From: Spirochaetota bacterium
GTDB lineage: Bacteria > Spirochaetota > UBA4802 > JAFGDQ01
Length of the DNA: 64,000 nucleotides
Assembly (NCBI GenBank): GCA_043803405.1
Contig: JAZDKB010000004.1
Span: 155,617 to 219,616, forward strand
Direction of reading: 5' to 3'
Made by a program: the position numbers and the translations under genes
Notes under the pieces: generated by a model
Told to the model about the DNA's origin: nothing
The model's database searches: none
The model's input: only the letters and a program-made list of their open reading frames with translations
In this document: piece after piece, positions 1-64,000 of the stretch
How positions within the stretch are numbered: the first letter of the stretch is position 1
Layout of the letters: every line of letters starts with the position of its first letter

Positions 1-594
1 GATTTTGAAGATGATAATATAGAAGAAAAAAGCGATGAGCTGGCAACCTTATCAATAGCCCAGGATAAATACGAGAAAGCAATTTCTGAAAATTTTAAAT
101 CAGGCGAGATCTTTTATAATCTGGGAAGAATATATTATAAAAAAGGACAATACGATAAAGCTGTTACTACATGGCTTAATCTTTATGAGGATTTTATTGC
201 TCAGCCGGAATTGCTTTTTGCATTGGGGAATGCGTTTTATCACCTGAGGAATCTTGAAGCCAGCAAGGGAGAATATCTGAAAGTCATTTCTTTTTATGAA
301 GGCAAAGCTGAAAATATAAAAGCAGTTTATCCTTCAAGAGAGGAACACAGTAAAATATTTCTTACATTATCATCCGTATACAATAATTTGGGCGCTGTAT
401 ATCAGATTCAGAATAATGAGACAAAAGCGAATATAAGTTACTGGAAAGCAATTGACAATGCTAATAAAATTGAAAGGGAAAACGAATTTGCACGCGTAAA
501 TCTGGCCAGGGCGTTTAAGCAGCACAAGGAAGCTGCGCAGCCTGTCCTTGATGAAAATATAGCGGTAAATGTGGAAAGTTACACTGATTTTTAA
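1..594 (+). CDS. TPR-repeat protein, C-terminal part (5' end outside window); resembles spirochaete flagellar collar protein FlcA-like TPR proteins
   Basis: Frame +1 is open from base 1 to TAA at 592-594; TPR-like helices (FYNLGRIYY, LFALGNAFY, YNNLGAVY). Confidence 0.7.
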   Translation, partial: DFEDDNIEEKSDELATLSIAQDKYEKAISENFKSGEIFYNLGRIYYKKGQYDKAVTTWLNLYEDFIAQPELLFALGNAFYHLRNLEASKGEYLKVISFYEGKAENIKAVYPSREEHSKIFLTLSSVYNNLGAVYQIQNNETKANISYWKAIDNANKIERENEFARVNLARAFKQHKEAAQPVLDENIAVNVESYTDF

Positions 595-595
595 T

Positions 596-913
596 TTAAG
601 ATTCAACTATCTTCGTAATCTTAGTCTTTTCATTTAAATTGATATCGATAAATTCTATACCCATGCCGGATGGACTATTCTTACCGTCTCCTTCGCTCAA
701 CCATCTGACAATTCCTTTAATCTCGATATTCTCTTCATCGGGACCGATAACGGAAAGCTGTATTTCAGATCCGATATTAACAGGTTCGGGTGTTGAAATG
801 AAAATTCCACCGTAGCTTAAATCTTTTGATGAACTGAAAGTCATCCCGTCAGATGAATGGACTTCTGATTTTATTTTTTTTGAGACTCTTGGATGTTTTC
901 TTTTTTCGTTCAT
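596..913 (-). CDS. PilZ domain (c-di-GMP-binding) protein
   Basis: RxxxR (KRKHPR) and DxSxxG (DLSYGG) motifs, C-terminal GMGIEF. Confidence 0.9.
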   Translation of the reverse strand: MNEKRKHPRVSKKIKSEVHSSDGMTFSSSKDLSYGGIFISTPEPVNIGSEIQLSVIGPDEENIEIKGIVRWLSEGDGKNSPSGMGIEFIDINLNEKTKITKIVES

Positions 914-1020
914 TTTATTTTCTTCCTGGTATTATTGTCTTATTGAAATTAACTGGATATCAATTTAATTTATTATAATATACATTGACAAATTTACAAC
1001 TTTTTTTTATTTTAAAGGAT

Positions 1021-1455
1021 ATGGAAAAAAAAATTTTTGAGGATGATGTTTTTTACAGCATTAATTGGTCGCGGCCGAATCAGTGCGACAGGCATACGGT
1101 CATGGGTATCCCCAGCGTAGCCGGTATTGTCGCTTTATTTCAGAAAAGAAATGATATTATAGAATATCTGCTCTTTTACGCATGCTGGAAGAGCGGAGTC
1201 AGAAGCGGCGTGCGCGATCTTCTTGATCCAACCTTTAGCCAGTTCCGCGAGCTTATAACTTTGTCCGAGAATAAAGATCTAATGTTCAATTTTACAGTTG
1301 TTGATACGAGTCCGCAGGACATGCAGGACATTATGTACTGGCTGATAAAAGAATACAGCCCCAAATTAAATAATATCAAAGATTTTCTTGATTCCGAAAG
1401 ATATAAAAATATTTATCTGCTGGAAAAATTCGAGGGAGATGCGGACGATAAATAA
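1021..1455 (+). CDS. hypothetical protein
   Basis: ORF with ATG at 1021 preceded by AAGGA; no recognised motif. Confidence 0.6.
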   Translation: MEKKIFEDDVFYSINWSRPNQCDRHTVMGIPSVAGIVALFQKRNDIIEYLLFYACWKSGVRSGVRDLLDPTFSQFRELITLSENKDLMFNFTVVDTSPQDMQDIMYWLIKEYSPKLNNIKDFLDSERYKNIYLLEKFEGDADDK

Positions 1456-1457
1456 AT

Positions 1458-1530
1458 TGGGTTGCCCGAGAATCGAACTCGGAACCTATTGATTAAGAGT
1501 CAAGTGCTCTGCCAATTGAGCTAGCAACCC
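1458..1530 (-). tRNA. tRNA-Lys (anticodon CTT); CCA end not encoded
   Basis: Reverse complement GGGTTGCTAGCTCAATTGGCAGAGCACTTGACTCTTAATCAATAGGTTCCGAGTTCGATTCTCGGGCAACCCA folds as a cloverleaf with a TTCGA T-loop. Confidence 0.95.
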
Positions 1531-1716
1531 GTGAAAAAAGCTTGTAAAGCATAGTTTAGAGGTGATTTTACTGTCAAGTTTTTTTTAAAACTTAATGTGT
1601 CAGCAGAATAAAATCCGTTAATTTTATTATAATTCGAGAAAATACAGATTATTATCCCGGATAAATATAAAGATCAATAAACAACTTATATTCGTAATAT
1701 TTTAAAGGAAAACAGT

Positions 1717-2694
1717 ATGAGTAAAAATAATTATGATGTCGCGGGCATAGGTTCACCGCTGATCGATTTTACAGTTAATGTTGATGATGCTTTACTTGGC
1801 GAACTTGGATTAAAGAAAGGCCAGATGCATCTTATAGATGAAAATAAAAGCAAAGATATATTTTTAAAATTAAAGAATTATAAAATCGATAGAACGCCCG
1901 GCGGTAGCTCTGCGAATACGCTCGCCGGATTGGCATTGCTTGGTGGAAAGGGCGTGCTGTTCGGCACAGTCGGGAATGATGCCAACGCAGAATTCTATAT
2001 TGAGGAAACTGAAAAGGCAGGAGTAAAGACCATGCTCAGCCGCAACAGCAGCATGACAGGGCACGCGATTACTTTTATTACAATTGATTCCGAACGCACT
2101 TTTGCAACCCATCTCGGCGCAGCGCTGAATTTCAGAAAAATAGATGTTGCCGAACACGAGATAAAAGCCAGCGGCATTTTGCATATTGAAGGATATCTTT
2201 TGGAACTGCCGGAAGTCAGGGAGGCAGTTAAATATGCAATGTCAATCGCGAAGAAAAACGATGTGAAGATCTCCATCGATCTTGCAGATCCCGGGCTGAT
2301 AGCCAGGATTCCCGATGTAATTGATGATACGGTAAAAAATTATGCCGATATAGTTTTCGTTAACGAAGCTGAGGCAAAAGTCTATACAAGGAAAGAAAAA
2401 GAAGCAGCTCTTGACGCAATTTATTCCAGCTGTGATGTTGCGATTGTAAAACTTGGCGAGCACGGCAGCCTGATAAAGAAGGATTCGACTACATATCGCA
2501 TACCTGCATATAAAGCAGATGTCGTAAACACTAACGGGGCAGGGGATATGTACGCGGCGGGTATACTTTACGGCTTGTCGAAAAATTTGCCCATTGAAAA
2601 AGCCGGAAAGATCGCGAGCTATGCCGCATCATTGGTCGTATCACAGGTAAGCACAAGGCTAAGCAGAAAGATCGATATAGAAAGCATAAAATAA
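1717..2694 (+). CDS. PfkB family carbohydrate/nucleoside kinase (adenosine kinase-like)
   Basis: GGSSANT, VFVNEAEA and NTNGAGD PfkB signatures. Confidence 0.9.
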   Translation: MSKNNYDVAGIGSPLIDFTVNVDDALLGELGLKKGQMHLIDENKSKDIFLKLKNYKIDRTPGGSSANTLAGLALLGGKGVLFGTVGNDANAEFYIEETEKAGVKTMLSRNSSMTGHAITFITIDSERTFATHLGAALNFRKIDVAEHEIKASGILHIEGYLLELPEVREAVKYAMSIAKKNDVKISIDLADPGLIARIPDVIDDTVKNYADIVFVNEAEAKVYTRKEKEAALDAIYSSCDVAIVKLGEHGSLIKKDSTTYRIPAYKADVVNTNGAGDMYAAGILYGLSKNLPIEKAGKIASYAASLVVSQVSTRLSRKIDIESIK

Positions 2695-2704
2695 GTATTA
2701 TTAT

Positions 2705-2809
2705 TAGAGTTATTGCAAAACTGTCATTCCGACCGAAGGGAGAAATCTCTCGATTGCTATGAGATTTCTCCCTTCGGTCGAAATGACATTGAGATATGCA
2801 ACAAGTCTA
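2705..2809. repeat. Palindromic REP/MITE-like element between convergent genes
   Basis: Inner inverted repeat TGTCATTCCGACCGAAGGGAGAAATCTC / GAGATTTCTCCCTTCGGTCGAAATGACA; outer imperfect inverted repeat TAGAGTTATTGCA / TGCAACAAGTCTA. Confidence 0.75.
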
Positions 2810-2811
2810 TT

Positions 2812-3951
2812 CTATATAGGGATATAAAGTTCAAGGCCGGGCTTAATTGAACCGGGATTTTTCAGATTGTTAAACAGCATAATTTTTTTCACCTGCGTTT
2901 TATAAAGCGATGCGATTCGGCTGATGCATTCGCCTTTTTTTACAACATGTTTTTTAAGGTTGTTGAATTTAATATCGTACAGGCTTGTAATATTATTTTC
3001 GAGTTTTGCTTTACAGCCTTTAGGTACAATTAGAGTGTATTTTTTTTCAAAAGGCGGAGTAATATTCTGGTTTAATTCCGGATTAAGACTTTTTAAAGTC
3101 TCAACTGGCACATCAGCAAGAGTTGCGGCGACTTTAATTTTTACAGGATATTCAAATACAATTTTTTCGGTCTCTGCTGCTATAGGTGAGGCTGCTTCAT
3201 CTCCAATATCAAAAAGCTTTTGATTTTTATAAATTACAAGAAGAGCCGCAAACCGGTAAAGGTATTCATTAGTCTCTCTTTTTAAATATCCGCTCTCGAG
3301 CAGTTCAGTGACCGACCTGGACCGGGTTTTAATCATGCTTCTTTTAATATAACCTGCACCGCCGTTGTAGGATGCAAGCGCTAATTCCCATGATCCGAAC
3401 ATGGAATATAAGTTTCTCAAATGCTTTATTGCTGCTTGGGTTGATTTTTCCACGTTTCTTCTTTCATCTACCCAGTTGTTGACTTTTAACTTTAATGGCC
3501 TGGAAGTGCCTTTTAGAAACTGCCACAAACCTACAGCTTTGCTTCGTGAAACGGCATACGGATTAAAGGCGCTCTCAAGCAAGGGAAGCAGCGCAATATC
3601 TTTCGGGATATCGGAATTTTCGCTGAATATTTCTTCGATTCTTCTTAAGTATCTGTTGGAGCGCGTGAGTGCAGCAGTTAAATACTCCCTCCCTTCGTTG
3701 AGATATAGAAAAATAAATTTTCTGACATGCCTGCTCCTGCAGATTGAAAGATCGCTTATTGAACTGAAAAAGTCCTTATCGTCCTGAGGAGGAAGAAAAT
3801 AAAAAATTTTTCCGGAACCGGCTGACGCTTTCTCGCTATCACTTGTGGCAAACAGGTCGGTAAAATCCAGACAGAAAGCGCTTTCTTTAAATAAAGAAAA
3901 AGATGAAAAGAATATCAGGATGAAAATTAGTATTTTATATGTTTTTTTCAT
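2812..3951 (-). CDS. Lytic transglycosylase with LysM domain (MltD-like)
   Basis: SLT motifs ESAFNP, AVGLWQF, LASYNGG; C-terminal LysM (HVVKKGECISRIA); likely start MKKTYK (signal peptide) at 3951. Confidence 0.88.
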   Translation of the reverse strand: MKKTYKILIFILIFFSSFSLFKESAFCLDFTDLFATSDSEKASAGSGKIFYFLPPQDDKDFFSSISDLSICRSRHVRKFIFLYLNEGREYLTAALTRSNRYLRRIEEIFSENSDIPKDIALLPLLESAFNPYAVSRSKAVGLWQFLKGTSRPLKLKVNNWVDERRNVEKSTQAAIKHLRNLYSMFGSWELALASYNGGAGYIKRSMIKTRSRSVTELLESGYLKRETNEYLYRFAALLVIYKNQKLFDIGDEAASPIAAETEKIVFEYPVKIKVAATLADVPVETLKSLNPELNQNITPPFEKKYTLIVPKGCKAKLENNITSLYDIKFNNLKKHVVKKGECISRIASLYKTQVKKIMLFNNLKNPGSIKPGLELYIPI

Positions 3952-4073
3952 TTTCGATAACTGATTTAAGTAGACTCCTATTATTGGTTTGACAATGATT
4001 ATTGACAGGATTACTATTGCCTGCCGGAAATATCTGCATATTGAACCGGATTTAAACACGTCGAAATTCACTG

Positions 4074-5177
4074 ATGAAAAAAATTACAATTTATATAGCA
4101 AAGGAACAACTTTATCCGTTCTTAACGGGATTCATCTTTTTCACATTTATTCTAATGCTTCAACAATTTTTTTCACTGGCAGATCTATTAATAAACAAAA
4201 ATGTTAAAGTATTTCTTGTATTAAAATTATTTTTAATAATGCTTCCGATTACAATGTCTTTAACAATACCGATGTCGGTTCTGTTCTCTTCTATAATGGC
4301 AATGGGCAGGCTTTCCGGAGACTCGGAAATTACGGCGCTCAGAGCTTCGGGCATATCCATTTACCGTATCATTAAACCTGTCATTTTATCCGGCATCGCA
4401 ATTTTTATTTTAATGATTGTATTCAATGAAACCGTGCTTGTCTACTGCAATAAAAATTATAATAAAATATTTGTGGAGATATTAAGAAGCAGCCCCGCGT
4501 CGATGCTGGAAGACGGGGTTTTTACAACACTTGGAGATAAGACAATATGGGTGGAGAAAATCAGCAAAAGAAACGGAAAACTAAAAAACATAATGATATA
4601 TAATAAAAATGATGACGGGGGATGGGATGTCATTAAAGCCAGGGGCGGTATTTTAAGGCAAAATGAGGACGGGAGCAAAACATTAAAACTTGATTCCGGG
4701 AAAATATTTTCCAGCAAAATTAAATCGGGTTCATTTTCGGTTATCGATTTTACCCAGGGCAGTTCCGAGCTTTTGCTTTCCGAAAGTAAAATAGAATATA
4801 ATGTCGCGGATAAAACAAATCCCGGCGAGATGAACAGTTTTGAACTGTACCGGATGCTGACTTCCGGCAAAATGAATAAGAATAAAAGGGAAATCGCTCT
4901 TTACTGGATAGAGCTGCATAAGCAAATTGCGATACCTTTCAGCTGTATAATATTTGTTATTATAGGAGCGCCTGTAGGAATATCGTACAGAAGAAACGCC
5001 AGAGGCATAGGTTTCGGTATAAGTATAATTATTTTTTTTGTTTATTATATATTGTCCATGCTTGGGCAGTCCTTTGCAGTCAAAGGAGTAATAGAGCCTT
5101 TAATAGGCGTGTGGTATCCGAATTTTTTACTTCTTATTGCAGGAATAATCCTGCTTTTTTATAAAGAAAAAGCGTAG
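4074..5177 (+). CDS. lptF: LptF/LptG family LPS export permease
   Basis: GRLSGDSEITALRASGIS motif; 3+3 TM layout around a periplasmic domain. Confidence 0.85.
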   Translation: MKKITIYIAKEQLYPFLTGFIFFTFILMLQQFFSLADLLINKNVKVFLVLKLFLIMLPITMSLTIPMSVLFSSIMAMGRLSGDSEITALRASGISIYRIIKPVILSGIAIFILMIVFNETVLVYCNKNYNKIFVEILRSSPASMLEDGVFTTLGDKTIWVEKISKRNGKLKNIMIYNKNDDGGWDVIKARGGILRQNEDGSKTLKLDSGKIFSSKIKSGSFSVIDFTQGSSELLLSESKIEYNVADKTNPGEMNSFELYRMLTSGKMNKNKREIALYWIELHKQIAIPFSCIIFVIIGAPVGISYRRNARGIGFGISIIIFFVYYILSMLGQSFAVKGVIEPLIGVWYPNFLLLIAGIILLFYKEKA

Positions 5178-5376
5178 CGAATTATCTGTGGATTTTTTTA
5201 AAGGGATTAATTAGTATTCGGGGAACAATTGAATTTAATCCTATGATTTCATCACCGAAGTTTGAATTATTCACTATTCACTAATTATTAATTTAAAAAG
5301 GTGTTGAAAAATATTTATTGATGTGGAAATAATAGCGGGTGAATTAATAAAAAAATAAGAATAAAAGGAAGTCCTG

Positions 5377-5991
5377 ATGGAAGCGGTAATTATATGGTAT
5401 TTGACTGACAACGACGAAGGCAAAGATACTGCAAAGAGAATTAAAAATATAGGCATTGACGTTAAAACCATACCAGTAAAGTCATTAAAAAAAGAAAATA
5501 TACTGCCCGAAAATATCAATATATTTATATTTGATTTTACTAACCTCGACCTGACAAAATTATTTTCTTTGCTTTCTGACGATAAATGCTTACAAAATTT
5601 TCAAAAGTTCGTTATACTGGATAAGAAAAACATCAAAGAGGCTTTAAATAAAGCAGTCGGTTTTTTACATACTGAATTCCTGTCAAGGCCAATCAACAAA
5701 AGGGAATTTATTTTACTGATTGAAAAATCTGTTATAATCGAAAGATATAGGGAAGTGATGAGACTGATTTCCGAGGAAGCGGAATCCAGAATTAAAACAT
5801 ACGAGAATATACTGGATATTAACAGGAGAGATATTTTTAAGCACGGCGGAGGAAAACAGGATTTTAAAAATATTCTGAAATACGAAAAAAATTTGGGAAA
5901 GAAACCTGATTTAAATAATATTAGAACTGTCCGGGGAAATAAGTCAAAACCCGGAGCCGGCTCAGTGAATAAAACATCGGGAATTAAATAA
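5377..5991 (+). CDS. hypothetical protein with degenerate receiver-like N-terminal domain
   Basis: Receiver-like pattern (IFIFDF...EFLSRPINKREF) without a clear canonical acidic pocket. Confidence 0.5.
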   Translation: MEAVIIWYLTDNDEGKDTAKRIKNIGIDVKTIPVKSLKKENILPENINIFIFDFTNLDLTKLFSLLSDDKCLQNFQKFVILDKKNIKEALNKAVGFLHTEFLSRPINKREFILLIEKSVIIERYREVMRLISEEAESRIKTYENILDINRRDIFKHGGGKQDFKNILKYEKNLGKKPDLNNIRTVRGNKSKPGAGSVNKTSGIK

Positions 5992-6013
5992 TAAAGGTAT
6001 AAGCTGAAATTCA

Positions 6014-6286
6014 ATGGAATTGGAAAGCGTTTTACAGGACGTCATTAAAAGTAATGAAATAAGGGAATTATATTTAAAAAAAATTCCTGTTTTAATAACA
6101 TGTGATAACTGGAAAAAAGTCGTTCCTATAGGATGGGTGGAGCATAAAACAAATCTGGCGTTTTACAGAGGCGGGCTTGTGGAACTTAAAGGAAGGATTT
6201 ATTTCGTGTCCGATAAAACCATAGACGCATTATCCGAATTTATCGATTTTAAATTCAAGAATAAAATCCACGTAATCATGGAATAG
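6014..6286 (+). CDS. hypothetical protein
   Basis: 90-aa ORF co-oriented with the upstream gene and convergent with the next. Confidence 0.6.
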   Translation: MELESVLQDVIKSNEIRELYLKKIPVLITCDNWKKVVPIGWVEHKTNLAFYRGGLVELKGRIYFVSDKTIDALSEFIDFKFKNKIHVIME

Positions 6287-6289
6287 CCA

Positions 6290-8152
6290 CTATTCAACAG
6301 CTTCATCAAAAAGGTTAATTACAGCATCATTTTCTTTTGCTATTTTAATTATTTTATCCATATATCTTCTGTCAATTATAGCGTAATCCGCGGAGATCCT
6401 TTTTATTATGGAGTTTTTGATTTTGCCGTGGGCGATCTTATCGATAAAAGATGTTTGATCTGTATATAATATTACGGCATTGAATATTTTAAGCCTGATA
6501 GTCTGATTTACCCACTCTGTTATAAGGAAATTCAGATTGTCAGGGATTTCGGTCTTTAAATGCGTTCTTAAAACATTAAAAAACATTTCATTGCTCATTC
6601 CTCTTTTAAGCGATGCAAGTATTGATTCCCGGCTTATTTTTGTATGCAGAATGACATCGTTAACAATGATTTCCGTATGAGTGAGTATGTGATATAAAGC
6701 ATCGGAGGAAATATCGTGCTTCGGTGTGATAATAGTAAAATTTGAGTCCAGGTACATGTTTTTTACATCTTTCTGAACGCCATCATTTGTTTCTTCCGTA
6801 TGTATAATTTGCAATTTATGCGCTATTCTTAATCCGATATCCGAAAGTTTTATAAGGTTATTCTCCGATTCAATTATTCCCGTGATGCATAAAAATTGCG
6901 TGCAGATATGGAAGGTTTTATTTGTGTTTTGCTTTATTTGTTTTGTGTTTATGAATTGATCGCCGGACAGCTGCGCAACGTAATTGATATAATGTGCCGA
7001 TTCAATAAATTTATATGTATTATTATTGTTTTTAAATATAAGATTTATGGTAAATATCAAATCCTTATATTCCGGAATCTCGAACGGGGATTTTAGGATA
7101 GAATCATTAATCGGAAAATCGTTAAGCTGTATAATAATCTTCAGCAGCCATTCGAGCGGATCATCCAGGTATTTTTCAATATTTTTTAAAGATACTATTA
7201 CAGAATCATCTTTAATAGATAAGCTGTTCTGAACATTCAGCAGATACAGACAAAGCTGGGATATCTTTTCTGCGTCAAACTCCGCTCCGTCCGGATCTGA
7301 AAGTTTTATCATGGAATCTTCAAGATGTTTTTTGTCGATTTTTCGGAACTCTTTCTGTTTTGTTAAAAACAGACCGTAAGTGGAAACCGTGTCGTAGGTC
7401 TTCAGCAAATTAAGCAGCAAATAATACCTGTTATGAACGCTTATATTCTTCTTTGCCTGGTCGGGAGTTTCGATCGCAAATGCCGCAAATATTTTTTTCG
7501 AGAGCGCTATATATGTGTGGCCCGACAGAGTCAATTCGTGAAAAACGTGAACATACTTTTTTTGTATGAGATCAGTAATAATTTTATCGGTTTGTTTCTG
7601 CGGCGTTAAATTCTCAAACTCCTTTAAGGATATCATGCCGCCTTCGTTGTAAATATGCGCGAGCAAGTCAACCGATGCCTTCGGCAAAGAATTTACAGCG
7701 CCTTTTATGCCGGAAAAATCCTTTAATTCAATTATTCTGTTAATATCCCTGAAGTAATCAAAAATATGATTGTTGTCTATCGGGTTTAAAAAATCCCGGA
7801 TTTCGGATATTAAATGGATTTTATCCATTTTATTATTCAGTTTTTGCCTGTTTTTCAGAACAGATAAAAGCAATATACGCGAGAGCTTATTTGTATATTT
7901 CTCTATCTTTTCATTTTCCAGCTTGAACCGCTTCTCCAGTTCCGCAAAGGTAATGCCGTTTTTTTCCTTATGCGCGGCATAGAGAATGTTTCTTTCGTCG
8001 CAGTTAAGCTGCGACACTATCTGAGCCATGCCCGAATACGAAAGAATTATGTTGGCAAGACTGCGCGACGAGTCCTTAATATTTAATGATTTTTTTAATT
8101 CCTCGATCTGGGAAGCGGATAAGGTTTTTATTATTTCGGATAAATTCTTCAT
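6290..8152 (-). CDS. Helicase-associated (XPB/Ssl2 N-terminal, Helicase_C_3-like) domain protein
   Basis: C-terminal SNFTII...ISRESILASLKRGM...IPDNLNFLITEW pattern; no helicase motor motifs. Confidence 0.65.
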   Translation of the reverse strand: MKNLSEIIKTLSASQIEELKKSLNIKDSSRSLANIILSYSGMAQIVSQLNCDERNILYAAHKEKNGITFAELEKRFKLENEKIEKYTNKLSRILLLSVLKNRQKLNNKMDKIHLISEIRDFLNPIDNNHIFDYFRDINRIIELKDFSGIKGAVNSLPKASVDLLAHIYNEGGMISLKEFENLTPQKQTDKIITDLIQKKYVHVFHELTLSGHTYIALSKKIFAAFAIETPDQAKKNISVHNRYYLLLNLLKTYDTVSTYGLFLTKQKEFRKIDKKHLEDSMIKLSDPDGAEFDAEKISQLCLYLLNVQNSLSIKDDSVIVSLKNIEKYLDDPLEWLLKIIIQLNDFPINDSILKSPFEIPEYKDLIFTINLIFKNNNNTYKFIESAHYINYVAQLSGDQFINTKQIKQNTNKTFHICTQFLCITGIIESENNLIKLSDIGLRIAHKLQIIHTEETNDGVQKDVKNMYLDSNFTIITPKHDISSDALYHILTHTEIIVNDVILHTKISRESILASLKRGMSNEMFFNVLRTHLKTEIPDNLNFLITEWVNQTIRLKIFNAVILYTDQTSFIDKIAHGKIKNSIIKRISADYAIIDRRYMDKIIKIAKENDAVINLFDEAVE

Positions 8153-8322
8153 TATAAAAAAGTTGTGGACAGTGCGATGTGACTATCTTATTAAATGCCT
8201 ATTTAATAAACAGGCGCTTATTTGTGCAATCAGTTTTAATAATTTAAAAGAAATTTATTAAAATATAAAATATTATTTTGGATATCTATCTTTTACTAAA
8301 GATCATTTTTTAGGAGCATTTA

Positions 8323-9414
8323 ATGTTACAATTTTTAAAATTTAATAAAAATATAACGACCGAATCCGAGTTCCCGATAATTGCAGGCAGTGAAAGTATT
8401 AAATTTTTCTTAAAAAGAATCGGATATGTAATATTTTTCCTTTATTCTACCACTTTTATCGCTGCGATTGATCCGTTTGTTATTAATATTATGTTTCAGA
8501 AAATCGTTTTTTATGTCGGCGGCTTTATTACAAGTATTATTTTAATCAGATTAATCAGTCATACGCTTAAATTCATGAAATTTTCCGGCGGGAAAATAGC
8601 GATTAAACCAAATAAAATTATTATTTACGATAAAAAAGGAAATACTGAGATATCGACCGATAGCTTACGCATTGTTCAAATGAATTTTTTAGGAAATATT
8701 ATTATCAGGGATCAGAATAACCTGGTATCCTTTCCTATTATGCTTATTTCCGATGCCGATAGAGAAAGATTTTTACTTAATTTTGATGATTCTGCAAAAA
8801 AGAAGACTGCTTACTTAAAAAAAGCATACGATTTTTGCGACTCGCTTCTCATTGCGTTTATACTTGCGATGCATATCCGCGAATATATTGTACAGGCATA
8901 CTATATTCCATCCGGCTCAATGGAAGACACTCTTTTAATAGGAGATCATCTGCTGGTCGAAAAGATCACTTACGGCCCCATTATTCCGAAGATGGGCGGA
9001 ATGAGCAAAGAGATGCATTTAAAAGCTTTCGGCATAAGGGATATTGAAAGAAACGACATTTTAATTTTTAAACCGCCGAATGAAATAGAAAGGGATTTTA
9101 TCAAACGCTGCATTGCACTTCCGGGCGATGAGCTCCATATTAAAGAGAATGCCGTTTTTGTAAACGGCAAAAAATTGAAGGAACCGTTCACCAAAGGATT
9201 CACAAGTTATGACGGATTTCCTGAGAAAAAGCTGGAAGGAATTGTTCCGCAGGGCCATATTGTTGTAATGGGAGACAACAGGGAGAACTCATCGGACAGC
9301 AGGGCCTTCGGGTATTTACCCGTTGAACGCATCAAAGGAAGGGCGTTTATCCTTTACTGGAACACAAAGCATTTTAAGAATTTTGATTTTTCCAGATGGG
9401 GTCTGATAAGATAA
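8323..9414 (+). CDS. lepB: Signal peptidase I with N-terminal membrane extension
   Basis: IPSGSMEDTL (catalytic Ser), FIKRC (catalytic Lys), GDNRENSSDSR. Confidence 0.92.
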   Translation: MLQFLKFNKNITTESEFPIIAGSESIKFFLKRIGYVIFFLYSTTFIAAIDPFVINIMFQKIVFYVGGFITSIILIRLISHTLKFMKFSGGKIAIKPNKIIIYDKKGNTEISTDSLRIVQMNFLGNIIIRDQNNLVSFPIMLISDADRERFLLNFDDSAKKKTAYLKKAYDFCDSLLIAFILAMHIREYIVQAYYIPSGSMEDTLLIGDHLLVEKITYGPIIPKMGGMSKEMHLKAFGIRDIERNDILIFKPPNEIERDFIKRCIALPGDELHIKENAVFVNGKKLKEPFTKGFTSYDGFPEKKLEGIVPQGHIVVMGDNRENSSDSRAFGYLPVERIKGRAFILYWNTKHFKNFDFSRWGLIR

Positions 9415-9426
9415 AAAATAATTCGA

Positions 9427-11277
9427 ATGGACCAAAAAGTTTTTAAAAGAAGAGTCGTGATAACAGGCATATTCATAATGGGTATTGCCTGTTTTTTTAT
9501 GTACAGGCTTGCAGAACTGCATTTCTCGGGAAAAATAAAAATAGCTTTAAAAAATAATTACGAAATAAAACGCGGTTATATTAACGATAAAAACGGCAAC
9601 CTCCTTGCTGTCACAGTAGAAAAGAAATCTTTATTTGCAGATCCTGAAGAAATCCGCGATCCTTCTGAATTTGCAAAAACGCTTGCGCCTGTTGCAGGGC
9701 TATCGGAAAAATTTATTCAAAGCAAAATTGCCAAAAATAAGCGTTTTGTCTGGCTCAAACGAAAACTGGATGATTCGGAAGCCGGTAAAATAAAAAATCT
9801 GAACCTGAGAGGCGCATATCTCACAAAGGAATACCAGCGCGTCTATCCGCATGAAAATCTCGCCGCAAATATTGTCGGATTTGTTGATGTTGATAACAAC
9901 GGGCTCGATGGAATTGAATACAAGTTTAACGATATTCTGCTAAATAAAAAAGACCGCAATATTTTCAGCAGGGAAACGGAAAAACAATCCATCAGCGGCA
10001 TAACCCTGACTATAGATAAATATATCCAGTATATTGCTGAAAAGGAAATCAGGCAGGCAGTAATTCAGAATAAGGCTGCCCAGGGCGCGGCGTTTGTGCT
10101 CGAAGTAAAAACAGGCAAAATACTCGCTTATGGCAAATATCCTTCTTTTAATCCGAATCATTATTCAAAATATACTAATGAAGCAAGGGGAAGCTATACA
10201 ATAGTAAATTCCTTTGAACCGGGTTCCACATTAAAAATAATTGCGCTCGCCGCAATTCTTGAAAAGAATCCCGAGCTTTTTAAAAAAGAATACTATTGTC
10301 CCGGCAGCATTACCATAGCGGATATTACAGTTAAATGTACAAAAGTGCACGGAAGAGTGAATATGACCGACATTATTCAGCAGTCGTGCAATGTCGGAAT
10401 AATGCAGGCAATAAAAGGAGTCAGTAAGAAAGATTTTTATGACATACTGCAAAGATTCGGCTTCGGGGATAAAACCGAAGTTGAGCTGTCGGGAGAAAGC
10501 GCGGGACTCCTGAGGCCTGTTGCGGAATGGTCTGGCCTGTCGAAGTATTCGATTTCCATTGGCCAGGAAATCTCGGTTACTTCGCTGCAAATGGCTGCCG
10601 CTTTCGGCGCAATTGCTAATGGGGGCGAGTATCTTTATCCGACAATTATTGAAAGAATAGACGAAGGGGACGGAGTTGCACGGATTTATGCGCCGCGTTC
10701 CAGAGGGAAAATTATAAGCGGAAATAACGCCGCAAAAATACTGCAGATGATGAGGACAGTTGTTTCCGGCGGCACAGGCGAACTTGCCGATTTCGAGTAT
10801 TACAGCCCGGCCGGTAAAACAGGAACCGCGCAGAAGTCGCTCAGCAAGGGCGGATATACCGAGAACAAGTACACTGCTTCTTTTATCGGTGTGGCGCCTT
10901 TGCGCAACCCAGATATATGTGTGTTTGTGGTGCTGGACGAACCAGGGCAGGCAATTTCCGGAGGTTCGGCAGCCGCGCCCTGTTTTGCGCAAATAGCTAA
11001 AAGGGCGCTTGCTTACAGGGGAGTGAAACTGGCTAATATGCCGGCTATTGATCCGGTCAGCATTAAGCCGAAAGAAAAGAAGTTTGACGGGCAGACAATG
11101 CCGGACTTTAGCGGCCTTTTAATGGCCGAGTCTGCGGAACTCCTGATCAAAATACAGAATAAATACAGCGTTAAGTATAATCTTTACGGTAAAGGCACGG
11201 TATACAGACAAACCCCCAAAGCCGGTGAAAAGCTGACCGGCAAGCAGGAAATAAATCTCTATTTAAGAGACCGGTAA
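9427..11277 (+). CDS. ftsI: Class B penicillin-binding protein (FtsI/PBP3-like) with C-terminal PASTA domain
   Basis: EPGSTLK (SxxK), SCN (SxN), KTGTAQ motifs; N-terminal TM segment. Confidence 0.88.
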   Translation: MDQKVFKRRVVITGIFIMGIACFFMYRLAELHFSGKIKIALKNNYEIKRGYINDKNGNLLAVTVEKKSLFADPEEIRDPSEFAKTLAPVAGLSEKFIQSKIAKNKRFVWLKRKLDDSEAGKIKNLNLRGAYLTKEYQRVYPHENLAANIVGFVDVDNNGLDGIEYKFNDILLNKKDRNIFSRETEKQSISGITLTIDKYIQYIAEKEIRQAVIQNKAAQGAAFVLEVKTGKILAYGKYPSFNPNHYSKYTNEARGSYTIVNSFEPGSTLKIIALAAILEKNPELFKKEYYCPGSITIADITVKCTKVHGRVNMTDIIQQSCNVGIMQAIKGVSKKDFYDILQRFGFGDKTEVELSGESAGLLRPVAEWSGLSKYSISIGQEISVTSLQMAAAFGAIANGGEYLYPTIIERIDEGDGVARIYAPRSRGKIISGNNAAKILQMMRTVVSGGTGELADFEYYSPAGKTGTAQKSLSKGGYTENKYTASFIGVAPLRNPDICVFVVLDEPGQAISGGSAAAPCFAQIAKRALAYRGVKLANMPAIDPVSIKPKEKKFDGQTMPDFSGLLMAESAELLIKIQNKYSVKYNLYGKGTVYRQTPKAGEKLTGKQEINLYLRDR

Positions 11278-13133
11278 TGAAATCCTTCTTTGAAGAAAAC
11301 ATCTCCATAATTAAAAAAAACAATCCGGCATTATATTCCCGGATTGCGGATTTAAGCAGCAATATAAAGATCAGCATAATATCTTCCAAAACAGGGGAGA
11401 ATATTCCTGTTATAGAAATAAATAATAAAAATATTTTCATTCACAGCAGGTTCGATCCTGTTAAAGAGGCGTCCAGATTTGCTTCGGAGATCGATGCGCG
11501 GAATTTTGATCTCTTTATTGTTTTCGGGTTCGGATTTGCGTTTCATATCGAAGACCTTCTAAAGAAAGCAGGCGCGGATTCTACAGTGCTGGTGCTGGAA
11601 AAGGATCCCGGCATAATAAAGAGCGCGATTGCTTACAGGAACATAGCCGGCCTGTTAAAAGATGAAAGGCTGAAAGTCATTGCCGATCCGGACGAGGAGC
11701 AGATATCCGAAACGCTCAGGGGCAAATCGTCGCGGCGCGTTTGCTTCCTTGTGCACAGGGGCTCGTATCAGCTTGATCCGGAGTACTATGCGAACATTGG
11801 CAGGATCGCGAGGTCGTATCTGTCAACAAAGGACGTAAATATTGCTACATTGTCCAGGTTCGAAAAAACATGGGCCTCGAATATAGCAAGGAATATCCGT
11901 GAATATATTTCGCTGCCAGGGGCAAATATCTTTTATGATAAGTTTGCAGGCTTGCCGGCAATTGTTGCGGGCGCAGGGCCTTCACTTACAGGTAGCATCG
12001 AATTCATCAGGCAGAACTGCAAAAAAGCCCTGATAGTATGCGTGGACACATCGTACGGAATTCTAAGGATGAACGGTATTGTTCCGCATTTCTGCGTCAC
12101 GGTCGACCCCCAGATCATTAACGCCCGTTATTTTGAGGGAGATACTGCGGCAGATACGATCTTTATAGCAGATCCGACCGTGCATCCTTCGGTGTTCCGT
12201 TTAATAAAAGGAAGCATCGCAGTCACAGGCATGGCGTTCGATATGATGAAGTGGATCGAGGCGACAGCAGGCGAAAAAGGCGAGCTCGCGTACGGCGGCT
12301 CGGTAATGACCAACGCGTACGACTTCGCAAAAAGGACAGGCGCATCTCCGGTTGTGCTTACAGGGCAGGACCTCGCGTTTACAGGCAGCCTGGCGCACGC
12401 GCGCGGCTCGTATCTTGACGAAGAGATGTTCCTGCGCTGGACAAGGTTTTACAACGCTCACATGAAAAACAGGTCGCAGCTCACAGCGCTTCCAAAAATA
12501 AAAGTGAAGGGAATACGTACGCCGGAAGTTATCACCAATCAGAAAATGATGATCTTTCTCGCGTGGTTCGAGAAAAGGAACGATCCTGATTTAATAAATG
12601 CGGGCTTCGACGGCGCCTTTATTAAAGGCGTCCGCCATATCCCTGCAAATGAAATAATATTTCCGGATTCTGATGCGGATATCTCCGGGACTATACGCAG
12701 GCTGTATGCGGCAAACATGCCCGCAGCAACAGGCGCGGATGGCATAAGGAAATCTTTACTGAACAAATGTACTAAAATGAGGGACGAGCTTTACCTGCTT
12801 TCTGAGAAGCTTGGGCGTGCTGTAAGTCTCTCAGGCGAACTCATTGACCTTGTGAAAAAAGGCAATAAAAGCAAGCTCGACTATATCCTTAAAAGGCTTT
12901 CGGAAACTGATGAGTTCTTGTATTCAAGGGACACCATAAAAGATATGATCGGATTTACAATACAGCGCGTAATACATACAATAACCGAAGGATATGAACT
13001 GGATACCGGCGATTCCGGCTCTCCAAAAGAAGAGCTTGTCGCGAAGAGATCGCTTTACCTTTACGAAGGAATGCTGGAAGGTTCCGGCTTTAATATAAAG
13101 ATATTAAATAAAATGATAACGCTTTTATCGTAA
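11277..13133 (+). CDS. Motility-associated factor (Maf_flag10 / MptE-like) glycosyltransferase family protein
   Basis: IHSRFDP, AGAGPSL, CVDT, VTVDP, GQDLAF motifs typical of the DUF115/Maf family. Confidence 0.8.
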   Translation: MKSFFEENISIIKKNNPALYSRIADLSSNIKISIISSKTGENIPVIEINNKNIFIHSRFDPVKEASRFASEIDARNFDLFIVFGFGFAFHIEDLLKKAGADSTVLVLEKDPGIIKSAIAYRNIAGLLKDERLKVIADPDEEQISETLRGKSSRRVCFLVHRGSYQLDPEYYANIGRIARSYLSTKDVNIATLSRFEKTWASNIARNIREYISLPGANIFYDKFAGLPAIVAGAGPSLTGSIEFIRQNCKKALIVCVDTSYGILRMNGIVPHFCVTVDPQIINARYFEGDTAADTIFIADPTVHPSVFRLIKGSIAVTGMAFDMMKWIEATAGEKGELAYGGSVMTNAYDFAKRTGASPVVLTGQDLAFTGSLAHARGSYLDEEMFLRWTRFYNAHMKNRSQLTALPKIKVKGIRTPEVITNQKMMIFLAWFEKRNDPDLINAGFDGAFIKGVRHIPANEIIFPDSDADISGTIRRLYAANMPAATGADGIRKSLLNKCTKMRDELYLLSEKLGRAVSLSGELIDLVKKGNKSKLDYILKRLSETDEFLYSRDTIKDMIGFTIQRVIHTITEGYELDTGDSGSPKEELVAKRSLYLYEGMLEGSGFNIKILNKMITLLS

Positions 13134-13148
13134 CAATTGACTTTAACA

Positions 13149-13253
13149 GTGAATGAACGACTGCATTGATGGAACAAGCTTCTGCGCCCTGTGAATGAAC
13201 AGCTGCATTGATGGAACAAGCTCCTACGCTCTATGAATGAACGACTGCACTCT
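13149..13253. repeat. Tandem direct repeat, 42-bp unit x2.5
   Basis: GTGAATGAACGACTGCATTGATGGAACAAGCTTCTGCGCCCT at 13149; variant copy at 13191; half copy at 13233. Confidence 0.85.
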
Positions 13254-13295
13254 GTGTGTCAGCAAAGAATTCGCTTTTTTTTGCAATATAAAAAT

Positions 13296-13322
13296 GGGGC
13301 AGACACATGGGTCTGCCCCTAC
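13296..13322 (-). repeat. GTAG-family REP element
   Basis: Minus strand reads GTAGGGGCAGACCCATGTGTCTGCCCC: a GTAG tetranucleotide plus a GC-rich palindrome. Confidence 0.75.
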
Positions 13323-13500
13323 GGGCACTGAAAGAATAGGCACAGAGCTAATTAAAATAAATGCCAGCCCCGCACAGACAGGCATCTGCTACTGTCAGAT
13401 AAACAGCCGAATTTTAAAGTTTTTCTTGCTATTTCTTAAACTTATTTCTATAATAATTATTAGTCCAAATTAAAATATTTTTTTAGAAAGCGATAACTAT

Positions 13501-15081
13501 ATGCCTGCATCTCATCAAATATTGCTTGTAGAAGACACGAATACTACTGCAGCATTAATCTCGAAAATCCTGCAGGAAAATGATTTTAAAGTGATCGATA
13601 CAGTGAACAACGGAGAAGATGCCATAGTTGCTGCCAGGGAGAAAATGCCGGATCTTATTATCATGGATATATATTTAAAAGGCAAAATGGACGGGATTGA
13701 AGCTGCAAAGAAGATAAATTCCGAAATGGATATGCCGATCATTTTCTTAACCGGCAGCGACAATTTAAATAATTTCGATAGAATTGCCGAAGCATCGCCT
13801 TATGGTTACCTGACCAAACCGTTTAAAAGCAGCGATTTGATATATTCAATAAAGACATCGCTTTACAAACATGAACTCACACTTAAACTTGAAGAGAACA
13901 AAGAATATCTGAATGCCCTTCTTTCTTCACTCGTAACCATATTGATCGGAATATCCGGGAACGACTCAATTATTTACTGGAACAACATAGCAGAGGATAC
14001 ATTCGGCGTGCCGGCTTCCAAAATGATAGGCCTGCAGCTTATGGAAAGCGGCATTAAGTGGGACTGGATCAGGGTATACGAAGGGATTTCCCGGAGCATT
14101 ACAGAAGAGAAACCGGTCAGACTTGACGACCTGCGATTTACTAATCCTGGAAGTTCCGAAGGATTTCTGGATATAAGCATAAACGCGGTTAAAAATAAAA
14201 AGAATAAATTAACGGGATTCATACTCACTGGCGAGGATATTACAAAGAGAAAACAGCTGGAGCTTCAGCTGGTGCAAACACAAAAACTGGAATCAGTAGG
14301 CCGTTTGTCGGCAGGTATAGCGCATGAGATTAATACTCCGACTCAATACATTACCGATAATACATATTTTTTAAAGGATGCATTTTCCAGTTTAGTCCCT
14401 ATACTGCATAACATCAGGGAATTAATTCAATCCGGAGAAAATGCTTCCGCCTCATTTCTTAAAAATATTGAAAAGATGGTGTTAAACAGCGACCTGAATT
14501 ATCTAACGGAAGAAATCCCGAAAGCAATTGACCAGTCGATTGAAGGTCTCGGCAGGGTAGCTAAAATAGTCCAGTCGATGAAAAGCTTCAGCCATCCGGG
14601 CACAGATTCAAAAGTCCCAATTAGTATTAATAATACTATCGATAATATTATAACTATTTCGCGCAATGAGTGGAAGTATGCTGCCGACATTACAACACAT
14701 TTTAACGAAAGTCTGCCCAGCGTCCTGTGCTATCCGGGTAAGTTCAACCAGGTTCTGCTTAATATTATAATCAATGCCGCGGATGCAATTAAGGAAAAGC
14801 TCGGCCCTAATCCTGTTAAAAAAGGCCTTATCGACATAATAACGTTTATGGAAAACGACAATGTTGTGATTAGAATAAAGGATACGGGCACAGGCATTCC
14901 GGATAAAATTAAGGGAAAAATATTCGATCCGTTCTTTACTACTAAAGACGTAGGTAAAGGAACAGGGCAGGGCCTTTCCATAGCTTATGATATTATAGTA
15001 AATGACCATAAAGGAGAAATAAGTTGCGAGAGCGAACCTGGAACCGGCACGACATTTATAATAAAAATACCCGTGAAATAA
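13501..15081 (+). CDS. Hybrid sensor histidine kinase (REC-PAS-HisKA-HATPase)
   Basis: N-terminal receiver (LLVED, IIMDI, KP), AHEINTP H-box, DPFFTTK and GTGQGL. Confidence 0.92.
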   Translation: MPASHQILLVEDTNTTAALISKILQENDFKVIDTVNNGEDAIVAAREKMPDLIIMDIYLKGKMDGIEAAKKINSEMDMPIIFLTGSDNLNNFDRIAEASPYGYLTKPFKSSDLIYSIKTSLYKHELTLKLEENKEYLNALLSSLVTILIGISGNDSIIYWNNIAEDTFGVPASKMIGLQLMESGIKWDWIRVYEGISRSITEEKPVRLDDLRFTNPGSSEGFLDISINAVKNKKNKLTGFILTGEDITKRKQLELQLVQTQKLESVGRLSAGIAHEINTPTQYITDNTYFLKDAFSSLVPILHNIRELIQSGENASASFLKNIEKMVLNSDLNYLTEEIPKAIDQSIEGLGRVAKIVQSMKSFSHPGTDSKVPISINNTIDNIITISRNEWKYAADITTHFNESLPSVLCYPGKFNQVLLNIIINAADAIKEKLGPNPVKKGLIDIITFMENDNVVIRIKDTGTGIPDKIKGKIFDPFFTTKDVGKGTGQGLSIAYDIIVNDHKGEISCESEPGTGTTFIIKIPVK

Positions 15082-15103
15082 ATTATAAAGGGAGCTTATT
15101 TAA

Positions 15104-15466
15104 ATGATTAGAATACTGTTTGTTGACGATGAAAATAATCTGCTGGAAGGGTTAAAAAGAATGCTCAGAAAAAAAAAGGATGAATGGGAGATGGAATTTG
15201 CAAACAGCGGGGCAAGCGCTCTTGAGCTTCTGGAGAAAGGCAAATTTAATATAATTGTTACCGATTATAAAATGCCGGGAATGGACGGGTTGGAGCTATT
15301 GGCCCGGGTCAAAGAAAAGTTCGGGGAAACAAAACGTATAATATTAAGCGGCCAGTCCGAAGCGGAGATATTCAACAGGTCCAAGGAGGTCGCACAGTTT
15401 TACCTGGCAAAACCATGCGACCCGGAACAAATAATATCCGTAATTGAGCAGTGCTCAAAAAACTGA
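15104..15466 (+). CDS. Single-domain response regulator
   Basis: FVDDE, VTDYKMPGMDG, AKP. Confidence 0.92.
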   Translation: MIRILFVDDENNLLEGLKRMLRKKKDEWEMEFANSGASALELLEKGKFNIIVTDYKMPGMDGLELLARVKEKFGETKRIILSGQSEAEIFNRSKEVAQFYLAKPCDPEQIISVIEQCSKN

Positions 15467-15519
15467 CATGGGATCATGTCGGGGTACAGAAGAAAATGAT
15501 ATTTTGCTGGGGTTAGTCA

Positions 15520-16773
15520 ATGTCATCGGAGACAAAAATAATTATAAAAATTTTAATTATTGATGATTCAGCCGCTGTTGTTAAATTCATTGAGGCGCTT
15601 TTATCCGAATCTCAAATTGTTGACTATGTATCGGAACACGCGGATTCCCTGGATGCAGCATTTAAAAAATTAAGCAGTTTCAAATGTGATAACATACTTC
15701 TGGATCTGAATATTAAAGACTCATCGGGTCTTGATACGCTTGAGAAAGTTAAACGGAAGTATCCGGATTTGCCGGTTATCGTAATGACAGGTGAATATAG
15801 CGATGACATAGGCCTTAAAGCCGTAGCGCTGGGTGCCCAGGATTTTTTGTTGAAAAATAAACTTGATTATTACTCCCTTAATAAAGCTATACATTATGCT
15901 ATTGAAAGAAAAAAAGCGGACGAAGAAAAGCACAAACTTGAAAAACAGCTGCAGCAGTCCAGGACGCTTGAATCGATCGGTACGCTTGCGTCGGGCATTG
16001 CGCACGAGATAAACACTCCTATGCAGTATATACAGGACAATACAATGTTTTTCAGTGAAGGAGTTATAAATCTCTTTGAAATAATAAATGTTTATTCTGA
16101 AATCGTTGCACAGTATTGTAATGATGAGACAATGAGTATTGCCCGGGAAAAAATAAATAAGGCATTGGGGAACACGGACATAGAATATCTGAGAAAAGAG
16201 ATCCCGTCTGCGATTTCCCAGTCGCTCGATGGCATCGGACGGGTTAAAAACATTATAAACGCGATGAAATATTTTTCACATGCGGACAGCGATGAAATGC
16301 AGAAGGGAGACATAAATAAAGCGATTGAAAATACAGTTATGGTTTCGAAAAACAGGTGGAAATACGTCGCTGAAATTAAAACCGATCTTGATCCGTCGAT
16401 TCCGGAAATCAAATGTTTTATGGGCAGAATTAACCAGGTGATAATGAATCTGATCCTGAACGCGGCAGATGCTATTTCCGAGGTTGTCAAGGATAATCCT
16501 GATAAAAAAGGTCTTATCCAAATATCCTCAAAAAAAGAAAATAATTCAATTGTAATTACTATCAGAGACACGGGCTGCGGCATAGCGGATAATAATAAGG
16601 ATAGAATATTCGATCCTTTTTTTACAACAAAGGACGTGGGCAAGGGAACAGGGCAGGGGCTTTCTATAGTATACGATATTATTGTGAATCAGCATAAGGG
16701 AAGCATTGATGTAGAGTCGGCAGCCGGAAAAGGGTCGGCATTTACAATCCGCCTGCCGACTAATCTTGATTAA
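15520..16773 (+). CDS. Hybrid histidine kinase (REC-HisKA-HATPase)
   Basis: IIDD/LLDL receiver, AHEINTP, DPFFTTKDVGKGTGQGL. Confidence 0.92.
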   Translation: MSSETKIIIKILIIDDSAAVVKFIEALLSESQIVDYVSEHADSLDAAFKKLSSFKCDNILLDLNIKDSSGLDTLEKVKRKYPDLPVIVMTGEYSDDIGLKAVALGAQDFLLKNKLDYYSLNKAIHYAIERKKADEEKHKLEKQLQQSRTLESIGTLASGIAHEINTPMQYIQDNTMFFSEGVINLFEIINVYSEIVAQYCNDETMSIAREKINKALGNTDIEYLRKEIPSAISQSLDGIGRVKNIINAMKYFSHADSDEMQKGDINKAIENTVMVSKNRWKYVAEIKTDLDPSIPEIKCFMGRINQVIMNLILNAADAISEVVKDNPDKKGLIQISSKKENNSIVITIRDTGCGIADNNKDRIFDPFFTTKDVGKGTGQGLSIVYDIIVNQHKGSIDVESAAGKGSAFTIRLPTNLD

Positions 16774-16850
16774 AATAACAATATTGGCTATAATATTATT
16801 TTATAAAAATATATTCAATAAAATATATTAATACCGTGGAAAAAATAATT

Positions 16851-18005
16851 ATGGAACAGAAAATACTGTTTGTTGACGATGATACAAATATTTTATCTTC
16901 TTTTAAAAGACAGTTCCATGGGATTTATAATATCCTGACTGCCGGGAAAGGATCCGAAGGCCTTGAAATAATCGAAAGAGAGCACCCTGTAGCTGTTGTT
17001 GTTTCCGATTACCGCATGCCTGAAATGAACGGAGTAGAATTTTTAAGCAAAGTGCGTGAATTGTCTCCGGATACGGTACGTTTCATGTTAACAGGCCAGG
17101 CGGATATGGAAGCTGCAATAAAAGTAATTAACGAAGGCCAGATATTCCGTTTTTTAACCAAGCCGTGCCTGCCGGATTTAATGAAGAAAAACATTGAAGA
17201 TGGAATTGCACAGTATAATTTAATCGTATCCGAGAAAGTCCTTCTTGAGAAAACGCTTAGCGGCGCCATAAAGGTATTAACCGACATACTCGCCCTGGTG
17301 AGCCCGCAGGCTTTCAGCAGGGCGGCGAGAGTAAGGCGGATTGTGCAGGAGTTCATCGATAAAATGCAGTTAAAGAATTCCTGGCAGCTTGAAATAGCCG
17401 CAATGCTTTCACAGATCGGATGCGTTACAGTCCCCGATTTTATTATATCCAAAGTCTATAACAATAAAGATTTATTACCGAATGAATATCCCATGTTTCA
17501 GAATCATCCCAAAATCGGCAGCGAAATGCTGGCCAACATCCCGAGACTCAGAACAGTTGCCAGGGTAATCGAGTATCAGGAAAAGCTTTATAACGGCTCG
17601 GGCGTGCCAAAGGATGATTTATCCGGCGATAAGATCCCGCTTGGAGCCAGAATATTAAAAATAGCCCTTGACTTTGACTCGTTTTTACAATCAGGTGCCA
17701 ACAGGGAAAATATCATGGAAGTACTGAACCAAAGAACGAAGCTCGGATGGTATGATGAAAAGCTTATAAAAATACTGGAAAAACCTGTTGTGAAAAGAAA
17801 GAAATTTGTTTCTGCTGAAGTATCAATAAATAAATTAAATGAGTCAATGATACTTGCAGAAGATTTATATAATAAAAAATACACAATACTGCTGGGCAGC
17901 AAGGGACAGGAGATAACAAAATCTTTTATTTACAGGCTTATTAACGTACACAAAAATGAAGGCATACGCCTGCCGATAAAAGTTGTTTATCCGTTGGATG
18001 AGTAA
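16851..18005 (+). CDS. Response regulator with degenerate HD-GYP-like domain
   Basis: Receiver (FVDDD, SDYRMP, TKP); HD-GYP-like region with LSQIG and YQEKLYNGSGVP. Confidence 0.85.
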   Translation: MEQKILFVDDDTNILSSFKRQFHGIYNILTAGKGSEGLEIIEREHPVAVVVSDYRMPEMNGVEFLSKVRELSPDTVRFMLTGQADMEAAIKVINEGQIFRFLTKPCLPDLMKKNIEDGIAQYNLIVSEKVLLEKTLSGAIKVLTDILALVSPQAFSRAARVRRIVQEFIDKMQLKNSWQLEIAAMLSQIGCVTVPDFIISKVYNNKDLLPNEYPMFQNHPKIGSEMLANIPRLRTVARVIEYQEKLYNGSGVPKDDLSGDKIPLGARILKIALDFDSFLQSGANRENIMEVLNQRTKLGWYDEKLIKILEKPVVKRKKFVSAEVSINKLNESMILAEDLYNKKYTILLGSKGQEITKSFIYRLINVHKNEGIRLPIKVVYPLDE

Positions 18006-18042
18006 AACATAGATAGTTATCGGTAATTAAAATTTTAACATT

Positions 18043-19503
18043 ATGGATCATTCACATAAGGCAAATCCTGATTCTGCTTATTCTGCACGCAAGAAGAATC
18101 AGATAATCGAAGAAAAATTTCTATTGCGTAAAGCAATTTACGAAATGGATGAATTGTCTTATGAAAAAGGAACAAGATCGGGCGATTACATAATAAGAAG
18201 AATAATTCAGGAAATCAATGAAGAGCTTAAACTGTTCGACAGCCATGTAAAGACATGCGAAATCGACATAAAAAGTAATTCTTCTTCCCTTAAGGAGACT
18301 TTATTATTTTTTGAGAACAGATATCTGTATACGTTTCTCCTTCAGGAGAAAATTAATTCATTAAAACAGGAGTTAATCAATCAGCAGAACGAAAAAAATA
18401 ACCAGAATGATATTGAGAATAAAGAAAAAAATTATGCAAGAAATATAAATAGCCCTTTCAGGAAAGATTTTAAAAAAGATCTGATAAACTTCGAGAATGC
18501 ACTGTTGAATAATTTAGTTCCAAACCTGTCCGGGTTTCTCACAGATCTTAACGATTTTCTCTTCTATACTGCAGCGAATGAAATTGTGGATGAACTGGCG
18601 GAAGAAAATATTTTTGAAGATACGGATAATAAATTAAAACAAACTATCGTTTTTTACATCGGCATTCTAAGTAAATTAGAAAGGAAACAGTTTTCCCGCG
18701 AAGAAGCACAGTCATTCGCATATTCAATACTGTTAAAAACAGAGATAAAAGCGCGTCTTCTTAAGTTCGGGAATATTAATGAAGACGAATTGGAAAAAAT
18801 CGTTAAAAGCTCCGTGGAATATTATTTTCGGAATTTATCAACTCCGGTTCCTTCCGAACAGCAGCAATTAAAAACGCAGAAAATAAGGGATGAAAGTATT
18901 TCGGATGAGGAAGGAGAGAATAGTATGGATATTGCGTTAAAAAATCTAAAGTATTTAGCTGATTATAAAGACGAAATTTTAGAATTCGGCAATCGGTTTG
19001 CTGAGAATATTCCTGTAAATCGTCCGAAAAGATATTTATATTACTCGTCAGATCCAAAAAAGATATTATTAAAAGAAATTGCAGATTATTTGAAAGATTC
19101 TCTTATTTTTATTAATGAATGGTTTTCAATCGAGTTGAAAAAAAACAAGGATTCCTTTGGCATGTTGAATTCAATTGCCGAATGCCTGCCTATGGAAATA
19201 AAATTTTACGAATTGTTTGCTACTGCAAATGCAACAGGCTTGCAGGAAATTAACCATAGAAAAAATGTTTGGGGAGATTCTGAGCAGTTTATATCAAAAG
19301 AAACAGCTTATAATCTTATCGATGTTATTAAAACTTTATGTGCTGAATTAAAAGACGCATTTGTAAAAACCGTAATAAGTATTGAAATGGATAAGCCTGC
19401 CAGTTCCGGAATATTATTGAAAAAGATAAATATTATTTATGATTCTTTTGAAAATGCGTATAAAAAAATTATAAATGCCGTGCGCCAGATGGAAAAAAAT
19501 TAG
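18043..19503 (+). CDS. hypothetical protein (helical/coiled-coil rich)
   Basis: 486-aa ORF, no recognised motif. Confidence 0.65.
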   Translation: MDHSHKANPDSAYSARKKNQIIEEKFLLRKAIYEMDELSYEKGTRSGDYIIRRIIQEINEELKLFDSHVKTCEIDIKSNSSSLKETLLFFENRYLYTFLLQEKINSLKQELINQQNEKNNQNDIENKEKNYARNINSPFRKDFKKDLINFENALLNNLVPNLSGFLTDLNDFLFYTAANEIVDELAEENIFEDTDNKLKQTIVFYIGILSKLERKQFSREEAQSFAYSILLKTEIKARLLKFGNINEDELEKIVKSSVEYYFRNLSTPVPSEQQQLKTQKIRDESISDEEGENSMDIALKNLKYLADYKDEILEFGNRFAENIPVNRPKRYLYYSSDPKKILLKEIADYLKDSLIFINEWFSIELKKNKDSFGMLNSIAECLPMEIKFYELFATANATGLQEINHRKNVWGDSEQFISKETAYNLIDVIKTLCAELKDAFVKTVISIEMDKPASSGILLKKINIIYDSFENAYKKIINAVRQMEKN

Positions 19504-19601
19504 ACTATTTTATTTAAATGTGTTTATTGAAAAGAGAGTTTAGGAGCTTCTTAATATTTATAACTTTCTTTCAGGGAATAATATAGGGAAGCTATTAAAG
19601 A

Positions 19602-20360
19602 CTATGCGATAAGTTTCTCTTTTTTATCAAAGTAAAACCATCCTGCTAAGCCGCATATAACGAAAATTATGCCAATTACCTGAGCCTGCGAAAGAGCATC
19701 GAAAAATACCTGGGGATTTATTCTTATAAATTCCACGAGAAATCTCGGCAGCCCGCTTAAAATCAGAAAAGCTGAAAATAGCTTCCCTGTAGCTAGATTT
19801 TTTTTTCTCAAATTCAATAATATGCCTACTGCAATAAACGAGAAAAACACTTCGAACAATGGCGTAGGGTACACGGTAATTGATGATGGTACCAGCCCGT
19901 TAGGGTATGGAGTAGCGAAGATACCGGCTGTCTCTTTGCCGAAGCAACCGTCGCCTGCTATGTGGCATCCGAAACGGCCGAAACAATATCCGAGCGCCAT
20001 TGATGGGGAAGATGCATCGAAAATATTCAGCACGCTTTCTTTGCTTTTCCTTATTACGAAGAAAGCGAGAAGAAATGATAGTATATATCCTCCGAAAGCG
20101 GATAAGCCTGCGCCCGAAAACAGCATTCCCAGCGGATCTGCAGCAAAGTCGTTCAGATGATCCAGTATGTGAAATATTTTTGAGCCTACTATTCCCCCGG
20201 GAATTGCAACAAGCAGAATCCTGTATGCCAGTTCCGGATTAATATTCCTCAGTTTATATTCTCTTTCAAGAAGCAGGAACGATAAATAAAATCCCAGTCC
20301 CAGCATTATGCCGTACCCGCCGATCGTTATAAATTTGTATTGAAATAGAACAGGGAACAT
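19602..20360 (-). CDS. lgt: Prolipoprotein diacylglyceryl transferase
   Basis: MFPVLF..YG start, GRFGC.AGDGCFG, YPTPLFE, RFLVEFIR. Confidence 0.9.
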   Translation of the reverse strand: MFPVLFQYKFITIGGYGIMLGLGFYLSFLLLEREYKLRNINPELAYRILLVAIPGGIVGSKIFHILDHLNDFAADPLGMLFSGAGLSAFGGYILSFLLAFFVIRKSKESVLNIFDASSPSMALGYCFGRFGCHIAGDGCFGKETAGIFATPYPNGLVPSSITVYPTPLFEVFFSFIAVGILLNLRKKNLATGKLFSAFLILSGLPRFLVEFIRINPQVFFDALSQAQVIGIIFVICGLAGWFYFDKKEKLIA

Positions 20361-20588
20361 TTTATTTGCTTTTCTCCGGGAGAGTTTAAAAAGTATTGAA
20401 TTCTTATCTTGAAATTAAATATTGTCCCAAATAATTAATGTCAAGGACAATTTATGGGTATGAATTATGCTAATATTATCGAAATATTATTGACATTATA
20501 TACTGCAATATTTAATTTGTGACTCAATTGAAATTTTAATTATTTTTTGTTAAATAAATTATAAATTTAGTAAAATTGGAGTCCCCCA

Positions 20589-21374
20589 ATGAAAATAGTA
20601 GTTTGTATTAAACAAGTTCCAGATATGGAATCAAAATTTGTCGTTGCCAATAACAAGGTCGACGAATCGCAAATCGCATTCAAAATGAACGATTTTGACG
20701 AATTTGCAGTAGAAGCGGCGCTGCAGCTTAAAGAAAAAGCGGGCGGCGAGGTTGTCATTGTATCAGTAGGCCCCGAAAGAATAGTAAAAGACATCAGACA
20801 GGCTTTTGCAATGGGAGCCGACTGGGGCGTTCATGTTAATGATCCGCAGATTGATGCAGGCGACAGTTTTGTTGTAGCTTCGGCTATTCAGAAAACAGTC
20901 GCAAAAATAGGCGGAGCGGATTTAATCCTGACCGGCGTTATGAGCAATGATAATCAAAACGCGCTGACAGGCGTAATGGTTGCGGATATGCTTAATATGC
21001 CTCATTGCACCAACATTGTTAAGCTTGTATTAGGAGGAGATTCAAAATCGATTACCGTAAACAGAGAACTCGAAGGCGGGTTGAATGAAGTAGTTGAAAT
21101 GCCTCTCCCCGCAGTATTGTCAATTCAGTCCGGTATTAACCAGCCGAGATATCCCACACTGCCTGGCATCATGAAAGCCAAGAAAAAGAAGCTTGATGTA
21201 ATGAAAGCTTCGGATATAGGCCTTGCGGAACTTGGAGCAGCAGGATCAAAAACCGAAATGGTAAAAATGTTTATACCGGTTTCTGAGCATAAAGCGGAGA
21301 TACTGAAGGGTGATGCTAAAACAGCAGCAGCTGCTCTTGTAAATAAACTGAAAAATGAAGCTAAGGTAATATAG
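20589..21374 (+). CDS. etfB: Electron transfer flavoprotein beta subunit
   Basis: MKIVVCIKQVPD, DEFAVEAAL, NQPRYPTLPGIMKAKKK. Confidence 0.95.
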   Translation: MKIVVCIKQVPDMESKFVVANNKVDESQIAFKMNDFDEFAVEAALQLKEKAGGEVVIVSVGPERIVKDIRQAFAMGADWGVHVNDPQIDAGDSFVVASAIQKTVAKIGGADLILTGVMSNDNQNALTGVMVADMLNMPHCTNIVKLVLGGDSKSITVNRELEGGLNEVVEMPLPAVLSIQSGINQPRYPTLPGIMKAKKKKLDVMKASDIGLAELGAAGSKTEMVKMFIPVSEHKAEILKGDAKTAAAALVNKLKNEAKVI

Positions 21375-21385
21375 GAGGACCGACA

Positions 21386-22342
21386 ATGTCAAAAATATTA
21401 ATTATAGCAGAGCATAGAAAAGGTAAATTAAGCGACGGAACTCTTGAGCTGTGCAAAGTGGCAAAACAGATAGCCGCAGCAACCGGCAATACGGCAGCAG
21501 CTGCAGTATTTGCAAAAGACGACAGCATCGCAAAAGAACTTTCAAAGTATATACCCGAAGTTTTATCGGCAGTAGATGCGAACTTCGAGTTTTATACAGC
21601 AGATACATATACCCAGGCAATTAAATCGGTTGCAGAGGGCAATGATGTTAAGGGCGTTGTTATTTCTCACAGCTATGACGGCGTTGATTTTGCAGGCAAA
21701 GTTGCAATGGCTCTCGGAGTTGGTATTGTATCAGGATGCAACAAAGTTGAAGCAGCCGGCGGCAAGCTTGTTTTAACAAGAAACATTTATAACGGCAAAC
21801 TTCAGGAACAAAGATCAATTAAAACAGATAAATTCGTTATAACAATTGAAAAAGGCGCATGGGATAAGGAAGCAGCAGGAGCAGAAGGCGCTGTTAAACC
21901 GGTATCTGTTACAGTTGGCGCTTCCAGAACAAAAGTTAAAGAACTTGTTGAAACAACAAAGGGTTCTGTTGATATATCTCAGGCAAAAATAATAGTATCG
22001 GGCGGTAGAGGAACAAAAGACGCCGACAAGTACAAAGCTACGGTAGTGGCTCTGGCTCAGAAGCTTAAAGGCGAATACGGCGCATCGAGAGCAGCAGTAG
22101 ATGCAGGCTGGACAGACCATGCCCGTCAGGTAGGACAATCAGGGAAAACAGTTGCTCCTGACCTGTATTTGGCGCTGGGAATATCCGGTGCGATTCAGCA
22201 CGTTGCAGGCATGAAAAGCTCTAAATGCATAGTAGCTGTAAATAAGGATCCCGAAGCTCCTATATTTAATATTGCTACATACGGAATAGTGGGAGATCTT
22301 TTTGAAGTTGTTCCGGCTATGATAGAAGAATTGAATAAATAA
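21386..22342 (+). CDS. etfA: Electron transfer flavoprotein alpha subunit
   Basis: SGGRG, QVGQSGKTVAP, GISGAIQHVAGM FAD-binding motifs. Confidence 0.95.
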   Translation: MSKILIIAEHRKGKLSDGTLELCKVAKQIAAATGNTAAAAVFAKDDSIAKELSKYIPEVLSAVDANFEFYTADTYTQAIKSVAEGNDVKGVVISHSYDGVDFAGKVAMALGVGIVSGCNKVEAAGGKLVLTRNIYNGKLQEQRSIKTDKFVITIEKGAWDKEAAGAEGAVKPVSVTVGASRTKVKELVETTKGSVDISQAKIIVSGGRGTKDADKYKATVVALAQKLKGEYGASRAAVDAGWTDHARQVGQSGKTVAPDLYLALGISGAIQHVAGMKSSKCIVAVNKDPEAPIFNIATYGIVGDLFEVVPAMIEELNK

Positions 22343-22373
22343 GTAAATATAAATCATTAAACGAAGGCTTTTA

Positions 22374-22407
22374 AAAACGATGGGTTGCGTAACGCACCCA
22401 TCGTTTT
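22374..22407 (+). terminator. Rho-independent terminator after etfBA
   Basis: AAAACGATGGGT-TGCGTAACGC-ACCCATCGTTTT hairpin followed by a T run. Confidence 0.75.
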
Positions 22408-22664
22408 ATGTTTTTGCCTGTTAGCCGGTAAACTGCCACATTGAAAATAGTGAATGAATTGATATTTTATAATTGAATTCCATATCAAAATTTTTTGCGG
22501 AATCAGGCCTTTCTATGCAGCTTTTTTGTGTTTTAAAAGGCTTTTGCTTTAGGCCTGAAAGGCGTCCTCAAAAATTTTGATATGGAATTCAATTATTGAC
22601 ACTATTAACTACTAAAGCCAAATGTGATGCTGTAGTAGCCCGGTTAATGCCTGGTAATATGATT

Positions 22665-23369
22665 TTAGAAAGTGCAAAGCATAAATCCTGCGCGGGCTGT
22701 GGCATTGTAAAGATGGTATTGGGCGTCTTCTTCACTATCCGAGATGAGATTGGTAAAATGATATTCACCGACACACGATATAAAAAAACGCGTAAATTTT
22801 GTTATCCTGAATAATATTTCAATTCCGCCTCCGGCACCAACCTGACAGTACCCAAGATGTTTTTGTATGTTTTCACTGCTTTGATTATTGGTTTCTTTCA
22901 TATATGATTCCGCAATATATGAAAGATTTATCCCGGTAAGTAAGTTTAAAATCACAGCTCCGGAACCGAATGAAGTAATCAGATAAAAAGGAACTGTAAA
23001 TATATTTGATTTGATTTTATGGTCAGTGGGAGAATCTGTCTTTTCCTCGGAAAATTTTGCTTCTAAATTAAAATGCGAAAACCAGATACCTGAATGCAGG
23101 CCGAAAGTGCCCGTAAACATCCTCTCATACACTAATCCGCCGCCGTATCCGAAACCATGACCCCAATTCATGTGTTCTTCGCCAACAGCATTGACGTCAT
23201 AGTATCCGAATAAGCCGCCTGCTCCGATCCGTACTTTAGGCGTATCGGTTTCGCTTTCCAGCGCACAGGAGTTACTCGGAGTGTACAGCAATGCTGTAAT
23301 AAGAGAAAATGCAGCTATTGAATATTTTATAAATAATTTCGATTTATTTAAAAAATCACTATGATTCAT
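22665..23369 (-). CDS. Outer membrane beta-barrel protein
   Basis: Signal peptide, alternating aromatic/Gly beta-strands, C-terminal Phe. Confidence 0.7.
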   Translation of the reverse strand: MNHSDFLNKSKLFIKYSIAAFSLITALLYTPSNSCALESETDTPKVRIGAGGLFGYYDVNAVGEEHMNWGHGFGYGGGLVYERMFTGTFGLHSGIWFSHFNLEAKFSEEKTDSPTDHKIKSNIFTVPFYLITSFGSGAVILNLLTGINLSYIAESYMKETNNQSSENIQKHLGYCQVGAGGGIEILFRITKFTRFFISCVGEYHFTNLISDSEEDAQYHLYNATARAGFMLCTF

Positions 23370-23721
23370 TTTTTGTATTCATTATACAGGTGCCGTTAAA
23401 CTGGCAGCCTTTCTCTATATAGATATCCGGGGTTACTAGGTCGCAGTTGATCCGGCTATTGCTGAAAAGTTCAATGGATTTATCGGCCTTAATGCTGCCG
23501 GAAACATGGCCGTTTACGGATACTATACCTGCTTTTATTGATGAACTTATGTTCGCTTCCTGGCCAATAATTAAATGGCCGTCTGTTTCTATTTGACCTT
23601 CAAAAGTGCCTTTTATCTTTAATGAATTTTTAAATAGAATTTTACCTTTAAAATCTATATCATCTGCAATTACTGTATCGATCTTATTTTCATCTTCAAC
23701 AATTTCATTGATTTCAGTCAT
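23359..23721 (-). CDS. Bactofilin (polymer-forming cytoskeletal protein)
   Basis: TVIADDIDFKGKI...LKIKGTFEGQI...IEKGCQFNGTCIM beta-helix pattern. Confidence 0.9.
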   Translation of the reverse strand: MTEINEIVEDENKIDTVIADDIDFKGKILFKNSLKIKGTFEGQIETDGHLIIGQEANISSSIKAGIVSVNGHVSGSIKADKSIELFSNSRINCDLVTPDIYIEKGCQFNGTCIMNTKNES

Positions 23722-24251
23722 TCTGCCCTCGATTTGTATTTAATTTATACAGTCGGTGTTATACTCGCATAGTATTAATCAGCATATTAAATATGTCAAA
23801 TAAAATTGATTCTGCTTTAAAGAATTTAACATTCGATATAGCGGGGTTAGGGGGTGAGCCAATAAAAGAGACGCCCTTAACTTAATGACATTGAGGATTA
23901 GGGATGCACTTTAATTAATATTTTTAAAATATGCTTGCAAAATTGTTTGGTGCAAATAATTCTGCCATTTGTATTTTTGTCTGTACGAAATAATAAAAAA
24001 AATATTTTTTTATTATTTAAAAGAAATATGCAGTCAAGAAGCTGCGTAATACATTATTAATAACAAACGGCAAAAAAATTTCTTTTTTTTGCAACTTCTT
24101 TAACGGAAATATTGTACTTAAAGTAATGAGATTTGTTTTGCGCCTATCGGCTATAAAAACGATAGGCGACTAAATTATTTTTTCAAGGTAAGTTCGACAT
24201 TTGCGCCGGGGATGGCGCGCAAAACAGATCGGCAATATCTTGAATCTGAAA

Positions 24252-24338
24252 ACCCCGCGTGCCCCGAAGGTCTCCCGCAGGCTTGACACCAGTCCTGCTT
24301 CGGCGAGAGCATCGGCAGTTTGCTGCGGGGAATTTTAT
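24252..24338. repeat. GC-rich nested palindrome; related copy at 52339-52404
   Basis: ACCCCGC...AGTTTGCTGCGGGGAATTTTAT enclosing an internal hairpin. Confidence 0.55.
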
Positions 24339-24355
24339 TATAGAACGGGAAAAAA

Positions 24356-26227
24356 ATGGCAAATTTGTTAGTAGAAAAAAGGGATATAGATTTTGTACTG
24401 TATGAACAGTTCAATATAGCAGACCTGATCAAAAATGCAAGATTTTCTCACTGCTCTAAAGAGGACTTTGATATGATAATAGAGCATGCGCTTAAATTCG
24501 CAGAGAACGTACTGGCACCCATTAACAGGGAAGGCGACGAACTGGGCGCTGTGTGGGAAAACGGCGAAGTCAGATTGCCCGAGTCGGCCAGGAAGGCGCT
24601 AAAGGAATTCGGGGAAGCGGGCTGGGTTTCCATGACCGACGATTTCGAGTCCGGCGGGCAGCAGCTCCCCATGAGCGTATACGCTGCAGCATACGAAATG
24701 TTTTTCGCTGCAAACGCCGGTCTTGCTCTGTACCCCTGCCTTACACACGGCGCAGGTAAAATGGTAGATCTTTTCGGCACCGACGAACAGAAGAATAAGT
24801 ATCTTGAAAAACTATTTACATTCGACTGGTGCGGTACAATGTGCCTTACTGAAACCGGCGCCGGAAGCGATCTCGCTCACGTAACCACTAAAGCCGTGAA
24901 AGCCGACGACAAGCGTTATAAAATAACCGGACAAAAAATATTCATTTCGAGCGGCGAGAACGACGCAAAGGAAAATATAATACATCCGGTGCTTGCAAGG
25001 ATTGAAGGCGATCCCAGGGGCATAAAAGGGATTTCAATATTCCTCGTTCCAAAGTACAGGCTTAAAGAAGACGGCACTCCGGGCGAATTCAACGATGTAC
25101 ACTGCACTGGCATTGAGCATAAAATGGGATTGCATGTTTCATCGAGCGCTCAGCTTTCTTTCGGAGACAACAATGAGTGCTTCGGCGAACTGCTCGGCGA
25201 GCCCCGCCAGGGTATCCTGATCATGTTCCACATGATGAACGAAGAGCGCTACGTTGTAGGTTTGCAGGCGCTGGGTCTTTCTTCCGCAGCTTACCTGAAC
25301 GCGCTGAATTATGCAAGGCAAAGGCTTCAGGGCACGGATATTTCCCGTAAGGGCGCATCAATGGAACTTGTCCCTATCATCAAACACCCGGACATAAGAC
25401 GTAGCCTGCTTTTCATGAAATCGTATGTTGAAGGTCTGAGAGCCCTTAATTATTTCAACGCTCTTTGCATGGATAAAAGCAAATCTGAAACCGATGAGAA
25501 CGAGAAAAAGATATATTCCGGACTTGTAGAATTTTTCACGCCAATATCCAAGGCATATACCACGGATTGGGTATGGGATATTACCGAACAGGCAATTCAG
25601 ATATACGGTGGCTATGGATATTGCCAGGATTACCCGGTTGAACAGTTCGCAAGAGACAGTAAAATATTATCGCTATACGAAGGCACAAACGGCATACAGG
25701 CAATTGATCTCCTGTCGCGAAAGCTGGGTCTTCAGAATGGCAAAGTCTTTAAACATATTTTAAATGAAATTGATAAAACCGTTAACGAAGCCATGAAAGA
25801 TGAATCTTTGAAAAGATATGCGCGTATTGTTATTGACGCCAAAAGCAGCCTGATAAAAGCTGCTGATCATCTGACGGGGCTGATTAATGCCGGTAAAGTT
25901 CATAACGCGTTTTTAAGCGCGACGCCGTTTTTGGAGGTTGTAGGCGATACACTGCTCGGCTGGATGCATTTATGGCAGCTGATGATCGTGAATAAAAAGT
26001 TAAATATAATTTTCACTGAAAAGAACGCGAAAAGCAAAGAAGATAAAATAAAAATAAAAAATGAAAATAAAGAAGCTGCTTTTTATTCAGGGAAAGAGCA
26101 TTCGGCCAGGTTTTTTATTACGAAAGTGCTGCCTTTGCAGAAATCCAAAGTAGAAACAATTTTAAATGAGGATACCGACGCTCTTGATATTGAAGGCGTA
26201 TCTTTCGGCGAAGAAATGAATAATTAG
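24356..26227 (+). CDS. Acyl-CoA dehydrogenase (long, FadE5-like type)
   Basis: MCLTETGAGSDL, GQKIFIS, EHKMGL, YGGYGY, YEGTNGIQA. Confidence 0.93.
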   Translation: MANLLVEKRDIDFVLYEQFNIADLIKNARFSHCSKEDFDMIIEHALKFAENVLAPINREGDELGAVWENGEVRLPESARKALKEFGEAGWVSMTDDFESGGQQLPMSVYAAAYEMFFAANAGLALYPCLTHGAGKMVDLFGTDEQKNKYLEKLFTFDWCGTMCLTETGAGSDLAHVTTKAVKADDKRYKITGQKIFISSGENDAKENIIHPVLARIEGDPRGIKGISIFLVPKYRLKEDGTPGEFNDVHCTGIEHKMGLHVSSSAQLSFGDNNECFGELLGEPRQGILIMFHMMNEERYVVGLQALGLSSAAYLNALNYARQRLQGTDISRKGASMELVPIIKHPDIRRSLLFMKSYVEGLRALNYFNALCMDKSKSETDENEKKIYSGLVEFFTPISKAYTTDWVWDITEQAIQIYGGYGYCQDYPVEQFARDSKILSLYEGTNGIQAIDLLSRKLGLQNGKVFKHILNEIDKTVNEAMKDESLKRYARIVIDAKSSLIKAADHLTGLINAGKVHNAFLSATPFLEVVGDTLLGWMHLWQLMIVNKKLNIIFTEKNAKSKEDKIKIKNENKEAAFYSGKEHSARFFITKVLPLQKSKVETILNEDTDALDIEGVSFGEEMNN

Positions 26228-26261
26228 TAAAATATATAAATATAATTACGGAGATTCCGGG

Positions 26262-26651
26262 ATGGAAGAGATTTTAAAAAAAGCGAATGAACTCGGCCTT
26301 ATGATAAAAGGCAGTGAAATAACTCAAAGACTGGAAGAAATAACAAAAAGACTGGATCAGGATAATGAAGCCAAAAAGATGGTTGATGAGTATATTAAAC
26401 TTAGCCAGGACCTTCAGAGAAAAGAGACAGCCGGCATATTAATTGAGGATGATGAGAATAAAAAGATTCAGGAACTGAGTGAAAAAATGTCGGTAAATGA
26501 GATTATTAAAGAGTATATTGCAACTCAGAATTATTTTATGAATATGATGATGCAGGTTCAAAATGTAATTTCTGATCCCAAGGGAGAGCCGATAAAAGAG
26601 TCTAAAATAATTACTCCGGGCAGTTCAGGAAAAATATTCACAGGAATATAA
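26262..26651 (+). CDS. YlbF/YmcA family regulator
   Basis: KANELGLMIKGSE start, helical fold pattern and size typical of YlbF. Confidence 0.7.
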   Translation: MEEILKKANELGLMIKGSEITQRLEEITKRLDQDNEAKKMVDEYIKLSQDLQRKETAGILIEDDENKKIQELSEKMSVNEIIKEYIATQNYFMNMMMQVQNVISDPKGEPIKESKIITPGSSGKIFTGI

Positions 26652-26721
26652 ATCTATATTTTAACAGGATTATAAGTTTGTCATTTATTTTAATAATATG
26701 ATAAGCACTGTTTTAGTTTTT

Positions 26722-26744
26722 GTATGGCGGATCATGATCCGCCC
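26722..26744. repeat. REP-like palindrome between convergent genes
   Basis: GTAT followed by the perfect palindrome GGCGGATCATGATCCGCC. Confidence 0.55.
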
Positions 26745-26765
26745 TTGTCGGTATTTCGTAGCTTT

Positions 26766-27284
26766 TTAGCTGTGCTCCAGAATTTCAATCAAATCGAGTT
26801 TGATCTTTGCCTGGTACGCAAAATTGGAATCCGGATGTTCTTCGATAAGCGATAGAAAGATTTGTTTTGCGTTATCAAGAAAGCCCATTTTCTGGTAGCA
26901 GATACCGGACATGAAATACGCTTCTATTCCTTCTTCAGAATTGCTGTATTCTTCGTATAAAGAGTTAAAAGACTTAATCGACTTAATATAATTAAATTGC
27001 TCAAAATAAATTAGTGCAACATTCTTATAAGCTTCCTTCCTGTGTGCTCCATTAATATATATCTCAAGATATTCGGTAAAAAGCATTAACGCTGTATCGT
27101 ATTTTTTTAATTTATAAAATTCATTGGCGTTCGCGAACTGAGTATGATCTGTAAATCTCCCTAAATCAATCTTTTCTTCTTTTGCTTTCGGTTCTGCAGG
27201 CGCTTGTGCCTGTGTCTGTGAAAACAGACCTGGTTCTGTAGTGCAAAATAAAAGCAGCAGAATAATATTTATTGTAATTTTCAT
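26766..27284 (-). CDS. Secreted TPR protein (BamD/CpoB-like)
   Basis: Signal peptide; TPR motifs (AYFMSGICYQKMG, LIEEHPDS). Confidence 0.75.
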   Translation of the reverse strand: MKITINIILLLLFCTTEPGLFSQTQAQAPAEPKAKEEKIDLGRFTDHTQFANANEFYKLKKYDTALMLFTEYLEIYINGAHRKEAYKNVALIYFEQFNYIKSIKSFNSLYEEYSNSEEGIEAYFMSGICYQKMGFLDNAKQIFLSLIEEHPDSNFAYQAKIKLDLIEILEHS

Positions 27285-27433
27285 GTTTGCGTTTTTACTC
27301 TTGGGATTCTATGCCGGAAATTTCAGGCTCATGTTGTATTATCGGCCTGATAAAGGCGGATTTTGACTTAAAAATCATGACTTCTGCAAAGCACTTTTGT
27401 AAGCGCTATTGGTTAAAGTGATCGTAAATACAG

Positions 27434-28288
27434 CTAGCCCTTCTTGAGGTGCATAAGCACTGTTTCATCCATTTTAAATGCATGTTCCTGCTTTGGAAAT
27501 TCTCCATTTGTAACTTCTTTAATATAGGATTTAACTGCTTCTTCTATAAGGGGATACAGGCTGGCGTATTGCTTTACGAACTTCGGCACAAATTTCTCAA
27601 ACAGGCCGAGCATGTCGTTTATTACGAGCACCTGCCCGTCGCAGAATGCCCCTGCGCCGATACCGATTGTCGGTATATTAATACTTTCAGTGATGAGCTT
27701 TGACAATAGTTCAGGAACACATTCCAGAACGAGCATGCATGCGCCCGCTTCTTCCACTGCAATTGCTGAATCTAAGAGGTGCTGCGCGGTCTCGACATCC
27801 TTTCCCTGCACTATGCCGTCAAGCGAGCCCGCAGTCTGCGGCGTATAACCTATATGCCCCACAACCGGTATACCGATATCCGCAAGGCTGTAAATAGTAT
27901 CAGCCATGTGAACGCCGCCTTCAAGCTTAACTGCATCGCAGCCGGCTTCTTTCATAAAACGGCCTGCGTTTTTAATGGCTTCCTCGATGGATACATGGTA
28001 GGACATAAAAGGCATGTCTCCGATCAGGAAAGCATATTTTACTCCGCGGCGCACTGCTTTGCAGTGATGCAGCATTTCTTCCATTGTAACGGGAACCGTA
28101 CTGTCGTAGCCGAGGATCACATTGCCGAGGGAATCTCCGACTAATACCGTATCAATTCCCGATTTATCCAGAACCGTTGCGATCGAATAATCATAGGCCG
28201 TAAGCATGGATATTTTTTCGCCTTTTGCTTTTTTATCTCTTAAAAACATAGGGGTAATTTTTTTTCTTTCAGTATTTTTATGAGTCAT
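27434..28288 (-). CDS. panB: 3-methyl-2-oxobutanoate hydroxymethyltransferase
   Basis: MLTAYD, LVGDSLG, DMPFMSY, VKLEGG, GIGAG..CDGQVLV. Confidence 0.97.
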   Translation of the reverse strand: MTHKNTERKKITPMFLRDKKAKGEKISMLTAYDYSIATVLDKSGIDTVLVGDSLGNVILGYDSTVPVTMEEMLHHCKAVRRGVKYAFLIGDMPFMSYHVSIEEAIKNAGRFMKEAGCDAVKLEGGVHMADTIYSLADIGIPVVGHIGYTPQTAGSLDGIVQGKDVETAQHLLDSAIAVEEAGACMLVLECVPELLSKLITESINIPTIGIGAGAFCDGQVLVINDMLGLFEKFVPKFVKQYASLYPLIEEAVKSYIKEVTNGEFPKQEHAFKMDETVLMHLKKG

Positions 28289-28511
28289 TAGATTCCTCCG
28301 TATATTAACGATTAAATCATCCTGATATAATATTTAATTCTCTGAATTCGTTAATGTCAACTCAATAATTGAGCGATGCTCTCATTGACAATGGCCGGAT
28401 ATCGGGGACTAACCGATATTTTAAAAATTATTCTGGCAATTTGCAGGCATTTAAAATAATGTGACCGTCTTAGCAGCTAAGATAATATTACTTTTAGTTA
28501 AGGAAATCAAT

Positions 28512-29579
28512 ATGAAGATCGGTATAATCGGGTTGCCGAACAGCGGTAAAAAGACATTATTCAAACTTTTAACAGGCGTGCAGGTTGCAGCAGGCGGAGA
28601 ATTAAAATCGATTCCGGGCATTGCGGAGATACGCGACAGCCGCTTTATGTTTTTATCGGGATTATATAAACCGAAGAAAAATGCGCCTGCGCAAATCTCA
28701 ATGGAACTGATGCCCGATCTTGACAGGCGCATTATACAGGAGGGCAATATTTTCAAGGATATTGCTAATCTGGATGCTATATGTTTTGTTGTACGGTCGT
28801 TTAATGACGAGTCCGTTTATCATGTAAACGGATCTGTGGATCCTGTGCGCGATATAGAAGAGATCACAGGTGAGCTTATTCTTCACGATCTTCTGTTTAT
28901 AGAAAAGCGCATGGAACGCATTGCCAAGAACTTAAAGAAAGCGGGCGCGGATCAGTATAAAAAAGAAGAAGCGCTGCTGCTCGCTTTTAAAGAGCATCTT
29001 GAAAAGGATTTACCTTTGCGTACATGTGAAATAACCGAAGAGGATAAAAAGATTATTTTAAGCTATCCGTTCATAACTTTAAAGGATCTGATCATTGTGC
29101 TGAATGCAGGCGATAACGAAATATCCGATATGAAATTAAAAGATATGCTTGGCAGCAAATACGCTGCGCACAGGATTAATATTATGCAGATCTCGGCAAA
29201 GCTTGAGGCGGAGATACAGGCTCTGGAGTCTCCCGAGGAGCGCGCTGAATTCATGGCGGCATCGGGTATAAGCGAGCCTGCGGTAAACCTGCTGACGCAG
29301 CTCTGCATGAAAGCGCTCGGGCTTATTTCGTTTTTTACAGTAGGCGAGGACGAAGTAAAGCAATGGCTCATTAAGAAAGATTCGCTTGCTCCCGAAGCGG
29401 CCGGAGCAATTCACTCCGATATTGAGCGCGGTTTCATCAGGGCAGAGGTCATGAAATATGACGAGTTCGTTTCATATGGCAGTGAGGAGAAATTGAAGCA
29501 GGCAGGCAAATATTATATAATGGGAAAAGACTACGCGGTCGGGGACGCGGACATAATAAATTTCAGGTTTAATGTGTAA
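28512..29579 (+). CDS. ychF: YchF-like Obg-family ATPase with TGS/DUF933 C-terminus (divergent paralogue)
   Basis: MKIGIIGLPNSGK, FFTVGEDEV, AGAIHSDIERGFIRAEV, FRFNV; ATG at 28512 with AGGA RBS. Confidence 0.8.
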   Translation: MKIGIIGLPNSGKKTLFKLLTGVQVAAGGELKSIPGIAEIRDSRFMFLSGLYKPKKNAPAQISMELMPDLDRRIIQEGNIFKDIANLDAICFVVRSFNDESVYHVNGSVDPVRDIEEITGELILHDLLFIEKRMERIAKNLKKAGADQYKKEEALLLAFKEHLEKDLPLRTCEITEEDKKIILSYPFITLKDLIIVLNAGDNEISDMKLKDMLGSKYAAHRINIMQISAKLEAEIQALESPEERAEFMAASGISEPAVNLLTQLCMKALGLISFFTVGEDEVKQWLIKKDSLAPEAAGAIHSDIERGFIRAEVMKYDEFVSYGSEEKLKQAGKYYIMGKDYAVGDADIINFRFNV

Positions 29580-29636
29580 GTATAGTACATGGATTAAGTT
29601 TTAATCCGGCATATAATTATATTGCGTACCGGAGGA

Positions 29637-30038
29637 TTACATTTTACCTTCAAAGAAACTTTTATAATTCATATCCGTCTTTTGAATATGATTTATAAGC
29701 CAGTTGCTCAGGAAATTCATCAGTTCCAGTGAAAAAGTAGATTTACCGGATTTAAGACGTTCGTAAAAATCTTCGACCTGCGAAGTGAGCGAGTCGTGCT
29801 CTTTCTTGTGCGTTACATAATCGGCATATTTGTGTTTCACCATTGAATCTTCTTCATGCTTAAAATGTATCTTTGTGTAATTCACAAGGCCCGTAAGTAT
29901 TTCTGTCATTGTTTTCTGCGCGGTTCCTATCTGCAGCGCATGATTGAGTTTATTGATATAATTTATAAGCTGCTTATGCTCTTCATCAAACGATTTTACA
30001 CCAACGCTTATTTTATCTGTCCACATAATTGGTTCCAT
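29637..30038 (-). CDS. Bacteriohemerythrin
   Basis: W..SVG..DEEH, HFKHEE, HKKEH, WLINHIQKTD iron ligands. Confidence 0.93.
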   Translation of the reverse strand: MEPIMWTDKISVGVKSFDEEHKQLINYINKLNHALQIGTAQKTMTEILTGLVNYTKIHFKHEEDSMVKHKYADYVTHKKEHDSLTSQVEDFYERLKSGKSTFSLELMNFLSNWLINHIQKTDMNYKSFFEGKM

Positions 30039-30153
30039 CTGAAGTCTCCTTTTAATTGCTTAAATAATGCGGATATTTAATAAATTAATCAACGGCAATT
30101 ATATAACTTATTTTAAAAAAATCAAATATAAATATAAAGGAATCCATTAAGTA

Positions 30154-30957
30154 TTATTTTAAATATTTTAACGCGAACTTTTCAATGCCGGCCCAGGTAC
30201 GGTCCCTGACTTCCCTGATTCTCAGCTTATCTACTGTCAGGGTATCATAATTAAAATAACCGTCGTTAAGATAAAGCGAGGTTGAAATGGAAAGCCTGAG
30301 CATTGGTATTTTACCCTGGCCGTATGTTTCCAGAATGTATCCGTTGCTTTGAGGATTATTGATGGAAAATTTTTCAGAAACAGTACAGTCTTCACTGCCG
30401 AAGTATTTTTTAAAGGAGGAGAGGAAATTTTCGGCTGTTTCAACCGGGCAGGTTCGCATGCTCCTGATGTCGCCTTTAATTATATTTTCTATGTCGATCA
30501 GCGGCCTTGGCCTGCCTGCGTCTTTTGCGTGTCTTGGGCCGACCGGCATCATGGTACGACATTCGATTATAAGTTTAATATTCCCTGTTTTCAGGGCGTT
30601 TTGTATACTGTAGTGAAACGGACTATAGTATCTTTTTAGGATATTATAAATTGCGATATCGTCTGGGAATATTTTTTCTTTGAATATTTTTCTTCCGCCA
30701 GGCGATTCCTTTTTAATAACGCCATCCGGGAACTGCGGAGGAAGCATTGAACTCGGCCTGTCAGTGTCTATAAAAAGACGCGATATGTGCGTGCCAAATT
30801 TTGCCGCAGCATCTTCAAAGTTAAACAGATCGTTGGCAAAAGCATCGGATTCTATGAATATTCCGAACTCGTCTATTTGCTCATGCCCGGCAAGTTCATC
30901 CGGCACTGTTCGTCCGCCGTGCGGTATAATAATGAGTATAGGCAGTTTTGCTTTCAT
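30154..30957 (-). CDS. N-formylglutamate amidohydrolase family protein
   Basis: IPHGG, D..A..LF, SRLFIDTDR, YYSPFH. Confidence 0.75.
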   Translation of the reverse strand: MKAKLPILIIIPHGGRTVPDELAGHEQIDEFGIFIESDAFANDLFNFEDAAAKFGTHISRLFIDTDRPSSMLPPQFPDGVIKKESPGGRKIFKEKIFPDDIAIYNILKRYYSPFHYSIQNALKTGNIKLIIECRTMMPVGPRHAKDAGRPRPLIDIENIIKGDIRSMRTCPVETAENFLSSFKKYFGSEDCTVSEKFSINNPQSNGYILETYGQGKIPMLRLSISTSLYLNDGYFNYDTLTVDKLRIREVRDRTWAGIEKFALKYLK

Positions 30958-31056
30958 TTTCCTGGTGTAATGCCCGGCGCAAGGTTTTATATCTTATTCT
31001 TATTTTATTTATGGATTATTTAGTGAGATAGACTCTTATCTGTTTATTTAAAAAGC

Positions 31057-32553
31057 CTACATATATTTCGGCTTAGTATAGGAGTACATATCGTGCACTC
31101 CGCCTTCCATCTGGGCGGATACTGATCTGAGTTCGAACCTGAGTTCTCCGGCATATAATAGTCCGTGAAGTGTCGGGATGTCCTTTGCGCCCATATCCTG
31201 GAACGAGTGCTTTAACCCCTGTATCAGATACTGCACATAATCGAATAGCGATCCCTTGTCCATAACGGCTCCCGAAACTCCCTGGGCAACTTTAATTTTG
31301 CTGTCCTCTGCAAAGTATCTCTTTGCCCCGCCTTCTTTCATTGCTTCGAGCGAGGCCATGCCTCTGTATTTTTTAAGGCGTACGCCGTTTTCGTAAAAAT
31401 ATTCCCCCGGAGCTTCATCGGTTCCGGCAAACATGGAGCCCATCATAACGGTTGATGCTCCGAGCGCGAGTGCTTTTGCGATGTGCCCGATGTTGGCAAT
31501 GCCCCCGTCCGCAATTACCGGGACGCCGGTTTCTTTTGCGTACTTAGCGCATCTGTATATGGCGTTTGCCTGCGCCCTGCCCACAGCCATTGTTGTCTGT
31601 GTTGTGCAGATTGAGCCCGGGCCCATGCCTATGCGGAGCGCGTCTGCGCCTGCGCTGATAAGGTTTGCGCATTGGTCCTCGGTTACCACATTGCCGCAGA
31701 TAACGTCCAGTTCCGGATATCTCTTTTTAATATATTTCAGCATTTCTATCTGGAACACTGAGTTGCCCTGCGCGGAATCAATAATAATTACATTGACTCC
31801 TGCGCTTGCAAGCGCTTCCAGCCTGTCCTTCGATTCATCCCTTGTTGAAATGGAAGCGCCTACCATAAGCTGTTTTTTATTATCCTTGGATGCAAACGGA
31901 TATTCCCGGTTAGTGTGAAGGTCGTTCCTGCTCATTAAAGCTACAAGATTTCCATTCTTGTCTACAATGGGAAGCTTCCCCTTCTTCGATTTTTTCAGTA
32001 TCTCGTTTGCTTCTTTTAATGATATGCCTTCAAGGGCAGTTACAAGGTTGGTAGTCATTACTTCGCCGAGTCTTTTTTCCCTGTCTGTTTCAAAATCGAT
32101 ATCGCGGTTTGTGACTATTCCAAGAAGCTTTGAATTGAGCTTTCCGTTTTCAGTGATCGGTATACCGGAAAATCCGTATCTTTGCCTGATTTTATCTATT
32201 TCAGATATTTTGAAGTCAGGAGAAAGAACAATAGGATTGTTTATAAAACCGTTTTCATATCTTTTTACTTTTTTTATCTCAACAAATTGTTCTTCAATAG
32301 TGTTATTATAATGGATGAATCCGACGCCGCCCAGAAGGGCAAGTCCTATTGCCATTTTCGATTCGGTGACCGTATCCATTGGACTTGATGAAAGAGGTTT
32401 TTTTATTTTTATGTTCTTTGTAAGGTTTGTTTCAAGGGAAACGTCGTCGGGATTAAAGTCGATAAATCCCGGTAAAATAATGAAGTCGTCAAAGGCAAGT
32501 CCTTTATGTGATCCGAATATTTCCGCCGCCGAGCTGCCGTCTTTATTTGCCAT
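31057..32553 (-). CDS. guaB: IMP dehydrogenase (with CBS pair)
   Basis: [20 protein letters not shown] (catalytic Cys), IADGG, YRGM. Confidence 0.97.
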
Positions 32554-32768
32554 GTGAAATACCCCTGGTTTAAACTGTTAATTTTGATATAAAGTAATAA
32601 CTTATTTTTAAAAATTCAAGCAAAAATATATAAAATAAGCAATAGACAGGAAGCTTGTTTATTGTGCAATTATTTTATGTTGACACATGTAAGGAATATT
32701 TTAAGTTTTTAATAACGATGATATTATTATCATAAAGAAATTAGATTGTTATTCTGATAACAGCAATA

Positions 32769-32967
32769 TAAACTGAAGATTATCAGAATTCATCTTAAAA
32801 AACCGATGCTTTAAAAATTAGATAGACTTAATAAAAATTTCCTGCGGAACTCGGACAACACTTGGAAAAACTCAAACAGTCCTCGAAAATTTTTATTAAG
32901 TCTATCTAATTTGAACATCGCAAACTATTTACAACTTAAAGATGAGTTTTGATTATGTTTCGGCTTA
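32769..32967. mobile_element. ~200-bp multiply nested inverted-repeat element (MITE-like or structured RNA)
   Basis: Perfect inverted repeat AATTAGATAGACTTAATAAAAATTT (32816-32840) / 32887-32911, plus outer arms CGATG/CATCG and ATCAGAATTCATCTT/AAGATGAGTTTTGAT. Confidence 0.6.
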
Positions 32968-33092
32968 GTACATGTTTCAGTAGGCGTCAAATATCAGTAT
33001 AAATGCTCTCGTTAGAGCATAGATAAAATATCTATTTAAATAGGTGCTTACTACATCTGATTAGCTATTATTTATATAAGAGGGATATTTTT

Positions 33093-34211
33093 ATGCAAAG
33101 GAAATTTATCGTTTTTATTTTATCTGTGCTGGTTGTAATTATCTGTTCCGGCGGACTGCATGCGGCTGATACAATAAAACTGGGAGTTGCGGGCGCGCAT
33201 AGCGGGGACCTTGCGTCCTACGGTATTCCGTCTGTGCATGCGGCCGAGCTGGTAGTGGAAGCAGTTAATGCAAAGGGAGGCATACTCGGAAAAAAAGTTG
33301 AGCTTTTAATAGAGGATGATGCATGCAAGCCGGAAATATCGACCAATACTGCAACAAAGCTGATATCCAGGGGAGCTAAAGTGGTCATGGGGCATATATG
33401 CAGCGGCGCCACTAAATCGGCTCTGGGAATTTATAAAGACTCGAAAATAATATGCATGTCCCCGTCTGCGACCAATCCTCCGCTTACAAAAAGCGGCGAG
33501 TATCCTAACTTTTTCAGGACAATAAGCCCGGACGATGCGCAGGCGCGGCTTGAGGTTAATTTTGCCGTCAATGTTCTTAAGCTCAGAAGGATAGCTGTTA
33601 TACACGACAAGGGGGATTACGGCAAAGGCCTTTCTGAATTCGCGAAGGATTTTATCGAGAAATCCGGAAAGGCAAGGGTTGTGCTTTACGAAGGAGTGAC
33701 CCCGGGCGCTGTGGATTACTCTGCGGTTGTGCAAAAGATAAGGCATTCCGGCGCAGAAGGCATAATATACGGCGGTTATCATCCGGAAGCTGCAAAAATT
33801 ATAATGCAGATAAAAATTAAAAGAATGAATGTTCATTTTATTTCAGATGATGGAGTAAAGGATGACACATTTATAAAAGTGGCCGGCAAATATTCCGAAG
33901 GGGTATACGCGACAGGCCCTAAGGACACATCAAAAAATTCGCTTGCGCTGAAAGCCGCAAAGGATCACAGGGCGAAATACGGTTCAGATTATGGCGCATT
34001 TTTTCTGAATGCTTATGCTGCAACGCAGGCCCTGCTTAACGCAATTCAGAAAGCAGGCAGCACCGATTACAATGCCGTGTCCAAAGCGTTAAGAAAAGAA
34101 TATGTTGAAACTCCCCTTGGCAAAATAAGTTTTGATAAACGCGGAGATGCGATCGGAGTCGGTATCTCTATGTACCAGGTTAAGAACGGGGTTTATGTGG
34201 AAGTAAAATAA
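33093..34211 (+). CDS. livK: Branched-chain amino acid ABC transporter substrate-binding protein
   Basis: EDDAC, GHICSG, SATNP, FFRT, HDKGDYGKGL. Confidence 0.88.
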   Translation: MQRKFIVFILSVLVVIICSGGLHAADTIKLGVAGAHSGDLASYGIPSVHAAELVVEAVNAKGGILGKKVELLIEDDACKPEISTNTATKLISRGAKVVMGHICSGATKSALGIYKDSKIICMSPSATNPPLTKSGEYPNFFRTISPDDAQARLEVNFAVNVLKLRRIAVIHDKGDYGKGLSEFAKDFIEKSGKARVVLYEGVTPGAVDYSAVVQKIRHSGAEGIIYGGYHPEAAKIIMQIKIKRMNVHFISDDGVKDDTFIKVAGKYSEGVYATGPKDTSKNSLALKAAKDHRAKYGSDYGAFFLNAYAATQALLNAIQKAGSTDYNAVSKALRKEYVETPLGKISFDKRGDAIGVGISMYQVKNGVYVEVK

Positions 34212-34245
34212 ATGCTGGGGCCACGGGAATTAATAATATAAAATA

Positions 34246-35148
34246 ATGGATTATTTTTTTGAAATATTTTTGGGAGGAATGATAAGAGGGAGCATATACG
34301 CGCTCATTGCTCTCGGTTATACCATGGTTTACGGAATAATCGAGCTTATCAACTTTGCCCACGGCGAGATATACATGATAGGCGCTTTTACTGCCCTTAT
34401 CGCCGCAAGCGTTTTTGGCCTGTTGGGCTTCAGCGCTCCTGTCATATTTATCCTTGCCCTTGTGCTTGCGGTTATATATTCATGCTGCTACGGTTTTACT
34501 ATGGAGAAGATCGCATACAAGCCGCTTCGGTCTGCACCCAGGCTATCGCCGCTTATAAGCGCGATCGGGATGTCCCTATTTCTTCAGAATTACGTTCTGC
34601 TCGCGCAGACGTCCGATTTTCTCCCGTTCCCAAAGCTGATCCCCGACCTCGAATTTATGGAGCCCTATGCACACATTATTACTACTCAGGGAGCGGCCAT
34701 CCTTGTTGCTACTGCGGTAGTGATGATATTGCTTAGTGTTCTTATCAAGTTTACTAAGATAGGCAAAGCAATGCGGGCCGCTTCGCAGGACAAGATTATG
34801 GCTTCGCTATCCGGTGTTAATGTAAACCGCGTTATATCAATAACGTTTATTATAGGCTCAGCTGCTGCGGCAATTGGCGGGCTGTTTATTGCTTCACATA
34901 TAGGAATGATTAATTTTTATATAGGGTTTATCGCGGGGATAAAAGCTTTTGTAGCTGCCGTGCTGGGCGGAATCGGCAGCATCCCGGGCGCTGTTCTGGG
35001 CAGTTTTATTCTCGGATGGACCGAGAGTTTTGCGACAGGTTATGTTTCCAGCGATTACGAGGATGTGTTTGCTTTTCTTTTATTGGTGCTTATCCTGATT
35101 TTCAGGCCGGCGGGCATTCTGGGCAGAAAAGAACACAAGAAAGTGTAG
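34246..35148 (+). CDS. livH: Branched-chain amino acid ABC transporter permease
   Basis: ALGYTMVYGIIELINFAHGE, KAFVAAVLGGIGS. Confidence 0.92.
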   Translation: MDYFFEIFLGGMIRGSIYALIALGYTMVYGIIELINFAHGEIYMIGAFTALIAASVFGLLGFSAPVIFILALVLAVIYSCCYGFTMEKIAYKPLRSAPRLSPLISAIGMSLFLQNYVLLAQTSDFLPFPKLIPDLEFMEPYAHIITTQGAAILVATAVVMILLSVLIKFTKIGKAMRAASQDKIMASLSGVNVNRVISITFIIGSAAAAIGGLFIASHIGMINFYIGFIAGIKAFVAAVLGGIGSIPGAVLGSFILGWTESFATGYVSSDYEDVFAFLLLVLILIFRPAGILGRKEHKKV

Positions 35149-35163
35149 GGATTTATTTTTACT

Positions 35164-36372
35164 ATGTTAAATATTTCAGAAATAAAAAAGTCTTTGCTGG
35201 CATCTCTCTGGTTTGTTTTCCTTACGTTTCCCATTATGGTAGTTCGCGTTAGCACTGTGGAAAAAACAGTGGAATGGCGCTGGCACAATATGATCATTAT
35301 CGCAGTATCCGCTTTTATATTATCTTTCGTATGGCGATATATGCTGAAACGAAAAGAGTCAAAAGTAAAAAAGGAAGATGTCGCAGCAGGTATTAAACCG
35401 TCTTTTATAATGCAGCTTTTTGCGAATAAAAAATTCAGCATTCCGGGCTTAGTATTTCTTTGCGTCTTTGCGGTTATATTTCCTAATATCTTTTCAACAT
35501 ACCAGACTAATATTATGATATCGGCTCTTATTTATATTATGCTCGGCCTGGGGCTTAATATTGTTGTCGGGATGGCCGGACTACTGGTGCTGGGCTATGC
35601 CGCGTTTTTTGCGGCAGGCGCTTATGCATACGCGCTCCTCAATTTTCATTACGGATTAGGCTTCTGGGCTGTTCTTCCTGTGGGAGCCGGGCTGGGTGCT
35701 CTGTTCGGCATTCTTCTTGGATTACCTGTGCTGAGGCTCCGGGGGGATTATCTTGCAATTGTCACTCTTGCTTTCGGAGAGATCATCCGGATAATACTTG
35801 AGAACTGGAATGAGTTTTCATTCGGGCCGAGCGGAATATCCAATATAGCGAGGCCTTCACTTTTCGGCATATCCATGCCGGTCAGCGCATCTACAGTATA
35901 TATCTATTACATTATGATTGTCCTTTGCCTGATTACGGTCGTTGTGGTCAGAAGGCTGCGTGACTCGCGGATAGGACGCGCATGGATGGCTCTGCGCGAG
36001 GACGAGATCGCCTGCCAGGCAATGGGCATAGACAAGACGAAAACAAAGCTTTCCGCGTTCGCGCTCGGTTCCACATGGGCAGGCATGGCAGGCGTTGTGT
36101 TCGCTGCAAAGACTACATTCGTGAACCCGGCGAGCTTCACTATATGGGAGTCGATCATTATACTTTGTATAGTTGTACTCGGAGGCATGGGCTCGGTCGT
36201 TGGTGTAATTTTGGGCGCGCTAGTTTTAATACTGGTGCCCGAGTATCTGAGGGCATTCTCGGAGTACAGGATGCTTGTTTTCGGGCTTATGCTTGTACTT
36301 ATGATGGTCTTCCGGCCTAACGGCATTATCGGCAGCGTAAGGCGCGTTTATCATTTTAACAGACAATTATAA
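35164..36372 (+). CDS. livM: Branched-chain amino acid ABC transporter permease
   Basis: LRLRGDYLAIVTLAFGEI, ALREDEIA, VVLGGMGS. Confidence 0.92.
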   Translation: MLNISEIKKSLLASLWFVFLTFPIMVVRVSTVEKTVEWRWHNMIIIAVSAFILSFVWRYMLKRKESKVKKEDVAAGIKPSFIMQLFANKKFSIPGLVFLCVFAVIFPNIFSTYQTNIMISALIYIMLGLGLNIVVGMAGLLVLGYAAFFAAGAYAYALLNFHYGLGFWAVLPVGAGLGALFGILLGLPVLRLRGDYLAIVTLAFGEIIRIILENWNEFSFGPSGISNIARPSLFGISMPVSASTVYIYYIMIVLCLITVVVVRRLRDSRIGRAWMALREDEIACQAMGIDKTKTKLSAFALGSTWAGMAGVVFAAKTTFVNPASFTIWESIIILCIVVLGGMGSVVGVILGALVLILVPEYLRAFSEYRMLVFGLMLVLMMVFRPNGIIGSVRRVYHFNRQL

Positions 36373-36382
36373 ACACAGCTAT

Positions 36383-36880
36383 TTACTGTACACGCTGAAT
36401 TGCAGCATCGGTGCCTATCTTCAATAAAGTTTTGAAATTTTCCGGGTCCACCGTATAAATAATTGCAAACGAAGTAATAAATATAATTACCGACAGCCAT
36501 TTAGTATATATCCCGTTAGTCCGCAGAAATAATACCACTGAAAGTACGGCCATTACTGCAGGAGCGACAACCTTTACATCGCCAAGCGGGACATTATATG
36601 AAAGAAGGTATGTTTCGGATTTCCCCAGAAATTTTGCCAGGTCGAAATTAATATTAAAACCAAGCAGAACTATTTCCAGTATAAAAATTACAAGAAGAAT
36701 AATGGATGCGGCTTTTGTGGACTCGCCTTCTGTCCTGTAAACTTCATAAACAACAGCCGGAATTAAAAATATCGTTATAATCAATGCGCTGGATCTCAGT
36801 AAGCCGATTATAATTCCAATAAGAGCTAAGACACTTAAAACAGCACAGATTAAAGCAGCGTTTTTTGTTGGTTTTGGCAT
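36383..36880 (-). CDS. hypothetical integral membrane protein
   Basis: About five hydrophobic segments; GAGG RBS upstream. Confidence 0.7.
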   Translation of the reverse strand: MPKPTKNAALICAVLSVLALIGIIIGLLRSSALIITIFLIPAVVYEVYRTEGESTKAASIILLVIFILEIVLLGFNINFDLAKFLGKSETYLLSYNVPLGDVKVVAPAVMAVLSVVLFLRTNGIYTKWLSVIIFITSFAIIYTVDPENFKTLLKIGTDAAIQRVQ

Positions 36881-37092
36881 AAATGACCTCTTTGATATTA
36901 TTTAATCATTATCATTTTAATTCGTGTCCTGCAATAAAATAAATTTTACTGATCAGCAAATGGAAATCAAGCAATTATTTAGTCTTTGTCTATTATGAAT
37001 TTCTGTTGACTTTCCATGTTTAAAAATAAAATATAATAATCTTCAGTACCTTCATAAAGATTTATTAAAAAAATTATTAAAGGAGTAATTAT

Positions 37093-37542
37093 ATGATATG
37101 TAGAAGCATGGCGTTCATTATTTTTATTTCTTTTTTTATGGTTGAGATTACTTTCGGTCATCCGGGTAGAACCGACAAGGATGGGGGACACTGGGATCAT
37201 CAGAAGAAAGAATATCATTACCATAAAGACGGCAAAGAAGTTGTCGATAAATCGAAGAGCAAAGATTATGACAAGTTATCATCTTCTGATAAAGGCGATA
37301 AAGAAGTAAAGGAAAAGAAAGAAAAAAAAGACAAGAAAGATAAGAAAGAAGAAAAGACGGAAAAGAAAGTAAAAGAAGATAAAGAGAAACCAAAAAAAGA
37401 CAAGGGTAAAGATAAAGAAGAGAAAGCAGAAAAAAAAGAAAAAGTAAAGAAAGATAAGCCAAAGAAAGAAGAAGCAAAGAAAGAGAAGAAAGAAACTAAA
37501 AAGAAAGATACAAAGAAGAAAGATAAAAAAGAAAAAGAATAA
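37093..37542 (+). CDS. YHYH-domain secreted protein with Lys/Glu-rich low-complexity tail
   Basis: Signal peptide, then HPGRTDKDGGH...YHYH; AGGAG RBS. Confidence 0.75.
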   Translation: MICRSMAFIIFISFFMVEITFGHPGRTDKDGGHWDHQKKEYHYHKDGKEVVDKSKSKDYDKLSSSDKGDKEVKEKKEKKDKKDKKEEKTEKKVKEDKEKPKKDKGKDKEEKAEKKEKVKKDKPKKEEAKKEKKETKKKDTKKKDKKEKE

Positions 37543-37563
37543 TATATATTAAATCCTTATTGC

Positions 37564-37836
37564 GAGCAGAAGCAAGAAGTATCCGAGCGGAAGCGAGATG
37601 TATCTGAGTGGAAGCGAGAAGTATCTGAGCGGAAGCAAGATGTATCTGAGCGGAAGCAAGATGTATCTGAGCGGAAGCAAGATGTATCCGAGCGGAAGCA
37701 AGATGTATCCGGGCAGAAGCAAGATGTATCTGAGCGGAAGCGAGAAGTATCTGAGCGGAAGCAAGATGTATCCGAGCGGAAGCAAGATGTATCCGAGCGG
37801 AAGCAAGATGTATCCGAGCAGAAGCAAGATGTATCC
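37564..37836. repeat. 21-bp tandem repeat, 13 units
   Basis: Consensus GAGCGGAAGCAAGATGTATC(C/T), head-to-tail with no spacers. Confidence 0.95.
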
Positions 37837-37943
37837 AGGATAAAGCAAAATATATATTCGCCGGGAGATATGCCAACACATCTTCCGGCGAAAAGTTGTT
37901 ATTTTACTTGTAGAATTCGTATAAAGAAATAATTTTTGCTATT

Positions 37944-38735
37944 ATGGGAACCATTCTTGAAGTTAAAAACCTGTCTATGGATTTCGGTGGTATAAGGGCA
38001 CTGGACAGCCTTTCCATGTCTGTGAACGAAAGAGAGATTGTTGCTCTTATCGGACCGAACGGGGCAGGGAAGACCACTTTTTTCAATTGTGTAACAGGAA
38101 TATACGAACCTACAGGAGGTGATATTTATATAAGCCCTCCTGAAAAAAATAAGACATATCATACAAATAAATTTAAACCTAACCATGTAACTGAACACGG
38201 CCTGGCACGCACATTCCAGAACATCAGGCTTTTTCAGAATATGACTGTTCTGGAAAATGTCATGATTGGCCGTCATTCAAAAAGCCACTCGGGCATACTA
38301 AGTTCAATTTTAAGAACTTCATCACAGCGTAAAGAAGAAAAAGAAATTATCGAAAAAAGCTATTTTATTCTTGAGAGGATCGGCCTGGGAAAATACGCGG
38401 ATGAATTCGCGAAGAACCTGCCGTACGGGCTCCAACGCCGTCTCGAAATCGCGCGCGCAATGGCGACCGAACCGTTCCTTCTGCTTCTTGATGAACCTGC
38501 TGCAGGGATGAATAATTCCGAAACAAAAGAACTGGATGAACTGATTAAGGATATAAGAGACAATGAAAAAATATCTATTCTTCTTATTGAACATGACATG
38601 AAACTTGTTATGAGTATTTCGGACAGGATAGTGGTGCTTGATTACGGAGAAAAAATAGCTGAAGGCACTCCTGATGATATAAAGAGCAACAGGGATGTTA
38701 TTATAGCGTATCTCGGGGAAGAAGCGGATGCTTAA
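37944..38735 (+). CDS. livG: Branched-chain amino acid ABC transporter ATP-binding protein
   Basis: GPNGAGKTT, ARTFQNIRLF, LPYG.QRRLEIARA, LLLDEPAAG. Confidence 0.92.
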   Translation: MGTILEVKNLSMDFGGIRALDSLSMSVNEREIVALIGPNGAGKTTFFNCVTGIYEPTGGDIYISPPEKNKTYHTNKFKPNHVTEHGLARTFQNIRLFQNMTVLENVMIGRHSKSHSGILSSILRTSSQRKEEKEIIEKSYFILERIGLGKYADEFAKNLPYGLQRRLEIARAMATEPFLLLLDEPAAGMNNSETKELDELIKDIRDNEKISILLIEHDMKLVMSISDRIVVLDYGEKIAEGTPDDIKSNRDVIIAYLGEEADA

Positions 38736-39435
38736 TGTAAGAAATATTCATACATACTATGGCAAGATTTATGCGCTTAAAGATGTGAGCATTGAAGTGC
38801 CGCCCGGAAAGATCGTTGCTCTTATAGGCGCAAACGGCGCAGGAAAATCTACAACTCTTATGTCTGTTTCCGGCATTGTGCCGCCGAAATCCGGCCATAT
38901 AATTTTTGACGGAGTCGACATTACAGGTATGCCTCCGGAGAAAATTACCGCGCTCGGTATTTCGCAGGTCCCGGAAGGGAGACGGATTTTTCCTTATCTT
39001 ACTGTGTCCGAGAATCTTGACATGGGAGCTTTTCTGCGAAAGGATGCGAATGGCATTAAATCCGATATGGATTATGTATTCGGGCTGTTCCCGATTCTTT
39101 CTAAAAGGCGCCATCAGCAGGGAGGCACATTAAGCGGAGGCGAGCAGCAAATGCTCGCGATTTCGCGCGCCCTTATGGCGCGTCCTAAACTTCTCCTTCT
39201 GGATGAACCGTCCCTCGGGCTCGCGCCGATTGTCGTGAGGCAGATATTCGATATCATAAAGAAAATAAATACTGAATATAAAACTACGGTATTTCTTGTT
39301 GAGCAGAACGCGAACCTTGCGCTTAAGGTTGCCAGCCATGGCTATGTAATGGAGAACGGCTCAGTAACAATGGCCGATACATCCTCCAGCCTGCTCGCGG
39401 ACGAAGACGTTAAGCGCGCTTATCTGGGGATCTGA
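38728..39435 (+). CDS. livF: Branched-chain amino acid ABC transporter ATP-binding protein
   Basis: GANGAGKST, PEGRRIF, LSGGEQQMLAI, VEQN. Confidence 0.92.
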   Translation: MLNVRNIHTYYGKIYALKDVSIEVPPGKIVALIGANGAGKSTTLMSVSGIVPPKSGHIIFDGVDITGMPPEKITALGISQVPEGRRIFPYLTVSENLDMGAFLRKDANGIKSDMDYVFGLFPILSKRRHQQGGTLSGGEQQMLAISRALMARPKLLLLDEPSLGLAPIVVRQIFDIIKKINTEYKTTVFLVEQNANLALKVASHGYVMENGSVTMADTSSSLLADEDVKRAYLGI

Positions 39436-39443
39436 GAAAAGAT

Positions 39444-40034
39444 ATGGAAATAACGCAGTCTTCAGGGCAGATAAAATTAGATGCGCAGGTTTCGCGTTTT
39501 CTTGAAGATGCGCGCGAATCGTGGTCGGACTGGAACGTGTCGCCAAAAGACGGGAAAATACTTTACGATCTTGTGATAAGCGGCGGTTTTAAAAATATAG
39601 TCGATATCGGCACATCGACCGGGCATTCCGCGATCTGGCTTGCATGGGCAGCAGCAAAGACGGGCGGGAAGGTTTTTACGATTGAAGCGCACAAAGAGCG
39701 CTTTGATATTGCGCTCGAAAACTTTAGAAAATCCGGTGTTATGGGTTATATCGATGCCCGCTTCGGCAATGGACACGATCTTGTTCCGGTTATCGAAGGG
39801 CCGGTCGACTTTGTTTTTTGCGATGCGGACAAAGACTGGTATCTTAATTATTTTCAAATTCTTGAACAGAAGATAGTTGTTAACGGCTGCTTTGCCGCGC
39901 ACAATGTGCTCTGGGCAGGGCATTCGAAGATAAATCTGTTTCTCGGATATTTAAAAAAGAATCCGGCTTATCATACTTATCTGGAAAAAGGCAGCGGGGA
40001 AGGGATATCGGTAAGCCGCAGGATGAAAGAGTAA
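39444..40034 (+). CDS. Class I SAM-dependent O-methyltransferase
   Basis: DIGTSTGHS, DFVFCDADK, AHNV. Confidence 0.88.
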   Translation: MEITQSSGQIKLDAQVSRFLEDARESWSDWNVSPKDGKILYDLVISGGFKNIVDIGTSTGHSAIWLAWAAAKTGGKVFTIEAHKERFDIALENFRKSGVMGYIDARFGNGHDLVPVIEGPVDFVFCDADKDWYLNYFQILEQKIVVNGCFAAHNVLWAGHSKINLFLGYLKKNPAYHTYLEKGSGEGISVSRRMKE

Positions 40035-40041
40035 ACCAACA

Positions 40042-40404
40042 ATGAAAACATGTAAACGCAGGGGCTATTGCTGTCAGGACGTGAGGCTTGCGGAGCCGCC
40101 TGATATGCTTGAACGCGCATATAATTACTGGAAGAAGATTAAATCGATAGACCCGGAGTTTTCCGAGATATATTTAATTTACCCGATGCTCGAATTTAAG
40201 CACGAAAATCCAGAAGAAGATTTGCCCTATCATTACAGGTGCAAGCATTTTTCGCATGATGCCGACGGTTTACCTGCTTGTTCGATTTACGAGATAAGGC
40301 CGCGTATGTGCCGCGACTTTCCGTATTACGAGGATGTAAAGTCGCTGGACAGGGATGAGCCACTCAGCCCGTACGAAGGCTGCGGCTATAATGACCCGGA
40401 TTAG
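40042..40404 (+). CDS. YkgJ family cysteine-cluster protein
   Basis: CxxxGxCC start and CSIYEIRPRMCRDFP. Confidence 0.8.
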   Translation: MKTCKRRGYCCQDVRLAEPPDMLERAYNYWKKIKSIDPEFSEIYLIYPMLEFKHENPEEDLPYHYRCKHFSHDADGLPACSIYEIRPRMCRDFPYYEDVKSLDRDEPLSPYEGCGYNDPD

Positions 40405-40411
40405 AATTAGA

Positions 40412-41695
40412 CTATTTGTTCCTGTACACTATTTTGCCGCTGCAGATAGTGTACTCGACAGAGCCGAAAAGATCCTGCCCAATAAAAGGCGTATTTTTGC
40501 ATTTTGATAAAATGAAATTATTGTCGATATGAACTTTCTTGTCAGGGTTGATAATCACAATGTCAGCTGTTTTGTTTTCCTTTAATTCGCCGGCATCGAT
40601 ATTTAATATTTTTGCAGGATTTATTGTAAGTTTTTTAAAAGCTTCAATGAAGGAAAATTTGTGCTCTTTGATCAGTTTAGTGATAACAAGCGGTACAGCG
40701 GTTTCAAGCCCTATAATCCCGAACGGCGCGTATTCCAGTTCCTGCATCTTTTCATTATTAAGATGAGGGGCATGGTCTGTGACTATAGCGTCGATCACTC
40801 CGGATCGTAATCCTTCTATAATAGCCAGCCTGTCTATTTCTGTTCTAAGCGGAGGATTCATCTTTGCCATCGAAAGATGGGTCCTGACTGCGTCGTCCGT
40901 AAGGGAGAAGTGATGCGGCGTTGCTTCGCATGTTACATTGACGCCTTCTTCCTTTGCTTTTTTTATGATGTCGACTGAACCGGCTGACGACACATGAGCA
41001 ATATGCAGCTTCCCTTTCGTAAACCTTGCAAGGATTACGTCCCTGGCTATCATTACTTCTTCTGCTGCTTTCGGAATGCCTTTTAAGCCGAGCAAAACGG
41101 AATTGTATCCTTCGTTCATTATGCCCTTGTCCGAGAGATCCAGATCTTCGGAGTGAGTGATGATGGGGGCATTTGTCATTTTAGCGTATTCCAGCGCCCT
41201 GCGCATGAGTATGGATTTCATTACAGGCATGCCGTCGTCGGAGAAACCGACAGCGCCGCATCTGACAAGTTCACCCATTTCCGTGATCTCCTCGCCCAGC
41301 GAGCCTTTCGTAATATTTGCTATGGGGAGAACATTTATGGGCGTTTTTTCGGCTTCGAGTTTAATAAACCTGACAAGTGCAAGATTATCAATTACAGGAG
41401 TGGTATTCGGCATTGTACATACTGTCGTATATCCACTTTTTGCAGCTACTTCAGAACCACCGATAATCGTTTCAACATCTTCCCTGCCCGGCTCCCTGAA
41501 ATGCACATGCATGTCAATAAGCCCGGGCAATACAATACAATCCGAAGCGTCTATTATATTTGTTTTTTTATCAGATGGTGGTTCAATATCCCTGGAAATT
41601 TTTTTAATAATATTTCCTTCAATAAGGATATCAAATTCTTTATCCATGTTTGAGGCAGGATCGATTATCCTTCCGTTTTTAATAAGAATGTTCAT
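40412..41695 (-). CDS. pyrC: Dihydroorotase (type I)
   Basis: DMHVHFREPG, MPNT, KMNPPLR, TDHAPH. Confidence 0.95.
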   Translation of the reverse strand: MNILIKNGRIIDPASNMDKEFDILIEGNIIKKISRDIEPPSDKKTNIIDASDCIVLPGLIDMHVHFREPGREDVETIIGGSEVAAKSGYTTVCTMPNTTPVIDNLALVRFIKLEAEKTPINVLPIANITKGSLGEEITEMGELVRCGAVGFSDDGMPVMKSILMRRALEYAKMTNAPIITHSEDLDLSDKGIMNEGYNSVLLGLKGIPKAAEEVMIARDVILARFTKGKLHIAHVSSAGSVDIIKKAKEEGVNVTCEATPHHFSLTDDAVRTHLSMAKMNPPLRTEIDRLAIIEGLRSGVIDAIVTDHAPHLNNEKMQELEYAPFGIIGLETAVPLVITKLIKEHKFSFIEAFKKLTINPAKILNIDAGELKENKTADIVIINPDKKVHIDNNFILSKCKNTPFIGQDLFGSVEYTICSGKIVYRNK

Positions 41696-41710
41696 GTTAG
41701 TCCTTGATTT

Positions 41711-42652
41711 TTATTCTATCTCCTCTAGCGGCTTGCCGCCCGACAGCAGGTAAAAAATCGCCATCCGTACAGCTACGCCGTTAGTGACTTCTTCATTGAT
41801 AATTGCGTTCGGGCTGTCGGCAACCGTGTCGTCTATTTCAATGCCTCTGTTCATGGGCCCGGGATGCATAACAACAATGTCTTTTTTGCATTTTTTAAGG
41901 CGCTCTGTTGTGAGAGCAAACTGGCGGTGATATTCCCTTAGCGAGGGAATATTCGAACCCTGCTGTCTTTCCTTCTGAATGCGGAGCATGTTTACGGCAT
42001 CCAGGCTGGGCAATATTTCGTCCAGGTTGTATGTTATATCTACGTCATATATGCTGAACTCGTCCGGCAAAAGAGTAGGGGGCCCGCAAAGCGTTACCTT
42101 TGCTCCGAGTTTTTTAAATGTACGGATATCGGATCTTGCAACGCGCGAGTGTTTAATGTCGCCAACTATTCCAATGTGCAATCCCTTTAAAGTGCCTTTT
42201 CTCTCGAGTATCGAGTACGCATCGAGCAATCCCTGCGTGGGATGTGCGTGGAATCCGTCGCCTGCATTGATGACCGACGCCTTTATATTTTTAGACAAAA
42301 AATGCGGCGCCAGGGACGCCGCATGCCGGATAACAATATAATCAGCCTTCATGGCTTCAAGTGTGTGTACGGTGTCGATCAGGGATTCCCCCTTTACGAC
42401 GCTTGATGTTGCGACCGTTACATTTATGAGGTCAGCTGAAAGCCTTTTTGCGGCAAGCTCAAAACTTATCTTGGTTCTGGTGGACGGTTCGTAAAAAAGA
42501 CAGCAGACTGTTTTTCCTCGAAGCACGGGTACGGTTTTAATTGATCTGGTAAAAAGGTCTTTGAAATATTTTGCGGAATTACAAATAAGTTCGATCTCTT
42601 CAGTGCTGAGAGATTCTATATCGAGAAGGTCTTTTCTTTCTAATGATTTCAT
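41711..42652 (-). CDS. pyrB: Aspartate carbamoyltransferase catalytic subunit
   Basis: FYEPSTRT, HPTQGLLD, HSRV, MHPGP. Confidence 0.97.
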   Translation of the reverse strand: MKSLERKDLLDIESLSTEEIELICNSAKYFKDLFTRSIKTVPVLRGKTVCCLFYEPSTRTKISFELAAKRLSADLINVTVATSSVVKGESLIDTVHTLEAMKADYIVIRHAASLAPHFLSKNIKASVINAGDGFHAHPTQGLLDAYSILERKGTLKGLHIGIVGDIKHSRVARSDIRTFKKLGAKVTLCGPPTLLPDEFSIYDVDITYNLDEILPSLDAVNMLRIQKERQQGSNIPSLREYHRQFALTTERLKKCKKDIVVMHPGPMNRGIEIDDTVADSPNAIINEEVTNGVAVRMAIFYLLSGGKPLEEIE

Positions 42653-42769
42653 CCTAAAACAAGATAATAAAACAGAGGGCGTTATTATGTCAAATATAAA
42701 ACCTGAGAAAATTAATATTTATTGTTCCGGACTTTTGTTATCAGTTATTGTTAGACGCAATGTCATCAA

Positions 42770-44011
42770 TCAATACAGAATACCTACTACGGCGCCTGTC
42801 ATGCAGGTAGCAAGAGTTCCGGAAACTATCGATCTCATGCCCATGCTCACTATTTCATTTTTTCTTTCCGGCACCATCGTTCCCATGCCGGCGATCATAA
42901 TTCCAAGGCTTCCGGGATTGGCGAAACCGCAAAGGGCATAAGTCATAATTACTAAACTTCTGTCGCTCAGCGCGCCCTTTTCGAGCATGCTCATGTCGAG
43001 ATATGCGATAAATTCATTCAGAACTGTTTTTGTGCCCAGGAGCGAGCCGGACGTGAGGCACTCATCCCATGGGATTCCCAGAAGCCATGCAACAGGAGAC
43101 AATATAATTCCGAATATTCTCTGTAAGGTTACAGGTTTTCCGTAAACATCAGGTAAAAGCCCAATGATTGAGTTTATTAAATAAACAACAGCAAGTATTA
43201 CAATGATCATTGCTATTATATTAAGTAAAAGCTGCAGTCCCTGAGTTGTCCCTTTTGTTAGGGCATCCATGGAGCTTTTTACATCTTCTTCGTGAACCAT
43301 TTCTCCGGAGACAGTAATCGGTTCTGTTTCCGGAACCATTACTTTTGCAATCAGAACAGAGGCCGGAGCGCTTATGATCGAGGCTGTCAGTATGTGTCCA
43401 AGGGCGTCAGGGATTACCGGCCCGAGTATATTGGCATATATAACCATCATTGTCCCTGCGATGCCTGCCATGCCGCATGTCATAACGGAAAAAATTTCGC
43501 TTCTGGTCATGTTTTTCAAGTAAGGCCTTATCAGTAAAGGGGATTCGACCTGGCCTACAAAAATATTCGATGCCACGCCAAGCCCTTCAGCTCCGCCTAT
43601 CCGGAAAGTTTTCTGGAGAAGAAATGAAAATCCTTTTACAATAACCGGGAGAATCTTCCAGTAAAAAAGAAGCGATGAAAGGGCGCTCATTACAAGGACA
43701 AGAGGCAGCGCCCTGAACGCAAGTATATAAGACGACATTGGGAATTTTTCATCAAAGGGCGGTTTCCCTCCTCCCAGGTAGCCGAATACAAAAGATGTAC
43801 CTTCCCTTGTTGCCTCTTCAATTACCAGAAGCATTTTATTTAGATTTAAAAAAATATTTTTAAACACTGGGACTTTTAGAATCAGCAATGCTATGATAAA
43901 CTGACAGAGAATTCCAAGAATAATTATACGGAAATCTATTTTTCTTTTATTTTCGCTGAATAACCATGCTATAAAAACCAGAACAAATATACCTAAAATT
44001 GCCTGAAGCAT
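42770..44011 (-). CDS. NupC/NupG (CNT family) nucleoside transporter
   Basis: NIFVGQVESP, KTVLNEFIAY, YALCGFAN. Confidence 0.92.
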   Translation of the reverse strand: MLQAILGIFVLVFIAWLFSENKRKIDFRIIILGILCQFIIALLILKVPVFKNIFLNLNKMLLVIEEATREGTSFVFGYLGGGKPPFDEKFPMSSYILAFRALPLVLVMSALSSLLFYWKILPVIVKGFSFLLQKTFRIGGAEGLGVASNIFVGQVESPLLIRPYLKNMTRSEIFSVMTCGMAGIAGTMMVIYANILGPVIPDALGHILTASIISAPASVLIAKVMVPETEPITVSGEMVHEEDVKSSMDALTKGTTQGLQLLLNIIAMIIVILAVVYLINSIIGLLPDVYGKPVTLQRIFGIILSPVAWLLGIPWDECLTSGSLLGTKTVLNEFIAYLDMSMLEKGALSDRSLVIMTYALCGFANPGSLGIMIAGMGTMVPERKNEIVSMGMRSIVSGTLATCMTGAVVGILY

Positions 44012-44122
44012 TTTTCCCTCTTCCTAAAGTATTCAAAAAAATAAATTTTGATAATTCCAAGCTCAGATAGAAATAACCTGTAAACAATTTTTAAATTTTA
44101 ATAAAGGTTTTAAGACGCACTC

Positions 44123-46612
44123 TTAATCATTGTCCAGAACCTCACGCAGTTTAACAGCAAGCGATTGAACCGAAAACGGCTTCTGGAGAAAATTTACGCC
44201 TTCATCGAGCATTCCGCGATGTGCGATAACATCGGCAGTATAACCGGACATATACAGGCACTTTATGCCCGGACGTATTTTCTGTATTTGCTGTGACATA
44301 TCATGCCCGTTCATTTGAGGCAGAATAACATCGGTCACTAGCACATGAATATCTCCCTTATAATCACCGGCCAAACGAATTGCATCACCGGGCGTACGGG
44401 CAGTTATCAGATTGTATTTCTGAGTTTCGAGCATCATCTTTATCATTTTAAGCATTACGGGATCATCTTCTACAACCAGCAAAGTCTCTCCATGACTAGG
44501 AGGCGGAGCTCCGCTGCTTTCATTAAGTCTTTCAATAACCTGGCCTTCATATTTTGGCAGGTATATTTTAAATGTCGCTCCTTTGCCTGGTTCGCTGTAA
44601 ACATTTATAAAACCGGAATTCTGCTTAATTATGCCGTAAACAGTAGCCAGTCCCAGACCGGTTCCTTTGCCGGTTTCCTTGGTTGAAAAAAACGGTTCAA
44701 ATATTTTATCGATTGTATCTTTTTCCATGCCGCAACCGTTATCTTTAACTGTAAGCACTGTGTATTTTCCGGGCATATAACCGATATTATCGTTGCAGAA
44801 CGAATAATCAAAGGCTGCATTTTCTGTTTCAATTGTTATCTGTCCTACCCCGGCAATAGCATCGCGCGAGTTAACGCACAGATTTACCAGTATCTGTTCT
44901 ATCTGCGCAGGGTCCATTTTTACAGGCCATAATACAGGTTCCGGCTGCCATACAATATTTATATCTTCTCCGATCAGTCTCCGTAACAGCTTCAGCATAT
45001 CTTCAACGCTGTCATTCAGGTTAAGTATTCTGGGAGTAATTGTCTGCTTCCGTGCAAAAGCCAGCAATTGCTGTACAATTTTAGATGAACGAACGGCTGC
45101 ACTATGAATGTTCCTGAGATTCTCATGCATCGTCTGTGAAGCTTCCGTTTCTTCTAAAGCTAATTCAGTAAAACCTAGGATTACGCTCAGCATGTTGTTG
45201 AAATCATGCGCAACTCCGCCTGCAAGCCTGCCGACAGATTCCATTTTCTGGGATTGACGCAACTGATCCTCGAGGGATATTCGTTCCGTAATGTCTTCTA
45301 TCAATTCGATTGCAGATGTAATTTCTCCTTTAGCATTATAAACAGGCGATGAAATAACCCTGTAACTGTGCGTCTCTTTGTCGAATGGAATGTTCATTAC
45401 AGCTTCGTGAACCTGGCCATCTTTCAGGGTCTTAAATGTCGGGCAGTTGTCGCAAGGCGATCTTCGCTGCGGATTAAAAAACGTCCGAAAACAAACAGGA
45501 TGCAAAGCGGGATCAATTGAAGGGAACCAGTCGCGCATGCGCTGGTTCATCTCAACTATTTCCATAGCCGGATTAATCAGGACTACGCCGATCGGTATAT
45601 TCTCAACAATACTGCGCATCTTGGCTATATTTTCACGCAGTGCTTCTTCTATGGATTTTTGGTCCGTAACATCAATAACGGTTCCCGCAATAGCCGGCCG
45701 GCCGTCATATATCATTGTGCGACCGAATACTTTTAAAGTGACAATCTTACCGTTTTTAGTTACGCACTTCGTTAAAAATTCGATTTTGTCTATTTCACCT
45801 GTAAGGTGCTTTTTCAGGTTTTCCTCTATAATTTTTTTTTCTTCAGGAACGGCCAGGTCGACCGGAGAGACCTTATCAATGATCTCATCGCGTTCGTAAC
45901 CGTAAATCTCGCACCAGCGTTTATTGACAAATGAAAAAAGGCCGTCTTTAATAATGAAAACGCCGACTAATGAGTTCTCAACTACGCTGGCAAATTTTAT
46001 TTCCGAGTCCAGAAGAGCATTTTCCGTATGCTTGCGATGGGTAATGTCGCGCACTATTTCCAGACAGGCTGTAATTTTCCCTTCAGCATCTTTGACCGGA
46101 CTTGCCGTATTTTCACAGACTTTTATTTCGCCTTTAGGTGTTATAGCTGTTCTTACGGCTGTGTGCGGCAAACCATCCGTAAAGCTGAGATTTACCGGGC
46201 AACCGATACATATATTTTTACCGGCTTCATAGACAATGTGACATTTATCATTTGAATACCCGAACATTTTTTTCATATAATCATTCTGGAAGAGAATGTT
46301 GTAATTGCGGTCCTGCATCGTAACACCGAATTCCAGCGTATTAACTAATGACTCAAACCTGTTTCTTTCGGAAATCAGCTCAAGCTTTGCTTTTTGTAAC
46401 TCAGTGATATATTTTTTCTCCATATTTCCGGACTCGTAATTGTGGTAATTCTCAACAGAGGTTTTTTTATTTAATACCTGTATTTCATCTGCATGGTTTT
46501 CAATTTTCTCATTTTCGGATATGTTGATGCAAAGAGAGGGATCATTTCCGGCAGCTTCTTTGGATGTATTTGGCATGTCTTTAATACAGTCGGCTTTTGC
46601 TTGTTTAGACAT
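44123..46612 (-). CDS. Multi-PAS hybrid sensor histidine kinase/response regulator
   Basis: Three PAS domains, AHDFNN H-box, EPFFSTK/GTGLGL, C-terminal receiver. Confidence 0.92.
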
Positions 46613-46886
46613 ATATTGTTTCCAGGAAGTGACAATAATGTATTCAGTATTATCCGCAATTAAAAAATCAGGCGAGTGGGTATTACTGAATATTACATGC
46701 GCTATAGTTTTAATTAAATCGGATTTTACGTATACAAAGCTTTCATATTTATTTAAATATATATTTATAAAATCTGCAACTAACGAAGGAATGTTTCTTA
46801 GTTATATAATAATAAATGTTATAATGAATTCCAAGAAAATAATATCAGCACCGGCATTATCTCCCGGGATGTTTATATATAATCCA

Positions 46887-47663
46887 TTAACAGGAAATAT
46901 TATCTTTCCCGTTAAAAATAATAAAACTATTCGTTCTTACTCTCCCGATCAAAATTATGTTATGCTTTACAGCGAGTTCGAATCCTCTTGTTGTTGTAGA
47001 TGCCCTTGATATTATGACCGGAACTCCGGCGTTTATTGCTTTATAGACAATCTCGCTTGCAAGCCTGCCTGTCAGTATTATCATCTTATCATGTAAATTT
47101 ATTGAATTTTTAATTGCAAAGCCCAGCGATTTATCGACTGCATTATGCCTGCCTATATCGTCATAAAAAGCGAGCATCTCACCATCTGCGGAGTATAAGC
47201 CTGAGCTATGAACGCCATGCGTGAGATCATGCAGATTGGAATGATTAACAAATTTATCCATGATTTTAATTATTGTGGAGGCTTTTACTATAGGTAGTAT
47301 AGTATTTATTAAATCGCTATTTATGCCTTTTCGGGTCTTTCCCCCTGCTGAGGCAATAAATTTAACGGGCAGTGTTTTTTCCGGTATTTTAGCGTTTGGG
47401 CCTGTAATTATATTTATTTCTTTTCCATTTTCGTCTATAACTACTTCCCGTATATCATCATTTGATCTTATAATACTGTTTGAAAGCAGATGACCAATAG
47501 CGAACTCTTCCATGCCGGACCCGGAGCAGGCAATCTCTGCGTATGGGGTTCCATTAATGTGCATGGTGAAGGTATACTCAGAACTCAAAGGAATCGTGAA
47601 TGGTTTAATTCTGCCTCTTGAATATTTATTTACATCAATATCCTTATATTCCGGGAGCGGCAT
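46887..47663 (-). CDS. fdhD: Formate dehydrogenase accessory sulfurtransferase FdhD-like (copy lacking CxxC)
   Basis: THGVH, DIGRHNAVDK, TGRLASE motifs. Confidence 0.85.
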   Translation of the reverse strand: MPLPEYKDIDVNKYSRGRIKPFTIPLSSEYTFTMHINGTPYAEIACSGSGMEEFAIGHLLSNSIIRSNDDIREVVIDENGKEINIITGPNAKIPEKTLPVKFIASAGGKTRKGINSDLINTILPIVKASTIIKIMDKFVNHSNLHDLTHGVHSSGLYSADGEMLAFYDDIGRHNAVDKSLGFAIKNSINLHDKMIILTGRLASEIVYKAINAGVPVIISRASTTTRGFELAVKHNIILIGRVRTNSFIIFNGKDNISC

Positions 47664-47917
47664 TTTATTCCTGCAAATTTATAAAATTAATATTTTTTAT
47701 GCTTATGAGGTAGTTCCAATCCATATTGCCTCATCTCTTTATAAGAGAAATTGTTTTTGTCGTGTCAAGGAGATAATAATAATTATGCAATGATATTTAT
47801 CAAAATACACCTAAAAATGAATTTGACTTTTTAATAATTATCTATTGATTTAAAGCTGGACTCAGCTTGTGGAAATATCTTTTTGTGTATTATTAACCAG
47901 CCTTTAGGAGGTAATTT

Positions 47918-48100
47918 ATGAGTAAAAATGAAGAACTGATAGTGAGCGCGGCTGTTTTGCGCGATGGCAAGAAAAAACTCAGCTGCGCACAGGCGATTAA
48001 AATATCCCAGGATCGCAATATCTCATTAAAGGAAATAGGCGAAATCTGCAACAGTAACTCAATCAAAATAATTGAATGTGAACTTGGCTGTTTCAAGTAA
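47918..48100 (+). CDS. Small Cys-containing hypothetical protein
   Basis: AGGAGG RBS; LSCAQA...IGEICN...IIECELGCF. Confidence 0.75.
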   Translation: MSKNEELIVSAAVLRDGKKKLSCAQAIKISQDRNISLKEIGEICNSNSIKIIECELGCFK

Positions 48101-48101
48101 T

Positions 48102-48533
48102 ATGAAAGTTATTGTAATTGCAGGTGCCCGTTCCAATGTTGGGAAAACACATCTTGCGCGTGCTTTGTGTGAATTGCTTCCTGGTTCAGTACGGGTAAAA
48201 ATCGGACATCATGCGCCCAAATCCGATGGCGAAGAAAACCTGTATCCTATGGGCACCGGCTTTGAAGAAATTGCGTCAAAGCACAGTAATGCGAGTTTTC
48301 TGATAATCGAAAGCAACAGCATACTCAGGGAGATTACGCCGGAATGTACAATTTATCTTCCCGCAGATAATCCGAAACCCTCGGCTGAAATCGCAGAAAA
48401 AAAAGCTGATATCATCCGCGGTAAAACTTTTCCGAATTCAAAAATATCCGTACTGGCAAAAAAACTCGAATGCGACGAGACAGTAATCCGGAAGATCGTT
48501 GAATTATCCGGAGCACTTATAGATCAACAATGA
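48102..48533 (+). CDS. Small P-loop protein (MobB-like fold), uncharacterised
   Basis: VIVIAGARSNVGKT Walker A-like, IIESNS; ATG one base after the upstream stop. Confidence 0.65.
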   Translation: MKVIVIAGARSNVGKTHLARALCELLPGSVRVKIGHHAPKSDGEENLYPMGTGFEEIASKHSNASFLIIESNSILREITPECTIYLPADNPKPSAEIAEKKADIIRGKTFPNSKISVLAKKLECDETVIRKIVELSGALIDQQ

Positions 48534-48779
48534 AATAAGTTTTGATATTAGAACTCATCTTAAAATTATATAATGTATTTCAATTTATCGAATATAAAAC
48601 TTAATTTTGTAAATATATTTTCAATTCTATTGACTTTTTGGTTAGTTTGTTTTATAAATAATTGAATAAGAGCGTATTATGGGAGTAATGAAATATCTGT
48701 TGAAATAGGCTCTAATAGCATTTCCCGGCAAATAAAGCCGTATGAGTCAGATTACAGGAAATCTTATGGAGGTATTTTT

Positions 48780-49094
48780 ATGTCCAACGAATTACCCAAA
48801 CATTATCAAAGCATTAAAACCAGATTTGAGGAGTACAGTAAGGCGCTGGATGAATTAGGAAAAGTAGTCCACAACTCCGGGCCAATAGATGTTAAAAATG
48901 CGCATCTGATTCAGCTAGCAGCAGCTGCCGCGATCAGATCTGAGGGAGGAGTTCACAGCCATGCCCGCAGAGCAATGAAAGAAGGGGCCTCACCAGAAGA
49001 AGTATATCATGCTCTAATTCTGCTTACCGGAACCATCGGTTTTCCCGCAGTTGCTGCTGCAATTGCATGGGTTGATGATCTATTAGTGGAATAA
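48780..49094 (+). CDS. Carboxymuconolactone decarboxylase / AhpD family protein
   Basis: LIQLAAAAA...HSHARRAMKEGASPEEV...TIGFP. Confidence 0.88.
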   Translation: MSNELPKHYQSIKTRFEEYSKALDELGKVVHNSGPIDVKNAHLIQLAAAAAIRSEGGVHSHARRAMKEGASPEEVYHALILLTGTIGFPAVAAAIAWVDDLLVE

Positions 49095-49281
49095 CCTGCC
49101 GTCTCGCCCCCGACTCTTTAATTGTTGAATAGCTTCAACAATATTTTTATTTGGAATATCAGTATTATTTATTTAAATTAAATAATAGTTGTCATGATAT
49201 GGAATAGTTATTCAATTTGATTCTGACATCACTATAGCTTTAATTTGTATTGAGATTTGTTCTATTAATAAAAGGTGAATT

Positions 49282-50001
49282 ATGAAAATATTATCTGTTG
49301 CAGGGAAAAAAAATACAGGGAAAACAACTCTGGTGGTTATGATAGTCAAAGAGCTCGTTAAACGGGGTTATAAAGTCGGCACTATTAAACACACAAATCT
49401 TGGATTTGATCTTGAAGGCAAGGATACGTGGAAACACAGGGAAGCGGGCGCCGGAATTGTTGTCGGTTCAGGAGAAAATACATTCTTTTTTATAAATAAG
49501 CCATTAAGCATTGAAAATATTTTAAAACTTATCGGCAATACTCAGGAACTGGATTATGTCGTAATTGAAGATTTTAAATTTGCCAATTACCCCATAATTT
49601 CCACTATCGATTTTAAAGATGATTTTACAATTGCTAATGTTGATGTTTTCTCGTTAAAACCCCAGGACATTGTTTCACTGGTTGACCTGGCCGAAAAAAG
49701 GACCTATGATGTGATTCCCGGAGCAGATTGCGGTGAATGCGGTTTTAGCACCTGTGTTGAAATGGCCAAGGCCATCATCAGAGGAGAAGCATCGGAAAAA
49801 TCCTGTAAAATGAAAAAATCAAAGGATGTGGAGCTATATATAGGCGATAAAAAAATCCCTTTAAATCCTTTTGTCCAGGATTTCATAAAAAAAAGCATAA
49901 TGGGAATGATAAGCTCTTTAAAAACAGATGAGGCTAAAACTGGACAAAAAAATGGCGCACATGATAAAATAGAATTGTGGATAAAAAATTCTGAGAAGTA
50001 A
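49282..50001 (+). CDS. mobB: Molybdopterin-guanine dinucleotide biosynthesis protein MobB with C-terminal Fe-S-like domain
   Basis: [34 protein letters not shown]...C; IPLNPFVQ tail. Confidence 0.88.
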
Positions 50002-50036
50002 TATTAAAGATAAGGTTGGAGATTTTATTTTAAAAA

Positions 50037-50849
50037 ATGATAATACAGTCAGTTAAACAATTTCCGGTTACACGTCTATACGCTTCCGGTTCCGGCAACA
50101 AATGGATAAAAGAGGACAGGGGAGTAGCTGTGGAAGCGCCTTTTACAATAGACATAGAAGGTGTCGATTCTTATACTATCCTGTGCAGCCCGGATGACAG
50201 ACGTGCAATGGCCGTCGGATTTATGTTCTCAGAAGGGCATATCCGGAGTGTAAATGATATTGCAATGCTCGCCGATTGCATGGACTTCCCTGACGTGATG
50301 CGTGTCAGACTTATTAATACGCCTCAGAAGAAAACCGAAACACCGGGCCGCAATTTGCTTGTTGTCTCTTCCTGCGGAATGTGCGGGAGCACTAATATGC
50401 AGGAGCGGATTACAGCTCTTCCGCAGGTAAAACATTCATTGCTTATCGGCACTGAGACAATGAATAGTGTGATGCAGCTGATGGATGAAAAACAGGATGT
50501 GTTTAAAAAGACGCGCGGAACGCACGCAGTTCTTATCTTTGATGCGAAAGGAAATGCGGTCTCTATTGCTGAGGATATAGGCAGGCATAATGCATTGGAT
50601 AAAGCTATAGGAAAAATTATGCTTGCCGGAAAAAAAGCTGAAGGCTGCGGAGCCGTGCTCTCCGGACGTGTCAGCTTTGAAATGATCTCGAAATGCAGCA
50701 ATGCAGGAATTGAAATTGTTCTGGCGGTATCTGCTCCTACTTCGCTTGCCATAGAGGCAGCTTCGCATTGCGGTATAACTTTAACCGCATCGGTTAGAGA
50801 CGGAAGTGCAGTCATTTATACGTTTCCGGAAAGAATTGATCATTCCTGA
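50037..50849 (+). CDS. fdhD: Formate dehydrogenase accessory sulfurtransferase FdhD
   Basis: SSCGMCG, TRGTHA, EDIGRHNALDK, SGRVSFEM, VSAPTSLA. Confidence 0.93.
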   Translation: MIIQSVKQFPVTRLYASGSGNKWIKEDRGVAVEAPFTIDIEGVDSYTILCSPDDRRAMAVGFMFSEGHIRSVNDIAMLADCMDFPDVMRVRLINTPQKKTETPGRNLLVVSSCGMCGSTNMQERITALPQVKHSLLIGTETMNSVMQLMDEKQDVFKKTRGTHAVLIFDAKGNAVSIAEDIGRHNALDKAIGKIMLAGKKAEGCGAVLSGRVSFEMISKCSNAGIEIVLAVSAPTSLAIEAASHCGITLTASVRDGSAVIYTFPERIDHS

Positions 50850-51070
50850 TTATTTTACATTACCGAATTTTAGCGTTTTTTAGCTGCTTCTATTGCTTAT
50901 AAAAATCCCGAAAAAAATTAATGACAATATAATCGCTTTTACTAATGTTGTTAACAAACAGAAATAGAGCTTTATTTTCTTGACAATAAAGTGAGATTTT
51001 ATTTAATTACTATTAAAATGATAGATTTAATTTTGTCCCTCCTGAATTATTAACTAACGATGAATAACAA

Positions 51071-52189
51071 ATGCCAGGTAATCAACCTATGAGAAGACAA
51101 ACAGAGCATGTTAAACAATTAAAGAAAATGTATTCTAAAGAAGATGGAAGGTTAAAGGGAGAAGGTTATTGGGAAAAACTCCCATTATTCTGGTTTATCT
51201 TGTTTTTATCATATAAATGCACCAGAAGGTGTGAATATTGTTATGCTTTTAACCAGGTAGGCGATAAAAATAAGAATGAAATGGATGAAAATACTTTTTC
51301 AAGATTACTGGACTGGATTCCTGAAGTCTGGAAACTTAATAATGTTAAAGTAAATTCTATTATTTTTCTCGGCGGCGAACCATTGCTTCGGACGGACAGA
51401 ATTAAAAAAATTATGGATTCTGTTTATAAAAAAACCGACGGCATGCAGGGACTATGTTATACAAACGGCGATTTAATTGATTCTGTAAAATGGGAAGATC
51501 TTGAAGATATTCAATGGATGTCCATGAACATCACGGATATCAGTATTGAAGAATTAGCCAGAAGGATGAACGTAATAAAAGAAAGATCAAATGTTATCGG
51601 TCAGACGATTGTTGCTACCTTGGATGATTATAATTTAAATAGAATTCTTGATGTAAGCAGATTCGGAATTGAAAACGGATACCGGTTAAGATACCAAAAG
51701 AATTTATATAAAGGAATAGATGCGGAATTCCAGAAGAAAGTGTTGAAAAAATATCATGAATTGTGCGATTTACTGGAAGAATATATTATAAAAGGATACA
51801 ATGTCCATACTACTTTTCTGATCGATACTTTAATATCCGGGTGGGATGTTGATGATACCCCATATATCTGCGGTAGACGACTTGCAACGATATTCCCGGA
51901 TGGATCAGTGGGTCCGTGCATCAGGGATCATGCATTTAAAACCGGGACAATATTTGACCCGGATCCTTTGACTCTAATCCAATGTAATAAGTTTCATTAC
52001 GGTCTTGGAGAACCGGATATACCTGATGAATGCAGAGTATGCGAAGTCAGGGCTGCCTGCCAGGGAGGATGTCCGCATGACAAACTTCTAATGACCGGCT
52101 CCAGATCGGGAAAATCTGTTTCGTGTGAATTGCACAAGGAAATAATCCCCAGATTAAGATATCTGGATAAATTAAAAAGTAAAAAATGA
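51071..52189 (+). CDS. Radical SAM/SPASM domain protein (start uncertain)
   Basis: CTRRCEYC, LGGEPLL, TNG; SPASM motifs CGRR..PDGSVGPC and CRVC..CQGGCP..C. Confidence 0.9.
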   Translation: MPGNQPMRRQTEHVKQLKKMYSKEDGRLKGEGYWEKLPLFWFILFLSYKCTRRCEYCYAFNQVGDKNKNEMDENTFSRLLDWIPEVWKLNNVKVNSIIFLGGEPLLRTDRIKKIMDSVYKKTDGMQGLCYTNGDLIDSVKWEDLEDIQWMSMNITDISIEELARRMNVIKERSNVIGQTIVATLDDYNLNRILDVSRFGIENGYRLRYQKNLYKGIDAEFQKKVLKKYHELCDLLEEYIIKGYNVHTTFLIDTLISGWDVDDTPYICGRRLATIFPDGSVGPCIRDHAFKTGTIFDPDPLTLIQCNKFHYGLGEPDIPDECRVCEVRAACQGGCPHDKLLMTGSRSGKSVSCELHKEIIPRLRYLDKLKSKK

Positions 52190-52338
52190 TAGTCAATTTT
52201 ATTTAAAAAATTGCACATTGATCCAGGCTTTAGCTTTTCATTCTGCTATTTTTTAAGGAATTATTATAAAAGTACATATTGTTCTGTGACTGTCATTTAA
52301 ATCCTGGTTTATTTTTATTTCAACGCCTTGAAACATAA

Positions 52339-52404
52339 TACCCCGCTGACGCCGAAGGCGGAAGCCGGTGCGAAAGCACCGGGGGCTTGCCCGGGGAATT
52401 TTAT
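52339..52404. repeat. GC-rich nested palindrome related to 24252-24338
   Basis: TACCCCG...GGCTTGCCCGGGGAATTTTAT enclosing the hairpins CGCC-GAA-GGCG and CCGGTGC-GAAA-GCACCGG. Confidence 0.6.
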
Positions 52405-52758
52405 AATTTATTGATTTTTTTAAAAAAGTTCCCAATAAAGTTATTAAAAATGCAAAAATACTATTGACTTTTAACCGGACTGAAATGAAATGTTTATAAT
52501 TATAATTGGCTTCTCATTCGACTGAAAAAAATTTAATAAGAACACGGCTTTTAGTTTCAAAGCCGTTACAGGATAAACTGTAAAAGCTTTTAAAAATGAT
52601 AATTTATACAAAAAAACAAGTTTTGGCAGCCTAAAATGAATAGAAGCTATTAGTGATTTTTTTATATAATTATAAAAAATGCCGGTACAATTAACTAATA
52701 TTTTTATCAATTGATATTAATATTATTATCTGATTTATATTATTTTCAGGAGAGTAAA

Positions 52759-55452
52759 ATGAGTAATACGTTTATCTTAAACGGGAAAGAGACTCCGTTT
52801 ACACCCGGACAGATGGTTCTGGATGCTGCCCGCAACGGCGGAATCGAAATTCCTACATTATGTTATTTGAAAGACGCTACGCCTACCGGGGCTTGCAGGG
52901 TTTGTCTGGTCGAGGTTAAAGGCGCGCGTTCTTTAATGGCAGCCTGTTCCACTCCGGTAACATCCGGAATGGAAGTAAGTACTGACAGTGGTCTTGTTCA
53001 TAGAGCCAGAAAAATGAACATAGAACTGTTGCTTGCCAGCGGTAAGCATAATTGCCTTGTTTGCGAAGCAAACGGCGATTGCCGTCTTCAGAGTTTAGCT
53101 TATTTTTATAAGATTGAAACTCCAAGATTTACCGCAACCGAAGAATTTTATCCTACAGAGGATGTGAATCCTTTTATTGTCCGCGATTTCAGCCGCTGCA
53201 TTCTTTGCGGACGCTGTGTTCAGGCTTGTAATGAGCTTGTCGTTAACCGTGCGATTTCACAGGGTTATCGAGGTTCCGAAAGTAAAATTGTTACTGGAGG
53301 CGACCAGCCGTACAATAACAGCGAATGTGTTTTCTGCGGCCAGTGCGTTGAAGTTTGTCCCGTAGGAGCACTGACAGAAAAGAAAGCCAAAGGATTGGGA
53401 CGTCCGTGGGAAGTGCAGAAAATACGTACGACTTGTCCTTATTGCGGCGTCGGCTGTCAACAGTTGATGCATGTTAAGGATGGTAAAATTGTTAAAGTTA
53501 CAGCTGTCGAAGACGCCGAGCCTAATCAAGGCAGATTATGCGTAAAAGGCCGTTTCGCATACGACTTTATTTATTCAGAAGAAAGACTTAAAACACCATT
53601 AATCCGCCAGAAAAACGGAGAATTCAAGGAAGCATCCTGGGATGAGGCTCTCGATCTGGTGGCCAATAAATTTAAAGAGATTATTAAAAAAGACGGGCCG
53701 GATGCCATTGCAGGCGTCAGTTGCGCCCGTAGTATCAACGAAGATTCATACCAAATGCAGAAACTTTTCCGCGCGGCGATCGGGACGAATAACATCGATC
53801 ACTGCGCCCGTACCTGACACGCTCCAACAGTCGCCGGTCTGGCGACTTCGTTCGGTTCAGGTGCAATGACAAATTCTTTTGCAGATTTTAAAAAAGCTAA
53901 AATGATCTTATGCATCGGAACAAACATGACTGAAGCCCATCCCGTAGCAGCAACGTTTGTAAAAGACGCTGTGTTGGCTGGCTCCGAGTTAATTGTTGTA
54001 GATCCGAGACGCACTGAGCTTGTCGATTTTGCAAAAATGCATGTGCAAATTAAAGTCGGCTCTGACGTAGCACTGATTAACGGTGTTATGAACGTATTAA
54101 TTAATGAAAATCTTTACGATAAAAAATATGTAGACTCGTGTACTGTAGGTTTTGAGGAACTTAAAAAGAAAGCGATGGAGTATCCGCCAGAGCGTGCTGC
54201 AGAGATTGCCGGCGTTTCTGCAGATACAATCCGCAATTTAGCGCGTAAGCTTGCTTCCGTTAAACCTGCAATGCTGATGTATACTCTGGGTATTACCGAG
54301 CATATTTGCGGCGTAAACAACGTAATGTCATGCGCAAATCTCCAGATGCTTCTGGGTAACGTAGGTTTTGAGTGCGGCGGAGTTAATCCTCTGCGCGGAC
54401 AGAACAATGTTCAGGGCGCATGTGATATGGGCGCGCTTCCGAATGTTTTCCCGGGATATCAACGCGTAGATAACGCACAGGCCCGCGAAAAATTCATGAA
54501 AGCATGGAATGTAAAGAGTCTGCCCGAAAAGCCAGGTATGATGATGCCCACAATGATGAAAAACCTGACTACAGGCAAAATTAAAGCATTTTATGTATTC
54601 GGCGAGAACCTGGCCAATACTGAGCCGGATATCCATCATGTTGAAAAAGAACTGCAGTCAGCTGAATTCCTCGTATGTCAGGATATTTTTCCGACAGAAA
54701 CTACAAAATTCGCGCATGTTATTTTCCCAACTACGGCATGGGGTGAACATGATGGAACGTTTACAAGTTCAGAAAGAAGAGTCAATCGTGTAAGGGTAGC
54801 CAGTAAAGCTCCGGGCTTAGCTAAACCCAGCTGGTGGGTATTCAAGGAAATTGCCAAACGTATGGGGCATGATTGGCAATCCAACAGCGCACAGGAACTC
54901 TGGGATAATGAACTATCTGTGCTTGCACCCTCTATGGCTGGCATTAAGTTTTCCAGACTGGAAAATAACGGAATACAATGGCCGGCACCAACTGCAGACC
55001 ATCCGGGTACTCCTACAATGCATAAGGATGGCTGTTTTACCTGTGGACAGGGAGTGCTAAAAGCCATTGACTATATACCGCCTGCGGAAGTTCCGGATAA
55101 GGAATATCCGATGACACTTTCAACAGGACGCCGTCTGTATCATTATCACACAAGAACGCAGACAGGTCGATGCGAGGGTATCAATGATATTCTTGGCGAG
55201 GAAACAGCGGATATTTCACCGGCAGATGCGCTTGAAAAAGGCATAAAAGATGGTGAAAAAATATCGGTTAAATCGCGCAGGGGCAAAGTTGAGGTTAAAG
55301 CCCGCGTGACCAAACAGGTTCCAAAAGGGCTGGTTTGGATGGCTTTCCATTTCAGGGAAAACTGTGCCAACTGGTTAACTAATCCTGCATACGATCCGGT
55401 AACCCAAACCGCAGAATATAAAGCCTGCGCAGTGCGCATTGATAAGCTTTAA
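52759..55452 (+). CDS. fdhF: Selenocysteine-containing cytoplasmic formate dehydrogenase alpha subunit (NuoG-like Fe-S N-terminus, Mo/W-bis-PGD); Sec at 53815-53817
   Basis: ORFs 52711-53817 and 53866-55452 are in frame across TGA, reading DHCART-U-HAPTVAGL; CPYCGVGC and LRGQNNVQG motifs; no Tat signal. Confidence 0.95.
53829..53847 (+). promoter_or_regulatory. Putative bacterial SECIS hairpin of fdh
   Basis: AGTCGCC-GGTCT-GGCGACT stem-loop starting about 11 nt after the UGA. Confidence 0.8.
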
Positions 55453-55476
55453 TAGATTAGCTTTTTATAGTGAAAT

Positions 55477-55515
55477 AAAAAAAACATCCCGCCCAAAAGA
55501 CGGGATGTTTTTTTT
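55477..55515. terminator. Bidirectional Rho-independent terminator between fdh and moeA
   Basis: A8-CATCCCG-loop-CGGGATG-T8. Confidence 0.85.
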
Positions 55516-55619
55516 GCAGTCATCGTCAGAAATTTTACTTTTACTATAACTCGTCTCACAGACAGACAGTGCTTTACAAATTTGATAGAATTAATAAAAA
55601 TTAAAAATTCTGTTGCCTG

Positions 55620-56858
55620 TTAAATCTCATCATGCTCAATTAATTGAATAGCGACTTTTTCGCCTGCCTTAACTCCGGTAACATTTTCCGGTATCATTAT
55701 TAGACAATTAGCATCGCTCATTGAACGAAGTATGGAAGAATTCTGGTTGCCTGTTGTTGTAACGTAAAATTCGTTATTTTTAATGGTAAAATTGCCTCTT
55801 ATCAGGTTTGTCGCACCGGATAGCTTACTGATATCCTCTTCGAGAAATGCGCTCACTACAGGCTTCTCAATTTTTTTTGCACCCATCATTTTAAGCAACG
55901 CGGGTCTCACAAATTGAATAAATGAAGTAAGAGTCGGAACAGGATTTCCGGGCAAACCGAAAATTAATTTATTATCTTTTGTCCCAAAGGTGCAAGGTTT
56001 GCCAGGTTTTATATTAATCTTTTCAAATTCTATTGAAATATTCAGATCGGTATAAATATCTTTAACAAAATCGTATTTTCCGGCCGATACACCGCCTGTA
56101 GATATCACTACATCGGATTCCAGTGCTTTTAAAAATATTTCCCTCATATCCTTCTTAATGTCTTTAACAATACCTAAATAATTGGGAATTGCGCTATACT
56201 TTTTTACTTCAGAGTATAAACTGTATGCGCTGCTGTTTCTGATCTGGCCGGCTTTGATTTCTTCGCCAATATCCGCCAACTCATCGCCTGTCGAGATTAT
56301 AGCGACAGTCGGCTGTTTATAAACTTTTATTTTTGCGCGGTTAAGCGACGCAAGGATGCCTATATTGGCAGTACTAAGGCGTTCTCCTTTGTACAGTACA
56401 CTATCTCCTGTTTTAAGACTCACTCCGGCAAACCTGTAATTCCTGAATTTAGCTGTTTCGCTGAAAATTTTTACAAATCCGGCTGTTTCTTCCGTTTCTT
56501 CGAACTGAATTACTGCATCGGCACCTTCCGGTATAGGAGCGCCGGTCATTATTCTTATTGCAGTTCCTTTTAAAACTTTTTTCCCGGCCAGGGAACCGCC
56601 TGCCTGTACTTCGCCGGTAATTTGAAGCTTTATCGGGTTTTCCTTTGATGCGCCAAGCGTGTCTTCGGAAATTATCGCATATCCGTCCATTGCGGAATCA
56701 TCTAAAGGGGGAATCATTATATCCGAAACAATGTCCTCATATAAAACACGGTTAAATGCCTCCATTATGGAAATGTCTTCATAATTCAGAGGCCGGACTG
56801 AATTTAAAATAATATTTTGCGCTTCTTTATAGGATACTGTTAATTTTTTATTATTCAT
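55620..56858 (-). CDS. moeA: Molybdopterin molybdo/tungstotransferase MoeA
   Basis: SAMDGYA, IMTGAPIP, STGDEL, TGGVS, KPGKP, LPGNP. Confidence 0.95.
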   Translation of the reverse strand: MNNKKLTVSYKEAQNIILNSVRPLNYEDISIMEAFNRVLYEDIVSDIMIPPLDDSAMDGYAIISEDTLGASKENPIKLQITGEVQAGGSLAGKKVLKGTAIRIMTGAPIPEGADAVIQFEETEETAGFVKIFSETAKFRNYRFAGVSLKTGDSVLYKGERLSTANIGILASLNRAKIKVYKQPTVAIISTGDELADIGEEIKAGQIRNSSAYSLYSEVKKYSAIPNYLGIVKDIKKDMREIFLKALESDVVISTGGVSAGKYDFVKDIYTDLNISIEFEKINIKPGKPCTFGTKDNKLIFGLPGNPVPTLTSFIQFVRPALLKMMGAKKIEKPVVSAFLEEDISKLSGATNLIRGNFTIKNNEFYVTTTGNQNSSILRSMSDANCLIMIPENVTGVKAGEKVAIQLIEHDEI

Positions 56859-57159
56859 AGGAAAAAAATATTAAATTTAGGTTGATAATAATTTAGAATC
56901 ATTATAAATTTAAACTGAGAACAGTCAATATAAATTATTATTTTTTTATCTTTAATTGTTAAATAAAAAGATGTAGTTTTCCTGCCGTAGTTCAGGGAAA
57001 AATCACCTTCCTTTGTTTAATGAGTATCATCAAAAAAGAAAAAAATACTTGATTTACCAATGACTTTTTTTTAATCTGGTTAAAAAATGATTATTAAGTT
57101 GTCTTCGATGTTTAAAAACAATTTTAATAATATTTCGGAGATATTTAGAGGAGTTAATC

Positions 57160-59154
57160 ATGAGATACGCCGAGACAGGATATAATTTAGAGATTGATCT
57201 GGCGACAGGTAATATTGAAAAGGTCGAATCTGACCCTAAAGTACTTGAAACCTATCTTGGAGGACTAGGTTCCAGCGTAAAGATACATTGGGACAGGACT
57301 CCGCCGGAAGTAAAAGCGTTTGATCCTGAAAATCTGCTGATTTTCAGCGCCCCGCTTTTAGTAGGTACCCCTGCCATGAGTTGTAACCGTACATGCGTTA
57401 CCACAATATCACCTCAAACAAATTTACTAGCATATCCGATGATGGGGGGATTTTGGGCAGCTGAGCTCAAATATGCCGGATATGACAAAGTAATCATGCG
57501 CAACAAAGCACCGCACTTGTCATATATATATATAAATAATGATAAAGTTGAAATACGCGATGCCAGACATTTAAAGGGCAAAGGCGCTGTTGAAACACGT
57601 GAACTTATTAAAGATGAGTTAAACGATCCGAATGTAGTGGTTGCTGCAATCGGTATGGCCGGTGAAAACCGGGTTTTTCTGGCTTCCATTGAGCAGGGCC
57701 GTTCCAGTGCCAGCAGGCTCGGAGGCGGAGCGGTTATGGGGGATAAGAATGTAAAGGCTATAGCGGTTCGCGGAACAAAAGACCTTAACCTGGCACGCGG
57801 TGCAGAGTTTATGGAGGTCATGAAGGGCGTAATAGATTACATAAATTACAGGAATGCAAATCCTATTCCGGATGTAATGACCATTTTAGCAGGCATCGGC
57901 TCTCCGCAGGAAATGGTTCACACGGATGAGAGCTGGCACACTCAGAACTTTATGTGGGGCAACTCCCGTACAAGAAGAAGAGATTTCTGGGATGAAAAAG
58001 TTGCTGTAGAATGGCCGTCTACCCAGTTAGAAGCTATAAAACGATTAATCAGCTGTTATAATTGTCCGCAGCATTGCGGGGCATTGATTTCCTATAAAGA
58101 TGTTCCTAGATTCAAACAAAAATGTTTCACAAAAATGACTTATTCAATGGCGGCTTATGTTGATACCATGGCATTCAATTTCAGGGTTGCGCAAAAGGCC
58201 ACTGAGTATGGATTAGACGGATTCGGAACCCCGCAAATCCTGGCATTTGCTATTGAGCTTAAAGAAGCAGGCATTTTAACTGATGCAGACTTTGTAGGCG
58301 GCGAGAATTATCCGCCATGTCCGCCCGATAGTGATAAAGAAGGAAGATTTGAGTGGCTGCTTGACAGAATGGTTCGTCGTCAAGGAATCGGCGATTATAT
58401 GGCCGATGGTCTTTACTGGATGGCAAAGAGGATCGGCAAAGGCGCAGAAGATATTGAACACAATACAATTAAGAAACACGAGCAGCTTCCTCTTAAACTC
58501 GGGACTCTTGATCCTATTTATTTCCTTATGTATACCACAAATGAGAAGATAAGTATTACACAGATTGAAGGTAACTGGCCTCAGGCAGCATTCCCGACAA
58601 TGGAGCAGAGACTAAACTTTGTTAAGGATTGGCCGCAGCTTCCGGATGATCATTTTAAGCAGTATTTGCTGGATTGGGAACCGCGCGGAGAAAAAGCTAT
58701 TCCATATTTCCCGACTCCCCAGATGTGCGCTGAAATTGTTGACTGGATGGAAATGCTGCACAACATTGATGATGCTACCGGATACTGTTGCGGTATGTCG
58801 TCATTCTGCCTTAAGCCTCCGTATCACATACATGTTCACCCGAAGTTGATCTCTGCTGCTACAGGAATGGATTTAGATGAAGCCGGTCTTAAAAAGATAG
58901 TAAATAGAAGCAGAAATTTACACAGGGCATTCAACTTAAAGAGAGGCTTGGTAAGAGCTGATGAGGCTCCGCCCAAGGACCACTGGAAGAAGAGATTCCC
59001 TGAACTGGAAAAAGAACTGTTGGATACATATTACAAATACAAGGGATGGAATATGGACGGTGTTCCAACTAAAGAAAGATTCCATGAACTTGATCTGGAT
59101 TTCGCTGCAGAAGATTTAATAAAGAGGGGGATATTAAAAGATGGCCAAAATTAA
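57160..59154 (+). CDS. bamB: Tungsten-pterin AOR-family catalytic subunit of class II benzoyl-CoA reductase (BamB-like)
   Basis: MRYAETGY start, GSPQEM..DE.WH, ISCYNCP..C, KCF, TQIEG, KPPYHIH, HWK.RFPELEKELLD match recalled Geobacter BamB rather than generic AOR. Confidence 0.88.
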   Translation: MRYAETGYNLEIDLATGNIEKVESDPKVLETYLGGLGSSVKIHWDRTPPEVKAFDPENLLIFSAPLLVGTPAMSCNRTCVTTISPQTNLLAYPMMGGFWAAELKYAGYDKVIMRNKAPHLSYIYINNDKVEIRDARHLKGKGAVETRELIKDELNDPNVVVAAIGMAGENRVFLASIEQGRSSASRLGGGAVMGDKNVKAIAVRGTKDLNLARGAEFMEVMKGVIDYINYRNANPIPDVMTILAGIGSPQEMVHTDESWHTQNFMWGNSRTRRRDFWDEKVAVEWPSTQLEAIKRLISCYNCPQHCGALISYKDVPRFKQKCFTKMTYSMAAYVDTMAFNFRVAQKATEYGLDGFGTPQILAFAIELKEAGILTDADFVGGENYPPCPPDSDKEGRFEWLLDRMVRRQGIGDYMADGLYWMAKRIGKGAEDIEHNTIKKHEQLPLKLGTLDPIYFLMYTTNEKISITQIEGNWPQAAFPTMEQRLNFVKDWPQLPDDHFKQYLLDWEPRGEKAIPYFPTPQMCAEIVDWMEMLHNIDDATGYCCGMSSFCLKPPYHIHVHPKLISAATGMDLDEAGLKKIVNRSRNLHRAFNLKRGLVRADEAPPKDHWKKRFPELEKELLDTYYKYKGWNMDGVPTKERFHELDLDFAAEDLIKRGILKDGQN

Positions 59155-59680
59155 GAAAAAAGTTAAGTCTATAAAGGTTGATGCGGATAAGTGCAGCGGC
59201 TGCAGGTCATGCGAAGTAATCTGCTCCGCGTTCCATGCTATACCGAGATACAGCAGTGTTAATCCTGCAAGATCCCGCGTACAGGTTGTACGTTATCCGA
59301 TGAAAGATATTTGGATCCCGGTGTTTGCCGGCGAGTATGCTCCCGCCGAATGCATGGGAAGAGAGATATATACTATTGATAAAAAGGAATATAAGGAGTG
59401 CGATCTTTGCAGAGCCGCATGCCCGGCAAGGGACAGATTCAAAGAGCCCGATTCCGGACTTCCGTTAAGATGCGATATGTGTGAGGATGAGCCGCCGCTG
59501 GAAAAACCGAAGTGTGTTGAATGGTGCCTGTATGACGTACTGGAATATTCGGAAAGAGAAGAAGAAGTTGAAGAATCGGTTGAGATGGAGAAGGTTGAGG
59601 CAGGATTGACGGCGATGGTAAACCAGTATGGCTTGCAGTCGGTAATTGATACTGTTAGTAGAATCTCAAAGAAGGATTAA
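59141..59680 (+). CDS. bamC: Fe-S electron-transfer subunit BamC-like
   Basis: CSGCRSCEVIC, AGEY.PAEC.GR, CRAACP.R..FKEPDSGLPL.CDMC; overlaps the bamB stop. Confidence 0.85.
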   Translation: MAKIKKKVKSIKVDADKCSGCRSCEVICSAFHAIPRYSSVNPARSRVQVVRYPMKDIWIPVFAGEYAPAECMGREIYTIDKKEYKECDLCRAACPARDRFKEPDSGLPLRCDMCEDEPPLEKPKCVEWCLYDVLEYSEREEEVEESVEMEKVEAGLTAMVNQYGLQSVIDTVSRISKKD

Positions 59681-59845
59681 AACGTTAAGATGTAATTAAG
59701 AGGATTTGGTAACACAATAATTTACTGAAAATTTTTAATGTTTACTAAATTATCAGGTAATATTTCTTTGTTATTATCATCAACTATATAAGGTTCCTGC
59801 AATTGTAAGATCACGGAACTAAAAAAATTAATGAGGTGATAGAAA

Positions 59846-62800
59846 GTGGAAAACGTTGTATCATTAACAGAAAATATTGAGCAACTTTCCAAAAGTTTTG
59901 GAGAAAGTAATTTTGGAGATGTAATGGTTGTTGGCGGAGGGATTAGCGGTATTCAGGCTTCTCTTGATCTTGCCACTGCCGGCTTTAAAGTCTACATGGT
60001 AGAAAAATTGCCGAGCATTGGTGGGCACATGGCGCAGCTTGATAAGACCTTTCCCACCAATGACTGTTCTATGTGAATACTTGCACCCAAGCTGGTCGAG
60101 GTCGGCCGGCACCCAAATATAGAAGTACTCACTTTTACAGATGTAAAAAGTGTCGAAGGCGAAGCAGGAAATTTTGATGTAACCCTGATTAAAAGGCCCA
60201 GATATATTATTGAAGATAAATGTACGGGTTGTACCACTTGTGTGGAATACTGCCCTGCGAAATACCCTGATCAATATAATCAGGATATTTCAATGAATAA
60301 AGCGGTTCATATATACTTCCCTCAGGCAATTCCTCTTATTGCATACATAGATGAGAGCTGTCTTTATCTTAAAGAGAAGAAATGCCAGATTTGTGTAGGT
60401 GTATGTAAGAATGATGCTATTGATTTAAAACAAGCGCCGGAAAAAATAGAAATAAACGTAGGTGCTATTATTTTATCATCAGGTGTTGACCCGTATGATC
60501 CAAAACTAAAAGCGGAGTATCATTATGGGGACTATCAGAATGTTGTAACCAGTATGGACTTCGAGCGTCTTTTAGGATCTACAGGCCCATATTCCGGTGA
60601 GATATTGCGCGCATCCGATAAGAAGCATCCGCATAAAATGGCATGGATTCAATGCATTGGATCGAGAAATGCTACAGAAGATTCTCACAGTTATTGTTCA
60701 GCAGTATGCTGTACTTATACCCAGAAGCAGGTGATCTTGGCAAAAGATCATGATGCTGATGCTAAATGTGTGATTTTTCATAATGATGTTAGGGCATACG
60801 GAAAAGATTTTGAACGCTTTTACCAGAGAACAGAAGCTCTTTCAGATGTCCGGTTTATAAGAAGCTATGTTACAATCGGGAAGGAAGATCCCGTAACTAA
60901 GAATGTAACCATAAAATATTTCACTCCGGAGGGCGGAGTAAAAGAAGAAGAATTTGATATGGTTGTATTATCAGTTGGTTTGACTCCTCCTCTTTCAGTA
61001 AAGGAAATTGCAAAAACATTCGATATCGATCTGAATGATCACAATTTTTGTAAACTGAACCCGGCTAATCCTATGACAACGAGCAGGCCGGGTATATTTG
61101 TTAGCGGTGGCTTGCAGGGTCTTGTAGATATTCCTGAATCGGTTTTTAGCGCAAGCGGCGCTGGATCGCAAATCGGTGAGCTTTTGGATTACAGGCGTGG
61201 AAATCTTTCGAAAGAGAGGATTTACCCGGAAGAAAAGGATGTATCTAAAGAGGAACCTAGGATAGGAGTATTTGTGTGCCATTGCGGCGCAAATATCAGC
61301 AGAATTGTAAATGTTCCTGATACTGTTGAATATTGCAAAACATTACCTAATGTTGTTCATTGCCAGCAGCAGATATTTTCATGTGCTACAAACTCAGCCC
61401 AGGAAATAACGGATGTTACCAGAGAAAAAGGGCTTAACCGTGTTGTTATTGCTGCATGTTCCCCCAGAACGCTTGAACCGTTGTTCCGTGATACTGTCCG
61501 CGAAGCAGGGATAAATCAGTATTATATGGAAATGCCGAATATCAGAGAGCATAACTCGTGGGTACATCAGAAAGAAAAGGAAGAAGCAACACAGAAGGCT
61601 AAAGAAATAATCCGGATGTCGATAGCACGCGCCCGCAAGCTGGAGCCGTTAAAGGAATTCGACCTTAATGTAAATAAAGCGGCACTGGTAGTTGGTGGCG
61701 GTGTAGCGGGCATGACTTGTGCTTTATCAATAGCGAATCAGAAACACGATGTTTATTTAATTGAAAAGCAGAAAGCACTTGGTGGGATGACACGAAGAAT
61801 ACATTCTACTTTAGAAGGACTTGATGTTCAAAAATATTTAGATGATCTTATTAAGAAAGTATATCAACATCCTTTAATTCATGTTTATGAAAATGCGACT
61901 ATAGCAGAAGCGACAGGTTATGTTGGTAATTTTGTAACTACAATAAAATCTGACAGAGGTGTTACGGAGATTAAACATGGTGCTGCAGTTCTTGCAATAG
62001 GCGCTGATTTATATACCCCAACTGAATATCTATATGGGCAGGATGACAGAGTAATGACCCATATTGAGTTAGAAGGGAAAATAGCGGAAAAAGACGAAAA
62101 AATTATTAATGCAAATACATTGGTAATGATCCAATGTGTTGGCTGTAGAAATCAGGACAGAAATTACTGCAGCAGGGTATGTTGCAGTGAATCTGTAAAG
62201 AATGCCTTAAGTCTGAAAAAATTAAATCCAAAGATGGATATATATATCCTGTTCAGAGATGTGAGAACATACGGATTTAATGAAGATTATTACAGGGAAG
62301 CAAGAGGCAAGAATGTAAGATTTATACGTTATGAGACGGATGAGAATGATAAGCCCCTTGTTACTAAAATTAATGAGTACGGTAAGAATATTCTGAGGAT
62401 TACCGTAACGGATAAAACCTTAAATAAAAAGATAGCCATAGATGCTGATGCGCTTGCTCTGGCTGCAGCCATTGTTCCATCTGCTGTAACAAAGGAAATG
62501 GCCAGCTTATTCAAGGTTGTCCTTAGCCCGGATGGTTTCTTTAAAGAAGCACATGTCAAATTAAGGCCGGTTGAGTTTGCTGCTGACGGTGTTTATCTAT
62601 GCGGGTTAGCTCATTATCCTAAGTTCCTACAGGAAACAATTAACCAGTCTTATGGTGCTGCGGGCCGTGTGTTAACACTTCTTTCACATGATGTGGTTGT
62701 TGCTTCAGGTTCAGTTTGCTATGTGGATGAGAAAAAGTGTATGGGATGCGGGGCTTGTGTAGATGTTTGTACATATTCAGCACTGGAGCTTAATGATACA

Positions 62801-62977
62801 AAACAGGGCAAAAAGGTTGTAGTTAATCCCGTTCTATGCAAAGGAGATGGGCTCTGCAACTCAAAATGTCCAACCGGAGCCATTTCATTAAAGCATTTTA
62901 CAGATGAACAGATAGAATGTGAAATTGACGCTTTGACAGAAGAAGAAGAGATTGTGAAACAAATCGATGCAGCTTAA
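59846..62977 (+). CDS. hdrA: Selenocysteine-containing large HdrA-like flavo-Fe-S protein (BamE-like); Sec at 60074-60076
   Basis: ORFs 59846-60076 and 60242-62977 join in frame through TGA, reading [19 protein letters not shown]; two GGG.(S/A)G FAD motifs, QC.G.R, CS.VCC, terminal ferredoxin. Confidence 0.92.
60091..60110 (+). promoter_or_regulatory. Putative SECIS hairpin of hdrA/bamE
   Basis: GCTGGTCG-AGGT-CGGCCGGC stem-loop (with G-U pairs) 14 nt after the UGA. Confidence 0.7.
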
Positions 62978-63034
62978 TGTATAGATTACAAATGAAAGCT
63001 ACTTCTAATTTATTTAAATAAGAGGTGAAAACAA

Positions 63035-63889
63035 ATGAGTACTGGTAAATTTAAACCAAGAATAATTGCTTTCGCGTGCAATTGGTGAGCATACGGTGCT
63101 GCTGACCTGGCTGGAGTTTCCAGACTGCAATATTCAACTGAAATGAGAATTATCCGTGTAATGTGCTCTGGCAGAGTGGATATGGCGCATGTACTTAGAG
63201 CATTTTCAAATGGTATCGATGGTGTGTTTATTGGTGCCTGCCATCTGAATGAGTGTAATTATATTACTCACGGCAATTACCAGACACAAAACATGGTGTT
63301 ATTATTAAAAAAAATAATGGAACATATCGGATTTAATCCAAAAAGATTAAGAATGCAATATATGTCCGGTGCTGAAGGAAATGTTTTTGTTGAATCTTCA
63401 AACGATTTTATAAAAACTATTAAAGAGCTGGGACCTTTTGGAAAAGGCGAAGGGGAAGACGTAAAAAAAATAACATCGAAACTCGCAGATATCTCAAAGC
63501 TGGTTCCATACATTAAGGTATCCATGAATGCCAAACTGGCAAAACGTCTTGTGAAGGCTGAAGAGGATTTCGAAGAGTATGAAAAGGTTTTCACAAAAGA
63601 CGAGATAGAAAAGCTGTTTGCCGAAGTACCTGCTTACTATATCGAACCGGAGAAATGCCAGGCATGTATGACCTGTGCCAGAAGATGCCCTGCAGACGCG
63701 ATCATAAGTGCCAAGCAGGAAGTGCATATAGTTGATCAGGATAAATGCATAAAATGCGGGACATGCATTGAAGCTTGTCCGCCGAAATTCAAGGCAATTA
63801 CAAAGATAGTTGGTGCACCTGTTCCGCCGCCGCTTCCTGAAGGGAAAAGAGCTGTTGTTAGAAAGAGTAAAGAAAAAGAGGTTGCATAA
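63035..63889 (+). CDS. mvhD: Selenocysteine-containing MvhD-like [2Fe-2S] protein with C-terminal 2x[4Fe-4S] domain (BamF-like); Sec at 63086-63088
   Basis: ATG 63035 (GAGGTG RBS) reads FACNW-U-AYGAADLAG and continues in frame into ORF 63143-63889 (RVMCSGRV, ACHLNEC; CQACMTC/CIKCGTC). Confidence 0.92.
63108..63127 (+). promoter_or_regulatory. Candidate SECIS hairpin of mvhD/bamF
   Basis: CTGGA-GTT-TCCAG core, extendable with a bulge, about 20 nt after the UGA. Confidence 0.5.
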
Positions 63890-63892
63890 CCT

Positions 63893-64000
63893 ATGACAGA
63901 AGCAGTGATAAATTTAAATGATAAGAGTTATAATTTTAGTAATGCCATGGTAGCAGTTGGGGGAGTTGATGTTTGTTATTGCTACCAGTGCGGTAAATGC
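63893..64000 (+). CDS. N-terminus of an HdrC/BamD-like Fe-S protein (truncated by window end)
   Basis: ATG three bases after the mvhD stop; reads MTEAVINL...GGVDVCYCYQCGKC. Confidence 0.7.
   Translation, partial: MTEAVINLNDKSYNFSNAMVAVGGVDVCYCYQCGKC

Follow-up and report, generated by a model that had tools for sequence, protein, structure and literature searches.

A putative class II benzoyl-CoA reductase with a predicted ferredoxin entry lies beside a selenocysteine-type formate dehydrogenase in a probable Spirochaetota genome

The last part of the window, that is, of the whole 64,000-nt stretch of DNA analysed here, encodes a putative class II benzoyl-CoA reductase next to a formate dehydrogenase (FDH) of the selenocysteine (Sec) type. 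The reading that we favour, with a probability of about 0.55, is that this reductase, for which no BamGHI arm was detected, is fed by ferredoxin through a domain of its BamF subunit, and that the FDH is a separate enzyme linked to it by the ferredoxin pool and by a shared supply of pterin and selenium. As judged from the genes, the FDH is likely to trade electrons with the reductase through ferredoxin and not as a fixed subunit.

Gene content, strands and domain make-up were read directly from the assembly, and profile searches together with sequence inspection recovered all the genes named in the preliminary description, namely two fdhD copies, mobB, a radical SAM gene, Sec-fdh, moeA and bamBC-hdrA-mvhD. 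The region opens with fdhD sulfurtransferase copy 1 on the minus strand (46887–47663; PF02634, E 1.8e-57; TIGR00129 above cut-off), followed on the plus strand by a 60-aa ORF without family match in the profile search (47918–48100), a 145-aa protein with a P-loop-like start, likewise without family match (48096–48533), a carboxymuconolactone decarboxylase family protein (48780–49094; PF02627), MobB with a C-terminal FeS domain (49282–50001; PF03205 and PF04060, TIGR00176 above cut-off), a second fdhD with 27% identity to the first (50037–50849), and the radical SAM protein (51071–52189). Further downstream, fdhA (52759–55452, plus strand; TIGR01591) encodes a cytoplasmic FDH alpha subunit of 897 aa with a NuoG-type N-terminal FeS domain and converges with the molybdenum/tungsten insertase gene moeA (55620–56858, minus strand; PF03453/PF00994/PF03454). 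The plus strand then carries bamB (57160–59154; PDB 4Z3W match, E 4.8e-293), the FeS subunit gene bamC (59141–59680), which lies 3' of bamB in nearly all compared loci, hdrA/bamE for a double-HdrA flavoprotein (59846–62977), mvhD/bamF (63035–63889) and the start of an HdrC/BamD-like gene (63893–64000). The latter ends in CYQCGKC after 36 codons, cut by the contig end, since the window takes up the final 64 kb of contig C4. The terminal 141 nt of C4, with this bamD-like start, also form the end of contig C39; a search of the assembly for the remainder of the gene found none, and no contig begins with the shared 141-nt end. Full bamD genes were found in genomes G001 and G002, whose BamD queries did not match an ORF with a CCG domain that opens contig C6.

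The location of fdh directly upstream of bam, as described earlier, stands for gene content and order but not as one transcription unit, because moeA, encoded on the other strand, comes between fdhA and bamB, and a terminator-like hairpin (~55477–55515) separates the convergent fdhA and moeA. This hairpin has runs of A and T on its flanks; it was seen by reading the sequence and is unlisted by the automated scan. Another hairpin, upstream of fdhA, was rejected as a Mo/W riboswitch: it is a palindromic REP-like repeat (52314–52404) with >20 genome copies by blastn and is not fdh-specific, and positions 44000–64000 yielded no Rfam match at gathering score. The promoter scan was uninformative (63 found vs 53.6 expected). 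One RNA run (word share 0.08) provided contigs with exact pieces of bamB, bamC, bamE and bamF, which cannot rank genes; the sole fdhA piece listed from this run has 23 differences.

BamB retains E251, E257, H260 and C322 at the reference numbers of 4Z3W, with a His at 254 instead of 255; passages of PMC12096430 on this protein describe the roles of Cys322 as tungsten ligand and of the Glu251/His255/Glu257/His260 site. These residues, BamC, the double-HdrA BamE and the Sec-MvhD BamF place the cluster among class II benzoyl-CoA reductases, with that activity being putative. Among the pathway genes of this genome, benzoate-CoA ligase, Had and Oah all scored above their family cut-offs, a Dch candidate fell below its own (198 vs 292 bits), and a search for dsrA found none. 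Compared with the Geobacter metallireducens complex Bam[(BC)2DEFGHI]2, as represented by PDB 4Z3W and the relevant passages of bioRxiv 10.64898/2026.04.10.717634, the cluster shares the BamB site residues, BamC, the Sec-MvhD BamF, the BamD-like start, and the double-HdrA BamE, in which the Cys-pair motif (Cys/Sec in our case) and the Lys motif are spaced alike. It differs in that no BamG/H/I orthologues were found, a BamH-type ferredoxin domain stands for the BamF winged helix, bamD follows bamF, Sec also occurs in BamE, an orphan FDH is adjacent and the host is a probable member of Spirochaetota, the phylum given for its relatives.

The solved class II reductase requires BamGHI to merge electrons from NADH and ferredoxin. 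Reduced ferredoxin enters through the ferredoxin domain of BamH, and the BamF winged helix docks BamI (bioRxiv 10.64898/2026.04.10.717634). Here, the MvhD domain of BamF is fused to a C-terminal BamH-type 2x[4Fe-4S] ferredoxin domain (~residues 198–284) in place of that helix, and winged-helix and ferredoxin-fused forms of BamF both occur among the compared loci. A nuoE-like bamG was present in the locus of 15/15 winged-helix rows vs 0/19 ferredoxin-fused ones (loci L020–L099, some with short flanks). Similarly, BamI orthologues (≥67% identity; 67–89% to the query BamI) were detected in 27/27 genomes with a winged-helix BamF vs 0/30 fusion-only genomes (one 53% match), in a survey of 59 genomes, two of them with neither form, drawn from the best 80 of 419 bamB matches and related to one another. 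Searches of our assembly, a 94%-complete bin that lacks the DNA after bamD, revealed no BamI orthologue (best match 39%, none at E≤1e-45) and no bamGH orthologues; genes 3' of bamD are unseen because of this gap. In a tree of 55 rows and 84 columns, with bootstrap not settled, the fused BamF domain and the BamH C-terminal domains formed one clade apart from other NuoF/HydB tails (99/91). Since BamF has no winged helix and no BamI orthologue was found in fusion-only genomes, the BamGHI input arm is apparently missing here; it is probably replaced by direct entry of ferredoxin via a predicted BamF socket. The locus therefore presents neither of the hallmarks of a canonical BamBCDEFGHI enzyme, the BamGHI arm and a winged-helix BamF. 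The earlier view of a reductase dependent on some non-standard input is borne out by these data; coupling of the FDH to BamGH, also suggested then, is not supported, as the searches gave no bamGH orthologues and contig C48 has NuoEFG-like genes of another type.

By analogy with the Geobacter structure, ferredoxin would reduce the BamF ferredoxin domain, which would pass electrons to the C-terminal clusters of BamE and thence, via the [2Fe-2S]/Sec site of BamF, to the bifurcating FAD of BamE. From this FAD, one electron would reach BamC/BamB for ring reduction and the other would travel through BamD to ETF. The FDH would act as a stand-alone, separately transcribed enzyme exchanging electrons between ferredoxin and the CO2/formate couple; its most likely role would be to supply a partner with formate while formate is kept low. 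Ferredoxin lies at about −500 mV, and acceptors at −620 and +16 mV have a mean of ~−302 mV. Formate, at ~−290 mV in syntrophy (PMC8805022), would therefore be a marginally too weak donor at syntrophic levels, which counts against a formate-fed reductase. Extracts of S. aciditrophicus, which has a different FDH set, revealed no ferredoxin-to-CO2 activity (PMC8805022).

The FDH itself scored 808 bits with TIGR01591 (cut-off 666) and carries an in-frame TGA (53815–53817) for Sec353 in the motif CART-U-H, followed by a hairpin; family score, Sec-His active site and Sec machinery identify it as a Sec-FDH alpha subunit of the FdhF/FdsA type. Further TGAs lie in bamE (60074–60076, Sec77) and bamF (63086–63088, Sec18). 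SelA, SelB, SelD and tRNA-Sec are encoded on contig C26, and thus all three TGAs are plausibly read as Sec; the SECIS hairpins after them fold, but with no clear margin over shuffled sequences (z −0.97, −1.97, +1.0). As first described, the FDH has no twin-arginine (Tat) leader and no NuoE/NuoF-like or FdhB partner beside it. Indeed, no NuoE/NuoF-like gene of the kind expected for an NAD-linked FDH adjoins it in the window or its counterparts in the G001, G002 and G021 loci, and no FdhB adaptor gene flanks either FDH of this genome (window, C39). The alpha-subunit architecture matches that of the NAD-linked FdsABG/FdhAB enzymes (PDB 7VW6, 6TG9; E 2e-203), whereas the locus lacks their NuoE/NuoF-like partner. 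The proposed likeness of its N-terminus to BamI is generic, because identity is only 33% and a His/Cys [4Fe-4S] motif missing in BamI is kept; a BamI-derived or orthologous N-terminus was rejected on these grounds, BamI orthologues being 67–89% identical. By description, the enzyme resembles the 'monomeric formate dehydrogenase' of syntrophs named for Desulfobacterota and Spirochaetota (PMC7382037) in being a cytoplasmic FdhA without adjoining beta subunit in a probable Spirochaetota syntroph; the passages of that paper on this group name no ring-reduction link.

A possible but doubtful alternative to the ferredoxin link is that the FDH docks on the ferredoxin domain of BamF and replaces BamGHI in an Fdh-Bam(BC)DEF complex, with formate feeding the BamE FAD or reverse flow releasing formate. 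The model for such an arrangement is the methanogen FdhAB-MvhD-HdrABC complex, in which flavin bifurcation takes place at an HdrA-type FAD. Our locus shares with this complex (PDB 7BKB family) and with bacterial HdrBCA-MvhD-FdhBA clusters, as presented in passages of PMC5736913, the grouping of FDH, MvhD and HdrA genes and a predicted bifurcation of this kind; it differs in the lack of FdhB, the NuoG-type N-terminus of the FDH, the double BamE form of HdrA, and outputs that would be benzoyl-CoA and ETF instead of ferredoxin plus heterodisulfide. Gene order lends some weight to docking: fdhA lies 1.7–2.8 kb upstream of bamB in the same direction in 3/3 same-genus genomes, and the same three genomes have a second, selenium-free locus, here on C39, with fdhA2-bamE2-bamF2 in a row. 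In loci L206, L213, L230 and L262, an FDH gene points the same way as bamE or bamF at a distance of 80–250 bp. It takes the bamGHI position directly after bamE-bamF in L262 (a Bacillota genome) and L206, and in L213 and L230 one leader precedes the whole FDH-bamE-bamF set; the order in L273 is nuoEF-FDH-bamE-bamF. Moreover, 7/8 rows of the Cys-type BamE clade adjoin an FDH (loci fetched with an FDH query), and the Sec and Cys FDH paralogues are 82% identical in the N-terminal domain vs 69% in the catalytic part, as expected for a shared partner.

Other comparisons argue against docking. FDH genes occur near only 3/80 other bamB loci (best 80 of 419), and within 10 kb of 3/32 fusion-type bamF loci vs 1/37 other rows (52 genomes), these latter counts being lower bounds owing to short contigs and limited candidates. 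FDHs that share an operon with bamEF have N-termini just 46–51% identical to this FDH clade, so that no conserved docking type is seen, and most metagenome members of the clade have no bam gene in the locus. None of 50 other bamB genomes encodes an FDH N-terminus >54% identical to this one; on this result and the bamF counts, the clade was rejected as a general partner of fusion-type reductases. G006 and G009 encode BamF of the fusion type, but neither has an FDH from the clade. The closest orthologue outside the genus, an 80% identical orphan FDH, belongs to G021 (99% complete), where a genome-wide search found no bamB, long bamF or bamA. Hence, of the proposed coupling of the FDH to the HdrA/MvhD module, the recurrence of FDH with BamE/F holds, in 3/3 genus genomes and a few operons elsewhere, but the linkage is mainly that of one genus. 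As a point against the favoured reading, FDH adjoins bamE-bamF more often than a loose ferredoxin link needs (3/3 genus genomes at both loci; L206, L213, L230, L262).

At the C39 locus, FDH, BamE and BamF are all of the Cys type, and every gene block is preceded by a UGA/SECIS-like leader; such leaders were located on C39 and C15, outside the window. The TGA occupies the same model position in 32/32 matches listed, with a model that itself favours TGA, and terminator pairing was lost with the 3' half of the upstream ORF (uORF) free in 17/24 folded leaders, including 4/4 from this genome. Attenuators of the trpL type pair a sensing codon in a short upstream ORF with competing antiterminator and terminator structures. 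The C39 and C15 leaders have this same organization, with a uORF, a sensing codon and a switchable terminator, but differ in sensing UGA with a SECIS-like hairpin; they gave no Rfam or NCBIfam match. On these features, the leaders are a likely selenium switch and the C39 Cys set a likely back-up that would replace the Sec set when selenium is short. Not all Cys-FDHs have the leader, since the model found no match before the many Cys-FDH orphans L197–L212 except L206. On C39, fdhA2 and bamE2 each have a separate leader; adjacency can therefore reflect a selenium regulon, a further point against docking. Like docking itself, we regard as possible but doubtful the wider proposal that in a small number of lineages, including this spirochaete one, an FDH replaced BamGHI and plugs into the BamF socket, which would give a formate-coupled class II benzoyl-CoA reductase with Sec and Sec-free versions toggled by a Sec-sensing leader.

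It is improbable that the C48 NuoE/F/G-like genes feed electrons from NADH/ferredoxin in trans, either as a BamGHI substitute or as the diaphorase of an NAD-linked FDH. Their NuoF is 60–63% identical to BamH proteins, the genes adjoin porCDAB, G002 has a similar module, and in other families belonging to this order related FDHs adjoin nuoEF. However, the NuoG-like partner (237 aa, extra Cys motifs) is only 39% identical to BamI and the NuoF tail does not group with the BamH/BamF clade, for which reason the genes were rejected as bamGHI. In addition, the module already has its own NuoG-like subunit, BamF offers no winged helix for docking a BamI-like protein, and G001 (90% complete) has both fdh-bam loci with a best NuoF match of 55%, of hydrogenase type.

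Cofactor genes accompany bam more widely than FDH does: among the best 80 of 419 bamB loci, fdhD is found in 8/80 and moeA in 18/80 vs FDH in 3/80, and both flank bam clusters that have no FDH; FdhD within a bam cluster has already been published (PMC13101534). In the same 80 loci, close homologues of the 145-aa protein adjoin bamB or moeA in five, and those of the radical SAM gene (64–83%) lie beside bamB in five, with FDH in 0 of these 5. A mere W/Mo-pterin and selenium gene island, whose FDH and reductase have no meaningful electron path in common, would agree with the variable cofactor gene order among the three genus members, with cofactor or radical SAM genes near 27/80 bamB loci (best 80 of 419) and with the G021 orthologue adjoining mod transport genes and an Fdh-N operon, but is unlikely, as it leaves unexplained the recurrent fdh-bamE-bamF operons in unrelated lineages.

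Together, the locus points to benzoate degradation in a probable Spirochaetota lineage, of which we found no description among titles and abstract openings; bamB occurs in 7/61 genomes of the order. Overall, 30/59 sampled genomes seem to be without the BamGHI arm, including Syntrophorhabdus aromaticivorans. For many methanogenic degraders of aromatic compounds, what feeds electrons into ATP-free ring reduction therefore becomes a testable question, and the locus described here suggests two specific answers: ferredoxin as the sole donor, or formate via a docked FDH.

Beginning at 46887, the genes run in the order fdhD (minus strand), two small family-less ORFs, a CMD protein, mobB, fdhD, a radical SAM gene and fdhA, encoding a Sec-formate dehydrogenase (FDH), followed by moeA (minus strand), bamB, bamC, hdrA (bamE), mvhD (bamF) and just 36 codons of an HdrC/BamD-like gene. 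The window makes up the final 64 kb of contig C4. This gene content agrees with the preliminary description, as do the lack of a Tat leader on the FDH and of an adjoining beta subunit. Between fdhA and bamB lie the opposite-strand moeA and a terminator-like hairpin, so the two genes do not share a transcript. A single in-frame TGA falls within each of fdhA, hdrA and mvhD, always at a catalytic or cluster site; contig C26 of the same genome (3.98 Mb, 94% complete) carries selA, selB, selD and tRNA-Sec. A palindromic REP-like repeat at 52314-52404 occurs in >20 genome copies and also in the same-genus genome G002. The 145-aa family-less protein (48096-48533) and the radical SAM protein (51071-52189), each adjoining bamB/moeA in 5 of 80 other bamB loci (best 80 of 419 matches), are candidate W-cofactor maturation factors.

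BamB matched 4Z3W with an E value of 4.8e-293, retaining Glu251, Glu257, His260 and Cys322. Benzoate-CoA ligase, Had and Oah scored above family cut-offs in this genome and a Dch candidate below; a search for dsrA found none. Seven of the 61 genomes of the order carry bamB, and the same seven the long BamF. PyrB of the window falls into one 90% cluster with a protein of a Spirochaetota bacterium, a name also attached to BamB, FDH and MvhD of the same-genus genome G001. A syntrophic Spirochaetota class expressing formate-forming genes has been described (PMC7382037); our literature search, with some subscription literature outside its reach, found no description of a spirochaete bamB.

In the structure of the Geobacter enzyme (bioRxiv 10.64898/2026.04.10.717634), BamGHI merges NADH and ferredoxin electrons, the latter entering at the C-terminal ferredoxin domain of BamH, while a winged helix of BamF binds BamI and the high-potential electron goes via BamD to ETF. 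BamF occurs in two forms, a 255-aa winged-helix protein and a 269-286-aa fusion with two terminal [4Fe-4S] motifs; that of the window is the longer and ends in both motifs. Across loci L020-L099, a nuoE-like gene was present in 15/15 winged-helix rows versus 0/19 fusion rows. Genome-wide, with BamF types set by match length and two rows ambiguous, a BamI query recovered orthologues from all 27 genomes holding a winged-helix BamF, among them 4 that carry the fusion as well, but from none of the 30 fusion-only genomes, which yielded one 53% match; the remaining 2 genomes had neither. The fused BamF domain clusters with BamH tails, apart from other NuoF/HydB tails (55-row tree, 99/91, few columns). 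Compared with the Geobacter class II reductase, the enzyme is predicted to work alike, but with BamB, BamC, BamE and BamF recognized and no BamGHI found it is a variant rather than the canonical complex. At the sequence level this BamGHI-less form is well supported, and ferredoxin electrons would enter it directly at BamF. Contig C48 holds nuoE-nuoF-nuoG-like genes directly after porCDAB-like genes (L007 7760-10803), possibly a pyruvate-linked NAD/ferredoxin module; their BamH-like core is 60-63% identical with a different tail, and the NuoG-like partner is only 39% identical to BamI. Within the same literature reach, we found no report of a BamGHI-less reductase or of an Fdh-Bam link.

We favor an indirect link between FDH and reductase, via ferredoxin, with a probability of roughly 0.55. 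Direct docking of the FDH on the reductase, a less likely alternative, would fit the position of fdhA 1.7-2.8 kb upstream of bamB in 3/3 genus members, as well as the fdhA2-bamE2-bamF2 triplet of Cys versions on contig C39, repeated in G001 and G002. An FDH likewise adjoins bamE-bamF, with bamF of the ferredoxin type, in unrelated lineages (L206, L213, L230, L262 from G103, and L273), while L028 and L085 carry a methanogen-like hdr-mvhD-fdh block ahead of bamB. Against docking, the fdh-bam linkage is seen mainly within the genus: of the 80 other bamB loci compared (best 80 of 419), 3 hold an FDH catalytic domain, or 2/44 among those ≥15 kb. FDH lies ≤10 kb from at least 3/32 fusion-type and at least 1/37 other bamF rows (52 genomes), and an FDH N-terminus exceeding 54% identity occurs in none of 50 bamB genomes (50 of 68 covered). 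Conversely, most loci of metagenome members of the FDH clade lack a bam gene, often adjoining fdnGH; G021 (99% complete) has an 80% FDH orthologue, and searches there for bamB, long bamF and bamA found none, whereas G006 and G009 harbor the BamF fusion without an FDH of this clade. Even fdhD (8/80), moeA (18/80) and the radical SAM gene (5/80) accompany bamB almost always without FDH in the best 80 of 419, and FdhD inside a bam cluster is already published (PMC13101534). The resemblance of the FDH N-terminus to BamI, suggested earlier, amounts to only 33% identity and counts against partnership. Gene content resembles that of Fdh-MvhD-Hdr, but FdhB is absent here. In L283 (G062:C1 ~1607000-1611000), an MvhD fusion of 435 aa and a nuoE-like gene come after a Cys-FDH.

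Formate lies near -420 mV at standard state and ferredoxin at ~-500 mV. Benzoyl-CoA (~-620 mV) and ETF (~+16 mV; bioRxiv 10.64898/2026.04.10.717634) give a computed mean of -302 mV, and formate stands at ~-290 mV under syntrophic conditions (PMC8805022). Ferredoxin could thus drive ring reduction, and formate only if abundant, so that in a syntroph the FDH would more likely be an outlet making formate from ferredoxin electrons. Extracts of S. aciditrophicus, which has other FDHs, are reported to show no ferredoxin-to-CO2 activity (PMC8805022). Tat-type Fdh-N alpha and beta genes free of in-frame TGA on contig C27 (L004 7361-11114) encode a probable periplasmic formate outlet. In G002, a membrane CCG-domain protein and etfBA lie downstream of bamF (L101 8130-12056), in line with the proposal that electrons leave the Geobacter enzyme through ETF.

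The C39 genes are 73% (fdhA2), 71% (bamE2) and 64% (bamF2) identical to the window copies, with Cys at every Sec position. C39 and the source contig C4 end in 141 identical nt (window 63860-64000), which explains the assembly break and missing bamD; together with 95% identity within the ferredoxin domain of bamF, this suggests that gene conversion occurred recently and that bamD is duplicated. One member of the Cys-type BamE clade belongs to the bam cluster of S. aromaticivorans, which marks BamE2 as a genuine BamE. The C39 locus is likely a selenium back-up set.

Conserved leaders at C39 42478-42624, 43764-43910 and 46889-47035 and at C15 17520-17666 (L002, L292) precede fdhA2, bamE2 and a TsoB-like rhodanese (C39) and a double-cubane reductase/MetQ operon (C15). 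Each comprises a 33-36-codon ORF with a UGA, a hairpin 11 nt after it and a terminator overlapping an anti-Shine-Dalgarno stem. A model built from 15 copies matched 16/80 chosen genomes and 3/151 sampled from the S. aromaticivorans phylum, with TGA at the same position in all 32 matches listed. Behind these 32, with genes at repeated matches assigned from N-terminal sequence, lie double-cubane reductases (10), Cys-BamE (8), Cys-FDH (4), selenocysteine-lyase-like desulfurases (3), rhodaneses (2) and one each of YedE, YedF, SelB, an Xdh subunit and a family-less protein. Of 26 leaders tried, 24 were folded, and in 17 of these (4/4 in the source genome) the terminator unfolds once the ORF 3' half is free. 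Within the two hairpins 94.6% of cells are paired, and double changes are few. Neither Rfam nor NCBIfam returned a match, and the literature search, judged by title, gave no paper on such a leader. Judging from these features, it is likely a selenocysteine-sensing attenuator. A remnant of a double-cubane reductase start lies in the leader copy ahead of a Cys-FDH (L263 ~16400-16830, G065); the sequences suggest spread by copying from the double-cubane reductase operon. As fdhA2 and bamE2 have separate leaders, their adjacency speaks for common regulation by selenium no less than for a complex. One leader heads FDH, bamE and bamF together in L206, L213 and L230; these loci, with L262 and L273, are the best places to examine a real Fdh-BamEF complex.

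Follow-up and report, generated by a model that had tools for sequence, protein, structure and literature searches.

A BamD-less benzoyl-CoA reductase operon with HdrC in a spirochaete suggests ATP-free ring reduction with a predicted disulfide acceptor

The window analysed here, a stretch of 64,000 nucleotides from the genome GCA_043803405.1 (G000), ends in an operon encoding BamB, BamC, BamE, BamF and the beginning of HdrC, to which an HdrB gene beyond a break in the assembly would belong. We consider it reasonably probable that these proteins together reduce benzoyl-CoA without ATP and that the second, high-potential electron leaves, as predicted from the gene content, through HdrCB to a disulfide rather than through BamD to ETF. 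The genes, their Sec codons and the catalytic residues are in place, and bamD and bamGHI are absent from the operon (Table 1). A previous sequence-only reading had listed five co-oriented genes (BamB, BamC, a Sec-HdrA, a Sec-MvhD and the start of a fifth), all of which are present, and had called them a bam operon; the name fits BamB, BamC, BamE and BamF, but the arrangement is not the canonical bamBCDEFGHI: it lacks bamD and bamGHI and has hdrC(B) after bamF. In what follows, C4 is the contig that ends at the window end (64000), G001 and G002 are congeners of the host, and G005, G006, G015 and G079 are other relatives of the same order with bam genes.

Table 1. Features of the window, in the order operon, neighbouring genes, host markers
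Feature	Coordinates	Strand	Evidence
bamB, tungsten catalytic subunit, 664 aa	57160..59154	+	PDB 4z3w E 4.8e-293; BamB clade
bamC, iron-sulfur partner, 179 aa, 12 Cys	59141..59680	+	Fer4 domains; Cys count
Spacer, 165 bases, canonical bamD site, no bamD remnant	59681..59845	.	tblastn with congener BamD: nothing
bamE, double HdrA flavoprotein, Sec codon 77	59846..62977	+	in-frame TGA 60074-60076; HdrA structures E 2e-182
bamF, MvhD domain with Sec codon 18, fused two-cluster ferredoxin domain	63035..63889	+	in-frame TGA 63086-63088
hdrC 5' end, 36 codons, cut at contig end (= window end)	63893..64000	+	HdrC from bam-linked hdrCB loci matches best
moeA, metal insertion into pterin cofactor, divergent from bamB	55620..56858	-	NCBIfam MoeA models, below cut-off
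Sec formate dehydrogenase FdhA, NuoG-like N-terminus, TGA 53815-53817	52759..55452	+	Pfam
Radical SAM protein travelling with bamB	51071..52189	+	PF04055
Accessory block start, fdhD	46887-47663	-	
Accessory block, P-loop-like ORF	48072-48533		
Accessory block, CMD-family ORF	48780-49094		
Accessory block, mobB-like	49282-50001		
Accessory block end, fdhD	50037-50849		
pyrB, host marker, same contig as bam	41711..42652	-	95-96% identical to both congeners
FlcA-like periplasmic flagellar collar gene, 3' end, spirochaete marker	1..594	+	NF047371 E 8e-25 (fragment)

Class II tungsten/selenium enzymes break the benzene ring without ATP in strict anaerobes. Among solved structures, the next match of the window BamB after 4z3w is an AOR (E 1.2e-59), and a phylogeny of the AOR family bears out the earlier assignment, placing the protein inside a BamB clade of 85 rows (SH-aLRT 100) as against seven AOR-like rows. 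Its nearest named relatives are the BamBs of Syntrophus aciditrophicus (81%; 533 of 662 residues identical to P0260), Pelotomaculum terephthalicicum JT (81%) and Syntrophorhabdus aromaticivorans UI (75%), and it lies on the branch opposite most 4z3w-like sequences in a tree that does not include 4z3w itself. With respect to the catalytic residues as defined in the accessible part of PMC12096430, the tungsten ligand Cys322 is aligned in the window protein, being kept in BamB rows and absent from AOR rows, and the proton donors Glu251 and His260 are present together with Glu257. In place of the zinc ligand His255 the protein has a histidine at position 254, a shift common to most members of its branch, including those of Syntrophus, Pelotomaculum, S. 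aromaticivorans and Desulfosarcina. Judged by its genes, the enzyme is likely a class II benzoyl-CoA reductase, with ring reduction as its predicted activity. The reference system is Geobacter metallireducens, whose complex is given as Bam[(BC)2DEFGHI]2 (BamBC, PDB 4z3w; cryo-EM, accessible text of bioRxiv 10.64898/2026.04.10.717634). The spirochaete shares with it a BamB with Cys322, Glu251, Glu257 and His260, a BamC, a double-HdrA BamE, a Sec-BamF, and Had and Oah downstream in the pathway, but differs in the missing bamD and bamGHI, the HdrC(B) after bamF, the ferredoxin domain fused to BamF, the Sec that BamE carries at the site of the Geobacter Cys59-Cys62 pair, and the host itself.

BamC is 72% identical to the gene next after bamB in P. 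terephthalicicum, and the closest relative of BamE in its tree is that of G001 (sister, support 99). bamE and bamF each contain a single in-frame TGA, and every bam locus showing the motif has TGA or a cysteine codon at both sites. Lys294 of BamE stands at the place expected for the bifurcating-FAD residue Lys280; the same motif carries lysine in both halves of nearly all rows and was set aside as a marker of the bifurcating FAD, as it does not separate the two FAD sites. BamF comprises a PF02662 domain (residues 10-133) and a Fer4 domain (201-250), and over residues 197-281 it shares 62% identity with the C-terminal domain of a BamH. This fused ferredoxin domain stands in for bamGHI in the operon, from which those genes are absent as far as it is assembled. 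The closest BamGHI set in the genome (48, 63 and 42% identical) lies inside a 2-oxoacid oxidoreductase operon on contig C48, while bam-linked G, H and I mostly reach 74-93, 71-92 and 63-86%; identity and context make it unlikely that these NuoEFG-like genes serve as BamGHI in trans. Pelotomaculum and Syntrophorhabdus likewise combine a BamF-fused ferredoxin domain with the lack of adjacent bamGHI and with nearby moeA and radical SAM genes, but the former has a full bamD between bamC and bamE, the latter a partial match there, and neither shows hdrCB after bamF. Searching for promoters and terminators gave 30 and 8 sites, versus 23 and 7 in shuffles, and was uninformative.

The fifth gene, previously described as HdrC/BamD-like, turned out to be of the first kind and not the second: over its 36 residues it aligns with HdrC from eight hdrC-hdrB loci at E values of 4e-13 to 5e-8, against 0.006 or worse for BamD. 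The spacer between bamC and bamE, which holds bamD in 36 of the 38 named loci showing bamB-bamC to bamE, contains no remnant of it. Within G000, the best BamD match is 42% identical over part of its length, versus 65-72% for true orthologues; as the genome is 94% complete, a bamD may lie elsewhere in it. Orthologues at 65-72% occur in G001, G002, G005, G015 and G079, whereas G000 and G006 have nothing closer than distant paralogues (42%). In both of the latter hdrC follows bamF, and their HdrB type, 78% identical between them, was not found in G001, G002, G005 or G015 (best match 42%). The complete, bamD-less order bamB-C-E-F-hdrC-hdrB stands on intact contigs of G006 and of five metagenome loci (L154, L155, L156, L160 and L162); L158 shows it as well, on a contig that does not reach bamB.

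Because C4 breaks 108 bases into hdrC, we infer the link to hdrB, whose C-terminal half of the matching type starts contig C6; it is the only hdrB end found for two incoming contigs, C4 and C39. The last 141 bases of C4 match the end of C39 exactly, and the last 400 are 89-100% identical. The hdrC tail might not be part of the reductase at all: it could stem from the paralogous fdhA-hdrA-mvhD-hdrC operon of C39, through recombination or because the assembly confused the two, with the true bamD in the unassembled 6%; the closest BamE, that of G001, comes with bamD, and public contigs leave the C4 end unbridged. We regard this explanation as quite improbable, given that the final 300 positions of C4 and C39 show 16 differences, which points to two copies entering a collapsed repeat, that the same order recurs on the intact contigs, and that the spacer is free of bamD.

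The residues of HdrB bear on the identity of the acceptor. All 43 BamD rows have Ser-Pro-His-Cys where a Cys-x-x-Cys would stand, at least 42 of them have the Trp and 42 the Tyr, and these His, Trp and Tyr correspond, at a constant offset of 4, to His230, Trp325 and Tyr356 of the Geobacter protein (accessible text of bioRxiv 10.64898/2026.04.10.717634); BamD lacks one cysteine of the distal cluster. HdrBs of the type shared by G000 and G006, in 15 of 15 full-length rows, keep the cysteines (nine printed Cys positions) and have none of the three BamD pocket residues. All ten cysteines of the two non-cubane motifs of G006 HdrB align with methanogen HdrB; for G000 HdrB, the C-terminal five are assembled. 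From the retained cysteines and the missing pocket-filling residues we predict a disulfide acceptor. The arrangement resembles methanogen HdrABC-MvhD (PDB 5odc, 8rvu) in its HdrA, its MvhD, its separate HdrC and HdrB, the ten cysteines and the two non-cubane motifs. The likeness, however, amounts to only about 120 bits, far below the HdrB cut-off (146/345), and the proximal-cluster His of methanogen HdrB is Leu in 16 of 16 rows; the low-potential output would be BamBC, not free ferredoxin, and CoM-S-S-CoB is unexpected in this host.

Alternatively, HdrC and HdrB could amount to a BamD in two pieces. The reductase would then work as it does in Geobacter, with ETF or some other one-electron carrier receiving the high-potential electron and no disulfide involved. 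The same preprint, in its accessible part, describes BamD as an HdrBC-like fusion, and non-cubane domains simply relay electrons in EMO and in further enzymes according to the accessible part of bioRxiv 10.64898/2026.08.18.745454. Moreover, G000 encodes ETFs and an EMO-like protein, so that ETF is still available as an acceptor, and none of the surveyed bam operons is adjoined by a disulfide partner gene. We nevertheless hold this alternative to be unlikely, since HdrB keeps its cysteines without the three residues that fill the BamD substrate site, and since emo-etfB-etfA follows bamF in G002 and six named loci but in none of the hdrCB-type operons. DsrC was rejected as the disulfide carrier, being present in 4 of 10 genomes, G000 not among them, with no match to the hdrCB pattern.

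In the scheme that we favour, with HdrCB as the outlet, Bcl would, in all probability, activate benzoate; reduction would take place at the tungsten site of BamB, followed by Dch-Had-Oah opening, beta-oxidation, glutaryl-CoA dehydrogenase and glutaconyl-CoA decarboxylase. Reduced ferredoxin alone would probably enter through the BamF-fused domain, acting as the ferredoxin-accepting domain of BamH. By analogy with the Geobacter structure, bifurcation may take place at the first BamE FAD, from which the low-potential electron would go to BamCB. The chances seem about even that HdrCB replaces BamD and has a genuine disulfide as its substrate, to be recycled by the other Hdr modules of the cell. 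In 2015, Nobu reportedly suggested that the aromatic metabolism of Syntrophorhabdus involves a thiol/disulfide pair. Potentials of -620 mV for benzoyl-CoA, about -500 mV for ferredoxin and +16 mV for ETF are listed in the accessible text of bioRxiv 10.64898/2026.04.10.717634. If the disulfide is assumed to be near -200 mV, a rough estimate suggests that ferredoxin alone can drive the benzoyl-CoA and disulfide pair (mean about -410 mV) and that an NADH/ferredoxin mix barely could, in keeping with bamGHI and bamD being absent together.

The operon sits among genes that accompany bamB elsewhere. moeA is 73-75% identical to the moeA adjoining bamB in Pelotomaculum and Syntrophorhabdus, the radical SAM protein 64-84% to near-bamB genes of Pelotomaculum, Syntrophorhabdus and Desulfoprunum, FdhA orthologues (87%) lie upstream of bamB in both congeners, and homologues of the accessory block (46887..50849) are again found around bamB in congeners as well as in named loci. 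As to the host, every organism-named entry among the best 120 RpoB matches is Spirochaetes or Spirochaetota, except one plain 'bacterium', and G000 carries a 16S rRNA gene and the periplasmic flagellum genes flaA and flcA, with PF04620 three times versus 0 of 14 controls; the whole FlcA-like protein (1087 aa) matches NF047371 at E 2e-56, below cut-off. Leptospira is absent from the named entries among these 120, and the Leptospira FlaA1 and FlaA2 equivalogs score 198/500 and 224/440 bits. GuaB, compared with PDB entries, says nothing on taxonomy. RpoB is 75% identical to that of Spirochaetes bacterium ADurb.Bin218, which we take to belong to UBA4802. This clade is sister to the Leptospirales (accessible part of bioRxiv 10.1101/2023.01.26.525422), and the host, a spirochaete, probably belongs to class UBA4802 rather than to Leptospira; the suggested Leptospira-related origin is upheld for the phylum, not for membership of the Leptospiraceae.

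Of the 122 genomes that represent the order, 8 have bamB, and it was found in none of 321 sampled genomes outside the order. The same eight carry oah, and had exceeds its cut-off in seven of them and bcl in six; in two bam-less genomes of the same family neither does. That bamB and oah co-occur in the same eight genomes, and that bcl, had, a dch-like gene and selABCD are in the genome, makes chimerism unlikely. A chimeric contig or mislabelled bin, with the operon coming from a Desulfobacterota or Bacillota co-inhabitant, would suit the proximity of bamB to Syntrophus and Pelotomaculum, the three congeners' BamBs not forming one clade (AU p 2.9e-6, for a group chosen after tree inspection), the position at the contig end and a tetranucleotide profile at the 8th percentile of 541 windows. 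We consider it extremely improbable, however: BamE is sister to that of G001, FdhA is 87% identical to congeners, Oah is 83-88% identical to congeners versus 59-62% to outside loci, PyrB on the bam contig is 95-96% identical to congeners, the bam genes, with a GC3 of 0.33-0.48, fall within the genome range, the G002 and G015 operons lie amid spirochaete core genes, and independent assemblies already contradict it. The contig and genome are spirochaetal, and the anaerobic, aromatic-ring-reducing spirochaete envisaged earlier is supported by its genes, as a trait common to the eight genomes.

Genes of the expected downstream pathway are likewise present. bcl, had and oah exceed their family cut-offs (627/375, 462/339 and 531/464 bits), and a dch candidate scores 198/292 bits, below cut-off, an assignment supported by genes inside the had-oah-dch clusters of G015 and G079, which score 196 and 198 bits on the same model. 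Beside gcdC-gcdA (gcdA being a presumed name, given in part from synteny), the glutaryl-CoA dehydrogenase gene is a 32-codon remnant with a stop; an intact candidate on C19 (405/470 bits, below cut-off) shows synteny in G002 and G006, and its best PDB match is 3mpi. The selenoprotein set looked for is in place as selD-tRNA(Sec)-selA-selB on C26 (tRNA-SeC by ARAGORN; selD, selA and selB recognised from translations). tupABC, in contrast, was not found in G000: NF038017 (tool name ABC_perm1), which we take to be the Tup permease model, gave no TupB-type permease above cut-off in G000-G002 and exceeded it in 4 of 7 family genomes. PF12849, tried as a TupA probe, returned two PstS proteins and a weak ModA-like match; a modA-modA-modB-like set is present. 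The lack of a detected dsrA in G000, together with formate dehydrogenases and an NADH-dependent [FeFe] hydrogenase above cut-off, suggests that the organism is probably a syntroph. From bam and most benzoate-pathway genes, it likely degrades aromatic acids.

Conceivably, the enzyme acts on another aryl-CoA, such as a substituted benzoyl-CoA, or the pathway is decaying and no longer supports aromatic growth. The BamB branch has moeA-adjoining sequences, like the uncharacterised second Geobacter paralogue (accessible text of PMC1924859), an hcrBCA-like set below cut-off suggests extra substrates, and one glutaryl-CoA dehydrogenase gene is broken. Yet bamB is the only AOR-family gene found in G000, the nearest named BamBs belong to known benzoate degraders, bam genes, bcl, had and oah are all intact, and the substitute dehydrogenase on C19 is 90% identical to the gcdA-linked G002 gene and best matches the D. 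multivorans glutaryl-CoA dehydrogenase. We give either version little credence.

Spirochaetes in hydrocarbon- or benzoate-degrading cultures are usually treated as scavengers. The eight genomes with bamB and oah make them candidates for the primary ring-breaking step and targets for stable-isotope probing. UBA4802 spirochaetes are described as syntrophic fatty-acid oxidisers in the accessible parts of PMC7382037 and PMC13248872, where we found no benzoate or benzoyl-CoA degradation ascribed to them; G000 probably shares their lineage, and it too has ETF, an EMO-like protein, formate dehydrogenases and genes for beta-oxidation. The literature searched, as far as its text was accessible, showed neither a class II reductase in a spirochaete nor an HdrCB-for-BamD form. 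The high-potential acceptor of class II enzymes has only just been assigned, as ETF via BamD in Geobacter (accessible text of bioRxiv 10.64898/2026.04.10.717634), and the recurring BamD-less form cannot use that route as described. With six subunits and no NADH module, it would be a smaller object for bifurcation tests and for finding the bacterial HdrB substrate. Tentatively, we suggest that one order of uncultured spirochaetes includes an overlooked guild of syntrophic aromatic-acid degraders. G000 may use a distinct BamBCEF-HdrCB to bifurcate electrons from ferredoxin, which might originate in formate, one branch reducing the benzene ring and the other a bacterial disulfide. The high-potential outlet would then be an interchangeable module, either BamD-to-ETF or HdrCB-to-disulfide, that evolution has exchanged repeatedly (several times), the disulfide form wasting less energy.

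Among public sequencing runs, only two match, with small shares (0.12 and 0.09). One of them, a set of groundwater metatranscriptome contigs in which DNA carry-over is possible, contains eight pieces at 99% identity or more; none bridges the contig end or guaB to bamB, one also lies in a kinase at 44 kb, and short exact pieces fall in bamB, bamC and bamF.

Judged by its sequence, the spirochaete operon that closes the window truly encodes a class II benzoyl-CoA reductase, and it is common to a group of the host's relatives. The five co-oriented bam-type genes claimed in the sequence-only reading are all present, from position 57160 to the window end. The encoded BamB matches the Geobacter BamB structure (PDB 4z3w) at E 4.8e-293, the next structure following at 1.2e-59, and is identical to a Syntrophus aciditrophicus protein at 533 of 662 positions; phylogenetic analysis of 92 rows places it, as proposed, inside an 85-row BamB clade (SH-aLRT 100), separate from seven AOR-like rows. 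Cys322, Glu251, Glu257 and His260, which the available text of a review describes as tungsten ligand and proton conduit (PMC12096430), are all kept, and His255 is displaced by one position, as in most proteins of the same branch. The TGA sites of bamE and bamF read TGA or Cys in every bam locus with a detectable motif, and the anticipated sel genes were located as selD-, selA- and selB-like ORFs, together with tRNA-Sec, on contig C26 of this genome (G000; 3.98 Mb in 54 contigs, with completeness 94% and contamination 1.3%). The reductase family itself is widespread: of 8000 proteins scored, 7028 reach E 1e-200 or better, and among the GTDB loci listed as BamB matches are Desulfobacterota, Bacillota, Chloroflexota and others. 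A radical SAM gene of the window is also found alongside bamB in Pelotomaculum, Syntrophorhabdus and Desulfoprunum, and in G005, a bamB-bearing genome of the same order. In each of the three genomes of the genus, a gene for a Sec formate dehydrogenase is found upstream of bamB (87% identity); the enzyme may supply electrons to the reductase or take them up.

Coordinates of the bam operon and of the other features discussed (contigs are those of G000; L154 is a metagenome locus)
Feature	Contig or locus	Position	Strand	Remark
bamB	window	57160-59154	+	co-oriented with next four genes
bamC	window	59141-59680	+	co-oriented in bam operon
bamE	window	59846-62977	+	in-frame TGA at codon 77
bamF	window	63035-63889	+	in-frame TGA at codon 18
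fifth gene, 5' part (hdrC)	window	from 63893, 36 codons	+	contig C4 ends inside
guaB	window	31057-32553
radical SAM gene	window	51071-52189
Sec formate dehydrogenase	window	52759-55452
fdhA-hdrA-mvhD-hdrC	C39 (L130)	44058-51307
Hdr module	C10 (L137)	10059-29254
oxidoreductase genes and NuoEFG/BamGHI paralogues	C48 (L133)	32722-38802
glutaryl-CoA dehydrogenase remnant	C43 (L132)	23957-24052		32 codons, in-frame stop
glutaryl-CoA dehydrogenase candidate	C19	314868-316025		intact
mod-like set	C20 (L239)	61154-64471
CoA ligase to acyl-CoA dehydrogenase block	C47 (L257)	5318-17101
tandem bamB-bamC pairs	L154	328-5408

Eight of the order's 122 genomes were found to have BamB (five of the seven in the host's own family, both congeners, G001 and G002, among them, and three of 64 from another family), and oah exceeds its cut-off in exactly the same eight; had does so in seven of them and bcl in six, while neither was found in the two bam-less genomes of the family. 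In a phylum sample of 401 genomes, all seven BamB-positive genomes belong to this order, and none was found among the 321 sampled outside it (at most three candidates scored per genome, some genomes searched in part). The Oah of G000 shares 88% identity with that of G002, 83% with G001, 81% with G005 and 78% with both G006 and G015, as against 59-62% for two outside loci; G009 and G079 carry another type (45-46%). In a BamE tree (FastTree, 48 rows), the G000 and G001 proteins are sisters with support 99. Given the co-occurrence of bamB and oah, this sister relationship and the Oah identities of 78-88% to five relatives, we consider a chimeric contig very unlikely, in agreement with the operon's proposed place in the spirochaete genome. 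GC3 of the bam genes lies within the range of G000, and among 541 windows compared by tetranucleotide profile the stretch at 57-64 kb falls at the 8th percentile. BamB of G000 groups with Syntrophus and Pelotomaculum, that of G002 with Syntrophorhabdus aromaticivorans, and that of G001 with G005, near Desulfoprunum and Desulfosarcina. A single BamB clade for these three genomes was rejected (AU p 2.9e-6; 20 of 34 rows, with the group chosen after the tree was seen), and the trees indicate that BamB, unlike BamE and Oah, has been exchanged among lineages. Several small contigs (C5, C11, C17, C25, C38 and C46), whose tetranucleotide correlation is lower (0.92-0.96), may be contaminants, and C8 and C14 start with an identical dxs N-terminus; no gene used here lies on any of these eight.

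Concerning the host, described earlier as a Leptospira-related spirochaete, the spirochaete assignment stood but close kinship with Leptospira did not. Of the 120 nearest RpoB proteins, those with an organism name come from Spirochaetes or Spirochaetota bacteria, apart from one plain "bacterium", with no Leptospira among them, and two of the three FlaA genes are closest to the Leptospira FlaA1/FlaA2 models, far under cut-off. On contig C4, PyrB shares 95-96% identity with its counterparts in both congeners, and an FlcA-like gene ends inside the window. The RpoB of ADurb.Bin218, which we take to be a member of UBA4802, is 75% identical to the host's. Together with the placement of UBA4802 as sister clade of Leptospirales in a preprint figure legend (10.1101/2023.01.26.525422), this identity leads us to infer UBA4802 as the host class. 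The guaB product of the window is an IMP dehydrogenase nearer to eukaryotic (about 640 bits) than to bacterial enzymes (382 at best) in the PDB.

The fifth gene had been called HdrC/BamD-like, and only the first half of that label survives: its 36 codons match the HdrC of eight hdrC-hdrB loci at E 4e-13 to 5e-8, and the resemblance to BamD is confined to one short motif. No bamD was found between bamC and bamE, and the best BamD match anywhere in G000 (94% complete) is a 42% paralogue. C4 and C39 share their final 141 bases, a collapsed repeat inside hdrC, and contig C6 opens with the last 192 residues of an HdrB sharing 78% identity with the one of G006, where bamB-C-E-F-hdrC-hdrB lies on a single contig without bamD. 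A true bamD is present in G001, G002, G005, G015 and G079, and the G009 contig stops after bamC; HdrB of the G006/C6 type was not found in G001, G002, G005 or G015. Among 80 of 419 named GTDB bam loci examined, bamB-bamC through bamE is visible in 38, of which 36 have an intervening bamD; the two without it end before their tails, and none of the 38 shows hdrC after bamF. With G006 HdrB as query, ten metagenome stretches (among 80 of 208 examined) carry an HdrB of at least 73% identity, and five (L154, L155, L156, L160, L162) show bamB-C-E-F-hdrC-hdrB without bamD; L158 has the same order except that bamB falls beyond the contig, L161, L159 and L168 do not extend far enough to show it, and L157 has a different context. 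The GC content of these loci (47-56%) indicates that their hosts probably lie outside this spirochaete lineage. L156, L158 and L160 are near relatives. At least three changes of the hdrCB label are required to fit the BamE tree (seven rows, G006 left out), which suggests that the reductase outlet was exchanged on more than one occasion. By gene order, the window operon probably represents a recurring BamD-less, HdrCB-containing form of this well-known enzyme class. In the mostly open-access literature that was searched, no report was found of a class II benzoyl-CoA reductase in a spirochaete or of HdrCB replacing BamD. In L154, one bamE-F-hdrC-hdrB is preceded by a tandem of two bamB-bamC pairs, whose BamBs are 61% and 49% identical to that of the window, and in L157, L163, L165, L166 and L203 a related hdrC-hdrB pair is followed by an HdrA N-terminal piece fused to a NuoE-like domain and by NuoF-like genes.

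According to the available parts of a preprint on the Geobacter complex by cryo-EM, BamGHI is the confurcating input, BamE the bifurcating unit and BamD the outlet to ETF, with His230, Trp325 and Tyr356 of BamD occupying the heterodisulfide site and the distal cluster disrupted (10.64898/2026.04.10.717634). Our BamD alignment contains Ser-Pro-His-Cys in 43 of 43 rows, Trp in at least 42 and Tyr in 42, at an offset of 4 from the preprint numbers. In contrast, the bam-associated HdrB type keeps Cys-x-x-Cys and lacks the three pocket residues in all 15 full-length rows (six of them without linkage to bam genes), and all ten cysteines of G006 HdrB align with methanogen HdrB, although the G006 protein has Leu in place of the proximal-motif His. 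Since this HdrB type keeps its cysteines and lacks the residues that fill the site in BamD, we predict, at about even chances, that HdrCB would pass the high-potential electron to a real disulfide. Alternatively, HdrC and HdrB might act as a two-piece BamD that delivers this electron to ETF or another one-electron carrier, a reading kept alive by the ETF and EMO-like gene still encoded in G000 and opposed by the retained cysteines and the missing pocket residues. Under the disulfide reading, the thiol made by HdrCB could be recycled by at least three other Hdr modules (C9, C10, C39); DsrC is absent from G000. In the C39 module, Cys occupies the three positions that are Sec in the C4 genes, the HdrA of the module groups as sister to BamE of S. 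aromaticivorans, and the last 400 bases of C39 are near-identical to the end of C4; this module may have donated the hdrC tail of the C4 operon. The C10 module, known from N-terminal sequences only, has MetF-like, split glutamate-synthase-like and hdrC-hdrB-large hdrA-mvhD genes, and on C48 2-oxoacid:ferredoxin oxidoreductase genes precede NuoEFG/BamGHI paralogues without a hydrogenase subunit.

On the input side, the C-terminal ferredoxin domain of the window BamF is 62% identical to that of BamH, described in the same preprint as the acceptor of ferredoxin electrons (10.64898/2026.04.10.717634). Such a fused domain occurs in 19 of the 38 named GTDB loci, and bamG comes next in 12 (among 80 of 419 listed); the available text of PMC13416013 names a short BamB-F form for strain BzS1. 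Ferredoxin as sole donor would, on rough potentials, make a disulfide acceptor feasible.

The downstream pathway proposed for this genome is largely represented, with bcl, had and oah over cut-off (627/375, 462/339 and 531/464 bits); the dch candidate reaches 198 bits against 292, the same as genes within the had-oah-dch clusters of G015 and G079. What counts against a simple pathway reading is the glutaryl-CoA dehydrogenase gene directly upstream of gcdC-gcdA, reduced to a remnant. An intact candidate on C19, under the family cut-off, has the D. multivorans enzyme (3mpi) as best PDB match, and its orthologues adjoin gcdA in G002 (90%) and G006 (83%); the over-cut-off type is absent from G000, G002 and G006 and present in the other five bam genomes, so that the C19 type occurs in exactly the three without it. 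G000 also encodes an NADH-dependent [FeFe] hydrogenase over cut-off and two formate dehydrogenases; dsrA was not found in it. The expected tupABC was not borne out, with no TupB-type permease found in G000; C20 carries a ModA-type set (one modD-like, two modA-like and one modB-like gene), which is likely the tungstate uptake route, as no Tup permease was found in the genus. The available parts of PMC7382037 and PMC13248872 describe UBA4802 as syntrophic fatty-acid oxidisers, and the accessible supplements of both gave no match to benzoyl or benzoate. The C47 block combines a CoA ligase and a TRAP transporter with genes resembling hcrB, hcrC and hcrA, each below its cut-off, and with an acyl-CoA dehydrogenase gene; it may serve to feed in a substituted aromatic. 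Of 10 genomes, the 6 with benzoate-CoA ligase are also those with hcrA-like genes.
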